Shown here piece after piece: positions 1-38,141 of a stretch of 38,141 bases of DNA. Numbering within the stretch: position 1 is the first letter of the stretch; each line of letters opens with the position of its first letter. The position numbers and the translations under genes are program-made. The stretch spans positions 1 through 38,141 of IMG/VR virus record IMGVR_UViG_3300048904_000185. One strand, written 5' to 3'. Source of the DNA: a virus. The notes under the pieces are model-generated. The model worked only from the letters and a program-made list of their open reading frames with translations. It was not told where the DNA came from and ran no database searches.

Positions 1-127
1 TTTCTTACCATTGACAACGAACTCGCCATCAATCGACTCTCTCTTGCCTGCCTCCATCGCCCGCACCAGTATCTCTACGGCTTGTACGACAATGCTGCCC
101 TCTGCGTCATTCATAACTTAACCCCTT
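1..127. repeat. Terminal direct repeat copy 1 (identical to 38015-38141): circular closure / assembly overlap
   Basis: The same 127 nt (tttcttaccattgacaacgaactcgcc ... tcataacttaacccctt) is read at both window ends, offset 38,014 bp. Positions 1-114 duplicate the 5' part of the minus-strand junction ORF annotated at 37976-38128. Confidence 0.95.
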
Positions 128-238
128 CGCGCAACAGCACCAACGCAATACGCTCCGCTATCGTCAATCGTTTAATAGTCATACCCCTCATTGTAATACC
201 CCCTGTGATTTGTTGCATGAATTGAAATGTGAGTTGGT

Positions 239-445
239 TCATAAAATCCCGTTCTCCTCAAACTCCTCGGCCAATTCCGGGAATTTCTCCACAATCTCCG
301 TAAAGTAGTCCTGCCACTCCGCCATCTTTGCATATGACATCCGCTTTGGCTGCTCGATGCGTTGCCACTCGACGGCAATGTCACGTGCTTCGTCAGCTGT
401 GTGGACATCTGCCGGTCGCCTGCCGTAAAAAGTCAGTGTGGTCAT
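239..445 (-). CDS. hypothetical early protein (68 aa from the internal ATG; acidic C-terminus FPELAEEFEENGIL)
   Basis: ORF track 239-472. The ATG at 445 makes an ATGA stop/start overlap with upstream ORF 442-696, so the shorter start is preferred. The overlapping track ORF 172-408 is in another frame and is rejected. Confidence 0.5.
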   Translation of the reverse strand: MTTLTFYGRRPADVHTADEARDIAVEWQRIEQPKRMSYAKMAEWQDYFTEIVEKFPELAEEFEENGIL

Positions 446-696
446 CGTTCGCCCCCGTCCGCTCGTGGACACTCATACCATGAGTCTGTCTGCGCTGCGT
501 TCACAATCAACTCGCAGTGGCTATTCAGGTAAGTGACGATGGTGTCCCTATGCCAACTGTCAATACGTCCTGTAAGGACAATGACAGTGATATAGGCTGC
601 AAAGGCTGCCACGATAATGACGACGATGGTGTGCAGTAGCCATTTGACGGCTGAGCCTAGTTGGGTTTGTGATGCGTTTGTCATAGTAGACTTCAT
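442..696 (-). CDS. small membrane protein, first gene of the leftward arm
   Basis: 84-aa ORF with one clear hydrophobic helix (WLLHTIVVIIVAAFAAYITVIVL). A TATAAT (minus strand, 709-714) lies just upstream. An alternative ATG is at 684. Confidence 0.5.
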   Translation of the reverse strand: MKSTMTNASQTQLGSAVKWLLHTIVVIIVAAFAAYITVIVLTGRIDSWHRDTIVTYLNSHCELIVNAAQTDSWYECPRADGGER

Positions 697-825
697 TTCC
701 TGTGATTTATTATAGGTTGTTATTTACGAGTTATAGTTACTTTGTAGCTGATACCTATGTGGTTGATTTCGATTGGCATTATTATTGCCTTTCTGTGGTG
801 GCGGTTAATTCAGTCAGTCGCATGG

Positions 826-972
826 TGCTGGTAGTGAGCCGACAACCGGTATATGTCTTTTGCGCCTCTCTCTTACTACCAGCAGTAGCTACATCAGCAT
901 GGCTAGGCATGTGATTGGCTCGAAAGCCGCACGACGCCGCAGATTACTCTTTTGGCTGCCCTCTGATGTAGC
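826..972. ncRNA. candidate structured RNA: two adjacent perfect 10-bp stems
   Basis: tgctggtagt (826-835) pairs with actaccagca (875-884). gctacatcag (888-897) pairs with ctgatgtagc (963-972). An inner ggct-cgaa-agcc hairpin lies at 917-928. No convincing ORF covers the region. Strand and function are unknown. Confidence 0.2.
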
Positions 973-1130
973 CATGTGACTGACCGAATTGTTAAGTTTT
1001 TGCCTGTGAACTCTTGCGGGCGGTTGAGCTGGTTTGGTGCTTCGGTTGCCGGTTTTGTTCTGATCTCATTGTAGCGCGTTTGCGATGCTAATGCAATACT
1101 TTTGCGATGAGATTTTGGGGTTTGGGGTTT

Positions 1131-1350
1131 TGTAGACAAATGTAGACAGAAACAACAAACTAAATAACAGAGGTCGTAGACATGTAGACACTTAGTTTTC
1201 TATGTAATGTATTAAAGCTTGACAGCCATAAGCCATATATAGAGCTAGCGTACAGAGGTGGACGTATTACAGAGGCATCAATAATGTAATAACTTTTAAC
1301 CCCCAATAAGTGTCTACCATCTGGGAAAAGTGACTACAGAAGTGTCTACA
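1131..1350. promoter_or_regulatory. iteron-like repeat array (TGTAGACA family), probable protein-binding sites (origin or operator)
   Basis: TGTAGACA at 1131-1138, 1141-1148 and 1183-1190, and cGTAGACA at 1175-1182. Inverted copies TGTCTAC(c) at 1311-1317 and TGTCTACA at 1343-1350. An 11-bp perfect inverted pair: tgtagacactt 1183-1193 / aagtgtctaca 1340-1350. TACAGAGG at 1251-1258 and 1268-1275, plus aACAGAGG at 1166-1173. Confidence 0.55.
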
Positions 1351-1365
1351 AGTGTACTTTGTGAC

Positions 1366-1537
1366 ATTAATTACAACAGGCAAAGTCGATGTGTCATAAT
1401 ATGTGCATTTCATTTGCATCGTCACCCCTGTTATTTAACGTCGCACAATATACATTTTACGACCCATAATATATACCCTACCCCTGTTAGTGTGGGATTA
1501 ATTACAACGCCCCCCTAACCCTTTAGCTACCCCTGTT
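1366..1537. repeat. second short-repeat family (ATTAATTACAAC x2, CTACCCCTGTT x2 plus one variant, CATAATAT x2)
   Basis: attaattacaac at 1366-1377 and 1497-1508. ctacccctgtt at 1478-1488 and 1527-1537, with variant tcacccctgtt at 1422-1432. cataatat at 1395-1402 and 1464-1471. The track ORF 1330-1518 across this region has no ATG/RBS support. Confidence 0.5.
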
Positions 1538-1560
1538 GGCATGTAATTATTATTAACATC

Positions 1561-1645
1561 GGGGCGGGGGGGTGGGGTGCGTTCGTTCCGCTTTGCTGCG
1601 TTGGTTCCCCCACCAAAAATAAAATAAAAAAAATAAAACTTGACA
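1561..1645. other. G-run block / GC hairpin / 24-nt A-tract / TTGACA box
   Basis: ggggcgggggggtgggg at 1561-1577 gives four or more G-runs. GGTGGGG (1571-1577) is complementary to CCCCACC (1608-1614). An A/T-only run spans 1615-1638 and is followed by TTGACA at 1640-1645. No matching -10 box was found at 17+/-1 nt. Confidence 0.35.
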
Positions 1646-1788
1646 ATACACTAAAATATTTTCTAACCACCTATCCTTATATTTGTAACTTTATTTACAA
1701 CAGTTTACACTAGTCTTGTGTGCCATTTTTCACCCGTCCGCTATATACGCTATTGTCAATTAACCCGCTATGGTAAATAATCACGACC

Positions 1789-2013
1789 ATGATAATCACA
1801 GGCAGAAACATGGGTGTCATTACGGGCCCCTCTGGACAACAAATACCGATTACCAAACAGGCACTTGAAGATCCGCTTGGTAACCCAGAGGTGCACGATA
1901 TTATGTCGTTTATAGCTGATCTGAATGTCGTAGAGCAAAAGAAAAAACCGAGCCGCAAATACTCCGAAGAAGAGCGCGTGGCACGTGGCCTTTCGAGGGA
2001 GTTAGCTAAATGA
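1789..2013 (+). CDS. hypothetical protein, first gene of the rightward arm
   Basis: 74-aa ORF whose stop overlaps the next start (ATGA at 2010-2013), implying translational coupling. No SD. TTGTCA (1753-1758)-15 nt-TAAATA (1774-1779) would put a transcription start about 3 nt before the ATG (near-leaderless), which is speculative. Confidence 0.45.
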   Translation: MIITGRNMGVITGPSGQQIPITKQALEDPLGNPEVHDIMSFIADLNVVEQKKKPSRKYSEEERVARGLSRELAK

Positions 2014-3461
2014 ATGAACCCGAGCAGAAAGAGTTGTCGGCCGTTGCCAAAAGTAGCTCAGCGATTACCGAAGCACACCATGTCGTGCGGTTCAGGGGTC
2101 GGCCAATGATCTTAGTGGACAATGAGACATTCCCTCATTTTCGGCCACTCCATAAAGAGCAGTTTGACCGGATTGCGTACCCGGTGTTGGGTGGGGTTTC
2201 TCGGAGTAAGATGTCAGATGTGTTCGCATATTTGAGTAATACAGCGGTTGATTTTACGGCCAACGAACACCTGATTACCTTTGGGAGCATGGCAGTCGAT
2301 GAAGATTTGAATTACAAGAATGGGACACCGTTTGTGTGGGATGGAGTCAATCTTGGTATCTCGTATGATGAACCTACACGATCTGTTTGGCGGTCACCAT
2401 ATAGGCCAGTCATGCTTGAGAACGATGACAGCGGGGAGGTCGAGCCGGTGCAATTTATCATGGATTTGGCTGGTGGTGATAGGGGATTGTATGAGGATAT
2501 TATGCAGAGTATCGCGCCGATTATCATGGACCAAAAACCTGACGGGGTTATCTGGTGGGTCGGCGATGGGGCCAACGGTAAATCGACTCTCATGGACGCG
2601 CTGTATCGGATGTTTCCAGGGCAGTTCTCGAGCATTACAGTGAAGCGCCTCGTGGACGGTCGAGACACGCCAAGCCTGAATGGTACACTGGCGAACATAG
2701 TCAAGGAAAGTAGCGAGGGCAGAATTGATGATACAGAGATTTATAAGTCGATCGGGACGCATGAAAATTTCCGGGTTCACCGCTTCCATAGCCAGGATGA
2801 TATTGAGGTGCGTGGTAATGTGCATCATATATTCTCCGCAAACAGTATCCCGAGCTTCAACGACAAAGGCTTTTCGGCCCGCCGCCGCACGTTCATCATA
2901 CCGTTCAAACAGGTATTCACGTCGGACCCGACATTTGAAGACCGGACATTCACGCCCCAAGTTTTCGGCCATTTACTCACCGAAATGATGCGGTTCGCGA
3001 ACAAGTTAAAAGATCAGGGCTATAAATACAAGTGGAGTGCCGCGACGCTGGCCGCTAAAGCTGATTACGATATGGAGGCGAACAATGCCGAGGAATACGT
3101 CAAGGAGCTTATCTCAGAGGGCGTGGTGGCCTTCACGAGCTATAACCCAGTGCGTATGGATTATGAGAACTGGTGCGCTGACAACGGCTATGTGGCGCTC
3201 GGTATTGGCAATCTGAAAAAGGCGATGGGTGCTTGCGGGTTCGAGCGTGTGAGCTCACGTGACGACAATAACAAAGTCAGGAAGGTCTACAAGCTCATAA
3301 GCATTGACGGTAATACACCACTCACGAGTCTCAGTATAGGGCGTCCAGGCTTGTTCACCACACAGGGCTTTCAGCGTCCCGTGGTGCCGCAGCAATTTGA
3401 TTCACCGAAAGCCGATAAGGATAAACCAAAACCGCCGAAGTCGCGGATAAGGGAGTGGTAA
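2010..3461 (+). CDS. D5/P4-family primase-helicase C-terminal type protein (SF3 helicase NTPase)
   Basis: Walker A VIWWVGDGANGKSTLMDAL, Walker B-like LANIVKESSEG, motif C HIFSANSIPSF, then RRRTFIIPF. This is the classic phage/plasmid primase P4-family C-terminal (D5_N + SF3) pattern. No recognisable AEP or DnaG primase motif in the first ~170 aa. Confidence 0.85.
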   Translation: MNEPEQKELSAVAKSSSAITEAHHVVRFRGRPMILVDNETFPHFRPLHKEQFDRIAYPVLGGVSRSKMSDVFAYLSNTAVDFTANEHLITFGSMAVDEDLNYKNGTPFVWDGVNLGISYDEPTRSVWRSPYRPVMLENDDSGEVEPVQFIMDLAGGDRGLYEDIMQSIAPIIMDQKPDGVIWWVGDGANGKSTLMDALYRMFPGQFSSITVKRLVDGRDTPSLNGTLANIVKESSEGRIDDTEIYKSIGTHENFRVHRFHSQDDIEVRGNVHHIFSANSIPSFNDKGFSARRRTFIIPFKQVFTSDPTFEDRTFTPQVFGHLLTEMMRFANKLKDQGYKYKWSAATLAAKADYDMEANNAEEYVKELISEGVVAFTSYNPVRMDYENWCADNGYVALGIGNLKKAMGACGFERVSSRDDNNKVRKVYKLISIDGNTPLTSLSIGRPGLFTTQGFQRPVVPQQFDSPKADKDKPKPPKSRIREW

Positions 3462-3462
3462 T

Positions 3463-3747
3463 ATGAAGTTGTTTATAAAAATTGTGTTCAGATATTTACG
3501 CGCAAAAGTGCGTGGTGAGCGATTTTACATTGTCTTGCTAGAACCAGATCGTCAGTGGCTTATCGACGATGTGCGTGATATGTCTGGCGACTTGATCTGG
3601 GATGGCTTCTCGCAGTCGATGCGCGTGCTGATTAACGACGGAGTAATCCGCCAGCAGATGAGCGACGAGGAAATAGCGCAGATCAAACAACAGGAAGCCG
3701 ACATGAAAGTGCAGGCCATGAAAGAAGCGGCTGACGATGAACGGTAA
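3463..3747 (+). CDS. hypothetical protein
   Basis: 94-aa ORF that starts 2 nt after the upstream stop. It has a C-terminal charged helix. No motif recognised. Confidence 0.5.
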   Translation: MKLFIKIVFRYLRAKVRGERFYIVLLEPDRQWLIDDVRDMSGDLIWDGFSQSMRVLINDGVIRQQMSDEEIAQIKQQEADMKVQAMKEAADDER

Positions 3748-3883
3748 TACACGCCACCCAAACCCATGCCCGTACTGTAATCTTGTGTACTACAGTAAGG
3801 GCGCACTGACAAATCATATTAACCAGGAGCATTGGGATGTCAAAGACACAGACGCCGACGAACTGGAGGATACTGACAACTGA
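3737..3883 (+). CDS. 48-aa micro-ORF with a canonical C2H2 zinc-finger signature (not in the ORF track)
   Basis: Hand translation: MNGNTRHPNPCPYCNLVYYSKGALTNHINQEHWDVKDTDADELEDTDN. It fits C-x2-C-x3-Y-x5-L-x2-H-x4-H exactly. It fills the 3748-3836 gap. Weak SD. It overlaps 3837-4127 by 47 nt if that ORF uses its first ATG. Confidence 0.45.
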   Translation: MNGNTRHPNPCPYCNLVYYSKGALTNHINQEHWDVKDTDADELEDTDN

Positions 3884-4127
3884 CATGAAAACTTCGTACG
3901 GTTCACGACAATCTGCGTGCCTACGTAAACAGAAATACGAGACGCACGAGGAGGCTATGCGCGCCGGGGCACGGCATGGTAACACAGTTTATCGCTGTCT
4001 GTACTGTAGTCTCTACCACCTGACTTCTGGCAACCAAAAGAAGATCAACAAACGACAACGCAAACGCACCAAGACGCTTGACCCGATCACAAATTTTAAA
4101 CGATATGGAGCAATAAGCAATGACTAA
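3837..4127 (+). CDS. small basic Cys-rich protein (YRCxYCxxYHLTS motif)
   Basis: ORF track. AGGAG lies 7 nt upstream of ATG 3837. An alternative in-frame ATG at 3885 starts 1 nt after the C2H2 ORF stop. The ...KYETHEEAMRAGARHGNTVYRCLYCSLYHLTSG motif resembles a recurrent small phage protein family of unknown function. The C-terminus is Lys/Arg-rich. Confidence 0.6.
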   Translation: MSKTQTPTNWRILTTDMKTSYGSRQSACLRKQKYETHEEAMRAGARHGNTVYRCLYCSLYHLTSGNQKKINKRQRKRTKTLDPITNFKRYGAISND

Positions 4128-4929
4128 TAAAGCGCAACTCGGAGACTTCCTCAAAGAGGTCGCTAACTGGGATTGGCTACAGTTTTTAGAGGCTGAGAAA
4201 AGCCCCGCCTATTCGACGAGTGACTCGATTATCTTCTCGCTTATCCGTGCTTGCTCGATCGAAAAAATGGATGCGATTAAGATTGCGCTGAACCGTATCG
4301 ATGGTAAATTGAAGACACCCGTGCAAATTGAATATCCAAAATTGTTCTATATTTACCCGAACGCGACGAGCATTGAGGGCGGTGAATTTCCATTAGAATA
4401 TCCGCTACTTGAACAAAATAATGATTCAGAAGTTGAACAAAAAATGTATTCAGAAGTCGTCGAGGGTGAGGTAATTCCCCCTGAAGATTTTGAGTTCCAC
4501 GACGATGAAGATATGACAATGAATGACCTGCCAAGTCTCTCGCTTCGCCAGACACTCACAAAGATGTCTGAAGCTCCGCAGTATGTACCGAACGATATTA
4601 TTGAGGCGAGTGAGGCTGTCGAGCAGAACCGCCGTGGCCAGGCAGTCCCATTACCTGACCATATACCTGCCGTAAAATCGGTCATCGCGGCTCACCTGCT
4701 ACGCATGGCTCAACGCAAAAATATCGACGCCTTTTATGAGGTATTCGATCAGATCGATGGTAAGCTTGTCGAGACTATTCAATTACTTGGAGACGACATG
4801 CAGATTCCTATTTACTCGCTGGTTGCCCCGGCTGGGGCTTACAGAAATGCTGATGGTGTGCTACAACTTGAAGCAACACAAGCACAGGAAGTCTGGACAC
4901 GGAAATTAAAAGAATTGGGTAAACAGTAA
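4120..4929 (+). CDS. hypothetical protein with an internal duplication (two ...IDGKL... helices) and an acidic centre
   Basis: 269 aa. IIFSLIRACSIEKMDAIKIALNRIDGKLKTPVQI and VIAAHLLRMAQRKNIDAFYEVFDQIDGKLVETIQL are evident repeats. The style resembles DNA-binding/small-terminase-like helices, but it is unassigned. Confidence 0.55.
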   Translation: MTNKAQLGDFLKEVANWDWLQFLEAEKSPAYSTSDSIIFSLIRACSIEKMDAIKIALNRIDGKLKTPVQIEYPKLFYIYPNATSIEGGEFPLEYPLLEQNNDSEVEQKMYSEVVEGEVIPPEDFEFHDDEDMTMNDLPSLSLRQTLTKMSEAPQYVPNDIIEASEAVEQNRRGQAVPLPDHIPAVKSVIAAHLLRMAQRKNIDAFYEVFDQIDGKLVETIQLLGDDMQIPIYSLVAPAGAYRNADGVLQLEATQAQEVWTRKLKELGKQ

Positions 4930-5510
4930 TGCGGGTATTCGATGACATCTATAAGACAAATTTTTGGGCTAGTGACGAGTCAGTTTCGGGTAAGGGTTCA
5001 GAGCTTTCGGCAACTGAAAAAATCCGTGATGAGTTACCTGGACTATTTGAACAATATTCAATCCGATCTTTTATTGATATCCCTTGCGGTGATTTCAACT
5101 GGATGGGTACTCTTCTGCCTCGTCTTCCTGGCATTGGGTATATAGGTGCCGACGTTGTATCGCATCTTATAGTTGATAACCAGTGGCGATATCCTGATCT
5201 TGATTTTCGCGTCCTCGATATTTCAAAAGATAAATTACCAAGGGTCGATCTGATTTTCGTTCGTGATTTACTTGGCCACTTCTCAAACGTTGATGTGAAA
5301 CATGCACTGAAAAATATCCGTGCATCGGGTGCTACGTATCTGTTAGCAACAACATTTCCTGGCCACGAAAACTTACACGATATCACAACCGGCCAATGGC
5401 GGCCAATCAATCTCGCATCATTCTTCGGTTTACCAGACCCTATAGAAACAATCAATGAAGGGCTGACCGGTGAGTTTGGTGATAAATCATTAGGGTTATG
5501 GAGGTTATAG
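4929..5510 (+). CDS. class I SAM-dependent methyltransferase (substrate unknown)
   Basis: The SFIDIPCGDFNWM motif-I-like stretch, followed by IGADV, DLIFVRDLLGHF and ATYLLATTF, matches the Rossmann MTase strand order. No DPPY/NPPY or PC/ENV DNA-MTase motifs. Confidence 0.6.
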   Translation: MRVFDDIYKTNFWASDESVSGKGSELSATEKIRDELPGLFEQYSIRSFIDIPCGDFNWMGTLLPRLPGIGYIGADVVSHLIVDNQWRYPDLDFRVLDISKDKLPRVDLIFVRDLLGHFSNVDVKHALKNIRASGATYLLATTFPGHENLHDITTGQWRPINLASFFGLPDPIETINEGLTGEFGDKSLGLWRL

Positions 5511-5512
5511 CA

Positions 5513-5779
5513 ATGGGTGTGGGGCACGACAACGTATCTTTTATGGACCAATATCGCAAACCAGAATCACTTTCACGTGAACAGCGACAACACTTTCTCG
5601 GTGTCGCAGCAGTTGCCGAGGTCCGCGCAGCAGAGTTTTATGAAATGTATGAAGAGCAACAGCGGACACGCGAAAGTGCTCTACGTATGGCTGGCTTGCT
5701 ACCACCAGAGCGTAGTATTGGTGACGATGTACCGACACGGGTTAAGCATCAGCCTGATGACAACGAGGGCCTATGGTAG
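5513..5779 (+). CDS. hypothetical protein
   Basis: Track ORF 5498-5779. The ATG at 5513 follows GGAGG (5499-5503) at 9 nt and avoids overlap with the MTase stop, so it is preferred. Confidence 0.5.
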   Translation: MGVGHDNVSFMDQYRKPESLSREQRQHFLGVAAVAEVRAAEFYEMYEEQQRTRESALRMAGLLPPERSIGDDVPTRVKHQPDDNEGLW

Positions 5780-6075
5780 TCGGACCAGAACGGCGGCTTG
5801 AGAGTAACGCAGTTATCTGGCTCAAGAGTATGGGTGCGTGGGTATTCAAACTTGGCGCAGTGCCAGGTGTACCCACAGGCGCACCCGACCGTGGTTTTTT
5901 CTATAAGGACAAATGGGGCGTCATTGAATTTAAACGCAGTGCTACTGCACCATTTCAACCTGGACAAAAACCAACGCTCGAACATTTACGCGAAGGTAAT
6001 CGGTTTGTGTATGTTGCGTACCCCGAGAACTGGCCGGATATCAAACAAGACTTGCTTGATAACTTCTTTGTCTAA
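5773..6075 (+). CDS. VRR-NUC domain nuclease
   Basis: 100 aa. ...GAPDRGFFYKDKWGVIEFKRSATAPFQPGQK... gives the PD...(E)xK...Q core typical of VRR-NUC. Start/stop overlap (ATGGTAG) with the upstream gene. Confidence 0.75.
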   Translation: MVVGPERRLESNAVIWLKSMGAWVFKLGAVPGVPTGAPDRGFFYKDKWGVIEFKRSATAPFQPGQKPTLEHLREGNRFVYVAYPENWPDIKQDLLDNFFV

Positions 6076-6113
6076 ACTATTTCATATTGATTATGGTCGG
6101 TGTATACTGACGA

Positions 6114-6119
6114 TATAAT
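6114..6119 (+). promoter_or_regulatory. perfect TATAAT box 20 nt upstream of the virion-gene block
   Basis: cgaTATAATatt lies in the 63-nt gap 6076-6138. No good -35 (TTGATT is 21 nt away). One of four intergenic perfect TATAAT boxes on this strand. Confidence 0.35.
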
Positions 6120-6138
6120 ATTATAAGGGGCTACTATA

Positions 6139-6396
6139 ATGGCAGACAACGGAAACTTCATCGCAAAAGCAACCGCAGGTGCTCACGGCCAGTTCGCAGC
6201 AAAAGCGAAGAAGGCTGGTATGTCAACAGCGGCATACGCAAGTAAAATGAAAAAAGGTAACAGTGTTACGGCGAAGCAGGCACGTCTCGCAACAACCCTC
6301 ATGAAACTAAACAAAGGTAAAAAAGCGAAAGCCCCAGCTATGGATGCCGAAGATAAAATCGACGGCGGTGCTGACGAGGCGACGGAGAAAAGTTAA
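6139..6396 (+). CDS. small basic Ala/Lys-rich protein
   Basis: 85 aa, with RBS AAGGGG 8 nt upstream. Sequence includes AKAKKAGMSTAAYASKMKKG...AKQARLATTLMKLNKGKKAK. Possibly a DNA-binding or internal head protein. Confidence 0.55.
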   Translation: MADNGNFIAKATAGAHGQFAAKAKKAGMSTAAYASKMKKGNSVTAKQARLATTLMKLNKGKKAKAPAMDAEDKIDGGADEATEKS

Positions 6397-6398
6397 TC

Positions 6399-7430
6399 AT
6401 GGCTGGTATCGTCGGTTCAGACGGTCGTGCTGGTGTCTACTGGCTTGGCCAGAATGGTAGCGTTTACACTAAGAATAATCTTGGCCAGACAGTTAATGCT
6501 GGCCCTCATGCTGGTGGCGTGGCTTCGGTGCTCGCGCCTGGTGCTGACGCAAGTATCGGTGGTTATACCTATCGTAATATTGCTGACCCATTCGCTCCTG
6601 CACCAGCTACAGGTGCTCCTGCACCAAGTGCTCCAAATGGGACAAGTGGTGGCGGCGGCGGCAGTTCTTATACTGATAAGAGCAATGATATTTCTCTGCA
6701 AAATGCCGGTCTCTCAGCCGTTGGCGATCAGACGACCGCTGGACTTTCAGCCGTTGATAGGGCACTCGCGAATATCATGGGTCAATATGATACCGAGTCA
6801 AAGTCGAACGAGGGTACCTATCAAACACAGTCTGATACGAACCAGAATAACCTTCAGAAAAGCAAACAGAGCGCACTCGTCAACGGCTCACAAGGTCGTC
6901 AAGGTTTGTTCGGCAAGCTCGCAAGTATTGGTGCGCTATCTGGTGACGGTATTAAGCTCGCCAACAACGCTGTTCAGCAGGGGGTCAACGAAGACCTTTC
7001 TGGCGCAGCTGATACTTACGGCACCAATCAATCAGGTCTTGATACAGCAATTGGCACCTTCCGTCAGGAAGACAAGATGCGTCGTGAGAACGCAAACAAC
7101 TCCGCTACTGACGCACGTACTGGGGTTAATAACCAAGCTGCAAAATCACGCCAAACATTCTACTCGAATCTAGCGAATGATTATGCTGCTCAGGGTGATA
7201 TGGCAAATGCGAGGAAGTTTACCGCACTCGCAGCTGCTGAATATCCGAATGTCGCTAATACAAGTGTCCCAAGCACCAACCTCGCTTACACTGGCGCAGC
7301 ATTTACTCCAACCACGCTTTCAAACTATATTACTGGCGCAAATAGCACTCAGGTTTCGACCTCAGCTTCGCCAGATAACTATGGTATCCCAACATTAGTC
7401 GCAGGAAATACTAAACGAAAGACCGCTTAA
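6399..7430 (+). CDS. virion-associated protein (Gly/Ala/Asn/Gln-rich), function unknown
   Basis: 343-aa ORF tightly packed between neighbours. Low-complexity, coiled-coil-like composition typical of internal virion proteins. Confidence 0.5.
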   Translation: MAGIVGSDGRAGVYWLGQNGSVYTKNNLGQTVNAGPHAGGVASVLAPGADASIGGYTYRNIADPFAPAPATGAPAPSAPNGTSGGGGGSSYTDKSNDISLQNAGLSAVGDQTTAGLSAVDRALANIMGQYDTESKSNEGTYQTQSDTNQNNLQKSKQSALVNGSQGRQGLFGKLASIGALSGDGIKLANNAVQQGVNEDLSGAADTYGTNQSGLDTAIGTFRQEDKMRRENANNSATDARTGVNNQAAKSRQTFYSNLANDYAAQGDMANARKFTALAAAEYPNVANTSVPSTNLAYTGAAFTPTTLSNYITGANSTQVSTSASPDNYGIPTLVAGNTKRKTA

Positions 7431-10400
7431 ATGGATTTTCTGAGTAATATTTTTCACGGCATCGGTGACTTTGTTGGTGGTTTACTTAATGGTAATAACA
7501 ATGACCAAAGGAAACGCCAACAACAGCAACAACAATCCTTCTCTGCGCCAGCCCCGCAGAGTTCTGTTCAACCCGGATTCCACTCCGCCCTGCCAGGAGT
7601 TGTTACACAGACCACTACACAAGCACCAGCAGTTAACCTGTACCAAGCTCCCGCCGCGAATCAACTACAGAAACCAGCTGCTCCGAGACCTACACCAGCA
7701 CAGCCTCAGCAGCCATTCGCTGCGCCAGCTCAGTTAACACGGCCACTACCGACCGTAGGTCAAATTACGGGTATCCAGACGCCACAAGCACCATCAACAG
7801 GTCCAGGATTCAATCCGGTTAACTGGGTCGCTGACAACATCGTAAAACCGACTGCCGATGTTGCTGGTAAGGTAGCTAACACAGGAATTGGCGGTATCGC
7901 ACTCGCAGGTAACGCATTATCTGCTGGGGCAGATCAGCTATTTCGTGGCGGTAAAAACGCCAATTTCTATCAAAATGAGGCTAATGCTATCAACAATAAC
8001 TTCCTTGCTCCAGGTAAGGGCTTGTTTGGTGCAGGTGGGTTCCAAACAGGTAAAGACTTTGAAACTGAGTCACCAGCTCAAGCGCTTGGTGCTGGCATTG
8101 GCGCTGGAGCACAGGTAGCGCCATATCTTATCGGTAATCCTGAAGGCGCACTCATAGATAAATTCGGTAATGTTATTGGAGACAAATTTGTCAACGCTGC
8201 TGCCTCAACGCTTGCTAAAAAAGGCTCTCAATATGCCGTTCAGGGTGCTATCACAGCTCCGGCAGTTGCGAGCGCTAATGCAGTAGAGCAGGGTATCGCT
8301 ACAGGTAAATTCGACCCAGGGCAGTCGATTCAGACTGGCCTCGCGAGTATACCCGCTGCAATTCTAGGTAGTGCTGGTGGCGACGCTTTGCACGCTCTTG
8401 GCACAAAAGTTGGCACTGGTAGGCCAGAGACTCAGGCAATACTGCCCGGTGAAGCCGCACCAGGCGTTGCAAGTGTCAATCCGAATCGTGAAACCGATGC
8501 TATCTCGCAAATGACACCACCAGCTGAACAGATGCCTTCTCCACAAGAACAAGTGCCAGCTGTCACTCCTGAAGCCCCTCAACCAGTCGTCCCTCCTCAA
8601 GTACTAGCTACTACTGAACTTCCTCGTATTCCAGAGACTGCAGCGCCTCAGCAGGCTCCAGCAGCTCCAGCAACACACGATATGCTCGTGAAACAGCTTG
8701 GCGATCAAGGTAAGGGTTTTAAAAAGAACTATACGACTCGTGACATCATTAATTTAGATGATTTGAAGCAGAAGGCTACTGGGGTTATAAACAACATGGA
8801 TGACGAATCGCTTGTTCGCTCATTTCAGACTGCTGATCCTGAAACAATTGTTACTAACCCACAGTCATTTGCTGTTGCACGTGCAGCTGTCGAGCGGCTA
8901 AGTAAGAATGCCGACGACCCAGCATCGGTTCAGACAGTTAGTAATCTTCTCGATGCAATGGACAAAGCAAGTAGTCGATCTGGCCAGATGCAGCGTATTG
9001 TACGCGAGGAATTTGATAGTATGCCAGTTCCTATGAAGGCTCGCTATATTATGAAGCAGATTGACAAAGCCAATGTCGGCGATAATGAGTATGTTCCTTT
9101 GAGGGATAGGCCAGACGAAGCAGCTCTTATCGATCAGACGATTACAAGTGGCTTGAACAAGTCAGAAGCCATTGCAAATCGTGTTTCACAGATTCAGGAC
9201 CAATTGAACCAAGTCGCCGAAGCAGCGAAAAATGGCCAAAAAAGTGATGTTAATGTTGGTGATCTCGCAGTTGCGCTAAAAGATGCCGAAATGGAGCTTG
9301 GAGCGAGTAATGGCGAATTGGTCAAATATTATCAGACTTTGGTGCCAAAACGCTCAATTGGCCAAAAAACCAATGATTTTGCTCGAAATGCTATGCTTTC
9401 AAGCTTTACGGGTCGTGTTAACGATATCGCTACTACAGCGACGAATATGGCTCAACAGAGTCTCCAAAACACTGTCCAGGGGGCTATCGCTAAGGGTGTC
9501 AACGCCTTCAGTCCCGGTAAGGTACTTGATACATCCCGGGGTACAGGTGCTTTTTGGCGCGGTACACTTGAAGGTGTCGGTAAAGGTGCGCGTGAGTTTA
9601 CAAATGAGATACAAGCAGGTGATCTACAGAAGTCACTCAAAAATGGCAGTATGGGAAAACGTACTCAGTTAGCGAAATCGCAAAATCCTCTCGGTCGCAC
9701 TATACAGGCATCTACTGAGTTCGCAACTCATGCGAGTGAGGGCGTTCGTGACCAGCGCCTCTATCAATTGGCTATACAAGAAGCTCAGAAAGCCGGCATT
9801 CCACGCAATCTGCGCGACCAATATGCCAGTGCTCGTGCGGCTGTTCCTTCACGTGATATGCTCGATAATGCCCAAAAACTGCACGATACGGTCAATAACT
9901 TGAATGATAATCCAATTAGTAATAAGTTACGCAGTATTGTCGATGCTATCGACCCACCGGGCGCAGCGAAAAAAGGTAATAAAGCTCAAGCATGGGCGGG
10001 TGGCCTTCTTCGTAATCAAATTTTGCCATTTACGAGCTGGGCTGGTGGCAATATCTGGAATGGCGTCACTGACAGAAATGTTGTCGCTGCTGCTGTAAAA
10101 CTCGGTAATTCTATCCGTAAGGGTGATGCAGATGGTATCGTCGAGAACCTCGCTAAAACTGCTATTCATGGTGGTGAGACATACGCGCTAGGCTATTTGC
10201 TTAGTCAGAACGGTACTATTACTAACAAGGATGCAAATGGTAATAGTTATGATGGCCTTTATCTTCATGCAGGTGATCGCTACATACCAGTTGCTTTCAC
10301 TGGCTTCTTTGCGCCGAGTATCATCCTTGGTCATGCTGCTTATCAGGCAATTAACTCTGGTAAGGACCCTGCAAGCGCAATTGGTGACTTTGCCGGTAAC

Positions 10401-11498
10401 ACGCTTGCTGATTGGGCAAAATCGGCAAGCCTTTCGAGCGTCATGGGCACTGACAATAACATTACTCGTTTAGCAGCTGTTCCGGCGTCTGAGCCGAAGG
10501 GTACGAGTGCAGGCGATACACTCGGTGATACGGGTGCTGCGGCTGGTGCAAGCATTATAAATCAATATGTTCCGGCAATAACCCGTGATATTAACTCAGT
10601 TTTGAATAATTATACTGGTCTGAACCCAACGAAAGAGGCAGCCAATACAACGGTCCTTCAGACAAACCCAGCTACCGGCAATCAAGTAAAAGACAAGGGA
10701 GCTAGCGCTGGAGCCAGTATTCTTAATAACATCCCTGTTGCTTCACAACTCGCGTTGCCACGTAAGCAAGGTGTTGCATCGGCTGACCTTGTTGATCGTG
10801 TGACTCATGGCAGTAGTGATACTGCAACAACAAAGCAGCAACGAGCAGACGCACAAACAAAGGCCGATCAGATAGCAGCAGATGCAAAGGCTGGAATCCC
10901 GAACCCTGACGCAACATATAAACAGGGTGACAGTTTTGCTAATGCTGTCGAAAATCGTATTGAGAATAGTCAATACGACCAAGCAATAGCTGGTTTGAAG
11001 GAGCAATTAACAAAGCTTAAATCTGGTGATAATCCAACAAAAGCACAAACTGACCCTGTAGAAAAGCAGATTAAAGAGACGCAAGTACTGAAAGATGGAA
11101 ACTACGACCCGGCAATTCGTGATCTCTATAAACAAACGACGCAGTCACAGTGGCGTGACATGGGTGACCCGAACAGTGATGGATATGACCCAAAGACATA
11201 CGAAATGCTATGGCAGTATCAGAATGACCTTGTGAAGGCAGGTCTTAACACGACTGTCGCTGGTGTGAATACAAATAAATATAGTCCAAAAGCCCCAGCA
11301 AAGGGTCGAAGTGGCAGCGGTGGCCGCGGCGGCTCAACAAGCGCGGCTGGGGGTACCATTAGCCCTGTCGAGCTGAAAAACATCAGCCTGGGTAGCCTTA
11401 GCCCCCAGAAAATCAGCAACGCACCAATCCCAACTATTAGACAGATAAAGCCCACAGATTTGCCAAAAAAGCGTACAATATCAATTAGTAAGGGTTAA
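7431..11498 (+). CDS. large (1355 aa) virion protein, internal core/ejection- or tape-measure-like
   Basis: Longest ORF in the window. N-terminal poly-Q and Pro/Gln-rich region, Gly/Ala-rich hydrophobic segments, long helical regions, C-terminal GRSGSGGRGG. Size and position next to tail tube-like genes recall T7 gp16-class proteins. No catalytic motif seen. Confidence 0.55.
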   Translation: MDFLSNIFHGIGDFVGGLLNGNNNDQRKRQQQQQQSFSAPAPQSSVQPGFHSALPGVVTQTTTQAPAVNLYQAPAANQLQKPAAPRPTPAQPQQPFAAPAQLTRPLPTVGQITGIQTPQAPSTGPGFNPVNWVADNIVKPTADVAGKVANTGIGGIALAGNALSAGADQLFRGGKNANFYQNEANAINNNFLAPGKGLFGAGGFQTGKDFETESPAQALGAGIGAGAQVAPYLIGNPEGALIDKFGNVIGDKFVNAAASTLAKKGSQYAVQGAITAPAVASANAVEQGIATGKFDPGQSIQTGLASIPAAILGSAGGDALHALGTKVGTGRPETQAILPGEAAPGVASVNPNRETDAISQMTPPAEQMPSPQEQVPAVTPEAPQPVVPPQVLATTELPRIPETAAPQQAPAAPATHDMLVKQLGDQGKGFKKNYTTRDIINLDDLKQKATGVINNMDDESLVRSFQTADPETIVTNPQSFAVARAAVERLSKNADDPASVQTVSNLLDAMDKASSRSGQMQRIVREEFDSMPVPMKARYIMKQIDKANVGDNEYVPLRDRPDEAALIDQTITSGLNKSEAIANRVSQIQDQLNQVAEAAKNGQKSDVNVGDLAVALKDAEMELGASNGELVKYYQTLVPKRSIGQKTNDFARNAMLSSFTGRVNDIATTATNMAQQSLQNTVQGAIAKGVNAFSPGKVLDTSRGTGAFWRGTLEGVGKGAREFTNEIQAGDLQKSLKNGSMGKRTQLAKSQNPLGRTIQASTEFATHASEGVRDQRLYQLAIQEAQKAGIPRNLRDQYASARAAVPSRDMLDNAQKLHDTVNNLNDNPISNKLRSIVDAIDPPGAAKKGNKAQAWAGGLLRNQILPFTSWAGGNIWNGVTDRNVVAAAVKLGNSIRKGDADGIVENLAKTAIHGGETYALGYLLSQNGTITNKDANGNSYDGLYLHAGDRYIPVAFTGFFAPSIILGHAAYQAINSGKDPASAIGDFAGNTLADWAKSASLSSVMGTDNNITRLAAVPASEPKGTSAGDTLGDTGAAAGASIINQYVPAITRDINSVLNNYTGLNPTKEAANTTVLQTNPATGNQVKDKGASAGASILNNIPVASQLALPRKQGVASADLVDRVTHGSSDTATTKQQRADAQTKADQIAADAKAGIPNPDATYKQGDSFANAVENRIENSQYDQAIAGLKEQLTKLKSGDNPTKAQTDPVEKQIKETQVLKDGNYDPAIRDLYKQTTQSQWRDMGDPNSDGYDPKTYEMLWQYQNDLVKAGLNTTVAGVNTNKYSPKAPAKGRSGSGGRGGSTSAAGGTISPVELKNISLGSLSPQKISNAPIPTIRQIKPTDLPKKRTISISKG

Positions 11499-11513
11499 TA
11501 GGGGAAAAGCAAC

Positions 11514-12272
11514 ATGTCACCAAAAGATCAATTTACCAAATACGCACAACGACTCTACCTTACGGTTAAGGGCCGACGTTTTGATAATATTGACAATACT
11601 GACGGCCAGACCTATTTGATGAACTGCGCCGAGTGGACGAACATGTTTCTTGATGAGCTCGAACTCGAAACTGACCCTGATGGTCGTGCTATTAACTGGT
11701 GGTGGATGCGTACTAACGACTTCACGCTTGGTACAGTAGCTAATACGACTGATACGACCCTATCGCTTCCATCGACGGTCAAGAACCTCATTAGCGCCCC
11801 AGATCGCTACGTACGTGTATTACAGGATGGTACACCTATATCGAGCTTCCGCGTGGTAAATGCTGACCAGATCAACAACAAGCCGAATAATGGAGTACAG
11901 GAAGATCGTGTGGCACAAATTGGCAGTACGCTCTATTTCAGTCGTCCATTTAAAGACACTGAGCTGTCTGGCACCATTACTGGTGATGTCACTGCCTCAC
12001 TCCCACGCGTCGTCTACAACGTCGCGAGCGATGGGACGCTTAGCTTTACGAATATCAAGGCGCTGACGGTCGTAGACCCTCAGACGTTGCTCGTATTAGG
12101 CTCAGCGAAGAACATGTCACTACCAGACATTGTGCAGGGCAAACTCAGCCCAAGTTACGCGCAGAAGTTCAACGACATGCTCCAGGGCGCGATCGCACGA
12201 AGTACGGCAACATCAGCCTCAAATTCAATTGAGACCCAAGATTATAGCGGTGTTACCGGAGTATATGGCTAA
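11514..12272 (+). CDS. tail/adaptor protein (tail tubular A-like by size and position)
   Basis: 252 aa. Its stop overlaps the next start (TAATG). Sits between the giant protein and the 692-aa protein upstream of the portal. No motif proof. Confidence 0.4.
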   Translation: MSPKDQFTKYAQRLYLTVKGRRFDNIDNTDGQTYLMNCAEWTNMFLDELELETDPDGRAINWWWMRTNDFTLGTVANTTDTTLSLPSTVKNLISAPDRYVRVLQDGTPISSFRVVNADQINNKPNNGVQEDRVAQIGSTLYFSRPFKDTELSGTITGDVTASLPRVVYNVASDGTLSFTNIKALTVVDPQTLLVLGSAKNMSLPDIVQGKLSPSYAQKFNDMLQGAIARSTATSASNSIETQDYSGVTGVYG

Positions 12273-14350
12273 TGGCTGTTGACAAACCAGTACCAGTACC
12301 TGAGCAGCAGATTACTGCGACTAACCAGGTCGGTTGGCCCGGTGGTCTAAATCTGAACGGTGCGCCAAATGCTGATGTAACTGACTTAACAGAGGTCAAA
12401 GATATCGAACTTGATATTAACGGCTTTGTTGTGCCACGTCGTAACCTTGTGCCATTTCTGCCCGATACTGTTGGTACGGCTTACCAGAAATTACCTGTCC
12501 GTTGGAATGGGTTATTGTATTACTTCACGATCGATTCTGATGGTAAGGCGAAATTTTGCCAGCAAACAGATGCAACTTGGACAAACTGTGGAGGTACGAA
12601 TAGCTTTACAATGACTGGCGGTAAGCCAGAATTACTTCGTGTGCTCGATCATATCCTTATCTTGAACGGCTCTAATAATCAAAAAATGGCCTCGATCGAC
12701 CTAAATACTAGCGGTTTTCCAATTGTCAATTACACAGCAGTTACGAACCCAACGACAACCATGACGACTGCACTTACAGGTATTACCACTGGTGCGTTGA
12801 AAATCTACTATGCCTATAGTTATAGTGGTAACTTCGGTGAAACAGCGTTGTCACCTATCGTCACACAGTCGATTAACATCCCGCGCGACCAGTGGCAGAC
12901 AGCAGCAACGCCCGGTAAAATTACTCTTACTTTCGGTGACACGCCACCAGCCGGTGCGACATTCCGTAACATGTACATTGCGCTTGCAGCAACAGGCGGT
13001 ACGATTACAGCTACTGACATGCTTCAAGTCTCGGCTGGCATTGATCTCAACGCGACTACCTTTATCGACGATGGTTCACTTGACATTAATCTCGGTAATC
13101 CGGCTCCAACAGAAAACTCAACCGATTCGTTCAAAGTGAGCCATGGTATCGTCGAAGATGGTAATCCTATCCTTTTTGGCGACCCAGACAACCCAGAGAA
13201 TATCTATATCGGTGGTGGTGGCCCCTATGCTCTGAGCTTTTCTACCGCGAACAACGGTTTTAAAGCCCAACCGGAGCTTGGTACAAACTTCGTCCCAACT
13301 GTTATTATCGGGTTCCGTAACGGTCAGGGACAACCAAGCCTTACGGTGCTTTACTCGAACACAGAGGGTATTTCTAAGCAGTCTGTCCTTGAACAACAGA
13401 CCGTCAACTATGGCAATACCTCATTTAACGTCTGGGGCGTCACTTCGCAGCACTACGGTGCCGCTGGTGTAGCCGCAACTAACTCAGCCATCAACTACAA
13501 CGGTAAGTTACTATTCATGTCAACAGATGGCTTTATGAGCATGAATACTCAGCCCCTACGCCAGAACGTCATCTCTACTGACCCGCTGTCGATCAAGAAA
13601 ATCGATAAACTGGTACGGGCTATCAAGAATTCCGCTATGGGTACGATTGTTGGTACCGGTTGGGGTAACAAGTTTATGTGGACAATTCCGAACGATGGTT
13701 TTGACACCCCACAGCAGCTTCTTATCGCCGATGACAATCACAACGACTCATGGTATGTGCTCGATATCCCAGCTAACTGGATTGGTGTCGTTTCACCATC
13801 AGACTCATCGGCATTTGTTTATATTAGCCAGGGTAATAAAACCTATCAGTTGCAACCTGGTGATACCACATATGATATAAAGAACGGCGTACCGGTTCCA
13901 TTCTCAACTAAGGCTGTCGGTGCTATGGCACCCCTAAACAGCGCTCCTGCTCACAACAACTGGGGGGCAACAGTCCAGGCAGTTTTCTATGTCGAAGAAA
14001 TCATTGGTAATATCACAGTTGGTATAAATTACAAAGACCAAAACGGTACCCTGAAAAACCGCGAAGTACTCTATGAAGGGCCCGCGTATACGCCGTCTGG
14101 TGCGGGTGGCTGGGGTGATATGGGTTGGGCATTTGGTGGCGTTGCCTCACCTGCCATCAGTGGTTTTCCTCGTATAGACGCCTCAGCCGCAGCGATTACA
14201 AATATTGATGATCGAATCAAAGTACCGATTGATGATATTATGAACGAGTATCAGTGGTATATTAAGACTGACGCAGGCTACAACCACTATCGTCTTCGCT
14301 CAGTATCACCAGAAGGAATTAACCTAGGCGTTCGGCCTGACTTACAGTAG
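12272..14350 (+). CDS. tail tube/nozzle-like protein (tail tubular B-like by size and position)
   Basis: 692 aa with beta-rich composition, adjacent to the portal. Assignment by synteny only. Confidence 0.4.
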   Translation: MAVDKPVPVPEQQITATNQVGWPGGLNLNGAPNADVTDLTEVKDIELDINGFVVPRRNLVPFLPDTVGTAYQKLPVRWNGLLYYFTIDSDGKAKFCQQTDATWTNCGGTNSFTMTGGKPELLRVLDHILILNGSNNQKMASIDLNTSGFPIVNYTAVTNPTTTMTTALTGITTGALKIYYAYSYSGNFGETALSPIVTQSINIPRDQWQTAATPGKITLTFGDTPPAGATFRNMYIALAATGGTITATDMLQVSAGIDLNATTFIDDGSLDINLGNPAPTENSTDSFKVSHGIVEDGNPILFGDPDNPENIYIGGGGPYALSFSTANNGFKAQPELGTNFVPTVIIGFRNGQGQPSLTVLYSNTEGISKQSVLEQQTVNYGNTSFNVWGVTSQHYGAAGVAATNSAINYNGKLLFMSTDGFMSMNTQPLRQNVISTDPLSIKKIDKLVRAIKNSAMGTIVGTGWGNKFMWTIPNDGFDTPQQLLIADDNHNDSWYVLDIPANWIGVVSPSDSSAFVYISQGNKTYQLQPGDTTYDIKNGVPVPFSTKAVGAMAPLNSAPAHNNWGATVQAVFYVEEIIGNITVGINYKDQNGTLKNREVLYEGPAYTPSGAGGWGDMGWAFGGVASPAISGFPRIDASAAAITNIDDRIKVPIDDIMNEYQWYIKTDAGYNHYRLRSVSPEGINLGVRPDLQ

Positions 14351-14373
14351 AATGGGAGCATAAGAGGCATCAT

Positions 14374-16134
14374 ATGAACAACGACACGCAAACTCAACTG
14401 CTATTCGGGCAACAGCCAATCATCAACAATACTGGTATTGATATGCAAAACCTGCTCGAAGAGTGGCGTTTTTCAAAGACCTATGTCGAGCAGTACACCC
14501 GTGACTTTAAGCAACTTGACGATCTTGTCGATGGTGTGCCGCTCAATAAAGATACCAATGCACCGTTCGTTGGTGATACCACATTGCCCGGTCTCGTTCG
14601 CTCAATTCCTCGAAACAGCTTACAACAACTACCGGTGTTTTCAGCCCGTGTAAACGGCTCAAAAGTCTCAATTCCAGCACTTATCTGTACGTTTCTTTTG
14701 AAGAAATTTGCCTTTAATGAGGACACGTTTGGTAAGGGTCTACTCTCGACTCTTCAGGTCGGTGCTGAACAAGCACTGACACATGGTTATGCAGCTTTTA
14801 TGGTCGGTACAGGTCTTCTTTTCAACGACTTCGGGACGACGCTTCGGCTGCTTCATTTTACCGATACCTCACCAGAGCCAGGTATCCAAGACCATAATGA
14901 GACTGGCTACGACTTCGTATCAGGACACCCGACACCTGGTCGTGTGCGTCGTATCTTGCGCGCAGCTATGCGTAATCCAAATACAACTTGGAATGTTGAG
15001 GCGCTACAAAAGGTGCTCCAGTCAACCGCTACACCAACGAATTATTCGATTTGGGAGAGTACTGCGCGACAGAATAACCCTGGTGAACAATCAGGTCCTA
15101 CCTACGAGTTTGTCACTCGCTATGAAACGGGTCCAGATGCATCGATTATCACATTCTGCCCGCTCGTCACAGATGTGCCACTTCGTATGATGGATAACAA
15201 CTCGAAATGGGGCTACCCAAGGGTTATGTACCTGGTTATCGACCCAGCACCGCTCACACCATTCGGTGTCTCTCGTGTACGCTTGGCATCGCCAAACCAA
15301 AACCTTATGAACATCTATTACGCGAATATCGCATCGATGCTGCTACTCAACAGCAAGCCACCAATTCTCAAGCGTGGTCGTTTCTTGAAGCCAGTTGCCT
15401 TGAAGCAAGGTGCTGTCTGGGAGACTATGGATACCAATGCTGACGCGAAACTCGTCACCATCGATAATGGTGCGCTTGAGCAGTTTGTCGGGATGGCTCA
15501 GCAGTTTGCCGGTCAGATTCAGAACATCATGGGTGGCCAGACAATGCAGGTGAACAACGCCAATGGTAAGAGTGGCTTCGGTAAGACCGGCCCTGGTATC
15601 AAGGCTGCCTCAAACGTCATGGACGTAAATACCAACCAGATTACTAAATTACTTGAAAACTTCCTACGTCAGTACGCACTGGTTGCCCTTGACACACTGT
15701 TTTGTGAGCAGGAAGGCGTCGATCAGATTATTGTAGATGATGAGACGAAGAACGCCATTAACACTGTAGTGCCCGGTTTTGTTGGTGACGACAATAAGGT
15801 TGCTATGGACTGGCAGCGTTTCTACGCAGCTATTGAAGAGTGGGGCGTTGACATCGACGTATCGATCTCTCAAGACCAACTTGACGATCAACAGCGTGCT
15901 GACATGCAGGATATGATGGTTGTACTCGGCCAGAATATCGATAAGCTTGGCCCAGATGCACAAATGAAATTTGAGCAACTGACTAACATGCTGATGCAAC
16001 AAAAGACACCACTACTTAAGTCACTGGCCCTTGGTCAACCAGGGATGGCACCACAAGGCGGTGTCCCCGGTAATCTACCCTCAGTAGCACCACAGCAGAT
16101 GCCTCAGCCACAGCCAGCCCCTGCGGGTGTGTAA
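14374..16134 (+). CDS. portal protein (putative)
   Basis: 586 aa, immediately upstream of the scaffold-like gene. Gln/Pro-rich flexible C-terminus (QPGMAPQGGVPGNLPSVAPQQMPQPQPAPAGV) like podovirus portals. Assigned by size and order, not by motif. Confidence 0.6.
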   Translation: MNNDTQTQLLFGQQPIINNTGIDMQNLLEEWRFSKTYVEQYTRDFKQLDDLVDGVPLNKDTNAPFVGDTTLPGLVRSIPRNSLQQLPVFSARVNGSKVSIPALICTFLLKKFAFNEDTFGKGLLSTLQVGAEQALTHGYAAFMVGTGLLFNDFGTTLRLLHFTDTSPEPGIQDHNETGYDFVSGHPTPGRVRRILRAAMRNPNTTWNVEALQKVLQSTATPTNYSIWESTARQNNPGEQSGPTYEFVTRYETGPDASIITFCPLVTDVPLRMMDNNSKWGYPRVMYLVIDPAPLTPFGVSRVRLASPNQNLMNIYYANIASMLLLNSKPPILKRGRFLKPVALKQGAVWETMDTNADAKLVTIDNGALEQFVGMAQQFAGQIQNIMGGQTMQVNNANGKSGFGKTGPGIKAASNVMDVNTNQITKLLENFLRQYALVALDTLFCEQEGVDQIIVDDETKNAINTVVPGFVGDDNKVAMDWQRFYAAIEEWGVDIDVSISQDQLDDQQRADMQDMMVVLGQNIDKLGPDAQMKFEQLTNMLMQQKTPLLKSLALGQPGMAPQGGVPGNLPSVAPQQMPQPQPAPAGV

Positions 16135-16165
16135 AAGTACTTGATGCTTATGCCGAGCATGTGTT

Positions 16166-16510
16166 ATGCTTGCGCTAGGAATCACAGGCAAATCTATGGT
16201 AATGAGACAAGATGAAGAGTTAACCTATCTCTCGCACGTTCCGGCGGGTGTATTGCCAACTGTCGCAGAAGAATCACGGCAGGATGAGGCAAACTACGAT
16301 ACAATTAAGCATCTTCACACTGAGTTTCACGCCGCGATGGATTCTTTGCACAACGATTTCAATGCATTTGATATCCATAAAGATGACACAAATGAGGATG
16401 CGAAGGATAAGCTGTTACGTGACATTGATGGTCGGCAAATAGCTTTTGAGATCCTTTCTCCATTAGTGGAGTCTTTGGATAATGCAATGAACGCAATCAA
16501 TAAAACGTAA
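16166..16510 (+). CDS. hypothetical acidic protein
   Basis: Track ORF of 114 aa. No SD at 16166. In-frame ATGs at 16196 and 16202 are alternative starts. Confidence 0.45.
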   Translation: MLALGITGKSMVMRQDEELTYLSHVPAGVLPTVAEESRQDEANYDTIKHLHTEFHAAMDSLHNDFNAFDIHKDDTNEDAKDKLLRDIDGRQIAFEILSPLVESLDNAMNAINKT

Positions 16511-16519
16511 GGGGGATAG

Positions 16520-17656
16520 ATGAGCGAAATTGAATCACCAGCCGCAGCGGTAATGCCAGATGCTTCAGCACCACAGGTACCAGAGCCTGTTGCACCGATA
16601 GCACCAGAACCAGTTGCACCAACAAACGATCAGCAGCAGGCAGACCCAAATGCCCCATCTAATATCACAGATGACGAACAGGCAGAATGGGACGAAGCCG
16701 CGAAATCGCTTGGCTTTCCAGGTGTAAAATCAACTGCCAAAAAAACTGATGAGGAGCAGCAACCTAATGGGCAAGATGAACAGCCGAAAGCAGACGAAGC
16801 GACGACAACGACAACAACTGTTGTCCCGGAAACGCCAACAACAGATACAACTACAGTCGCGCCAGTTGAAGCCACTGAAGACGGCGATGAAGAAGCGGGC
16901 CAACCTGATACCTCCATCAGGGATTCTCGGGCTATCGCTCGAGAGGTAGCTCAACAGCTTGAAGAAACAAAAGCAAATGTTCGTGAGCAATTATTCGGTG
17001 ATACGCCACGTGCGCTTATTGATAAGGATGGCAACGAAATTAAAGATTCCAGCGATGTTATGCAGTATGTCAACCCTGCGACAAAGACCGAGGAAAACCC
17101 CGAAGGCCGTCTATTTACTCGTGAAGAGGCAGATCAATGGCTTGCGTATCAGCGTAGCGAAATAAATACGAAAGTCGCTGAAAATGAAAAAGAAGTTGAG
17201 CGAATCGCCAATATCAATATCGGTATTGCTGACCAGGCTGACTCAATCAACGAGCAGTATGGTGAAATTCTCAAGGCTGACCCCGAACTCCGTGCAGAGT
17301 TGTGGAAGCAATATAGCAAAACACTTGTTACCAAAAAGGGTAAAGATGCTGAGGGTAAAGAAATCGATATCATTGTCGATGCTCCATATTCACTTGAGGA
17401 ATACTACCGCAACGCTCTTGAGCCACGCGCTGAAATCGGTCGTCAGCTAGAGGCCCAGGAAGCAGCTCAGGCTGCCGAAGCTGAGCGTCTTAAGCAGGAG
17501 CAGGAAAAACAGCGCAAGGAAAGCCGCCAAGACCGCTCTGATATTTATGGCGGAAGTGGCGATAAAGGCGGTATTGTCAGCGACGAAGCAAAAGAGTGGG
17601 ATGCGGCCGCAGCTGCTGTATTCAGCCCCGATCAACTAAACGCATTAAAGAAATAA
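16520..17656 (+). CDS. scaffold-like protein (acidic, coiled-coil, Thr-run near the N-terminus)
   Basis: 378 aa. GGGGGATAG RBS region. Highly charged helical C-terminal half (EAQEAAQAAEAERLKQEQEKQRKE). Lies between portal and capsid genes. TTTTTT...TTDTTT at 16802-16855. Confidence 0.5.
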   Translation: MSEIESPAAAVMPDASAPQVPEPVAPIAPEPVAPTNDQQQADPNAPSNITDDEQAEWDEAAKSLGFPGVKSTAKKTDEEQQPNGQDEQPKADEATTTTTTVVPETPTTDTTTVAPVEATEDGDEEAGQPDTSIRDSRAIAREVAQQLEETKANVREQLFGDTPRALIDKDGNEIKDSSDVMQYVNPATKTEENPEGRLFTREEADQWLAYQRSEINTKVAENEKEVERIANINIGIADQADSINEQYGEILKADPELRAELWKQYSKTLVTKKGKDAEGKEIDIIVDAPYSLEEYYRNALEPRAEIGRQLEAQEAAQAAEAERLKQEQEKQRKESRQDRSDIYGGSGDKGGIVSDEAKEWDAAAAAVFSPDQLNALKK

Positions 17657-17668
17657 GGAGAATGAGTC

Positions 17669-18241
17669 ATGGCTATTAAATGGTGGAATATCCGCAGTAA
17701 AGAAATCCGTATATCAGAGACTGAACCACATACCGCTGCAATGTGGGCAAGTTCAGATCATAGTCCGAACATTACCCAGGGACAAGATTTTGGTTGGCGT
17801 TTAGCCCCAGAGGTCGTTGTCGAAATGAAAAAAATCAAGCAAGACTTGCCAACGCTTACTGAGATTGCACGTCAGATCATGAAACAAACTGATGAAATTA
17901 CTGAGCCGGATATCTTGATGTATATCTCTGCGAAGTACGATGATAGTAATGCGCCACAGGCTGATGATGGCGACTACACAGATGAGTACGACGCCGAAAT
18001 TCGTCGTCTACAGGCTCAAGCTGATCGTGACAATAACCCACTTCCAGTTACCGAAACGACCACTGAAAGCCTCGCAGACTTGCAGAAACGTGTTGAGCTG
18101 CAAGAGCGTCTCGCAGCTGCCAAAAAAGTTGAGGAAGCACCTGTCACTACTACCACTACAGAAACACCTACAACGACAACCACCACCGTAAAACAAGCTA
18201 ATACTGGTCGTACTACAACGACGACTACGGAGGCAAAATAA
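17669..18241 (+). CDS. head-module protein with a C-terminal Thr-run tail
   Basis: 190 aa ending ...APVTTTTTETPTTTTTTVKQANTGRTTTTTTEAK (Thr-rich region 18146-18229). Function unknown (decoration protein, head fibre and small terminase are all open). Confidence 0.5.
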   Translation: MAIKWWNIRSKEIRISETEPHTAAMWASSDHSPNITQGQDFGWRLAPEVVVEMKKIKQDLPTLTEIARQIMKQTDEITEPDILMYISAKYDDSNAPQADDGDYTDEYDAEIRRLQAQADRDNNPLPVTETTTESLADLQKRVELQERLAAAKKVEEAPVTTTTTETPTTTTTTVKQANTGRTTTTTTEAK

Positions 18242-18492
18242 TGCAAGACGGCGAACGTGAACTGACCTATGGTGAGAAAATGGCTGGGGTAAATTTTAAT
18301 CCTAGTGCAATACCAGTGGTTGATGATGTTAAGAAATCTGCTGCAAGGTTTATCGATGATATTGTAGGCGATACCTATGATTTGCAGAGTGTTGCAACGC
18401 CAGAACAAAAGCTAATGCTTGAACAAGCAGTTATGCTTGCTCTTCAGGCACAAATGCTTACGGTTAAAGCTATCACCTATCGTCATAAATAA
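18241..18492 (+). CDS. small protein resembling the N4 gp49 / Sf6 gp66 family (possible Acb2-like cyclic-nucleotide sponge)
   Basis: 83 aa. ...LTYGEKMAGVNFNPSAIPVVDDVKKSAARFIDDI...LEQAVMLALQAQMLTVKAITYRHK. The FNPS...V..VK...A..ID...AQM..VKA.T pattern matches my memory of that family. Not verified by search. Confidence 0.4.
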   Translation: MQDGERELTYGEKMAGVNFNPSAIPVVDDVKKSAARFIDDIVGDTYDLQSVATPEQKLMLEQAVMLALQAQMLTVKAITYRHK

Positions 18493-18495
18493 TTG

Positions 18496-18501
18496 TATAA
18501 T
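18496..18501 (+). promoter_or_regulatory. perfect TATAAT box upstream of 18537
   Basis: attgTATAATtga lies in the 44-nt gap, 35 nt before the ATG. No convincing -35. Confidence 0.3.
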
Positions 18502-18536
18502 TGATTTTGTGAATAACTAATAAAGGGGACTATCTC

Positions 18537-18869
18537 ATGGCAACAGAAAGCGGAACTGGCACTGGCCCAGAATCACCAACCACAACTACCACAACTGAGG
18601 CGGAAGTTACGACGACAACTGCCACCACAGAAGAACCAACCACGACTACCACCACAGTCGATAGTACTGAGGAAGATTTCAACTCTCAAGATGAAGCTGC
18701 GGCACAAGAAAAGGCATTTGAAGATGCTGTTGCAGCTGGTCGGAATACTGAAGTCGAAGAGCCAGCAGACGACCACATCCTTGGCGACAACGAAACAACA
18801 CATGGCGAATTACTCGCCAACGCTCGTGCAGAGGCTCTTGCCAATCACGAAGCTGAGCACGCTGAATAA
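18537..18869 (+). CDS. small acidic protein with N-terminal Thr runs
   Basis: 110 aa, with RBS AAAGGGG. SPTTTTTTEAEVTTTTATTEEPTTTTTTVDS at 18579-18656. Its stop codon directly abuts the terminase stop codon (TAA|TTA). Confidence 0.5.
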   Translation: MATESGTGTGPESPTTTTTTEAEVTTTTATTEEPTTTTTTVDSTEEDFNSQDEAAAQEKAFEDAVAAGRNTEVEEPADDHILGDNETTHGELLANARAEALANHEAEHAE

Positions 18870-20240
18870 TTAACTAGCGGGTTTATACTGGGCGGCAGCT
18901 GCGAAGCTGTCGCTTTCATATGTCTCTTGGCCACCTGCCTCGAATAGGAAGTTACCAGCATCATCGAAGAATTGTCTAATCGCTGCAAACATATAGCGAA
19001 CTGAGTCAGCCGCGTGCGACTCAGTTTTATGTTCTGGCCCCATATACTCGCCTGTATCAGGATTCCACTTACGGGAGTATTTAAGGAGTTTTTCGCGCAG
19101 TTGTTTGGTTGTCTCGGTATTCATGAATGACTTTATGATTTCTTCAACAGCACGCTGTATACCGTGCTCCTTGCCTTCGCGGGTGATAATCGATATGTTG
19201 GTCAGACCAAGGGCCTCAAGCTTCTGTATGCGCTCGATAGCGTCGCTCTGTTCACGGACATTAGCATCGTGCGGCACAAAATGCCAGCCGTAGTTGTATG
19301 GTTTCAGTTTGAGGGCAGCCACTATGGTGTTATAGGCTACATCATGGGTTTCGTAATAATCGATAATAAACAGCTGTTTGTTCACATACTGGAAGAAGGT
19401 TATGGCTGTGCTATCGCCGGTACCAAGGTCCCAGGCGGTATAAACTGGCCATTCACTGCGCCATGGCACATCACGAATACGGCCTCGTTTTTCTAGCTGC
19501 ATGAGGGCATTGCCATAGTAGCTTGTTTCGCTCACCTGGCCCCAGTCACACATGTACTCCTGCATAAACTTAAAGTTACTACCGTACTTCTCGATAATTT
19601 CTTCTTCGAGGTCTTTGAGGATTTCTTTTGATAGGAAGTGGTCGGCAGTGATACGGCTGGCGAACTGGGTTTTGTCACCCTCTGTCCACTTCCTAAAGGC
19701 ACGCTCCCACATCTTTTTAAAGGCAGCACCAGAGGTACCATCGACTTTTGGCGTCGACTGGACGATGATTTGACCACCGTTCACAGCAATGATTGGACGG
19801 ATAACTTCGTAGGCCTCGCTACTAATATCAACGAACTCAGAGAAGATATATAGCTTGCCGTTCGCACCACGTAGTGCTTCAGGGTCTTTGGCACCGAGTA
19901 GCGACAGCACACTGCCGTTTTTAAATATAATTTTCATATTAGTTTCGCTGTTTGTACGACTCGCAACAATGCCCTTTGGTATGTGGTCGAAGATCTTTTT
20001 GCCATCGTTTTCAGTAGTGTTCCAAAAGTTGTCATACCCCTGTTTCATAGTCGGCCAAACGATGACAACGTTCATTGGCTCTTGTACCATCTTTTTGATA
20101 GCATAGGCAAAAGCAGTGAAGTCTTTGCCACCACGACGGGCCCAGCACCATACTGAAATGGTGACACCGAGATCGAGTGCAGCCAGCGCCTCGGCTTGGT
20201 AGTCGCGCGGGTCAAAGTAGAGTGGTACTTGTATAGCCAT
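18870..20240 (-). CDS. terL: terminase large subunit
   Basis: 456 aa. N-terminal ATPase (YQAEAL..., WCWARRGGKDFTAFAY Walker A-like, IFSEF Walker B-like). C-terminal nuclease motifs (YTAWDLGTGDSTAITFFQ, HFVPHDANVRE, HAADSVRY). Confidence 0.9.
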   Translation of the reverse strand: MAIQVPLYFDPRDYQAEALAALDLGVTISVWCWARRGGKDFTAFAYAIKKMVQEPMNVVIVWPTMKQGYDNFWNTTENDGKKIFDHIPKGIVASRTNSETNMKIIFKNGSVLSLLGAKDPEALRGANGKLYIFSEFVDISSEAYEVIRPIIAVNGGQIIVQSTPKVDGTSGAAFKKMWERAFRKWTEGDKTQFASRITADHFLSKEILKDLEEEIIEKYGSNFKFMQEYMCDWGQVSETSYYGNALMQLEKRGRIRDVPWRSEWPVYTAWDLGTGDSTAITFFQYVNKQLFIIDYYETHDVAYNTIVAALKLKPYNYGWHFVPHDANVREQSDAIERIQKLEALGLTNISIITREGKEHGIQRAVEEIIKSFMNTETTKQLREKLLKYSRKWNPDTGEYMGPEHKTESHAADSVRYMFAAIRQFFDDAGNFLFEAGGQETYESDSFAAAAQYKPAS

Positions 20241-20272
20241 AGATGATGCCTGTGTTTATCATTTGTTGTAAT

Positions 20273-20290
20273 AATAGCATAAATGCTATT
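20273..20290. promoter_or_regulatory. perfect 8-bp-arm palindrome (AATAGCAT aa ATGCTATT), candidate operator
   Basis: Read in the divergent terL/capsid gap. Its right arm overlaps the TTGCAA -35 box by 2 nt (20289-20290). No U-run, so it is unlikely to be a terminator. Confidence 0.35.
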
Positions 20291-20318
20291 GCAATTAGAG
20301 AATCATTACCGCTATAAT
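20289..20318 (+). promoter_or_regulatory. sigma-70/sigma-A-type promoter for the capsid operon
   Basis: TTGCAA (20289-20294), an 18-nt spacer, then TATAAT (20313-20318), 53 nt upstream of the capsid ATG. RBS ACGAGGA. Confidence 0.55.
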
Positions 20319-20371
20319 GTCTTTGTCATACAGGCGGACACTTATATAAAGTTTTTAACGAGGATACTCAA

Positions 20372-21220
20372 ATGGCATACGGTACAAAAACCGCAAACGT
20401 CATGGACATCCCACTGAGCATTAGTTCGGTTTTTACCCCTTACGTGGGCGACCAGGGCTATAAGTGGGACGGCCTGAACAGCGTCCGTGTCCTGTCTATT
20501 GCAGACGGTTCACTGTCGAACTACGACGAAACCAGCGCTACTGCCCCATTCGGCAGTCCATCGCTCGTCGTGCCAAATGAGCAAGTTCTGGCATTGGCTT
20601 ACAACAAGTCGATGTTGCTCCGCATCCAGCGCACCCAGATTCAGGACATTCCAGTTAGCCAATTCGCAAAGCAAGTTGCTTTGCAGCAAGCTAACGATGT
20701 GTTTGTCCCAGCGCACGACGCTTACTCATTGGGTAAAGTGTTCGCAGCGCGCCCTTCCGGTAACGTGACTGCCGTAAATACAAGTCGCAACGATAATGGT
20801 CTTCAGACCATGATTAACAAAATCCGTACTGCGGGTGGTAATCTTTCAAACGTTGTTTGTTGGGTTACGTACACCTTCGCAGCTACCATCCGTGACAAGA
20901 TCAACTACACTGGTAGTGACGCTGGTTACGCAAATGGTCAGAACGGCTACCTTGGGAAGATCGCCGGTGTTACAACCGTCGAAGTGCCTGATCTCTACCT
21001 GTTCGCAGGTGTGAGCGCTCTTGCAGCTGACAAACGAGCAATCGTCAACGTCACTCCTAAGATGGACCCAAAGCGTGATTTGGTTGTCATCGACCCTGTG
21101 CCATCGTTTAGCGGTGTTGAGCTTCAGCTCCGTGACCGTGCAGACACATTCGTGTTGAACAAAAAAGTCAACGCAGTTGCATCACTTGAAACTGCTGCTT
21201 CGACCACAACGACTACTTAA
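20372..21220 (+). CDS. major capsid protein (putative), C-terminal TTTTT tail
   Basis: 282 aa with its own strong promoter and RBS. Position follows the portal/scaffold block. The sequence style resembles small HK97-fold podovirus coat proteins. It ends ...LETAASTTTTT (Thr codons 21203-21217). Confidence 0.65.
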   Translation: MAYGTKTANVMDIPLSISSVFTPYVGDQGYKWDGLNSVRVLSIADGSLSNYDETSATAPFGSPSLVVPNEQVLALAYNKSMLLRIQRTQIQDIPVSQFAKQVALQQANDVFVPAHDAYSLGKVFAARPSGNVTAVNTSRNDNGLQTMINKIRTAGGNLSNVVCWVTYTFAATIRDKINYTGSDAGYANGQNGYLGKIAGVTTVEVPDLYLFAGVSALAADKRAIVNVTPKMDPKRDLVVIDPVPSFSGVELQLRDRADTFVLNKKVNAVASLETAASTTTTT

Positions 21221-21236
21221 TTGGTAGCCGCACGGT

Positions 21237-22106
21237 ATGAAAATAATATTGTGTCAGCCAGCGATCAAACGCTTCCAATGGGAGCTTGAGGTCCTGCTGA
21301 CCAATATTAGGCAATTCGGTAACTTTGAAGTCGTACTCTTATTTACGGAGTACGACTTTACTGTTCCGATGTATTTCCGTAATAAGTACCCGGAGTGTGA
21401 GGTATACACCTACCCTGAGCGCGCTAACCGCGCATACATTCCGTCAGTACGCCCGTACTTGTGGTGGAAATATCTATCGGAGGACCCAAGCCGCGAAAAA
21501 GAAACCTATCTTTATATCGATAGTGACGTCATTTTTCGTGAAATGCTAGATTTTGCGACATTAGGTGCAGACGCCGACCACTGGGTTGGTAGTGACTGTT
21601 CGAGCTATATTAGCTATGATTACATGTCAAAATGCGAAAAGGGTGATATAATTGCCGCAAAAATGGCTGAAATAACTGGTGTAACAATCGACCAGATGAA
21701 GGCTACGCCAGGTGCAGGCGCACAGTGGGTTATCACCAATCCTACCGCTGAGTATTGGAAACGAGTCTACGACGACAGTAATAGTATCTACAACTATTTT
21801 AGTGGCGTTGATAGCAATATCCAGAAGTGGACCGCCGAAATGTGGGCACAGCTATGGGGTATGGTGCGTGAGGGTAAAACGGTGCTTATGCCGAAAGAGA
21901 TGGACTTTATTATGTCCACGAACCCAGCTGATGACTATTATGGAGTAAAAATACTCCATAATGCAGGGGTTACTGGCTCTGACGATGGTTGGTTCTTTAA
22001 GGGGGCATTTGCTGATGAATCACCCCTTGGCCGCGACTGGGATGGTATTCGGACTGATAAAGCAGTATGGCATTATATACAGGCGCTTAAAAAGGTAGTA
22101 GTATAG
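21237..22106 (+). CDS. GT-A-fold glycosyltransferase-like protein
   Basis: 289 aa. ETYLYIDSDVIF (DxD at aa 95-97, nt 21519-21527) follows a hydrophobic strand. A later KILHNAG His lies at aa 241. The spacing is reminiscent of Mn-dependent GT8-like enzymes. Motif-level evidence only. Confidence 0.55.
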   Translation: MKIILCQPAIKRFQWELEVLLTNIRQFGNFEVVLLFTEYDFTVPMYFRNKYPECEVYTYPERANRAYIPSVRPYLWWKYLSEDPSREKETYLYIDSDVIFREMLDFATLGADADHWVGSDCSSYISYDYMSKCEKGDIIAAKMAEITGVTIDQMKATPGAGAQWVITNPTAEYWKRVYDDSNSIYNYFSGVDSNIQKWTAEMWAQLWGMVREGKTVLMPKEMDFIMSTNPADDYYGVKILHNAGVTGSDDGWFFKGAFADESPLGRDWDGIRTDKAVWHYIQALKKVVV

Positions 22107-22129
22107 GGGCAGCATAAGGGGCAATAAAC

Positions 22130-22909
22130 ATGGATTATGACTACTTACCAGTAAGCAACGGTTCCGGAGACTCAGCACTAATGCACATCATGGCCGACCG
22201 GTCGGTCGGTGCTACTTCGTTTACTGTTGATGGTACAGTCAACGTCGCTACAAAGTTCATTGGTACGACAGGCACACTCCTGTCAACTGGTTATATTGAC
22301 CCCACCACCAAAAAAGATATTAAGATGCACAAGGTTGACTCAACCCATGTCGCAATCGACGCCTTCGAGCCAGGTTTTACTGATACCGGTAATACAACTG
22401 GCCAGGTAATCGTTGTCAAGCCGAATACTGGCTGGGCAAACCGCGTCGCTAGTCATATTAAGAATATGACGGGCTTTGGTACCCCAGAGAGTGTCACTGT
22501 AGCAGGTCTGACGGCCTCGAGTAACGTAAGTGTTGGTGGGAATCTGACCGTGACCGGCAGTCTAACTGTCAGTGGTGGCCAGCGGCCGAACCCTCGCTCG
22601 TCGTCAACCACCTCGGTGACGACACTCACTCCAAACATAGACACATACAACTTCTACGACCTGACAGCACAAGCCGCTGGGCTGACAGTCGCGAACCCAA
22701 CGGGCACACCTCGTGATGGTGATGTTATACTCATCCGTATTAAAGACAATGGTACGAGCCAAACAATCACCTATGGCACTGCCTATACAAATATCAGTGG
22801 GCTTGATAGCCTAGTCGCGACGACAATTAGCAAGTGGCACACGATTGGCGCTGTTTACGAAGCGACAACCTCGAAATGGCAGATAGTTAGCATAACTACG
22901 GAGGCGTAG
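22130..22909 (+). CDS. tail fibre/receptor-binding-like protein
   Basis: 259 aa with RBS AAGGGG. Beta-rich with VGGNLTVTGSLTVSGG-type fibre repeats. Confidence 0.45.
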   Translation: MDYDYLPVSNGSGDSALMHIMADRSVGATSFTVDGTVNVATKFIGTTGTLLSTGYIDPTTKKDIKMHKVDSTHVAIDAFEPGFTDTGNTTGQVIVVKPNTGWANRVASHIKNMTGFGTPESVTVAGLTASSNVSVGGNLTVTGSLTVSGGQRPNPRSSSTTSVTTLTPNIDTYNFYDLTAQAAGLTVANPTGTPRDGDVILIRIKDNGTSQTITYGTAYTNISGLDSLVATTISKWHTIGAVYEATTSKWQIVSITTEA

Positions 22910-22913
22910 GAAA

Positions 22914-23630
22914 ATGTCTAACTGGGATAGAAATTATTCAAACGGGAGTTACTTCAACAACTGGCATGGCCGATTGGTTTACAATCTCAATTCGCAAAAT
23001 GTTGGGGCAAATACCTCGAATATCTCGCTAACCCTACAAACTTTTGCAGATAGTGGTGCATACAGCCAAAACGGTAGCTGGGACCCGAGGATTTATATCA
23101 ATGGTGGTCTTGTAGCCGCTCCTGGCGGTAGTCACTCTATTGGCGGTTCAACACCATTTACGCTAGCATCATGGTCTGGCGACGTTGGACATGATGCAAA
23201 TGGTAACTGGTCAGGCTCGATAGGCGATTATATCAATGCTCCTATCAATGAAATGACCTATGATGCGATTGGTTGGACCCTACCTCGTTTGCCGCTTGCC
23301 CCCTCGATTGCAGGCAATACTGTCGATCAGATTACACCAAAGTCAGCACGGCTTGGTACTGAAATAAGTAGCTATGGTCATGGCACAAGCGCGGCCTGTC
23401 GATTCTACTATCGTATACAAGGTATAGGGTCATATACGGCAACTGGCGATCAAACCGACGTTGCGGGCTACAATTATTTCAATATCACAGGGCTAAAGCC
23501 TGGTAAAACATACGAATACTACTCATATTGGTATAATAATAACGGAGATGTTTCTACATCTGGTGTATCAACGTTCAAAACCAAGGGAATAGCCAGCATG
23601 GTACCCCTGCTGACAAGTTTGGCTTCATAA
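22914..23630 (+). CDS. tail-associated protein with a C-terminal FN3-like domain
   Basis: 238 aa. PLAPSIAGNTVDQITPKSARL...FNITGLKPGKTYEYYSYWYNNNGDVS...FKT fits the fibronectin type III pattern. Confidence 0.5.
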   Translation: MSNWDRNYSNGSYFNNWHGRLVYNLNSQNVGANTSNISLTLQTFADSGAYSQNGSWDPRIYINGGLVAAPGGSHSIGGSTPFTLASWSGDVGHDANGNWSGSIGDYINAPINEMTYDAIGWTLPRLPLAPSIAGNTVDQITPKSARLGTEISSYGHGTSAACRFYYRIQGIGSYTATGDQTDVAGYNYFNITGLKPGKTYEYYSYWYNNNGDVSTSGVSTFKTKGIASMVPLLTSLAS

Positions 23631-23648
23631 AGCAAAGGTTATGCTAAT

Positions 23649-23915
23649 ATGAAAGAGCAAATAAGACTAAACAACGGTAAGAAAATGAAAATAAACGACC
23701 CAGATGTTGCCGAACTACAGAATCTCGACGACCACGATTTGCTTATTATCATGCATACTCAGATGATAAATTTGCGCTCTGAGGTGAAGGATATAAGAAA
23801 GAATTTTGCTCCTAAATGGGTGCAGCACGTCGTAACATTCATCATCGTTGGATTTGGTAGTGCGGTTATTACTGGGTTAGCTAATCTCGTGGTTCACGCG
23901 GTAGGAGGCAATTAA
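23649..23915 (+). CDS. small membrane-anchored coiled-coil protein (XhlA-like architecture)
   Basis: 88 aa. N-terminal charged helix (LRSEVKDIRKNF) plus a C-terminal TM (WVQHVVTFIIVGFGSAVITGLANLVV). Confidence 0.45.
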   Translation: MKEQIRLNNGKKMKINDPDVAELQNLDDHDLLIIMHTQMINLRSEVKDIRKNFAPKWVQHVVTFIIVGFGSAVITGLANLVVHAVGGN

Positions 23916-23916
23916 A

Positions 23917-24309
23917 ATGGCAGGTGTTATTGAATTTACCCGAGGCGATGGTGTTCACCATTCGCTACTTATTCCTACCGCGAACTGGACAGCAGGTGGT
24001 ACACTCTTTTTTGGCGCAAAACCCGCGATCGACGATGATGCAACAGATACCGTTGCTGTGCTAAAGAACTCATGGACAGACTCTGCTACCTCCGATGTTA
24101 CGGTGAATGGTGTAGCGTATAAAAAATATGACTGCTATTTTCCGCACGCGGTTACTTATCCTATCGATAGTGGTGGAGCCGATGAGTTAGATCTCCTCGG
24201 AGAATTTCAGTGGGTACCTGCTGGTGGTGGCGACCCTATTACTTTTCCAGCTAGCAATGACAAGCTCGATTGCAAAATTTACTTCGATGTTAACCGAAGG
24301 ACATCATAA
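23917..24309 (+). CDS. tail/baseplate-associated small protein
   Basis: 130-aa beta-rich ORF, translationally coupled to the fibre gene (ATAATG overlap at 24309). Confidence 0.4.
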
Positions 24310-26039
24310 TGGCAGAGTTTGTTATTGTTGGCGATGACGAAACACAAGCGATCGTCCAGACGGGTGATACAGTCAATATCACTGTTGATGGTGCGCTCAA
24401 GGGTGAGAAGGGTGATACCGGCCCAGTTGGTCCAACTGGTGATACTGGCCCCATAGGTCCGACCGGCGCTACGGGTCCAACAGGACCACAGGGTCCAACA
24501 GGAGCGTCCGGGTCGGCTGCTACTATCAACGTAGGAACGGTCACAACTGGCACAGCTGGCTCCTCAGCAGTTATTACGAATAGCGGCACAACCTCGGCCG
24601 CTGTGCTTGATTTTACGATTCCCCGGGGTGATACAGGTGTCCAGGGTATCGCGGGTGTTGAGGTGCAAACAACCGCCCCCGCAGACCATACAGTTGTTTG
24701 GGTAGACCCAAGCGATAGCGCGCCGAGTCTTGGCCTACTGCCAGCTGGAGGTACTTCTGGCCAGGTGCTCGCGAAAAATTCAAGTACTGATTATGATGCT
24801 CACTGGGTAGCGGCCGGTACGGGTGATATGGCGAAGGCGACTTATGACCCTGCAAATATTGCACAGCAATTAGTCGGTACGACAGCTACGCAGACCCTAA
24901 CTAACAAAGATCTTACCGCTGTTACAAATACATTTCCCATTTTTAACCAAAATACAACAGGTAATGCTGCAACTGTCACGACAAACGCCAATATGACTGG
25001 CGATGTCACGAGTGTTGGTAATGCAACGACCTATAACAACGTAGTACCTGTCACAAAGGGCGGTACAACCTTAACGGGCTTCACGAATAACACATTTATC
25101 ACCGCTAATAGCACTACGACTCTTCAATCAAGCAAAGTAGTTCCTACAGGTACTGTTGTTGGCACGAGCGATACACAGGTACTTACTAATAAAGATCTCA
25201 CATCGGGCACCAACACGTTTCCGACGCTCAATCAAAATACTACCGGCAGTGCAGCAAAGTGGACAACTGCGAGAAATCTTGCGGGTAACTCTGTTGATGG
25301 CTCGGCCAACGTTGCATTTACGAATAAGTTTATTGTTCAGGGTACAACAGACGCAGGACTCTCTGGTGCGCAATTCCTTGGAGCGCTGGCTACAGGTATA
25401 GTTAAGAACACAACAACGACAGGTGTACTATCAATTGCCGTAGCTGGTGACTTCCCAACGCTTAACCAAAATACGACGGGCAGCGCAGCGACCCTCACAA
25501 CAGCACGCACTATACAGACAAACCTTGCGAGCACCTCAAGCGCTTCATTTGATGGTTCTGCAAATATAACTCCAGGTGTGACGGGTACACTACCGGTCGC
25601 GAATGGCGGCACGGGCGCTACGACATTAACTGGTATCCTCAAAGGTAGCGGCACAAGTGCTGTTACAGCGGTTACGGCCCCTACTGGCGCTATTGTCGGT
25701 ACGACAGACACACAGACGCTATCTGCTAAGACGCTAACAACTCCGACGATAAATGGTGTTGTTATGGCTATTTCAAGTAAGACAGCTAACTACACACTCA
25801 CGGCAACAGATTATACGGTGTTATTTGATACTACATCTGGTGCTCTCACAGCAACCCTTCCAGCAGCGTCAAGCAACAGTGGTGCGGTGTTCAATATTAA
25901 GCATACGGTTGGGTTATCAGCTGTTACGATCGCCGTAACTGGTGGTGATACAATTGATGGTCTTTCGACATACTCGCTCACAAATCCATATGATTCAGTA
26001 ACTTTGCACTCAACAGGCAGCGCCTGGATGATATTATAG
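24309..26039 (+). CDS. tail fibre with a collagen-like Gly-X-Y stretch and repeated [10 protein letters not shown] / NQNTTGSAA modules
   Basis: 576 aa. 13 consecutive G-X-Y triplets ([39 protein letters not shown]) at 24402-24518. Three to four copies of the VGT.DTQ.LTNKDLT...NTFP.LNQNTTG.AA module. Confidence 0.8.
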
Positions 26040-26048
26040 GAGTTAGAC

Positions 26049-27230
26049 ATGGCATACTCACAAAAATCACGAAAACTCTCACTCGCCGATACAATAAAAC
26101 CGGCAAGCAATGTGACATACCCAGCATCAGATATTACCGCTATCACAAATAGTACCACCGCACCAACTTATACGGGTGGCTGGAACTTCCTTTTTAATAC
26201 CGGTGGTCAGCCACAGCGTATGCTTTATGGCTTCACCTGGTACAACTACAGTGGTAATGGTGTCAAAGCTGACAGCGGCGCGACACAGCCTGGTACGGCC
26301 TCTCTTGAGCCATGGCAGGTTGAGTTTTATCATCTAGGCAATGACTTTGCTTTTTGGTCAGTGAACCTTGTCCAAGCGGATTTCATAATTTACGTCGATG
26401 ATATGCCACTCACCTCAGATTGGGCACAGACTAATGCAACAGCATTCAGTAGTAACTATTACCGAGTGCAGTTTGCTACCACCAAAATGCGCCGTATTCG
26501 CATCCTTTGTAGCGGCCTTACAACCTTTACAGGCATTATGCACGCAGCAGGTGGTAATATGTGGGCGGCACCGCAACGCTTTCGTTGTGCGGTTGTCGGC
26601 GATAGCTATATTCAGGGCGGTCACACTGACTCAGTTGAGGGTAGTATCCAAGGTGCAGCGTTTGGCAATCAACTTGCTATACAGACAGGCTGGGAGGTAT
26701 TCACACAAGGTCAGGGTAGCACTGGCTACATAAACAACGGCGGTAACACTGGTGGTAAAGATGTTTACGGGGCAACATCTCGTATATCAACACTACAGGC
26801 TCTCGCACCGCTCGATCTGATTATCGTTTATGGTAGTGGAAATGACTCTGGCTACACAGGGTCAGCAGTCGCAACAGCAGTCAATGCCTACTGGAATAGC
26901 CTTGCAACTAATCTTCCTGGTGTACCTATTATTGTATTCGGTGTCCAACCTGGTTCACCATCAGGTTTCACCCCTAGTCTGCTTGACTCGACGAATACTG
27001 TCATTAAGCAACAGGCTGCTATTAACCCGAACGTCGCTGGGTTTGTCGATATGCGTGATACGACAACTGGCGTACAGCCATGGGTAACAGGTACAGGCAA
27101 TACAGGTGCACCTGTCTACGATGGTAATGCTGATAGTTTCATTTGCTCAGACGGTGTACATCCTACTCGTGAAGGATATCGTAATATGATAGAGCACTCA
27201 GTAGCAGCGCTCAGAAAGATAAAGATATGA
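26049..27230 (+). CDS. SGNH/GDSL-family hydrolase (tail-associated esterase)
   Basis: 393 aa. Block I AVVGDSYIQGG, block III VYGSGNDSG, block V SDGVHPTREGY. Preceded by an unassigned N-terminal domain of ~180 aa. Its stop overlaps the next fibre gene. Confidence 0.75.
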   Translation: MAYSQKSRKLSLADTIKPASNVTYPASDITAITNSTTAPTYTGGWNFLFNTGGQPQRMLYGFTWYNYSGNGVKADSGATQPGTASLEPWQVEFYHLGNDFAFWSVNLVQADFIIYVDDMPLTSDWAQTNATAFSSNYYRVQFATTKMRRIRILCSGLTTFTGIMHAAGGNMWAAPQRFRCAVVGDSYIQGGHTDSVEGSIQGAAFGNQLAIQTGWEVFTQGQGSTGYINNGGNTGGKDVYGATSRISTLQALAPLDLIIVYGSGNDSGYTGSAVATAVNAYWNSLATNLPGVPIIVFGVQPGSPSGFTPSLLDSTNTVIKQQAAINPNVAGFVDMRDTTTGVQPWVTGTGNTGAPVYDGNADSFICSDGVHPTREGYRNMIEHSVAALRKIKI

Positions 27231-28747
27231 GTCAACCAGCAGTAAAGTATTGGGATTCAGTAGCCGGTGCCTGGAAATATTTATTACAGGGACCTAAAGG
27301 CGACCCAGGAGCGGGTAATGTCACTGGACCTGGCTCGTCAACGAACAACGATATTGTGGTATTCAGTGGTACAACTGGTCAAATAATTGCCGATGGCGGT
27401 AAAACACTACCTACGGGCTCTGTGGTTGGTACTACTGATACCCAAACACTCACTAATAAAACTCTTACAGCTCCAGTAACAACATCGATTACCCCAACTA
27501 CCGGCTACACTTATGACGTTGGTAGCGCAGGTGCTCCATATAACAACGTATGGGCCGGGTTTAGCATAAACATTCAGAATAGTGGTATAAACACTGAGAT
27601 TATTGCCGGTGCCAATGGTACTAATAAGATCCTGACATTACCCCTCGGAACTGATACTATCGTTGCGCGTAACTCTACTGATACCTTGACTAACAAAACA
27701 CTAACTAGCCCAATCATCAGTACTATCTCAAATACCGGCACTCTTACGCTGCCAACTTCTACAGATACACTAGTTGGGCGTGCGACTACTGATACGCTCA
27801 CAAATAAAACACTAACCTCTCCAACGATCTCTAGTCCATCACTTACTGGTAGCGCTACTACACCAGGCGGCACAACTGGTACTAATTTCAGTCTTACTAC
27901 AGGCACTGGTACAGCAGGCAATGGTGGTAATATATCGCTTACTGGGGGTGGTGCAAGCGGTGGTAACAATGCTGGCTCTGTCACTATATCCGCCGGAAAC
28001 GGTAGCGGTACATCTAACTCTGGCTACGTAGAGCTCGATGCAGGCGTCGGCGGGGCCTCGAATGGCTGGATTGATATGGTTACAGCGAATTTCGCACGAT
28101 TCTATCGAAACGCCTCTAACTGGATAAAATTCGACTTATCATCGCAGTCTGGGCAAGCAACAGTCACGGCCCCATCGGGTACGTATGCTCTTGTTGGTGA
28201 TACGACTACTCAGACACTTACTAACAAAACACTTACCCGACCTGTATTTAGCGGCTATGGGCTTGTGGCCACACGGTCATCTGACAGTTCAAGTATCACA
28301 ACATCTGAGACTGTAGTGCTATCTGGCACCATACCGACAGCAGTTGTTGGTAGTACTTATAAATTCGTCATATATGGCGAGGCAACGTCATCTGCCGCCA
28401 ATACCGTAACATTCAAGATGAGGGCGGGTACATTAGGTACAACATCAGACCCTCAGATCGGTACCCGTGCCTACACATCTGCCACGACAGGTACTAGTGC
28501 TGGCTGGAAACTTGAGGTGATATATATAGTCACGGCGACAGGTGCTACGGGTACTGGCAGGTTCGGCGCGACCCTATCAACTACGGTCGGCGCTGGAATA
28601 ATTGCCGACCAGATAAACAGCATATCTTGGACATCGAGCGCGAACCTTGATACGACTACGGCAAACACGCTGTCTATAACAATCTCTACCTCTGCGTCTA
28701 CTACATCGTTGGTAGCTAAGTCTGGCACATTCGAGGTTCTTAAATAG
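27227..28747 (+). CDS. second tail fibre (TDTLTNKTLTSP repeat modules, short GPKGDPG collagen-like start)
   Basis: 506 aa. Four copies of (V/I)(V/A)G..T(D/T)T(Q/L)TLTNKTLT. Gly/Thr/Ser-rich beta-helix-like centre. Confidence 0.7.
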   Translation: MSQPAVKYWDSVAGAWKYLLQGPKGDPGAGNVTGPGSSTNNDIVVFSGTTGQIIADGGKTLPTGSVVGTTDTQTLTNKTLTAPVTTSITPTTGYTYDVGSAGAPYNNVWAGFSINIQNSGINTEIIAGANGTNKILTLPLGTDTIVARNSTDTLTNKTLTSPIISTISNTGTLTLPTSTDTLVGRATTDTLTNKTLTSPTISSPSLTGSATTPGGTTGTNFSLTTGTGTAGNGGNISLTGGGASGGNNAGSVTISAGNGSGTSNSGYVELDAGVGGASNGWIDMVTANFARFYRNASNWIKFDLSSQSGQATVTAPSGTYALVGDTTTQTLTNKTLTRPVFSGYGLVATRSSDSSSITTSETVVLSGTIPTAVVGSTYKFVIYGEATSSAANTVTFKMRAGTLGTTSDPQIGTRAYTSATTGTSAGWKLEVIYIVTATGATGTGRFGATLSTTVGAGIIADQINSISWTSSANLDTTTANTLSITISTSASTTSLVAKSGTFEVLK

Positions 28748-28752
28748 TCATG

Positions 28753-28761
28753 TGCTATAAT
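28753..28761 (+). promoter_or_regulatory. extended -10 promoter (TGcTATAAT) ahead of the lysis cassette
   Basis: tgTGCTATAATac lies in the 46-nt gap, 32 nt before the GTG start at 28794. No -35 box. Confidence 0.4.
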
Positions 28762-28793
28762 ACAACCACTAACAGTATATAGGAGAAACACAG

Positions 28794-29948
28794 GTGCCTA
28801 ACGCTGAACTATCAATACAGTGGTACACTGACCGTCAAGGTAAAGTAACCTACTCGATGACAAATCGTCGTGGACCAAACAGCTACGACTGCTCAAGTGC
28901 ACAATATTATTCACTCATACAAGGCGGTTATCTCCCTGTAGGTATCTACATCGGTAATACTGATAGCCTCTTTGGAGATCTCGAGAAATATGGTTGGCAG
29001 CAGATTCAACCAAACTCGCAAGGAAATTATGACACGCAACGAAATGACATTTTTATTTGGGGTCGCCGTGGCGCTTCTAGCGGTGCTATTGGTCATACTG
29101 GCCGATTTATCGACGCGAACAACGTGATTCACTGTAATGCTTACTTTAATGGCATCTCTATAAACGATTATGATGGTCTACAGGCGGCAAATGGCTGGCC
29201 AACAGCTACCTACTATCGCTATGTCGGAGGTCAGGTAATTACCCCTGAGCCAGTCGATCAGGTAGTCAACCCTGGCTCATACATCCAATTTGGCACAATC
29301 TACCGTGTTGACGACGTGCAGCAGTATGCTGGCCTCTGGCAAGTACGTACCGACGTGCTCTGTCCTGTCGGCTTCACTTGGGCAGACAATGGTATCCCAG
29401 CAGGCCCACTTTTCGAAGTTGACGCTGATGGCTATCGTAGCGACGATCAGGTACTCGAAGTAGGCTCCTGCTATGTATTGCCGGGCAAATATCAAGTACT
29501 AGATGTCGGGCAGTCAAATGGCCGCTGGCTCGCGCAGATTATGATTGATGGCTTTAAATTCTGGATCGATCTCGAGACAGTCACCGAGGTTGGTCCAAAC
29601 GACCCTGGTGTTCCAACACCCCCATCGCGTCCGCAGGTAACAACAACTACCACCACACTGGAGAAACCAAGTGAACCGATATCAACTACTACCACGACAG
29701 CGCCTATTGGAGTTACAACGACTGAACCAGTCACTACAACAACTACGGCACCCGTCCCTCCTACATCGACTACAACAACATCTATCCCCGATGATGCGCT
29801 GGAAGGAATCGACCTTGAGGGAAATGCTACGACCACGACGACCACGACGACCACAGCTTACCAGCTTCCGGTTGGATTTTGGGCGGCGTTCTGGCTCGGG
29901 GTCAAACAAACATTAACAGCCATACTAAGGCGGCTACAAGGGAGATAA
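28794..29948 (+). CDS. endolysin: Amidase_5 (Pal-type) domain + SH3b-like domain + Thr/Pro-rich extension + C-terminal hydrophobic helix
   Basis: GTG start with AGGAG 8 nt upstream. QGKVTYSMTNRRGPNSYDCSS and RNDIFIWGRRGASSGAIGHTGRFIDANNVIHCNAYFNGISINDYD match, from memory, pneumococcal phage Dp-1 Pal-type Amidase_5 lysins. The middle region (YRVDDVQQYAGLWQVRTD...NGIPAGPL) is SH3_5-like. Thr runs span 29640-29855. The tail is LPVGFWAAFWLGVKQTLTAILRRLQGR. Confidence 0.85.
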   Translation: MPNAELSIQWYTDRQGKVTYSMTNRRGPNSYDCSSAQYYSLIQGGYLPVGIYIGNTDSLFGDLEKYGWQQIQPNSQGNYDTQRNDIFIWGRRGASSGAIGHTGRFIDANNVIHCNAYFNGISINDYDGLQAANGWPTATYYRYVGGQVITPEPVDQVVNPGSYIQFGTIYRVDDVQQYAGLWQVRTDVLCPVGFTWADNGIPAGPLFEVDADGYRSDDQVLEVGSCYVLPGKYQVLDVGQSNGRWLAQIMIDGFKFWIDLETVTEVGPNDPGVPTPPSRPQVTTTTTTLEKPSEPISTTTTTAPIGVTTTEPVTTTTTAPVPPTSTTTTSIPDDALEGIDLEGNATTTTTTTTTAYQLPVGFWAAFWLGVKQTLTAILRRLQGR

Positions 29949-29950
29949 AC

Positions 29951-30199
29951 ATGGACCCGTTTAGTGTTATATTCATTGGTACAGTTATCATAGCTATCAC
30001 TGAAATAGTTAAAAGGTTGTGGCCAGATACAATCACAGGAGCGTTGACGATAATCGTAGCGCTGCTCGTAGGGGCTCTATCAGCCGTATTTAGTGACTGG
30101 CTTGGCCTGGCACACCTTGGCGTCGCACAGGGCGTCATAATCGCTCTCGCGTCCGTAGGGGTACATACAACAGCTGCCCCTAGTAATGCTAAGCAGTAG
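29951..30199 (+). CDS. holin (putative, three TM segments)
   Basis: The internal ATG at 29951 of track ORF 29879-30199 lies 5 nt after AAGGGAG and 2 nt after the endolysin stop. 82 aa with three hydrophobic helices (FSVIFIGTVIIAITEIV, ITGALTIIVALLVGALSAVF, LGVAQGVIIALASVGV). Confidence 0.65.
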   Translation: MDPFSVIFIGTVIIAITEIVKRLWPDTITGALTIIVALLVGALSAVFSDWLGLAHLGVAQGVIIALASVGVHTTAAPSNAKQ

Positions 30200-30238
30200 A
30201 TGTTACAATTCCAATAAGCGCAGATTCCTGCGCGAGAC

Positions 30239-30265
30239 AAAACCCCAGCCTGTGAGGGGTTTTTT
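30239..30265 (+). terminator. intrinsic terminator ending the rightward arm
   Basis: AAAACCCC-agcctgtga-GGGGTTTT followed by further T residues. An extra GCGCAG-attc-CTGCGC hairpin lies at 30218-30233. Confidence 0.7.
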
Positions 30266-30273
30266 CGTTCTAG

Positions 30274-30306
30274 GAAAAAATAACCCCCCGACGCAACGGG
30301 GGTTAT
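30274..30306 (-). terminator. intrinsic terminator ending the leftward arm
   Basis: Minus strand reads ATAACCCCC-gttgcgtcg-GGGGGTTAT followed by TTTTTT. 9-bp stem. Confidence 0.7.
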
Positions 30307-30335
30307 TTCTATTCAGAAGTCTCTCAAACTTAGAT

Positions 30336-30435
30336 GGTGGCGACGGTGCCTAGGGCTCCTGACATTGCCGAGCTTGCGGTGTGTATACCAGACACCCTCT
30401 TCCCCGGATTGAACTACGATTAGTTGCCGCCAACC
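30336..30435 (-). ncRNA. candidate structured 3'-UTR element (~100 nt) between the last leftward gene and its terminator
   Basis: On the minus strand, GGTTGGCGGC (30435-30426) pairs with GTCGCCACC (30344-30336): 9 bp, one bulge, one G-U that would be an A-C mismatch on the plus strand. Inner hairpin GGTGT-9 nt-ACACC at 30378-30396. No ORF. Confidence 0.2.
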
Positions 30436-30440
30436 ACAGA

Positions 30441-31034
30441 CTATTTTACCTTATTAAGTGGTTTTTTGCCTGCGGTTTTTGGTGTGCGAACTGGTATATG
30501 TGTCGCTTTATAGCCTGCCTCTCTAGGGGTGGCTGGCTTCTTTTTTGCCTCTGAATGTGGAAATGGTGTATCAGAGAAGCTTATGTCTAAATGGTCAGAA
30601 TGGCTTGTCAACCTTACGTAATGACCTGTTACATTATGAAACATACGCCTCATTCTCTCTGTTTCGTCAATAGTTGGGGCACGGTCTTCGCCAACTATCT
30701 CATCCCAAATCTTCTGGAATGTGTGCTCTAGGTGCTCTTCATGCGTATCTTCCTCAGATTTTGACTCTACCTTTTCGTGCAATTCACTGGCGAGTTTTGC
30801 CAATTCACCCAGACGCTCGAGGTGTTCGAGCTGGCTATCTCTCTGTAATTGGCTAACTGCGTAGCGAGCCAGTAGATAGACAAATCCCATCCACATAACC
30901 GATACTAACAGGTCAAAGACACCCTCGCCAACATGCTTACTACCAAAGTAAATGCCTGCTAGTACCAGTGAATAGCTTGCTAGCACAAGGCCCATAGCCA
31001 CAAACCACTTAATCGTTGCATCAATATTTTTCAC
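30441..31034 (-). CDS. membrane protein (2-3 N-terminal TM helices, charged His/Glu-rich cytoplasmic part, basic tail)
   Basis: 197 aa. WFVAMGLVLASYSLVLAGIYF and FDLLVSVMWMGFVYLLARYAV. Last gene of the leftward arm. Function unknown. Confidence 0.55.
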   Translation of the reverse strand: MKNIDATIKWFVAMGLVLASYSLVLAGIYFGSKHVGEGVFDLLVSVMWMGFVYLLARYAVSQLQRDSQLEHLERLGELAKLASELHEKVESKSEEDTHEEHLEHTFQKIWDEIVGEDRAPTIDETERMRRMFHNVTGHYVRLTSHSDHLDISFSDTPFPHSEAKKKPATPREAGYKATHIPVRTPKTAGKKPLNKVK

Positions 31035-31038
31035 TGTA

Positions 31039-31647
31039 CTACTCCGTTTTTTCTGGCGCTTCAGGCGCTTCTGGTTGATTTACGACAGGCTCAGCATCAG
31101 GAATTTCCGCTACTTCGTCTTCTTTTACTGTTTCAACAACACCTGGCTTTGGTGGCGTGCCAAACTGTTGGAGACCCCAGTGTTTGCTCGCGTTTTCGGC
31201 CAGTGTATAGAACGAGTAGGTATTAACTGCACCGTCTTTATCAGTGTCTTTAATGTCGTAGGTAGCGAGCACACCACGATCGACGAGATCACCGATAGCG
31301 ACCATGACATCATGTGCAGGATAGCCCATTGTCCAGTTACCGAGGTATGTCTCCTCAAGGTCGGTTTCTTTTTTGGCGATTTGTGCAAAAGCATAGACGA
31401 GCGCATTTTGCAGATCATCGACAGCCTTACCAAACTGCCATTCAGCAGGTTGCTGTACCAGCTCGATTGAGTCATTCTCAGCATCGATTTTCACCAAGTT
31501 ATATTCTTCAGCCGCCCACATACCTGTGTTGACATCGATTGCTGGCATTTGAAACAGCTTCGTGATTTTCTTCAGGGTGTGTTTTGGGTAGCGCTTGACC
31601 ATGAATGCGACTTTGTTCGCATTATTAAGCATTGTTGTTGTTACCAT
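31039..31647 (-). CDS. hypothetical protein (acidic Pro/Glu-rich C-terminus)
   Basis: 202-aa ORF overlapping the upstream exonuclease gene by 7 nt. No motif recognised. Confidence 0.5.
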   Translation of the reverse strand: MVTTTMLNNANKVAFMVKRYPKHTLKKITKLFQMPAIDVNTGMWAAEEYNLVKIDAENDSIELVQQPAEWQFGKAVDDLQNALVYAFAQIAKKETDLEETYLGNWTMGYPAHDVMVAIGDLVDRGVLATYDIKDTDKDGAVNTYSFYTLAENASKHWGLQQFGTPPKPGVVETVKEDEVAEIPDAEPVVNQPEAPEAPEKTE

Positions 31648-32357
31648 TTCATACTCTCCTTTACCGTTGTTGGTTCATTACTTGCTTCACCAAAAATGTT
31701 GGTTGGGACTTCGCCCCTAATATCGTACAGACTTTCTTCGCTGAATGGCTCTACCGAAATTGGCTCTGGTACTACCAGCTCCAGCCATTCATGAAACTCT
31801 TTGTCTGGCTCGACACGAATGATCTTGATCTTTTTCGTATTGAGGTTGAGTGCAACGTAGTCGCACCACGTATAGCCTGATGCCCACAGCTGCCCTTGAA
31901 TTTGTCGCCAGTGTTTTTGCGGTACGCCATTTAATAGGATATCGCTAAAGGTATTATCGCGGACAATTTTGATCTCTAATAAACCGTACGGCCCATCAGA
32001 TTCTTTCATTTGAGAAATAATACTATCAGGGCTAGCGACAAAATGATCGTTGTACCATGCACCGCATGGCTCAGCGAACTTGTTTGTAATCTTGATGTAC
32101 TGCCTTCGTGCGAAGTCCTCTAGCTCGATACCATCCAACATCGCGTCGCTGACATAGTTCTGGTAAGCGACACCAAACTGGCGCTCGTATTGCAGCTCAC
32201 GTTCATAATCGAGACGTTTTTGGAGTGGCTTACCTTCTTTGCCCTTGGCTTTGCTGACTGCCAGCCAGTCGTCAAGACGGCTCGCAGTCACCTTACCAAT
32301 ACGCAGATCATACCATTCCTTTGTACGCTGTACGCCAGGCCAATACTCAAATTGCAT
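31641..32357 (-). CDS. YqaJ-like viral recombinase-domain exonuclease (PD-(D/E)xK)
   Basis: 238 aa. The N-terminal QRTKEWYDLRIGKVTASRL is the YqaJ signature. Also SPDSII...LLEIKIV (D...ExK). Confidence 0.75.
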   Translation of the reverse strand: MQFEYWPGVQRTKEWYDLRIGKVTASRLDDWLAVSKAKGKEGKPLQKRLDYERELQYERQFGVAYQNYVSDAMLDGIELEDFARRQYIKITNKFAEPCGAWYNDHFVASPDSIISQMKESDGPYGLLEIKIVRDNTFSDILLNGVPQKHWRQIQGQLWASGYTWCDYVALNLNTKKIKIIRVEPDKEFHEWLELVVPEPISVEPFSEESLYDIRGEVPTNIFGEASNEPTTVKESMKW

Positions 32358-32551
32358 TACTTACACACCTTTCGTACTGTATTACTACCGGCAACAGAGG
32401 TGTATTTGATCTCTTTACCAGCGGCAACACACTGGTTATTAAAGTCTGATTCACGTTGGTCAACACGGTCGAAAAAGCTAACAACCATACCTACAACGAC
32501 GATCACAACGATACCAACAATTACTCGTGTAAAAACAGCTTCTTTATCCAT
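32357..32551 (-). CDS. small membrane protein
   Basis: Track ORF 32357-32560 starts at GTG. The ATG at 32551 (MDKEAV...) is preferred. TM VFTRVIVGIVVIVVVGMVVSFF. Its stop overlaps the exonuclease ATG (TAATG). Confidence 0.45.
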   Translation of the reverse strand: MDKEAVFTRVIVGIVVIVVVGMVVSFFDRVDQRESDFNNQCVAAGKEIKYTSVAGSNTVRKVCK

Positions 32552-32553
32552 AA

Positions 32554-33147
32554 TTACCACTTCTTTGGCACGGTGTTTTTCGCAGCCGCGTCGCGTTTAG
32601 CTTTTTCTTCTGCGGTAGAGCCAAATGGCTCGTCTGGGTAGTCAGCCGCGTTCACTGGCTCACTATCGCTATGTTGTGGTAGCAACTCAGGGCGTTCTTT
32701 GGGTTGGAAGCCGAAGATATTTTTGTTGATACTTTTGCGAATTTGACCATCTTTACCAGTATAGGTACGGGTTGGGTCTGGGTAGACTGTGATCCAGGCT
32801 TCGCCACCGATAACCTTGTTAAGCAACATTGCCATCTCAGTCGTGTCTTTCAGCTCATCGAATGACTTGCGTGCATCATCCTTGGCAGACTCTGGGGCAT
32901 TGTGCACATAAATTGTACGCAGTGTGTTAAATGAGATGTTGTTACCCTGTGGTGTTGTGAACCAAAGACGAACCTTGTCGCTTTTTTCTTGGTTTTGTGG
33001 GTCAATTACGCCGACTTCGATAAACTCTTTGCCAGCTTCAGTGGTATCACCAAAAACGCCATCGATTTGCACTTTGTGTACACCAAACTCGAAATAGTTA
33101 TTATTAAATTCTTTCACTTCCTTGTCTTCATCTGTAAACTGTACCAT
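32554..33147 (-). CDS. putative ssDNA-binding protein (DUF669-like, by synteny with AAA_24)
   Basis: Track ORF 32554-33216. The ATG at 33147 has AAAGGAG 7 nt upstream and avoids overlap with 33159-33431. Acidic DYPDEPF near the C-terminus. The gene order (AAA_24 ATPase, small Zn-ribbon ORF 33159-33431, then this gene) approximates the order known from Firmicute phage recombination modules. Confidence 0.4.
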   Translation of the reverse strand: MVQFTDEDKEVKEFNNNYFEFGVHKVQIDGVFGDTTEAGKEFIEVGVIDPQNQEKSDKVRLWFTTPQGNNISFNTLRTIYVHNAPESAKDDARKSFDELKDTTEMAMLLNKVIGGEAWITVYPDPTRTYTGKDGQIRKSINKNIFGFQPKERPELLPQHSDSEPVNAADYPDEPFGSTAEEKAKRDAAAKNTVPKKW

Positions 33148-33158
33148 TTTATTCTCCT

Positions 33159-33431
33159 TTATAGATTTACTTTTCTTACGAGCCGCAATTGACCACGCAC
33201 CCGACAATTCAAACAATCGAGGTCTTTTATCTTCATATCAGCTGGTGCGAGACATGATGATACTACCATACAATTGTCGCAATAAGTGTAAAGGTGCCAG
33301 CGACTATTTTTAGCCTTCTCGTCAGCCTCCAGCTTCTTTTTCAGCTTCACATTGTTTGCTGCAAGGGTAGCTACCTCTTGCTCAAGCAATGTCGCTCGAA
33401 ATTTCCAGTCGGTGCGTTCCTTTGTAGCCAT
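33159..33431 (-). CDS. small coiled-coil + zinc-ribbon protein
   Basis: 90 aa. N-terminal heptad-like helix, then YCDNC...17 aa...DCLNC (CxxC...CxxC). Confidence 0.5.
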   Translation of the reverse strand: MATKERTDWKFRATLLEQEVATLAANNVKLKKKLEADEKAKNSRWHLYTYCDNCMVVSSCLAPADMKIKDLDCLNCRVRGQLRLVRKVNL

Positions 33432-34135
33432 TACTTTTTAACCGTCCCGAGCTTCGTCTTTCGTACTGGCAACTCCCAACCGGCTGCTCGCAAAAACTCT
33501 TCAATCGCACCGTACTCGACCTTACCAGCTGCGACTGTCCGCTTGCTAGCTACACGTGCCTGATAGCGCTCACCATCAAACGTCGTCACCATAATTGCAT
33601 CAGCGAACTTGGTGAAGTGACGAATTGATTTGACTTCGCTATCGAGCACAATGCTACCAGTTACGTCATCATTGCGTCGCTTGGTGTATGTTAGCACGAT
33701 GACATTTTTTGGCAACTGCCACAGCGTTTCCGAGAAATTGGCAATACGCTTATTGAACAGGCTTGTTAGACGGCCGTATGGCACGTCGTTGAGCGCGCTG
33801 ATAGCGTGTTCGGCTGTTGCGTTGTAACTATCGATCAACTCGCGTTCAAACATGTCAGCGAGGCCCTCAAGCGTATCGATAACCAACGTGTCATACTCTT
33901 TGGCTATTTCAAAGTACTCGATCACATCGCGTATCTGTTGTAAATTCTCAACATCGACTGCATCAAGACCAGCCTTGGCTGCATTGCCATCGAATGACAG
34001 GAACAGTGGACGTGGTGCTTTACTAGCAAGTGTTGTCTTACCTGTCATCGGATCACCCATGACCACAAACTTGCTTGGTGCTTGTGGTGAGGCTTTTTTA
34101 ATCATCGATTTTACGTCTGTCATAGTAATTACCAA
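33431..34135 (-). CDS. AAA_24 / Sak4-like RecA-fold ATPase
   Basis: 234 aa. Walker A VVMGDPMTGKTTLA, then PLFLSFDGN and TLVIDTLEGLADMF (Walker B-like), as in phage Sak4-type single-strand annealing ATPases. Confidence 0.75.
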   Translation of the reverse strand: MVITMTDVKSMIKKASPQAPSKFVVMGDPMTGKTTLASKAPRPLFLSFDGNAAKAGLDAVDVENLQQIRDVIEYFEIAKEYDTLVIDTLEGLADMFERELIDSYNATAEHAISALNDVPYGRLTSLFNKRIANFSETLWQLPKNVIVLTYTKRRNDDVTGSIVLDSEVKSIRHFTKFADAIMVTTFDGERYQARVASKRTVAAGKVEYGAIEEFLRAAGWELPVRKTKLGTVKK

Positions 34136-34596
34136 TTAATCCCTGGAAAGTTGTTACTCAGTTCTCTACGATCATCTTCATCCGTATCATCGTTCCAGTC
34201 AACAGGTACGCGAGCTGGAATAACTAGATTGCGACGCATTGCTTCACCCCGGATAGCCCTTGGCACAGCAGCCTTACGACGAATAATGTGCATCATAATA
34301 TTACTTAGATGTTCATCGTCAACTTGATGCAGCGCGAGCGTTTGACCAGCTGCAGTCCGCCATACGAAATCAAGTAACTCTTGATTTTCGCTCACAAGCT
34401 GTTTCAACTGATTTATACGGCCATCAAGTGAGGCAATTTCGTTTATCACATCAGCCAGCTGCTCAGCCGCTTCGTGATCGTAATCAGCGGTGCTGAGAAG
34501 TTTACCATACTTTTTAAAGTCAGGATGTTCGACAATAGTTGATACCTGTTTGTCAGTATTTGTATCGAGTACTTCTTTAGTTTGCTTCTTTACCAT
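34129..34596 (-). CDS. hypothetical protein
   Basis: 155 aa. Central coiled coil (INEIASLDGRINQLKQLVSENQELL). No assignable motif. Confidence 0.5.
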   Translation of the reverse strand: MVKKQTKEVLDTNTDKQVSTIVEHPDFKKYGKLLSTADYDHEAAEQLADVINEIASLDGRINQLKQLVSENQELLDFVWRTAAGQTLALHQVDDEHLSNIMMHIIRRKAAVPRAIRGEAMRRNLVIPARVPVDWNDDTDEDDRRELSNNFPGINW

Positions 34597-34765
34597 CAGT
34601 GTTCTCCTGTAAAATTGGGTTAGTATCCATGTAATTCCGTAGTGCTCGACGCTGTAACTCTGCGAGATCGATCTTTGCGCTTTGCGTATAGTTTGCTACT
34701 TCTTGTGCAAATTCTTCCTCGACCCGTACAGCTGCAAGCTGTTTTGTCTTGGCTATTTTTGCCAT
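34577..34765 (-). CDS. ribbon-helix-helix (CopG/Arc-like) DNA-binding protein (putative)
   Basis: 62 aa. KQLAAVRVEEEFAQEVANYTQSAKIDLAELQRRALRNYM fits a beta-strand/helix/helix RHH layout. RBS GGAGGG. Lies downstream of the internal promoter. Confidence 0.45.
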   Translation of the reverse strand: MAKIAKTKQLAAVRVEEEFAQEVANYTQSAKIDLAELQRRALRNYMDTNPILQENTDGKEAN

Positions 34766-34863
34766 TAGCTACCCTCCATTTCGTCTAGTTGTTTCATCTG
34801 TTGTTGCTGGACCCATTCCTCGTGGTCACGAGCCATTTGGTCCATCATCTCGTCTTCGTCCAT
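34765..34863 (-). CDS. possible 32-aa acidic micro-ORF (not in the ORF track)
   Basis: Hand translation: MDEDEMMDQMARDHEEWVQQQQMKQLDEMEGS. Its stop overlaps the RHH ATG (TAATG). Weak RBS. Confidence 0.25.
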   Translation of the reverse strand: MDEDEMMDQMARDHEEWVQQQQMKQLDEMEGS

Positions 34864-34889
34864 AAAGCTTTGCCTGTGCTTCTTCCTTG

Positions 34890-34917
34890 ATTGTAGCACA
34901 TTTGCAGTGCGTGACAA
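34890..34917 (-). promoter_or_regulatory. sigma-70/sigma-A-type internal promoter of the leftward arm
   Basis: Minus strand reads TTGTCA (34917-34912), a 16-nt spacer ending TGc, then TACAAT (34895-34890). This is an extended -10 context with AT-rich upstream sequence, located 20 nt after the SNF2 stop. Confidence 0.5.
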
Positions 34918-34937
34918 TCATTATTTTGATGTATTAT

Positions 34938-36257
34938 TTACCAACCCCTTTCTCGCTTCTCTTTCAACCACTGCGCCTCCTGGAAGTCAGTCTTGTTACG
35001 AATTGCTTCCCAGACATCACGCTCAAGTGTTGTTGGTGCGCATAGTAGGTAGAGTGTCAGTTTTTTGGTTTGACCGTTGCGATTTGTGCGTCCGATCGAT
35101 TGCTCGTAATTGGAATAACTGTAGGTGGGTGAGAAATATACTGTGGTAGCGGCGTATGTGAGTTCAATGCCCGTTGAACCTGATTGATACTGGGCGATGG
35201 TAATTGTACGCTGGAGAGTACCCCACGATTCCTTATTCGGCGTTTCATGTTTTTCGCCATCGATTCTAAATACCTTCCTTCCCCTGTGGGATTTCTTTAT
35301 CATCGTGAGTATCTCATCGCGCTCTGATTTGTAATTGTAAAAGATCACCACGTTGTCACTGACACCTTCGAGGAACTGATCGAGCCATGCTATCTTTGGC
35401 TTGGTGATCGATTGACGCAGGGCATGCATCAGCGCACTCGGGTTATCGATATACTTATCACCAAACAACCTATCTTTTTGGACACGTATGTAGTCAGGTC
35501 CAGCTGGTAATGGTACAGGCACAACAGTCAGTGGTGGCAGATCAAGTGCCTGCTCTTTACTGAGCGGCTTCGCAATGCTATTCCAGCGCTTCTGTAGTTC
35601 GCCCTCATTCCAGTAACCACGGATAATCGGCCAGCCACCATGCGTCTTCACCTCGTCTACATACCGCTTCCAAAACTCAGTCTTATTTTTAATCAAACCA
35701 AATATCTTAAAGTAGTTGGCTGCGTCCTGCCACGCGTTCGGCAGTGGTGTGGCCGATAGGCCAACAAAGAACGATGCCTGTTGACTGACGGTGAATACCG
35801 CCCGACCAATACCTGATTGCGGGTTTTTAGCTCGGTGCACCTCATCGGCAATAATCGCAAAGTCGCGAGTATGCTTATTGAGCCAGTCATGCCACACACC
35901 ACGACTCTTTGTCTCGCGATACTGTTTCAGACTCGTTGCTCGACTGAATTTCTCGTATGAGTAAATTTCGTACTCAGGTAGCAAGCGTCCGGCAAAATAT
36001 GCTTTCAGCTCGCGCTCCCAGTCACCCGTCACAATCTTACTGGCCGGTGCCAATATCAACAGTGGCTTGAGATATGCCTGGCGGTCATATTGCGCCAATG
36101 CCATATATGTCTTGCCTGTGCCAGTGTCAGCAGCGAAAATATGTTTGCTCCCGATACCCGCCAGGTATTTTTCCTGATAAGGATATAGCTCGACTTTCTG
36201 TGGGCGTGCAGCTTCCTCGGCGGCAATCTGCTTTTTAGTGACGGGTTTCATTCTCAC
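34938..36257 (-). CDS. SNF2/DEAD-like superfamily 2 helicase
   Basis: 439 aa. LYPYQEKYL, motif I AADTGTGKTYMAL, motif II IIADEVHRAKN, motif III LSATPL, motifs V/VI SGSTGIELT...YEQSIGRTNRNGQ. Confidence 0.85.
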   Translation of the reverse strand: MRMKPVTKKQIAAEEAARPQKVELYPYQEKYLAGIGSKHIFAADTGTGKTYMALAQYDRQAYLKPLLILAPASKIVTGDWERELKAYFAGRLLPEYEIYSYEKFSRATSLKQYRETKSRGVWHDWLNKHTRDFAIIADEVHRAKNPQSGIGRAVFTVSQQASFFVGLSATPLPNAWQDAANYFKIFGLIKNKTEFWKRYVDEVKTHGGWPIIRGYWNEGELQKRWNSIAKPLSKEQALDLPPLTVVPVPLPAGPDYIRVQKDRLFGDKYIDNPSALMHALRQSITKPKIAWLDQFLEGVSDNVVIFYNYKSERDEILTMIKKSHRGRKVFRIDGEKHETPNKESWGTLQRTITIAQYQSGSTGIELTYAATTVYFSPTYSYSNYEQSIGRTNRNGQTKKLTLYLLCAPTTLERDVWEAIRNKTDFQEAQWLKEKRERGW

Positions 36258-36468
36258 TTACCTCTTTGAGTCTATAGGTTGAAAAAACATCTTCGCGTTT
36301 ATATGGTCCAGCCATATGGTTCTTGTTTAGATCGAGAAAATATCCAAGACATTCCTCTCTGTGCTGCTCAACTATTTCTTTTGTTGGCTCACCTTTGATC
36401 TCCGCAATGTAGCGGGTTTTGTTGGGACTATCTTTGTGCTGATAGGTTAATTCGAGCCGATAGGTCAT
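36235..36468 (-). CDS. hypothetical protein (77 aa from the ATG at 36468)
   Basis: Track ORF 36235-36546. The ATG at 36468 (MTYRLELTY...) has AAGGAG 7 nt upstream. The longer N-terminus would overlap the small TM ORF in another frame. Confidence 0.5.
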   Translation of the reverse strand: MTYRLELTYQHKDSPNKTRYIAEIKGEPTKEIVEQHREECLGYFLDLNKNHMAGPYKREDVFSTYRLKEVSENETRH

Positions 36469-36472
36469 ATTA

Positions 36473-36652
36473 CTACTCCTTCGCTTTCTCTTCGTAATAC
36501 TGAGCCATTGCCCACAACACGTATGATAATACGAACGCTGCGACAAATGTCCAAAACCACGCGCGCCATGCGCCTAGCAGGTTGGCAATGATACCGACGA
36601 TGCTTACGTTTACGAGGTACATTGATATCTTGTAATATATTTTAGCTTTCAT
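36473..36652 (-). CDS. 59-aa two-helix membrane protein (just below the ORF-track size cut-off)
   Basis: Hand translation: MKAKIYYKISMYLVNVSIVGIIANLLGAWRAWFWTFVAAFVLSYVLWAMAQYYEEKAKE. The ATG overlaps the upstream stop (ATGA at 36649-36652). It fills an otherwise empty 180-nt gap. Confidence 0.5.
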   Translation of the reverse strand: MKAKIYYKISMYLVNVSIVGIIANLLGAWRAWFWTFVAAFVLSYVLWAMAQYYEEKAKE

Positions 36653-37350
36653 AGTTTCTCCTTTCTTGATAGTTTTATCATCAATCTACGTATCAGGTTT
36701 GGTTTTTCAAATAGTCTTGCGTCTTCTTTCCAGCGATCACGGGTTTTCTTATCGACCAGCTGCTCAAGGCGATATGTATCAAATGCTAACCTATCATTGT
36801 TTTCTTTAGGTTTAGATAACCGATAAGTGTCATGTTCTGGTACGTTGTTAATGGTTTTCATCAGTTTGCGTAGTCGCCACCATTTAATCGGATGGCGATA
36901 CCAGTTATAGTGTGGCCAGTGACCGGCTTCGTCGATGATGATTGTATCAGCCCCTATACCAAGATATTTTGCAACAGGCGGCTTGCTATCGAACAGCAGC
37001 TTTGATGCGATTGTCTCCTCTTCGTCACCAAAATCAAATTGCGTGCCATTGATCTTGTCCAACATCTCTCGTTGATAGGGGCTTGGCACTGGCAAATGTA
37101 CCGGCCCCATCGCCTCCACTGCATCCTGCACTAACTCGTCGAGATCATCGATTGTGTCCCAGTCACCACGTTCATTGGTGGAAAGGATATGGTAGCGACC
37201 GTTGGTTGGGTAGACATCGAGTGCGTTTTGAATACGGAATTGGTAGCCTTTGTTCAGTGTTTCAAGTGTCAAATTGTTTATCTGGCAATATTCAATTACA
37301 ATGTTTGTTCGCTTGATACGCCATCTTTCGCGTGCTTCTGAACTACTCAT
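36649..37350 (-). CDS. hypothetical protein
   Basis: 233 aa. Contains ADTIIIDEAGHW (Walker B-like) but no Walker A. Basic C-terminus. Unassigned. Confidence 0.5.
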   Translation of the reverse strand: MSSSEARERWRIKRTNIVIEYCQINNLTLETLNKGYQFRIQNALDVYPTNGRYHILSTNERGDWDTIDDLDELVQDAVEAMGPVHLPVPSPYQREMLDKINGTQFDFGDEEETIASKLLFDSKPPVAKYLGIGADTIIIDEAGHWPHYNWYRHPIKWWRLRKLMKTINNVPEHDTYRLSKPKENNDRLAFDTYRLEQLVDKKTRDRWKEDARLFEKPNLIRRLMIKLSRKEKL

Positions 37351-37675
37351 CGTTTGCCTCCTTACTTACGGTCTGGGATAACTGGGCGATACGGTTGCTC
37401 TGGTTATCAATAATCGTGCTGAATAGTCCCGCTCTGGTTGGTGGTGCAATATCTTGTAGCTCGATAATCGACTTCTTTGATAGCCATGCCTCATCTATTC
37501 TTTCCCGCCTCCCAAACTCTTTAGCGTAGGAGAGAGCAGTCTGCATAATAGCGTCATAGACGGGTTGTATTAACTCATCGTCTTCGTGGTCTTCATCGTC
37601 AGCGCCAATAATTTTTGCGGCGAGTACCCAAACCCTGTGTTCCAGTTCCTTACTATCTTTGGTATCGTGGGTCAT
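37343..37675 (-). CDS. hypothetical acidic early protein
   Basis: 110-aa ORF in a tight array with its neighbours. Asp/Glu-rich (GADDEDHEDDEL). Confidence 0.5.
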   Translation of the reverse strand: MTHDTKDSKELEHRVWVLAAKIIGADDEDHEDDELIQPVYDAIMQTALSYAKEFGRRERIDEAWLSKKSIIELQDIAPPTRAGLFSTIIDNQSNRIAQLSQTVSKEANDE

Positions 37676-37677
37676 GA

Positions 37678-37983
37678 CTACTTCTTCTCCAATCCTGCAC
37701 GTAGACGCTGCACAAACTTCTCAAGATTCACCCCTATGGCATATCTGTTAAACATGATTCTTTCCTCTGAAGTAACACTCTCGTCGTCTTCAGGTACGAG
37801 CTCAATGTCCTCACCGATTATTCGGTCTATCTCTTTGAGGATGGCGGCTTCTTCATCACCCATATGTTCATTGACCATTACAGATCTACTAGTACGGCAC
37901 TTCTTATCAAGGCACCATTCATCGTGGATGGTTTCAGCAGCATCTTCGAGTATCTCGTCCAGCCACTCCGTACGGTCATTCAT
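37678..37983 (-). CDS. hypothetical strongly acidic early protein
   Basis: 101 aa. By hand count about 27 Asp/Glu versus 14 Lys/Arg. Its start overlaps the stop of the junction ORF (ATGAATGA). Confidence 0.5.
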   Translation of the reverse strand: MNDRTEWLDEILEDAAETIHDEWCLDKKCRTSRSVMVNEHMGDEEAAILKEIDRIIGEDIELVPEDDESVTSEERIMFNRYAIGVNLEKFVQRLRAGLEKK

Positions 37984-38128
37984 TGTCTGCCTCTTTCTCT
38001 AAATGCAACTCGTATTTCTTACCATTGACAACGAACTCGCCATCAATCGACTCTCTCTTGCCTGCCTCCATCGCCCGCACCAGTATCTCTACGGCTTGTA
38101 CGACAATGCTGCCCTCTGCGTCATTCAT
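37976..38128 (-). CDS. 50-aa junction-spanning ORF (not in the ORF track)
   Basis: Hand translation: MNDAEGSIVVQAVEILVRAMEAGKRESIDGEFVVNGKKYELHLEKEADNE. RBS GAAGGGG 7 nt upstream. The first 114 nt lie inside the terminal repeat. Confidence 0.45.
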   Translation of the reverse strand: MNDAEGSIVVQAVEILVRAMEAGKRESIDGEFVVNGKKYELHLEKEADNE

Positions 38129-38141
38129 AACTTAACCCCTT
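38015..38141. repeat. Terminal direct repeat copy 2 (identical to 1-127)
   Basis: See copy 1. The match is exact over 127 nt. Confidence 0.95.

Follow-up and report, generated by a model that had tools for sequence, protein, structure and literature searches.

The locus analysed here raises the question of what a cluster of short direct and inverted repeats does in the non-coding DNA between the two divergent arms of a phage genome, and which protein recognises it. The window, by which is meant the whole stretch of viral DNA under analysis (38,141 nucleotides, IMG/VR record IMGVR_UViG_3300048904_000185), was found on comparison of its ends to carry identical first and last 127 bases, and this exact terminal overlap indicates a complete circular or circularly permuted genome with a unique circle of 38,014 bp and 47% GC. 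The leftward arm of ORFs ends at 696 and the rightward arm starts at 1789, which leaves a non-coding hub of 1.1 kb (697-1788) and bears out the divergent-arm setting described for the array in the initial annotation. An origin and/or the master early operators had been expected at this place. Of that proposal, the origin is favoured here, as an iteron-type replication origin that is probably read by the phage's own self-loading SF3 initiator-helicase (2010-3461, plus strand), because the array is conserved in all relatives examined, has a layout like that of the staphylococcal pathogenicity islands (SaPIs) and is exchanged together with the helicase gene, whereas a master early operator is not supported.

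All six GTAGACA cores previously reported within 1131-1350 were found, on the plus strand at 1132, 1142, 1176 and 1184 and on the minus strand at 1311 and 1343, as was the perfect 11-mer TGTAGACACTT at 1183-1193 opposite its reverse complement at 1340-1350. The repeat unit had been taken to be 7-8 bp and is actually 11 bp, TGTAGACA(C/G)TT, with four copies on the plus strand (1131-1193) and three on the minus strand (1308-1350); the original motif list was correct in the elements it gave and missed the third inverted copy (1328-1338, minus strand, TGTAGTCACTT). On the left, a T/G-rich tract (TTTTGGGGTTTGGGGTTT, 1113-1130, plus strand) lies directly left of the first iteron, L1 (TGTAGACAAAT, 1131-1141), which has a perfect core and a degenerate 3' part and is followed at a spacing of 10 bp by L2 (TGTAGACAGAA, 1141-1151). 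A different motif, the B element (AACAGAGGT, 1166-1174, plus strand), follows an A-rich stretch and adjoins the inner iteron pair, which consists of L3 (CGTAGACATGT, 1175-1185) and, 8 bp from it, L4 (1183-1193), a copy with the full consensus. On the right, the minus-strand copies are R1 (GGTAGACACTT, 1308-1318), R2 (1328-1338), which is degenerate with one core mismatch, and R3 (1340-1350), which has the full consensus and faces L4. The plus and minus sets therefore face each other across a 114-bp AT-rich centre (1194-1307; 64% AT against a genome median of 53% in 100-bp windows), which contains a TTGACA hexamer at 1219-1224 and B elements at 1251-1259 and 1268-1276 and is presumed to be a melting and assembly zone.

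Genome-wide, GTAGACA occurs nine times against 4.9 expected, a total that is not enriched, and six of the nine copies lie within 220 bp, which none of 200,000 random placements reproduced (P<5e-6). It is also the sole 7-mer of the genome with at least five copies in any 220-bp stretch, and the whole-genome motif scan that had been suggested as a check, once run, thus places the clustering far beyond chance. The sites are asymmetric 11-mers and are not palindromic.

The same arrangement recurs among uncultured relatives. Helicase homologues in metagenomes number 424 at E<=1e-30, many of them on 37-40 kb contigs, and 30 related loci were retrieved, 18 of which have an intact hub; the contig of the closest relative of the window (P0122) stops short of the hub. 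As to the host, no more than a hint comes from one homologue, whose short contig was binned with a Saccharibacteria MAG. According to database records, the helicase is at most ~28% and TerL at most ~33% identical to proteins of cultured phages, and a DNA search with the hub gave no match to cultured phages. In each of the 18 relatives whose hub is intact, among them a clade with a helicase of only 42-47% identity, the homologous divergent hub carries an array of 11-mers with a TGT...CA(C/G)TT frame. The arrays are clear in L001, L002, L005, L006, L008, L011, L017 and L019-L027, while that of L030 was read by eye and that of L029 is weak, with two sites only. Within the window's own clade the layout is shared, with a T/G-rich tract, left plus-strand copies, an AT-rich centre and right minus-strand copies; the inner left copies are often a tandem pair 8-10 bp apart, and a tract of the TTTTGGGG type lies ahead of the array in L019-L021 and L023-L026. 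The copies of the distant clade (L006, L008, and L011) are clustered with intermixed orientations. The array is almost certainly a conserved and functional protein-binding array, with binding as the predicted activity.

The iteron sequence is uniform inside each phage and differs between phages, in at least nine variants. The window shares TGTAGACAsTT with L002, L006, L008, L011, and L019-L021; the other variants are GGTAGACAG (L024-L026), TGTAGGCAGTT (L023), TGTAGCCACTT (L005), TGTGTACACTT (L001 and L022), TGTATACAGTT (L017), TAGAGTCACTT (L027), TGTACCAsTT (L029), and TGTAGGTAGTT (L030). Three different variants were found among four loci of one IMG sample, and such variation within a single sample is better explained by a phage-encoded reader than by a host factor.

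Other elements of the hub do not vary in this way. The B element, AACAG(A/G)GG(T), is present on the plus strand at 1166, 1251 and 1268 and on the minus strand at 1424, 1480 and 1529; TACAGAGG at 1251 and 1268, 17 bp apart, and AACAGAGG at 1166 had already been noted and were recovered, while the three inverted copies, ACCCCTGTT, had been overlooked. The pair of TTTGCGATG repeats at 1079 and 1101 was also located. In most relatives, the inner iteron pair has beside it a B element of the AACAG(A/G)GG type, which can point either way and is degenerate in some; such an element usually occupies the array centre too, in the form (G)CTAACAGAGGT(A/G)G. The central TTGACA likewise recurs in most relatives regardless of the iteron variant. 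A palindrome, ACGTCGCACAAT-N4-6-ATTGTGCGACGT, is mostly flanked by B elements, and although the window copy (1437-1466) is degenerate, the B-palindrome-B module is conserved in sequence in 11 loci from both deep clades. A G-run, GGCGGGGGGG, found at 1561-1577 and in 11 of the 12 hubs of relatives that were checked, is followed in the window by the 100-bp stretch of highest AT content in the genome (80%, 1615-1714). The position of this stretch outside the array counts against the origin reading. The minimum of the cumulative GC skew of the circular genome also lies in the hub and agrees with an origin there, as a signal confounded by the switch in coding strand at the same place. Rfam searches of the whole window at the gathering threshold and of the hub at E<=1 recognised no RNA family, and a scan for tRNAs found none.

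Because the TTGACA and B elements do not follow the helicase type, another factor or transcription appears to act in the hub as well, a point against the origin reading. The hub is therefore best described as modular, with a variable array that is exchanged with the helicase and is on balance the likely origin, and with invariant elements that we read as transcription or host-factor signals, or as origin accessories.

The helicase encoded at 2010-3461 is a P4/D5-family SF3 protein of 483 amino acids, with an N-terminal domain (residues 1-145), an ATPase domain (146-375), and a C-terminal domain (376-483). It matches DUF5906 (E 1.3e-11), the helicase part of PHROG primase families and TIGR01613 ('phage/plasmid primase, P4 family, C-terminal domain') at E 2.4e-23, the last with a score of 82.5 bits that is under the family's curated cut-off of 108.7, and no primase domain was found in it. 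A profile built from nine homologues gave 7OLA as its best match in the PDB (E 1e-11). In an AlphaFold2 model based on 114 homologues (pLDDT 90, pTM 0.83), the C-terminal domain contains a winged helix made up of two helices (378-392 and 399-408) and a beta-hairpin (411-429); the corresponding part (residues 376-440, nucleotides 3135-3329, plus strand) has 399-408 as its recognition helix and 411-429 as its wing and is the predicted reader of the iterons. A Foldseek search of the PDB with the model placed PriRep5 of SaPI5 first (7OLA and 7OM0, E 1e-16, ~430 aligned columns), at a sequence identity of about 18-21%, followed by the ASFV PrimPol, poxvirus E5/D5, and NrS-1. As modelled, the helicase is thus structurally closest to PriRep5, a proven iteron-binding initiator. 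The initial annotation had seen neither a repressor nor an initiator gene. The first statement held, as no HTH repressor was found in the window by Pfam and PHROG scans of ~30 ORFs; the second was wrong, because the helicase is itself an initiator-type protein.

Comparison of the relatives indicates which protein changes with the iterons. Protein-family clustering of 18 genomes (the window plus 17 relatives) in the region up to 6-10 kb from the hub found only four families in all 18, namely the helicase, p269 (4120-4929), p100 (5773-6075, Hjc-like), and p343 (6399-7430). The most informative comparison is between L001 and L030, whose iterons are TGTGTACACTT and TGTAGGTAGTT. From the helicase stop codon onward, a region that covers p269, p100 and p343, their DNA matches at 97-100% identity; the left flanking gene is 91-95% identical and the right part of the hub mostly 73-96%. 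Two blocks between these regions have been replaced, the first comprising the left hub and the iteron array (L001 4597-5245) and the second the small upstream ORFs and the entire helicase gene (L001 5544-7370), and identity between the two helicases is 56%. Array and helicase block have thus been exchanged together. As p269, p100 and p343 are near-identical in the two phages despite their different iterons, they are not the specificity determinants. An XRE HTH gene, 39% identical between L001 and L030, was swapped in the same block, and these two genomes by themselves do not distinguish it from the helicase; preference goes to the helicase as the only universal one of the two.

Within the helicase, several comparisons bear on which residues would be involved. 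For L023 and L025, which differ in their iterons and have helicases that are 85% identical, the most divergent 20-residue windows cover residues 406-437 (35% identity), that is, the end of the recognition helix and the wing. Region 406-437 ties for most divergent between L002 and L017, whose iterons also differ, and is not the most divergent region between L006 and L008 or between the window and L020, pairs that share an iteron. In a partial Mantel scan that compared iteron distance with protein windows in 17 phages, the four best of 89 helicase windows fell at 406-440 (r ~0.32, uncorrected p 0.002-0.03), and the control proteins gave equal or higher values (r 0.54 for p343 and 0.35 for p269); since both controls are excluded by the L001/L030 pair, the scan is too noisy with 17 sequences. 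Similarly, a simple column test of nine sequences gave no convincing specificity residues in the helicase, p269, p100 or p343. The C-terminal domains of L001 and L022, which share an iteron, are only 53% identical, and TGTAGACA is kept across C-terminal domains only 33-38% identical to that of the window, so that specificity would have to rest on few residues.

Among the binders proposed at the outset, the D5-type helicase is thus favoured over the RHH, C2H2 and Zn-ribbon proteins, which are disfavoured. Although L023 and L025 have different iterons, their RHH proteins (34577-34765 in the window) are the same in the N-terminal stretch predicted to be the DNA-reading beta-strand. Conservation of the C2H2 and Zn-ribbon ORFs does not extend across the relatives that keep the array. 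The slot upstream of the helicase holds unrelated small proteins, with an XRE HTH in 8 of 19 genomes, a Zn-ribbon family in 5 of 19, an HNH protein in L019, and unknowns in L020 and in the window, where the slot ORF is 1789-2013 (74 amino acids). A search of the six reading frames of the window found no homologue of the XRE HTH or Zn-ribbon slot families, and neither can be the universal binder at these frequencies. The protein p269, for which no family, sequence or fold match was obtained, was rejected as the specificity determinant on account of its near-identity in L001 and L030. No primase or polymerase was recognised among the ~30 ORFs scanned.

Considered together, the window has a repeat cluster in non-coding DNA, facing sets of iterons around an AT-rich region, and an SF3 helicase with a modelled C-terminal winged helix encoded in the same genome, and the iterons change with the initiator at the level of the module, as seen for L001 and L030 with the XRE HTH gene in the same block. 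We infer that the helicase, rather than another protein, binds the sites, that its winged helix is the domain that reads them, and that this binding starts replication. According to this model, the helicase would bind the 11-bp iterons TGTAGACA(C/G)TT through its C-terminal winged helix, and as the four left (plus) and three right (minus) sites point toward each other, its subunits would come to sit on both sides of the 114-bp AT-rich centre. The duplex would be opened at this centre, where hexamers could load themselves for bidirectional unwinding. The central iteron bases, which differ between phages and change with the helicase gene, would set the specificity of the replicon. More speculatively, the conserved central TTGACA could supply a primer transcript.

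The alternative reading of the 11-mers as operators of a small slot-encoded regulator (the XRE HTH, the Zn-ribbon protein or the 74-residue ORF 1789-2013), which would act, for example, at the central TTGACA and govern early divergent transcription rather than the start of replication, is unlikely, though it is the main rival. It would account for the position of the array between divergent arms, for the conservation of a -35-like TTGACA in its centre and for the exchange of the XRE HTH gene with the array in L001 and L030, and short direct and inverted repeats would suit dimeric or multimeric repressors. However, the 11-mer frame and layout are kept where the slot protein is unrelated or missing, and the window itself lacks a homologue of the HTH or Zn-ribbon families. 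The TTGACA is not accompanied by a consistent -10 element: in the relatives, whose sequences were read by eye, the distance to -10-like hexamers varies between about 8 and 22 nt, and a standard sigma-70 promoter was rejected for lack of such a hexamer at a fixed distance. Matches to the promoter consensus in the hub (808-781, minus strand; 1425-1396, minus strand; 1753-1781, plus strand) are all outside the array, and those nearest the two first genes (808-781 and 1753-1781) are more than 300 bp from it. The sites, moreover, are asymmetric 11-mers in two facing sets and not palindromes over promoter hexamers. As the sites are 435-440 bp from either first gene, the promoter matches lie outside the array and no repressor was found, a master early operator is not supported; a lambdoid operator region (OL/OR with CI/Cro) was rejected on the asymmetry of the sites, the promoters outside the array and the absence of an HTH repressor.

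A composite of origin and switch is about as doubtful. Here the helicase-specific iterons would be interleaved with invariant elements (the B element AACAGRGGT, the central TTGACA and the B-palindrome-B module with ACGTCGCACAAT...ATTGTGCGACGT) that are read by a conserved or host factor, and transcription from the centre would prime replication. If this were true, transcription at the origin centre would give a primer or R-loop to a phage without a recognisable primase or DNA polymerase. We know of no description of a transcription-primed SF3-helicase origin for this helicase family. A little less probable still is a dual role, in which the iterons bound by the helicase would both fire the origin and regulate early transcription, with copy control by handcuffing as in iteron plasmids. 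This possibility shares the support for the origin, and the conserved TTGACA and B elements within the array and the position of the array at the divergence point of the arms are compatible with it; however, nothing specific supports the added regulation, the promoter-like matches lie elsewhere, and the genome contains a single cluster and hence no second cis site for handcuffing.

Recognition by a host factor (DnaA-like or a nucleoid protein), or a packaging or partition site (a TerS pac/cos site or parS), is very improbable. Perfect DnaA boxes are found next to the array in L002 and L019, and the assembly of L028 ends inside its hub. Against this, phages of one sample differ in their 11-mer, which also changes with the helicase block, no DnaA box was found within one mismatch in the window hub, neither ParA nor ParB was found among the ~30 ORFs scanned, TerL is 17.5 kb away from the hub, and the circular assembly of the window has its junction in a gene and away from the hub. 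Two specific forms of this alternative were also rejected. For an oriC-type cluster of DnaA boxes, no TTATCCACA-like box was found within one mismatch in 697-1788, genome-wide counts of DnaA boxes equal those of shuffled sequence, and only the hubs of L002 and L019 contain perfect boxes. A partition centromere (parS/parC) would require a partner of a kind that Pfam and PHROG scans of the ~30 ORFs did not detect (ParA/ParB), and the RHH stretch does not vary between L023 and L025, although their repeats do.

The iteron origin with the helicase as its initiator, which remains the preferred reading, would provide a testable origin-initiator pair for a large uncultured phage lineage with no close cultured relative. 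In addition, the nine or more variants and the one clean exchange of array and helicase block would form a natural series on the reading of an 11-bp site by a winged helix, and the variants show how related phages that co-occur could avoid cross-reaction of their replicons.

Among known systems, the iteron plasmids (RepA/pi/TrfA) and the lambda origin (O protein) resemble the window in their clustered, replicon-specific repeats beside an AT-rich region and in a specificity that evolves together with the initiator. Their initiators are not helicases and recruit the host DnaB, whereas the candidate of the window is itself a helicase; their iterons are 17-22 bp long, usually all direct and often in or beside the initiator gene, and they usually require DnaA boxes, of which the window hub has none. 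The ori and crr sites of phage P4 carry octamer iterons, TGTTCACC, in direct and inverted orientation. P4 requires crr as a second and distant cis site, whereas the window has one cluster only, and the P4 alpha protein (winged-helix domain PDB 1KA8) has an N-terminal DnaG-type primase that the window helicase lacks. The two proteins agree in the winged helix, which in alpha too follows the SF3 helicase on its C-terminal side (PMC2777425).

The closest counterpart is found in the SaPIs (SaPI1, SaPIbov1, and SaPI5; PDB 7OLA), where the Rep proteins are both initiators and helicases that recognise iterons via a C-terminal winged helix, and where the origin contains 6-12 iterons with an AT-rich region near the centre and at least two iterons on each side in opposite directions (PMC9371898). 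Several differences separate the two. The SaPI origin is immediately downstream of rep, whereas the array of the window ends at 1350, ~660 bp upstream of the helicase gene (start at 2010) in a divergent hub, with no GTAGACA near the 3' end of the helicase (3461), and this placement counts against the origin reading. The iterons are 11 bp in the window and 5-6 bp in SaPIs, the window helicase has no fused or adjacent recognisable primase, and an invariant B element (AACAGRGGT) and TTGACA are interleaved with the iterons only in the former. The window is also a complete 38-kb phage and not a satellite island, and the SaPI/P4-type origin with a self-loading helicase would therefore be extended from satellites to an apparently autonomous phage. 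Like the SaPIs, the window combines an SF3 helicase that has a C-terminal winged helix with two groups of short iterons in opposite orientations that flank an AT-rich centre, and just as the iteron sequence of a SaPI is specific to its Rep, the 11-mer described here is specific to each phage, so that the array is most plausibly classified as a putative iteron origin of the known SaPI/P4 type with a self-loading SF3 helicase.

Directly to the left of the iteron array, the cluster of phage-specific 11-mer repeats in the non-coding hub, there are also direct repeats of a second, phage-specific class, the sequences of which are unrelated between phages. For example, TTTGCGATG occurs twice in the window (1079-1087 and 1101-1109), TTGTGCGGC three to four times in the related locus L027 (about 8070-8200), and TGTGTGGCA and AACGTTTAAC three times each in L022 (5424-5465) and L023 (8715-8750), respectively. 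These repeats are candidate operators for the variable small regulators. In the interval that separates the array from the leftward genes, the window also carries nested inverted repeats (807-825/972-990, 826-838/872-884, and 888-897/963-972), and the minus strand of 807-990, taken as RNA, adopts a three-way fold of -81 kcal/mol with a z of -6.3, compared with a z of -3.0 for the plus strand. At this position L001 (4780-4930, minus strand) has another sequence, which likewise folds strongly (z -5.7). The 807-990 fold has no match in Rfam; the leftward arm may have a structured leader or a small RNA here, or the repeats may form a cruciform in the DNA. The assembly of another relative, L028 (1-480), terminates within the hub, and its first 300 nt contain several long inverted repeats able to form hairpins, so that either this hub has another structured element or the assembly was interrupted there.

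Perfect DnaA boxes (TTATCCACA / TGTGGATAA) adjoin the iteron array in two related loci, with a single box in L002 (5089-5097) and two boxes at an 11-bp spacing in L019 (4809-4817 and 4820-4828); no DnaA box is present in the hub of the window. To the right of the array, the window contains the G-run GGGGCGGGGGGGTGGGG (1561-1577); beyond it come a weak hairpin and a 100-bp stretch (1615-1714, 80% AT) that is richer in AT than any other in the genome. The GGCGGGGGGG form of the G-run occurs in the hubs of 11 of the 12 relatives checked. The G-run could form a G-quadruplex; alternatively, the real unwinding element could be this AT-rich region.

At the rightward edge of the hub, the first rightward ORF is preceded, at a distance of 35-50 nt, by CTATATACGCTATTG (1741-1755), and ATATAGCGCTTG occupies a similar position in L001 and L002. 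Because CTATATACGCTATTG overlaps the best sigma-70-like match of the hub (1753-1781), it is probably part of the rightward early promoter region. The slot immediately 5' of the helicase gene (1789-2013 in the window) encodes small proteins that are unrelated from phage to phage, including an XRE HTH protein (eight loci), a basic Zn-ribbon-like family (five loci), an HNH protein (L019), and unknowns (the window and L020), with the slot ORF of the window having no family match.

The libraries tried also gave no family match for the products of 7431-11498 (1355 aa), 12272-14350 (692 aa), and 14374-16134 (586 aa), for the Ala/Gly/Asn/Gln-rich p343 (6399-7430), or for p269 (4120-4929), which had no fold match either; these five proteins are large or universally conserved. 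Among the roughly 30 ORFs scanned, none was recognisable as a DNA polymerase or a primase. The large terminase gene (18870-20240) is the only minus-strand gene within the long rightward arm. It sits just upstream of the major head protein gene (20372-21220), and the two genes are divergent. The only host hint comes from a helicase homologue (50% identical) on the 5.9-kb contig L016 (CAYPFI010000042.1), which was binned into a Candidatus Saccharibacteria MAG, an assignment that may itself be an artefact of the binning.

The B element, AACAG(A/G)GG(T), is common to the relatives whatever their iteron variant, being degenerate in some, and its orientation beside the iterons differs from phage to phage. 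In the window, six copies lie in the hub (1166, 1251, and 1268 on the plus strand; 1424, 1480, and 1529 on the minus strand), four of which are exact AACAGRGGT, compared with three exact copies across the other 37 kb. Two of them (1424-1432 and 1480-1488) lie either side of a degenerate copy (1437-1466) of the palindrome ACGTCGCACAAT-N4-6-ATTGTGCGACGT, which occurs in the window, L001, L006-L008, L010, L011, L020, L025, and L030. The palindrome sequence is kept in both deep clades, usually with flanking AACAGRGGT elements, and the B elements around it reverse orientation from clade to clade, whereas the palindrome itself does not. L001 and L030, between which the iteron array has been replaced, retain 73-96% DNA identity at the palindrome. 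The palindrome looks like a site bound by a conserved factor that acts as a dimer, and it may loosely resemble an NrdR box, although its centre is longer.

Follow-up and report, generated by a model that had tools for sequence, protein, structure and literature searches.

Threonine runs in phage late proteins co-occur with a predicted glycosyltransferase and are probable O-glycan acceptor tags

Genes and threonine runs at the locus

The analyzed stretch of DNA, referred to here as the window, covers positions 1 to 38,141 of the IMG/VR virus record IMGVR_UViG_3300048904_000185 (38,141 nucleotides). Megablast of the region against deposited phages gave no match; the phage was thus considered novel, and comparisons were done at the protein level. 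Saccharibacteria are only suggested as its host. Runs of consecutive threonines (Tn, where n is the number of residues) were found in the products of five genes, all on the plus strand, and translation of the open reading frames (ORFs) reproduced exactly the run coordinates of the original prediction.

In the head region, the gene of a 378-aa scaffold-like protein (16520–17656) encodes T6 (residues 95–100, nt 16802–16819) followed by TT-D-TTT up to nt 16855, all in a disordered acidic N-terminal region. The gene of a 190-aa protein in the head-gene block (17669–18241) encodes T5, T6, and T6 (nt 18146–18229). This protein has a conserved N-terminal domain, a helix, and a disordered C-terminal tail bearing the runs; in its AF2 model (overall pLDDT 81) the tail has a pLDDT of about 60 and no secondary structure, and the model matched no PDB fold (best E 1.3). 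An acidic 110-aa protein (18537–18869) carries T6, T4, and T6 at its N-terminus (nt 18579–18656). The 190-aa and 110-aa proteins are candidate virion components. The major capsid protein (282 aa, gene at 20372–21220; phrog_422, major head protein) ends in AASTTTTT, with T5 encoded at nt 21203–21217. Further downstream, the endolysin gene (28794–29948) encodes Amidase_5 and ZoocinA_TRD domains, a poly-Thr linker with T6, T5, T3, T5, T4, and T9 (nt 29640–29855), and a C-terminal hydrophobic helix. No tail-tube gene was recognised in the window, and its 378-aa, 110-aa, 586-aa, 692-aa, and 1355-aa proteins had no match in PHROG, Pfam, or NCBIfam.

The check suggested along with the original prediction, a comparison with shuffled proteomes, was run and revealed enrichment: 14 runs of T≥4 were counted in the window proteome, against 2.3 ± 1.4 (maximum 8) expected when each protein was shuffled 2000 times, and 11 runs of T≥5 against 0.4. 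Homopolymers of at least four residues other than Thr numbered just five in the whole proteome (A, G, and Q). Outside the five proteins, the only T≥4 run was a single T4 in a Thr-rich collagen-like fibre (25410–25421); translations of the replication/early ORFs contained none, as had been claimed. The codons were mixed, as also claimed, and Thr codon usage inside the runs did not differ from that elsewhere in the genome (chi-square p = 0.82); TRF detected just 9-nt units with 2–3 repeats. Long DNA repeats prone to slippage thus do not underlie the runs, and DNA slippage was rejected as their origin.

Predicted glycosyltransferase

The gene that starts 17 nt past the capsid stop codon (21237–22106, plus strand) encodes a 289-aa protein, which was assigned by fold as a predicted soluble glycosyltransferase (GT) of the GT-A fold. 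It is a full-length member of PHROG 4417, an unannotated family with no listed function (phrog_4417, E 6.1e-106; residues 1–287 aligned to positions 1–291 of the 293-position profile). Homologues numbered 648 in the protein collection and were present at 296 IMG/VR loci and in 77 deposited phage genomes; PHROG 4417 homologues at 39–51% identity were among the 77 matching phage records. Searches with the sequence against Pfam (E ≤ 10), NCBIfam, and, by profile, PDB chains (E ≤ 10) returned nothing, and since no curated family was matched, the protein was classed as GT8-like in fold only, not as GT8. The siphovirus in L185/L186, considered as a possible second system, has four GT4 genes after its capsid gene, and its capsid protein has no Ser/Thr tail.

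The AF2 model of the 289-aa protein (pLDDT 96, pTM 0.92) gave 231 Foldseek matches in the PDB at E ≤ 0.001, the top 50 of which were all GT-A enzymes; the best were retaining GT-A enzymes (WbbM, GT6 ABO transferases, LgtC, UGGT) with probability 1.0. Outside its own family, the fold matches in BFVD were GT8, GT6, and other nucleotide-sugar transferases. As modelled, the protein is thus a GT-A glycosyltransferase, identified by fold comparison alone. A DxD motif follows a hydrophobic strand (TYLYIDSDVIF, D95-S-D97), and D95, D97, and H241 were invariant in 38 homologues at 51–75% identity, as was the pattern H241-N-A-G...K255-G.

These residues bear on an explanation in which poly-Thr would be the site of some other modification (e.g. 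phosphorylation), or of self-association or adhesion, and the GT-fold protein a chaperone or assembly factor. Such a role would fit a link between gene and runs that is genetic only, with catalysis deduced, but the invariant DxD and His of the metal/nucleotide-sugar site lead one to expect an active enzyme and not a scaffold, and we regard this explanation as very improbable.

Co-occurrence in relatives of the window phage

Co-occurrence of a tag and the GT gene is given below as a/b/c/d counts, where a is both present and d is both absent. For the Thr-rich C-terminal tail of the capsid protein, the counts in 24 relatives were 11/0/0/13: all 11 GT-positive relatives had the tail and all 13 GT-negative ones were without it. 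GT-positive and GT-negative lineages were interleaved in the capsid tree, corresponding to at least three independent events. Because the capsid tail adjoins the GT gene, linkage alone could account for this pair, but not for the distant tags.

Among homologues of the 190-aa protein, 97 of 120 had T≥4 runs in the equivalent C-terminal region. In the IMG/VR relatives these runs were confined to GT-positive loci, and the protein was untagged in some GT-positive genomes. Homologues of the 110-aa protein were detectable in GT-positive loci only; all were Thr-rich (11–25% Thr) and most had Thr runs. Runs in the scaffold-like protein were shared by a single relative (L009), and its membership in the tag set is weak or uncertain. 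The run of this protein is poorly conserved, a caveat to the prediction of one set of five tagged proteins. One relative beyond the 24 mentioned above (L187) was GT-positive and had all four tags.

The poly-Thr linker was present in four of 120 endolysin homologues, the window's own included; Pro-rich linkers occupied the equivalent place in homologues among the top ~30 sequences inspected. Every poly-Thr endolysin with a readable genome (window, L003, L005, L008, and L182/L187) was GT-positive, and the GT gene was absent from the contexts examined for the Pro-rich versions. The poly-Thr linker thus did not behave as an ordinary linker independent of the enzyme.

Co-occurrence in unrelated phages

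The same pairing was observed in two siphovirus families unrelated to the window phage. In the Enterococcus phiFL family, the counts were 12/0/0/58 for the capsid tail (p = 9e-14) and 12/0/0/55 for the tail-tube tail; in the Lacticaseibacillus iLp84 family, they were 36/0/0/34 (p = 9e-21) and 32/2/2/15, respectively. In both families, the tail that does not adjoin the GT gene is located 2–3 kb off. Relatives with 94–99% identical capsids had or lacked the tail strictly following the GT gene. Enzyme and tag were gained and lost together in several unrelated lineages; a few recombinants break the pairing (L110, L151, and L153). The runs were restricted to few proteins: in the whole phiFL1A genome, Thr runs were found in the capsid and tail-tube proteins only, and in that of iLp84, T≥5 runs were found in the capsid, tail-tube, and gp8 proteins only.

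Beyond these families, all 79 further GT-positive IMG/VR loci contained T≥5 runs, mostly at the C-termini of capsid-sized and tail-tube-sized ORFs. Poly-Thr proteins adjoin the GT gene in VPE25 (where the runs nearby fall in an unannotated gap), phiCTP1, Staphylococcus phage vB-SscS-F1, and the myovirus Semele, and small Thr-rich proteins adjoin it in iLp84, Staphylococcus phage F1, and Semele.

The runs might instead be unmodified hydrophilic spacers, reflecting a composition favoured in the phage or host lineage and having nothing to do with the adjoining gene. Low-complexity linkers are common in endolysins, the Pro-rich linkers of the lysin homologues suggest a spacer role at that place regardless, and short A/P/G-rich C-terminal tails are present on GT-negative capsids of the phiFL family as well. 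The distribution of the runs nevertheless followed the GT gene and not the lineage, as seen in the nearly identical capsids and in the overlapping G+C content ranges of GT-positive and GT-negative loci. The density of T≥5 runs was 1.90 per 10 kb in GT-positive loci versus 0.05 in GT-negative loci (38-fold), and 0–0.11 per 10 kb in candidate host-lineage DNA (about 500 kb examined); Saccharibacteria lysins were essentially without such runs. A lineage habit, named in the original prediction as what would speak against it, was rejected on these comparisons, and the spacer explanation as a whole is considered improbable.

Comparison of the DNA of 99%-identical GT-positive and GT-negative iLp84 relatives revealed two separate replacements, one comprising the capsid tail, the Thr-rich gp8, and the GT as a cassette, and the other the tail-tube tail alone. 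The first of these, being one replaceable block, would suit an explanation in which the GT modifies another substrate, for example a host cell-wall polymer, teichoic acid, or receptor (in exclusion or serotype conversion) or phage DNA, and poly-Thr is merely co-carried in a mobile cassette. It is well established that some phage GTs act on O-antigen, teichoic acid, or hydroxymethylated DNA. Tags located 2–7 kb from the GT gene, with conserved genes between, still co-vary with it, however, and in the genomes examined the gene was always within the structural module, beside capsid or tail-tube genes. It was also present in apparently lytic genomes such as the window, where the ORF scans detected neither an integrase nor base-hydroxymethylation genes. 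We therefore give this explanation very little credence, although the enzyme could in principle have acceptors other than the Thr runs.

Proposed mechanism and significance

It is probable that a cytoplasmic glycosyltransferase encoded by the phage uses the Thr runs as O-glycan acceptor tags. The original prediction, in which selection acts on the runs at the protein level and the runs make up a shared tag system with the adjoining GT-like gene, was supported by all computational tests run. Late in infection, the 289-aa enzyme would be made along with the capsid protein from its gene immediately downstream. The soluble GT-A enzyme, with the DxD as its metal and nucleotide-sugar site, would use a host nucleotide sugar in the cytoplasm and O-glycosylate stretches of ~4–9 consecutive Thr in the disordered termini and linkers of phage late proteins. 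Its targets would be the C-terminal ends of the capsid and 190-aa proteins, the N-terminal end of the 110-aa protein, and the linker of the endolysin; the scaffold-like protein is perhaps a further target. The outcome would be a dense, mucin-like sugar brush on each capsid subunit and a few accessory proteins, likely shielding or stabilising these segments against proteolysis, aggregation, unproductive sticking, and recognition. Thr as the modified residue, the donor sugar, and the biological role are what we infer from these data, and an alpha linkage would be expected because the modelled GT resembles retaining GT-A enzymes. The shielding role is not directly transferable to the endolysin, since this is a non-virion protein.

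It also seems fairly likely, with somewhat less confidence, that the enzyme and a poly-Thr peptide of about 5–10 residues constitute a portable glyco-tag that is spread horizontally, the recipients then evolving Thr tails on those exposed termini that benefit. Podo-, sipho-, and myovirus-type phages would then have exchanged the tag, with hosts in Enterococcus, Lactobacillaceae, Staphylococcus/Mammaliicoccus, Lactococcus, and Clostridium, and it would probably have reached phages of the candidate phylum Saccharibacteria as well. That runs and predicted enzyme are gained and lost together in hundreds of unrelated phages suggests that virions are widely sugar-coated in a way not described before. 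To our knowledge, virion glycosylation has been shown for only a few mycobacteriophages and is regarded as rare. The locus presents a different enzyme family and a very simple acceptor signature that can be read from the sequence. Cultured carriers of the GT exist (phiFL1A-C, VPE25, iLp84, PLE3, Semele, and vB-SscS-F1), and near-isogenic enzyme-negative relatives occur naturally.

If the proposal is true, the large "hypothetical" family PHROG 4417 gains a function, and models of the capsid surface of Gram-positive phages change with respect to cryo-EM density, to immunogenicity and clearance during therapy, and to how the phages adsorb to mucus or cell-wall debris. A compact enzyme-plus-peptide tag would also become available for glyco-engineering of phages and proteins. 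If the tag is portable as well, sugar-coated virions would be common in Gram-positive phages, therapy candidates such as VPE25 included.

Comparison with known systems

Chloroviruses and giant viruses (PBCV-1 Vp54, mimivirus fibrils) decorate their own capsids with their own cytoplasmic GT-A-type glycosyltransferases. The GT is virus-encoded here too, and its fold neighbours in BFVD include many giant-virus GT8/GT6 proteins; those systems differ in belonging to eukaryotic viruses, in their multi-enzyme pathways, in the N-linked glycans of PBCV-1, and in having no poly-Thr tags. Serine-rich repeat adhesins are O-glycosylated in the cytoplasm by GtfA/GtfB and GT8-type extension enzymes, and the Ala/Ser/Thr-rich domain of Acm2, a peptidoglycan hydrolase of Lactiplantibacillus plantarum, is also glycosylated in the cytoplasm. 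Shared features are a low-complexity tract of hydroxy amino acids and the Gram-positive cytoplasm, and Acm2 is a hydrolase like the endolysin here. The present system is phage-encoded, and its tracts are short and made of Thr only, not long SxSx repeats; Pfam scans of window ORFs revealed neither GtfA/GtfB-type GT-B genes (Glycos_transf_1 or related) nor genes for SecA2/Y2 export.

The retaining GT-A enzymes of CAZy GT8, GT6, and GT24 (LgtC 1g9r, ABO GTA/GTB, alpha-1,3-GalT, and the UGGT catalytic domain), together with WbbM, match the window GT in fold (probability 1.0, TM about 0.5); as in the window GT, their DxD comes after a hydrophobic strand, and a His close to the C-terminus is conserved. 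The structural alignments have 9–14% sequence identity, and no relationship is detectable by sequence.

Virion O-glycosylation has reportedly been described in mycobacteriophages Che8, Corndog, and Myrna by Freeman et al. in 2023 (Cell Host Microbe 31:1216), who are said to have proposed or shown that phage glycosyltransferases modify the major virion subunits, with the capsid and tail-tube C-termini as acceptor sites. They reportedly saw little evidence for virion glycosylation beyond actinobacteriophages, a view that a portable glyco-tag, if real, would contradict. PMC11256854, which cites this work, confirms the capsid glycans and the "glycan shield"; PMC12894461 cites it too. In a full-text literature search, no report was found in which phage glycosylation is tied to the PHROG 4417 family or to poly-Thr tails.

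The glycosylation of Che8 virions is the closest precedent. A phage-encoded glycosyltransferase is predicted here too, at the fold level; the C-terminal capsid tag of the window appears GT-dependent, and in the phiFL and iLp84 families a tag is present on the capsid and tail-tube proteins alike. The Che8 enzymes (gp108–110) are a GT2 with a methyltransferase, a GT2, and a GT25 (Pfam) encoded in the far right genome arm, whereas the window has one unannotated GT-A inside the structural module; homology of the window GT to the three was rejected (BLASTP E ≥ 0.07 and profile HMM E ≥ 0.11 for all). The Che8 capsid protein ends in NKTGS and its tail-tube protein in YSDGS, with no poly-Thr, while the acceptors here would be homopolymeric Thr runs. 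Unlike in Che8, the tag is also carried by non-capsid proteins, including the endolysin, and the hosts belong to Bacillota rather than Actinobacteria, with Saccharibacteria as a possible host for the window itself.

Genome organization

The 38,141-bp window (~47% G+C) carries an identical 127-bp direct repeat at both ends (1–127 and 38015–38141), so it is probably a complete phage genome, with either terminal redundancy or a circular assembly overlap. A nucleotide-level search gave 0 matches among 50,697 deposited phages. Encoded in the window are a primase/helicase and an SNF2 helicase, the large terminase (18870–20240, minus strand), the major capsid protein (20372–21220, phrog_422), a tail protein, two Thr/Gly-rich fibres within 24309–28747 (one with collagen repeats), a GDSL-family esterase between the two fibre genes (26049–27230), the endolysin (Amidase_5 and ZoocinA_TRD, 28794–29948), and a holin.

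Unlike the structural genes around it, which are on the plus strand, the terminase gene is on the minus strand; its homologue is on the plus strand in six relatives (L017–L020, L022, L023), which looks like an inversion polymorphism inside one phage family. The first fibre gene encodes N-terminal collagen G-x-y repeats and repeated TQTLTNK(D/T)LT motifs. The esterase may sit on the tail and strip acyl groups from host surface polysaccharide. A 1355-aa ORF containing a Q6 run (7431–11498) is kept across the phage family and had no match in Pfam, PHROGs or NCBIfam.

Threonine runs in the phage proteins

The translated ORFs agreed with the original prediction on the position of all Thr runs. The 378-aa scaffold-like protein has T6 and then TT-D-TTT (16802–16855), the 190-aa protein T5, T6, and T6 in its C-terminal tail (18146–18229), and the 110-aa protein T6, T4, and T6 near its N-terminus (18579–18656). 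The capsid protein ends in AASTTTTT (21203–21217), and the endolysin has T6, T5, T3, T5, T4, and T9 (29640–29855) between the cell-wall-targeting domain and the C-terminal hydrophobic helix. As predicted, runs of at least four Thr were absent from the early and replication ORFs of the window. All five proteins thought to be tagged carry runs, but that of the scaffold-like protein lacks conservation and may be coincidental.

Enrichment was assessed with 2000 within-protein shuffles: 14 runs of T≥4 were observed against 2.3 ± 1.4 (maximum 8) in the shuffles, and 11 runs of T≥5 against 0.4. Apart from these, the entire window proteome had just five homopolymer runs of at least four residues. Thr codon usage in the runs could not be told apart from that elsewhere (p = 0.82), and TRF reported only 9-nt units in two or three copies. 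The runs thus exist, in far more than the expected number, and are kept at the protein level, as had been proposed in place of slippage repeats. It is less likely that they are plain linkers or a habit of the lineage; the density of T≥5 runs was 0–0.11 per 10 kb in ~500 kb from bacterial genomes encoding related lysins, compared to 2.9 in the window, which contradicts a lineage habit.

The predicted glycosyltransferase gene

The ORF at 21237–22106, referred to here as GT, starts 17 nt past the capsid stop codon. It was assigned to PHROG 4417 (function unknown; E 6e-106) and had no match to Pfam, NCBIfam, or PDB sequences even at E ≤ 10. A collection of 5.8 billion proteins contained 648 homologues; among the 120 listed, none was labelled beyond "hypothetical" and none had a Pfam domain. 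The AlphaFold model, built from 38 homologues (pLDDT 96, pTM 0.92), was matched by Foldseek to retaining GT-A glycosyltransferases with probability 1.0, the matches being WbbM, ABO GT6 enzymes, alpha-1,3-GalT, LgtC (GT8), and the UGGT catalytic domain. Viral fold neighbours outside its own family were GT8-type and GT6-type enzymes. The classic GT-A signature, made up of D95-S-D97 after a hydrophobic strand plus H241, was found and was invariant. Given the confident fold match and the invariant DxD signature, the gene is assigned, at the level of predicted fold and motif, to the glycosyltransferases as an uncurated family. A non-catalytic protein of the same fold is the alternative, and it is at odds with this signature. 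Homologues with up to 51% identity were found in 77 deposited phage records, with hosts in Lactobacillaceae, Enterococcus, Staphylococcus/Mammaliicoccus, Lactococcus, Clostridium, and others.

Co-occurrence of GT and Thr runs in related phages

The relatives compared were 24 IMG/VR contigs with capsids 52–79% identical to that of the window. GT was beside or near the capsid gene in 11 of the 24, and all 11 capsids had an A-S-T(n) tail, such as ...LETAASTTTTT or ...ASTTTSTTATTVTAGP, one with T18. The capsids of the 13 GT-negative relatives all ended directly after the conserved ...LE motif. In the capsid tree, GT-positive lineages occurred in at least three places among GT-negative ones, and the G+C contents of the two groups overlapped. 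Only at GT-positive loci did homologues of the 190-aa protein and the endolysin contain T≥4 runs, and only there were homologues of the 110-aa protein detectable, all Thr-rich. The whole tag set is repeated in a complete relative (L182 + L187, a 38,241-bp Logan contig), where the capsid ends in ...AASTTTTT and a 199-aa protein in ...KTTTTTTTAVK, a 78-aa protein reads MEDTTTTTTEEQTTTTTTT..., and the endolysin linker has T7, T7, T6, and T7.

Endolysin linker

In the lysin family the layout is fixed: Amidase_5 is followed by ZoocinA_TRD and then by a linker of low complexity, and the C-terminus is a hydrophobic helix or a membrane domain resembling a holin. A poly-Thr linker was present in only four of the 120 lysin homologues listed, counting that of the window; the remaining lysins of the top ~30, whose sequences were inspected, had Pro-rich linkers such as PEPTPEP. 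All poly-Thr lysins with an examinable genome were GT-positive (the window, L003, L005, L008, and L182/L187). The four Pro-rich lysins viewed in context lacked T≥5 runs, and GT was absent within 10 kb of them; lysins of this family from Saccharibacteria MAGs and other bacteria had no poly-Thr. Linker composition thus tracks GT, although the phages compared here are not related to each other.

The lysin C-terminus (29856–29948; P0124–P0149, L269–L288) is a hydrophobic/amphipathic helix, extended to a holin-like multi-helix membrane domain in longer homologues, so these lysins may be tethered to the membrane or fused to a holin. The most probable start codon of the window's holin is ATG 29951, 3 nt past the lysin stop, rather than TTG 29879. 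The closest full-length genomic homologue of the endolysin (57% identity) was in a Cryobacterium genome, possibly as contamination. The next best were in Candidatus Saccharimonadales/Saccharibacteria (TM7) MAGs (among L270–L288), some on contigs of 100–660 kb, and a homologue of the 190-aa protein (P0278) was on a contig of 33 kb assigned by binning to Saccharimonadales. The phage family may infect Saccharibacteria, a weak indication because it depends on binning.

GT and tails in unrelated phage families

In the Enterococcus siphovirus phiFL1A, GT (gp51) follows the gene for the major tail protein, which ends in ...TTTTTSTTTTTTSSTTTTTTTQASSK; gp45, which is capsid-like and encoded 2 kb upstream, ends in ...TTTTTKPTTTTTKPTTTTTTTQG. 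In the Lacticaseibacillus siphovirus iLp84, the capsid ends in ...PTTTTTTTSK and the tail tube in ...ETTTTTTTSK, and a 126-aa protein with 34% Thr is encoded between the capsid gene and GT. Across the whole genomes, all T≥4 runs of phiFL1A were in the capsid or tail-tube protein and all T≥5 runs of iLp84 in the capsid, tail-tube, and gp8 proteins; the lysins of both had no such runs.

IMG/VR relatives of both capsids were scored as GT-positive with tail/GT-positive without/GT-negative with/GT-negative without. The counts were 12/0/0/58 for the phiFL capsid (Fisher p = 9e-14), 12/0/0/55 for the phiFL tail tube, 36/0/0/34 for the iLp84 capsid (Fisher p = 9e-21), and 32/2/2/15 for the iLp84 tail tube (p = 5e-9). 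Some GT-negative iLp84-family capsids, 94–99% identical to GT-positive ones, ended in ...KVLIPKP. Two GT-negative loci of this family retained a poly-Thr tail-tube tail and one GT-positive locus had an untailed tail tube (L151, L153, L110); recent recombination presumably gave rise to these orphan tags and untagged subunits.

If GT acted on the cell wall or DNA, the tags would be hitch-hikers. DNA comparison of a near-identical GT-positive and GT-negative pair of the iLp84 family (L106 and L111) revealed two separate replacements, one covering the capsid tail, the Thr-rich gp8, and GT, and the other, 2 kb off with conserved genes between, only the tail-tube tail. Linkage alone therefore cannot explain the pairing of GT and tags.

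In 79 of 79 further GT-positive IMG/VR loci, one or more ORFs contained a T≥5 run, and most of these runs were C-terminal in an ORF of capsid or tail-tube size. When all loci of the three capsid families were pooled, the T≥5 density was 1.90 per 10 kb with GT (59 loci) versus 0.05 without (118 loci). Poly-Thr segments also lay beside GT in VPE25, Clostridium phiCTP1, Staphylococcus vB-SscS-F1, and the Herelleviridae myovirus Semele, in which the N-terminal half of the poly-Thr protein reads like an FN3 domain.

Proposed function

An enzyme of sugar-transferring fold appears, from these comparisons, to have moved among unrelated phages. Where it was present, poly-Thr was found at exposed, disordered termini of structural proteins that belong to the recipient phage and are not homologous to one another, and where it was absent there was none, even between near-identical genomes, apart from the rare mosaics. 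This pattern is the one expected of an enzyme and its acceptor, and the runs are thus quite probably O-glycosylation tags, which supports the original prediction of a shared tag system that includes the adjacent gene. Taken together, plain linkers or lineage habit, a cell-wall or DNA target, and a non-catalytic protein are improbable, each being contradicted by part of the GT and tag evidence.

As O-glycosylation tags, the runs would be modified by a soluble, cytoplasmic, late-expressed glycosyltransferase using a host nucleotide sugar as donor. Its resemblance to GT-A enzymes of the retaining type points to an alpha linkage, and the single enzyme gene suggests monosaccharides on many neighbouring Thr rather than a long glycan. 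The product could resemble mucin, forming a hydrophilic layer that resists proteases and covers the capsid and, in siphoviruses, the tail tube as well; in the endolysin, a flexible linker would be shielded. This reading is directly testable in cultured phages.

Comparison with known glycosylation systems

In a full-text literature search, no report was found that describes PHROG 4417 or names poly-Thr tails as sites of phage glycosylation, an absence that is not proof. An unrelated siphovirus (L185, 1962–9488, and L186; Logan SRR29078260 and SRR29078104) has, directly after the capsid gene and before the lysin, four GT4-type glycosyltransferase genes, a Fic protein and a methyltransferase; no Thr runs were found at this locus, and the capsid lacks a Ser/Thr tail. 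The locus may encode a glycosylation system of another kind.

Among known systems, the nearest is the O-glycosylation of mycobacteriophage virions (Freeman et al. 2023), as described in PMC11256854 and PMC12894461. Mycobacteriophage Che8 encodes a GT2 with a methyltransferase, a GT2, and a GT25 at the far right genome end, and its capsid and tail tube end in ...NKTGS and ...YSDGS; no likeness to GT was found in Che8. Since these enzymes and protein ends differ, the window system, as known from sequence and models, would work like that of Che8 yet stand outside it. Its predicted enzyme belongs to another family and is one instead of several, the gene lies inside the structural module, the putative acceptors are homopolymeric Thr, and the host phyla differ.

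Follow-up and report, generated by a model that had tools for sequence, protein, structure and literature searches.

Poly-threonine tails on phage structural proteins beside a predicted GT-A glycosyltransferase: a candidate cassette for O-glycosylation of virions

In a complete 38-kb phage genome (the window, i.e. the whole stretch of 38,141 nucleotides analysed here), a gene proposed to encode the major capsid protein ends in a run of threonine codons and is followed almost immediately by a gene resembling a glycosyltransferase. The locus therefore raises the question whether the phage glycosylates its own particle, as a first-pass annotation of the sequence had supposed. A megablast search of GenBank phages with 16 kb of the window returned no match, so the phage genome itself is new. 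The nearest genome match, 33 kb long, is a contig assigned to a Saccharimonadales MAG, possibly by a binning artefact. The lysin domains Amidase_5 and ZoocinA_TRD suggest a Gram-positive host.

The first of the two genes (20372–21220, plus strand, as are the transferase gene, the possible additional acceptors and the endolysin linker described below) encodes 282 amino acids and matched PHROG 422, 'major head protein', over its full length with an E-value of 1e-10. Its AlphaFold model is of low confidence (pLDDT 51) and was taken for the fold class only, not for placement of the C-terminus; the top Foldseek matches of this model were exclusively HK97-fold phage capsids and encapsulins. Profile and fold thus bear out the first-pass annotation in calling the product the major capsid protein. 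Capsid homologues numbered 531, and tblastn yielded a single weak match only, to Dulem virus 31. The C-terminus reads ...NAVASLETAASTTTTT, that is, ...AASTTTTT before the stop codon, and the proposed O-glycosylation acceptor (21200–21217) consists of a serine codon at 21200–21202 and five threonine codons at 21203–21217 (ACC ACA ACG ACT ACT), with TAA at 21218–21220. A C-terminal tail of the form S-T(4–6) is present in all 120 of the closest capsid homologues (the best 120 of 531, with 72–99% identity). With five threonines the tail in the window is short, a feature that was counted against the glycosylation reading. A consensus scan placed a promoter-like site (TTGCAA-18-TATAAT) at 20289–20318 on the plus strand, in the spacer from which the terminase gene (minus strand) and the capsid gene diverge. 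The spacer between the capsid gene and the putative transferase gene is 16 nt long (21221–21236), and since no terminator-like site was found in it, the two genes are presumably co-transcribed.

The second gene (21237–22106) encodes 289 amino acids that align, over residues 1–287, with positions 1–291 of the 293-position profile of PHROG 4417 (E 6.1e-106, 354.8 bits). This family is annotated as 'unknown function', and its GenBank members are named 'hypothetical protein'. The AlphaFold2 model of the protein (pLDDT 96.7, pTM 0.92) gave 231 matches in the PDB by Foldseek at E ≤ 1e-3. Every one of the top 50 is a retaining GT-A enzyme of family GT6, GT24 or GT8, with E-values of 1e-7 to 1e-6 and probability 1.0 at moderate TM-scores of about 0.5; the matches include the GT6 blood-group enzymes GTA and GTB and alpha3GalT, the catalytic domain of the GT24 enzyme UGGT, and the GT8 enzyme LgtC. 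When the model was compared with BFVD, two PHROG 4417 members came first, and the informative names after them were mostly those of viral GT8/GT6-type transferases. The motif ETYLYIDSDVIF supplies a DxD in which D95 (21519–21521) and D97 (21525–21527), separated by a serine, follow a modelled strand at residues 90–93, and the motif KILHNAG contains H241 (21957–21959). No variation was found at D95, D97, H241 or N242 among 46 close members of the family and nine distant ones (to E 1e-40). Of these residues, the first three parallel Asp103, Asp105 and His244 of LgtC (PMC4202792), the likeness of H241 to His244 being one of sequence position only. The capsid end, the 16-nt gap and the positions of the DxD and of the histidine, all read from the sequence in the first-pass annotation, hold.

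The same annotation had called the enzyme family-8-like. That description stands for the fold, the matches of which include LgtC, but not for the sequence. Hmmscan against Pfam-A at E ≤ 1 found no family, Glyco_transf_8 (PF01501) included, the NCBIfam search produced only a spurious porin match (E 0.038), and nothing relevant was obtained with the profile against PDB sequences; sequence-level membership of GT8 was accordingly rejected. The product of 21237–22106 is best described as a predicted GT-A-fold glycosyltransferase of the retaining type, the modelled fold agreeing with the single Rossmann-like α/β/α domain by which known GT-A enzymes bind nucleotide sugars. No signal peptide or transmembrane segment was noted on reading the sequence.

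Threonine runs are not confined to the capsid. With ORFs taken as genes, threonine makes up 9.0% of 11,349 residues, at which frequency the expected number of runs with at least five threonines is about 0.07; 13 are present, so the runs go beyond chance. Runs of at least four occur in six proteins, among them the capsid at its C-terminus and the fibre protein (24309–26039), which has one T4 run only. Three others may carry additional acceptors. The 378-aa acidic protein at 16520–17656, which found no match in PHROG, Pfam or NCBIfam, has a T6 run at residues 95–100 (16802–16819); the 190-aa protein at 17669–18241 has runs T5, T6 and T6 in its C-terminal tail (18146–18229); and the 110-aa acidic protein at 18537–18869 has runs T6, T4 and T6 near its N-terminus (18579–18656). 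The sixth is the endolysin (28794–29948), in which Amidase_5 and ZoocinA_TRD are followed, in the C-terminal half, by a threonine-rich linker with five runs of T4 to T9 (residues 283–354; 29640–29855) and by a C-terminal hydrophobic helix. This linker could be an acceptor or a plain linker. Threonine tracts commonly serve as flexible linkers at such places, and those of the endolysin were counted against the glycosylation reading.

The distribution of the tail follows that of the transferase among relatives of this capsid. A threonine tail is present in all ten capsid homologues whose loci encode the transferase and absent from all 29 that lack it. Likewise, 23 runs of T ≥ 5 were found in 106 kb of transferase-positive loci, against none in 290 kb of transferase-negative loci, and homologues of the protein at 17669–18241 have poly-threonine in four of eight transferase-positive relatives and in none of 14 transferase-negative ones. 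In those transferase-negative relatives that have a full-length homologue of the next gene in the window, 22130–22909 (e.g. L229), this homologue lies directly 3' of the capsid gene; in the remaining ones the capsid gene is followed by a longer ORF sharing only the N-terminal ~110 residues with 22130–22909. Tail and enzyme are both kept even where identity has fallen to 67% for the capsid and to about 50% for the enzyme. The transferase-positive phages of this capsid family form one clade, however. Several independent events were therefore rejected as the source of the covariation, which counts as a single evolutionary event, and independent support can come only from a survey across families.

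PHROG 4417 comprises 851 clusters at 50% identity, with members in 77 GenBank phage records and at least 433 IMG/VR stretches, and the cassette occurs in Bacillaceae, Lactobacillales, Staphylococcus, Listeria and Clostridium as well as in aquatic viral contigs. At 81 of 81 viral loci, the gene for the family member is immediately preceded by an ORF ending in poly-threonine. Among bacterial genomes counted at species level, a poly-threonine-tailed ORF lies 0–95 nt upstream in 40 of 44, and two more have (TTTS)n tails. Clostridium phage phiCTP1, Staphylococcus phage vB-SscS-F1, Lactobacillus myovirus Semele and Enterococcus phiFL1A have the tailed upstream ORF as well. In Enterococcus VPE25 a poly-threonine-tailed tail-tube gene lies downstream of the transferase, and the capsid gene upstream of it has such a tail only in the -1 frame. 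The tailed neighbours are mutually unrelated, belonging to at least four capsid families (PHROGs 422, 840, 29 and 10), to two tail-tube families (PHROGs 238 and 88) and to small Ig/FN3-like proteins. In the reverse direction, a family member was present in seven of 120 viral fragments picked only for a pattern of eight threonine codons, which by a rough estimate is two to three orders of magnitude over the base rate. The survey proposed earlier thus shows an essentially perfect link between transferase and threonine tails when read from the transferase (81/81 viral and 40–42/44 bacterial loci; 10/10 against 0/29 within the capsid family). The expectation of an independent, undescribed instance has to be divided: the locus is anything but isolated, given the size of the family, while no description of the function of PHROG 4417, or of a phage poly-threonine/glycosyltransferase pairing, was found in the searchable literature.

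Taken together, these observations favour the reading, to which we assign a probability of roughly 0.7, that the capsid tail and the following gene are substrate and enzyme of one cassette, in which a cytoplasmic, Mn-dependent GT-A enzyme O-glycosylates poly-threonine tracts of the capsid and of other proteins. The product of 21237–22106 would be a soluble, retaining, metal-dependent enzyme, probably made late together with the capsid. D95/D97 and H241 would hold the metal and a UDP-sugar donor, the latter being drawn from the nucleotide sugars of the host and probably either a UDP-hexose or a UDP-HexNAc. The sugar would be moved onto the hydroxyl groups of threonines, with an alpha configuration predicted, the main target being the S-T5 tail of the capsid and likely further targets the threonine runs of the three other head-region proteins and the endolysin linker. 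If the capsid tail points outwards, the particle would be densely coated, in the manner of a mucin, with short O-glycans, one cluster to each capsid subunit. No second transferase was recognised in the complete genome, so the glycans should be single sugars or short chains unless they are lengthened by enzymes of the host. Candidate benefits are a shield against antibodies or proteases, solubility of the particle and adhesion.

The division of labour with the host might also be the reverse, host enzymes (e.g. an O-GlcNAc transferase of the GtfA/GtfB type in Bacillota) priming the poly-threonine and the phage enzyme, GT8-like, adding the second sugar. GT8 is indeed among the structural neighbours and includes enzymes that carry out the second step in glycosylating serine-rich-repeat proteins; moreover, some members of PHROG 4417 occur as fusions with another domain of GT type, Glyco_transf_7C, which suggests multi-step glycans, other fusions being to methyltransferase and radical-SAM/SPASM domains. 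Nevertheless, as the hosts of the cassette are very diverse, from Bacillaceae to those of aquatic viral contigs, reliance on one host priming system seems fragile, and direct glycosylation of protein side chains by retaining GT-A enzymes is well known from glycogenin, clostridial toxins and the ppGalNAc-transferases. A purely extending role is therefore considered unlikely, and direct modification of threonine by the phage enzyme remains the preferred reading.

A target other than protein was also weighed, namely the bases of the phage DNA, or teichoic acid or polysaccharide of the host wall, modified for evasion of restriction or exclusion of superinfection, the poly-threonine tails being unrelated linkers. 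Phage glycosyltransferases of known role serve mostly to glucosylate DNA or to convert serotype (PMC12619734). Furthermore, the other 113 of the 120 poly-threonine fragments in the reverse test had no family member in the stretch fetched, so that poly-threonine does not need the PHROG 4417 enzyme. Such a target would, however, leave unexplained both the adjacency to poly-threonine tails in unrelated structural families (at 81/81 viral loci and about 42/44 bacterial ones) and the loss of threonine runs in transferase-negative relatives. The location of the transferase gene in the late structural operon also argues against it, as does the result that no DNA-hypermodification genes were recognised among the phage ORFs scanned. 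We regard a non-protein target as quite improbable.

Still less probable is that a GT-A-like fold serves here for something else than sugar transfer, whether the transfer of a phospho-sugar, glycerol-phosphate or nucleotide to threonine or non-catalytic binding of the tails by a chaperone. The assignment of activity comes from the fold, the nucleotide-diphospho-sugar transferase fold hosts other chemistries, and no curated family matched; yet the top structural neighbours are all true Leloir glycosyltransferases, and the invariant DxD and histidine favour catalysis with a metal and a nucleotide sugar over mere binding. Finally, a mobile two-gene unit spreading by recombination, its threonine tracts arising by slippage of ACN repeats without functional link, deserves very little credence: the enzyme and the small Ig/FN3-like poly-threonine proteins do look mobile and lie beside recA and sigma-factor genes in Semele, but resident, unrelated genes for capsid and tail tube also carry the tails as fusions, the threonine codons are mixed (ACC/ACA/ACG/ACT) rather than a simple repeat, and tail and enzyme have both been retained through the divergence given above.

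The preferred reading, enzymatic glycosylation of poly-threonine tails, parallels what is known of mycobacteriophages. According to PMC12619734 and PMC11256854, which relate the work of Freeman et al. 2023 (Cell Host Microbe 31:1216), phages Che8, Corndog and Myrna encode glycosyltransferases, and their glycans are found at the C-termini of capsid and tail-tube proteins, where the reported function is that of a glycan shield on the particle. The same classes of protein, capsid and tail tube, carry poly-threonine tails beside PHROG 4417, and in both systems a phage-encoded transferase occurs together with the reported or proposed acceptors among the structural proteins. The enzymes themselves seem unrelated: hhalign of Che8 gp108, gp109 and gp110 against the PHROG 4417 family profile gave probabilities of 0.1%, 5.9% and 0.1%, with no detectable kinship. 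In addition, gp108–110 are encoded at the far right end of the Che8 genome, whereas the PHROG 4417 gene of the window adjoins the capsid gene; the Che8 capsid and tail-tube proteins end in ...NKTGS and ...YSDGS, without a poly-threonine tract; and the hosts are Actinobacteria, those of PHROG 4417 being mostly Bacillota. The proposed system would differ from that of the mycobacteriophages in its unrelated enzyme, its acceptor motif and the arrangement of its genes as a cassette.

With LgtC, GTA/GTB, alpha-1,3-GalT and UGGT of families GT8, GT6 and GT24, the phage enzyme shares the overall fold and the DxD after a β-strand, and its C-terminal histidine has a sequence position like that of LgtC His244; the known acceptors of those enzymes, however, are glycans, lipo-oligosaccharide and N-glycoproteins, not poly-threonine tails. 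Mucin-type O-glycosylation is carried out by ppGalNAc-transferases (GT27), and the serine-rich-repeat adhesins of Gram-positive bacteria are modified by cytoplasmic GtfA/B together with GT8 enzymes. In both, low-complexity tracts rich in serine, threonine and proline are densely O-glycosylated by retaining GT-A domains, as is proposed here, and the poly-threonine blocks of the phage are split by KP, VAP or EP spacers in the manner of mucin PTS domains. They differ in that the phage has no recognised lectin domain or GtfA/B partner, and that the acceptors would be virion proteins made in the bacterial cytoplasm, with tracts of almost pure threonine instead of serine-rich ones.

Beyond the single genome, we consider it reasonably probable, if less so than the cassette of the window itself, that PHROG 4417 enzymes and poly-threonine acceptor tails form a widespread phage 'mucin-coat' cassette. 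Capsid, tail-tube and Ig/FN3-like decoration proteins that are unrelated would have acquired the tails independently, in phages of Bacillota (including the cultured VPE25, phiFL1A, phiCTP1 and Semele) as well as in certain aquatic viruses. In some phages, VPE25 and Planchet being candidates, a programmed -1 frameshift (candidate sequence C_CCA_AAA) would dose the tail.

The data, with poly-threonine-tailed capsid or tail proteins beside the enzyme family in hundreds of other phages, suggest that sugar-coating of the particle by this route is widespread and has apparently gone undescribed. To our knowledge, glycosylation of phage-particle proteins has so far been documented only in some mycobacteriophages, in which it alters the production and binding of antibodies. 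If the present reading is correct, virion glycosylation would extend to many phages that infect lactic acid bacteria, enterococci, staphylococci, clostridia and bacilli, by way of another enzyme family and of an acceptor motif, the poly-threonine tail, that is both simple and recognisable. It would provide a function for the 'unknown' PHROG 4417 family, a sequence rule to predict sugar-coated phages, and a compact enzyme–tag pair usable for glycosylating engineered capsids; direct testing is feasible in phages already cultured, Lacticaseibacillus PLE3/iLp84 among them. Many phages of Gram-positive bacteria, therapy candidates included, would then have particles whose glycosylation no one has yet sought, which would bear on immune clearance in phage therapy, on the behaviour of phages in mucus and gut, and on cryo-EM maps of the phages that carry the cassette.

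The terminal 127 nt of the window form an exact direct repeat (1–127 and 38015–38141), and the window is therefore a complete phage genome, circularly closed or terminally redundant, with a unit length of 38,014 bp when the repeat is counted once, although the length of the repeat may equally reflect an assembler k-mer overlap. No close relative of this genome was found among GenBank phages. The ORF at 20372–21220 (+ strand) encodes 282 residues ending in ...LETAASTTTTT, followed by the TAA stop codon at 21218–21220. A full-length match to PHROG 422 'major head protein' (E 1e-10) and the presence of HK97-fold capsids only among the structure matches of its low-confidence model indicate that the product is the major capsid protein, in agreement with the first-pass annotation. 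As also proposed there, this Thr-tailed capsid gene is followed, after a spacer of 16 nt, by a glycosyltransferase-like gene (21237–22106, + strand) encoding 289 residues and containing ETYLYIDSDVIF (D95, D97) and KILHNAG (H241). The large terminase gene (18870–20240, − strand) lies amid the head genes on the opposite strand.

The transferase matches PHROG 4417, a family annotated as of unknown function, over its full length (E 6e-106). Its AlphaFold2 model, built on 46 homologues (pLDDT 96.7, pTM 0.92), gave 231 Foldseek matches in the PDB at E ≤ 1e-3, and the top 50 were all retaining GT-A glycosyltransferases, including the GT6 blood-group A/B transferases, α-1,3-galactosyltransferase, the catalytic domain of GT24 UGGT and GT8 LgtC (top matches with E about 1e-7, probability 1.0 and TM about 0.5). 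Among predicted viral structures, several GT8/GT6-type viral transferases were among the best matches after two members of the family itself. Asp95, Asp97, His241 and Asn242 are invariant in close homologues as well as in members whose matches are as weak as E 1e-40, and the first three closely parallel in sequence position Asp103, Asp105 and His244 at the donor/Mn site of LgtC (PMC4202792). The GT-A fold is thus well supported by the model. Of the family-8-like GT-A enzyme originally suggested, the fold has stood, whereas membership of GT8 at the sequence level has been rejected, there being no match in Pfam even at E ≤ 1, in NCBIfam or in a profile search of PDB sequences. Since no signal peptide or membrane segment was noted on reading the sequence, a cytoplasmic site of action is expected for the enzyme.

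The co-occurrence of enzyme and Thr tail was borne out widely. In all 81 viral loci surveyed (80 IMG/VR contigs and the record of phiFL1A) the ORF immediately preceding the enzyme homologue carries a poly-Thr C-terminal tail, as it does in 40 of 44 bacterial genomes taken one per species, where it ends 0–95 nt before the start codon of the enzyme; two of the four exceptions have (TTTS)n tails. The upstream tail-tube protein of the Enterococcus phage phiFL1A ends in ...NGTTTTTSTTTTTTSSTTTTTTTQASSK, and the same arrangement is found in the cultured phages phiCTP1 of Clostridium, vB-SscS-F1 of Staphylococcus and the Lactobacillus myovirus Semele. The tailed proteins belong to four capsid PHROGs (422, 840, 29 and 10), two tail-tube PHROGs (238 and 88) and a set of small Ig/FN3-like proteins. 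These groups are not homologous to one another, and the pairing therefore arose repeatedly, always with major repetitive subunits of the virion surface. The closest match to the transferase in genome collections (52% identity) is on a 33-kb contig (JBPCJO010000084.1) binned as a Candidatus Saccharimonadales MAG, which also encodes, 18 nt before the enzyme, a window-like capsid ending in ...LETAASTTTTT. The contig either hints at the host range of the phage lineage or is a phage sequence mis-binned into the MAG.

In two Enterococcus phages, VPE25 (nt ~4740–4890 of its locus) and Planchet (nt ~1755–1900), the annotated capsid ORFs lack a Thr tail and end in ..VVATAK and ..VVAAPKA, respectively. 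The −1 frame continues in both into a poly-Thr ORF of ~40–45 codons whose end lies ~100 nt short of the PHROG 4417 gene. A canonical slippery heptamer, C_CCA_AAA, occurs in Planchet two codons ahead of the capsid stop, and only A_AAG in VPE25. A programmed −1 frameshift producing a minor poly-Thr-tailed capsid isoform, unannotated in either record, is a candidate explanation. In VPE25, where the upstream capsid gene has the tail in the −1 frame only, a poly-Thr-tailed tail-tube gene lies downstream of the transferase. Single-domain Ig/FN3-like proteins abut the 5' side of the transferase in Semele (2994–4879), vB-SscS-F1 (3203–4885) and the retrieved locus L031 (~9100–10873), and bear very long poly-Thr tails, e.g. 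(T5–7 + KP/VAP spacer) repeated 4–6 times. The Semele pair is located beside recA and sigma-factor genes, outside the structural module, which suggests a mobile cassette of tagged decoration protein and enzyme.

Among IMG/VR homologues of the window capsid with 51–79% identity, the poly-Thr tail is present in 10/10 loci with the enzyme next door and in 0/29 without it within 6 kb, all of the latter ending in ...SLEND, ...LEDETSA or similar; the naive Fisher value of ~1.6e-9 by our own arithmetic overstates the evidence, since the enzyme-positive phages fall into a single clade of the capsid tree. Within this capsid family there was one gain of tail and enzyme followed by strict co-retention, the tail being kept in 120/120 close capsid homologues; the independence of the link comes from the non-homologous tailed proteins across families. 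The 106 kb of enzyme-positive loci contain 23 runs of at least five Thr and the 290 kb of enzyme-negative loci none, and homologues of protein 17669–18241 have Thr tracts in 4/8 enzyme-positive versus 0/14 enzyme-negative genomes. In enzyme-negative relatives the next structural gene lies directly 3' of the capsid gene: at L229 and similar loci it is homologous to window gene 22130–22909 over the full length, and elsewhere its place is taken by a longer ORF that shares only the N-terminal ~110 residues. The enzyme gene thus looks like a clean presence/absence difference.

In the reverse direction, 7 of 120 viral fragments picked solely for eight consecutive Thr codons contained a family member, a strong enrichment over a base rate of at least 433 confirmed family stretches among 2.9 million contigs; poly-Thr tracts clearly also occur without the enzyme. 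Four environmental viral contigs picked in this way (L088, L121, L183 and L190) have several consecutive ORFs with Thr runs at or a few residues from the C-terminus. L121 has a distant family member (E 2.5e-40); none was seen in the fetched fragments of the other three, and therefore different enzymes may act on tails of this type.

In the window ORFs taken as genes, Thr makes up 9.0% of residues, from which we calculate that ~0.07 runs of at least five Thr would be expected; the 13 observed are far above chance. Runs of at least four are confined to six proteins: the capsid, the products of 16520–17656, 17669–18241 and 18537–18869, the fibre protein (24309–26039, + strand; a single T4) and the endolysin (28794–29948, + strand). 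The endolysin consists of Amidase_5 and ZoocinA_TRD domains, a ~90-residue Thr/Pro-rich region with five Thr runs of up to T9, which could be a further substrate of the transferase, and a C-terminal hydrophobic/amphipathic helix (YQLPVGFWAAFWLGVKQTLTAILRRLQGR). A lysin with a membrane-anchoring tail is unusual. In the fibre protein (576 residues), three copies of FP(T/I)(L/F)NQNTTG(S/N)AA come after a collagen-like G-x-x stretch, and the next gene (26049–27230, + strand) encodes a GDSL/SGNH esterase-domain protein, possibly a receptor-deacetylating tail enzyme.

Capsid and enzyme are probably co-produced late in infection, since the capsid gene is preceded by a promoter-like site and nothing resembling a terminator was found between the two genes. 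In the proposed reaction, the DxD-bound metal and the histidine of the enzyme would hold a host UDP-sugar, and the sugar would be passed to Thr hydroxyls of the tracts, probably with retention (α linkage). The capsid S-T5 tail, presumably exposed, would be the acceptor universal in the window lineage, with the endolysin linker and the remaining proteins with Thr runs as likely secondary acceptors. As only one transferase was recognised among the window ORFs scanned, short glycans would be expected. It is unlikely that the enzyme extends a host-primed sugar instead of initiating. Modification of DNA or wall polymers is more doubtful still, as it accounts neither for the gene's universal position beside Thr tails nor for the missing Thr runs in enzyme-negative relatives. 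We give little credence to a non-sugar transfer or mere binding of the tails. Hitch-hiking of a mobile cassette is the least probable, since unrelated resident structural genes have the tails fused to them and the Thr codons of the tails are mixed. Glycosylation by the phage of its own particle is supported as far as computation reaches. By analogy with the mycobacteriophage case, the benefit to be considered first is a glycan shield, with protease resistance, colloidal stability and adhesion as alternatives.

The closest known system is that of mycobacteriophages, whose virions are reported to bear glycans on the C-termini of capsid and tail-tube subunits (Freeman 2023, cited through PMC12619734). 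The window case would work like it, but is not a member: the Che8 transferases gp108–110 are unrelated to the present family and encoded at the opposite genome end, and in Che8 the capsid protein ends in ...TGS and the tail-tube protein in ...DGS, neither with a Thr tract. No description of the PHROG 4417 family or of the poly-Thr/transferase pairing in phages was found in the literature, full-text coverage of which was incomplete. The instance first proposed is not confined to one genome, the family comprising 851 clusters at 50% identity. Longer members carry a second GT domain of the Glyco_transf_7C type (P0273), fused radical-SAM and SPASM domains (P0319) or an N-terminal methyltransferase (P0378), which are expected company for a glycan-building enzyme; many others of 500–780 residues have C-terminal extensions without a Pfam match. 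The value of the finding lies in the general rule linking enzyme and poly-Thr tail more than in one genome, and this rule is immediately testable in cultured phages.
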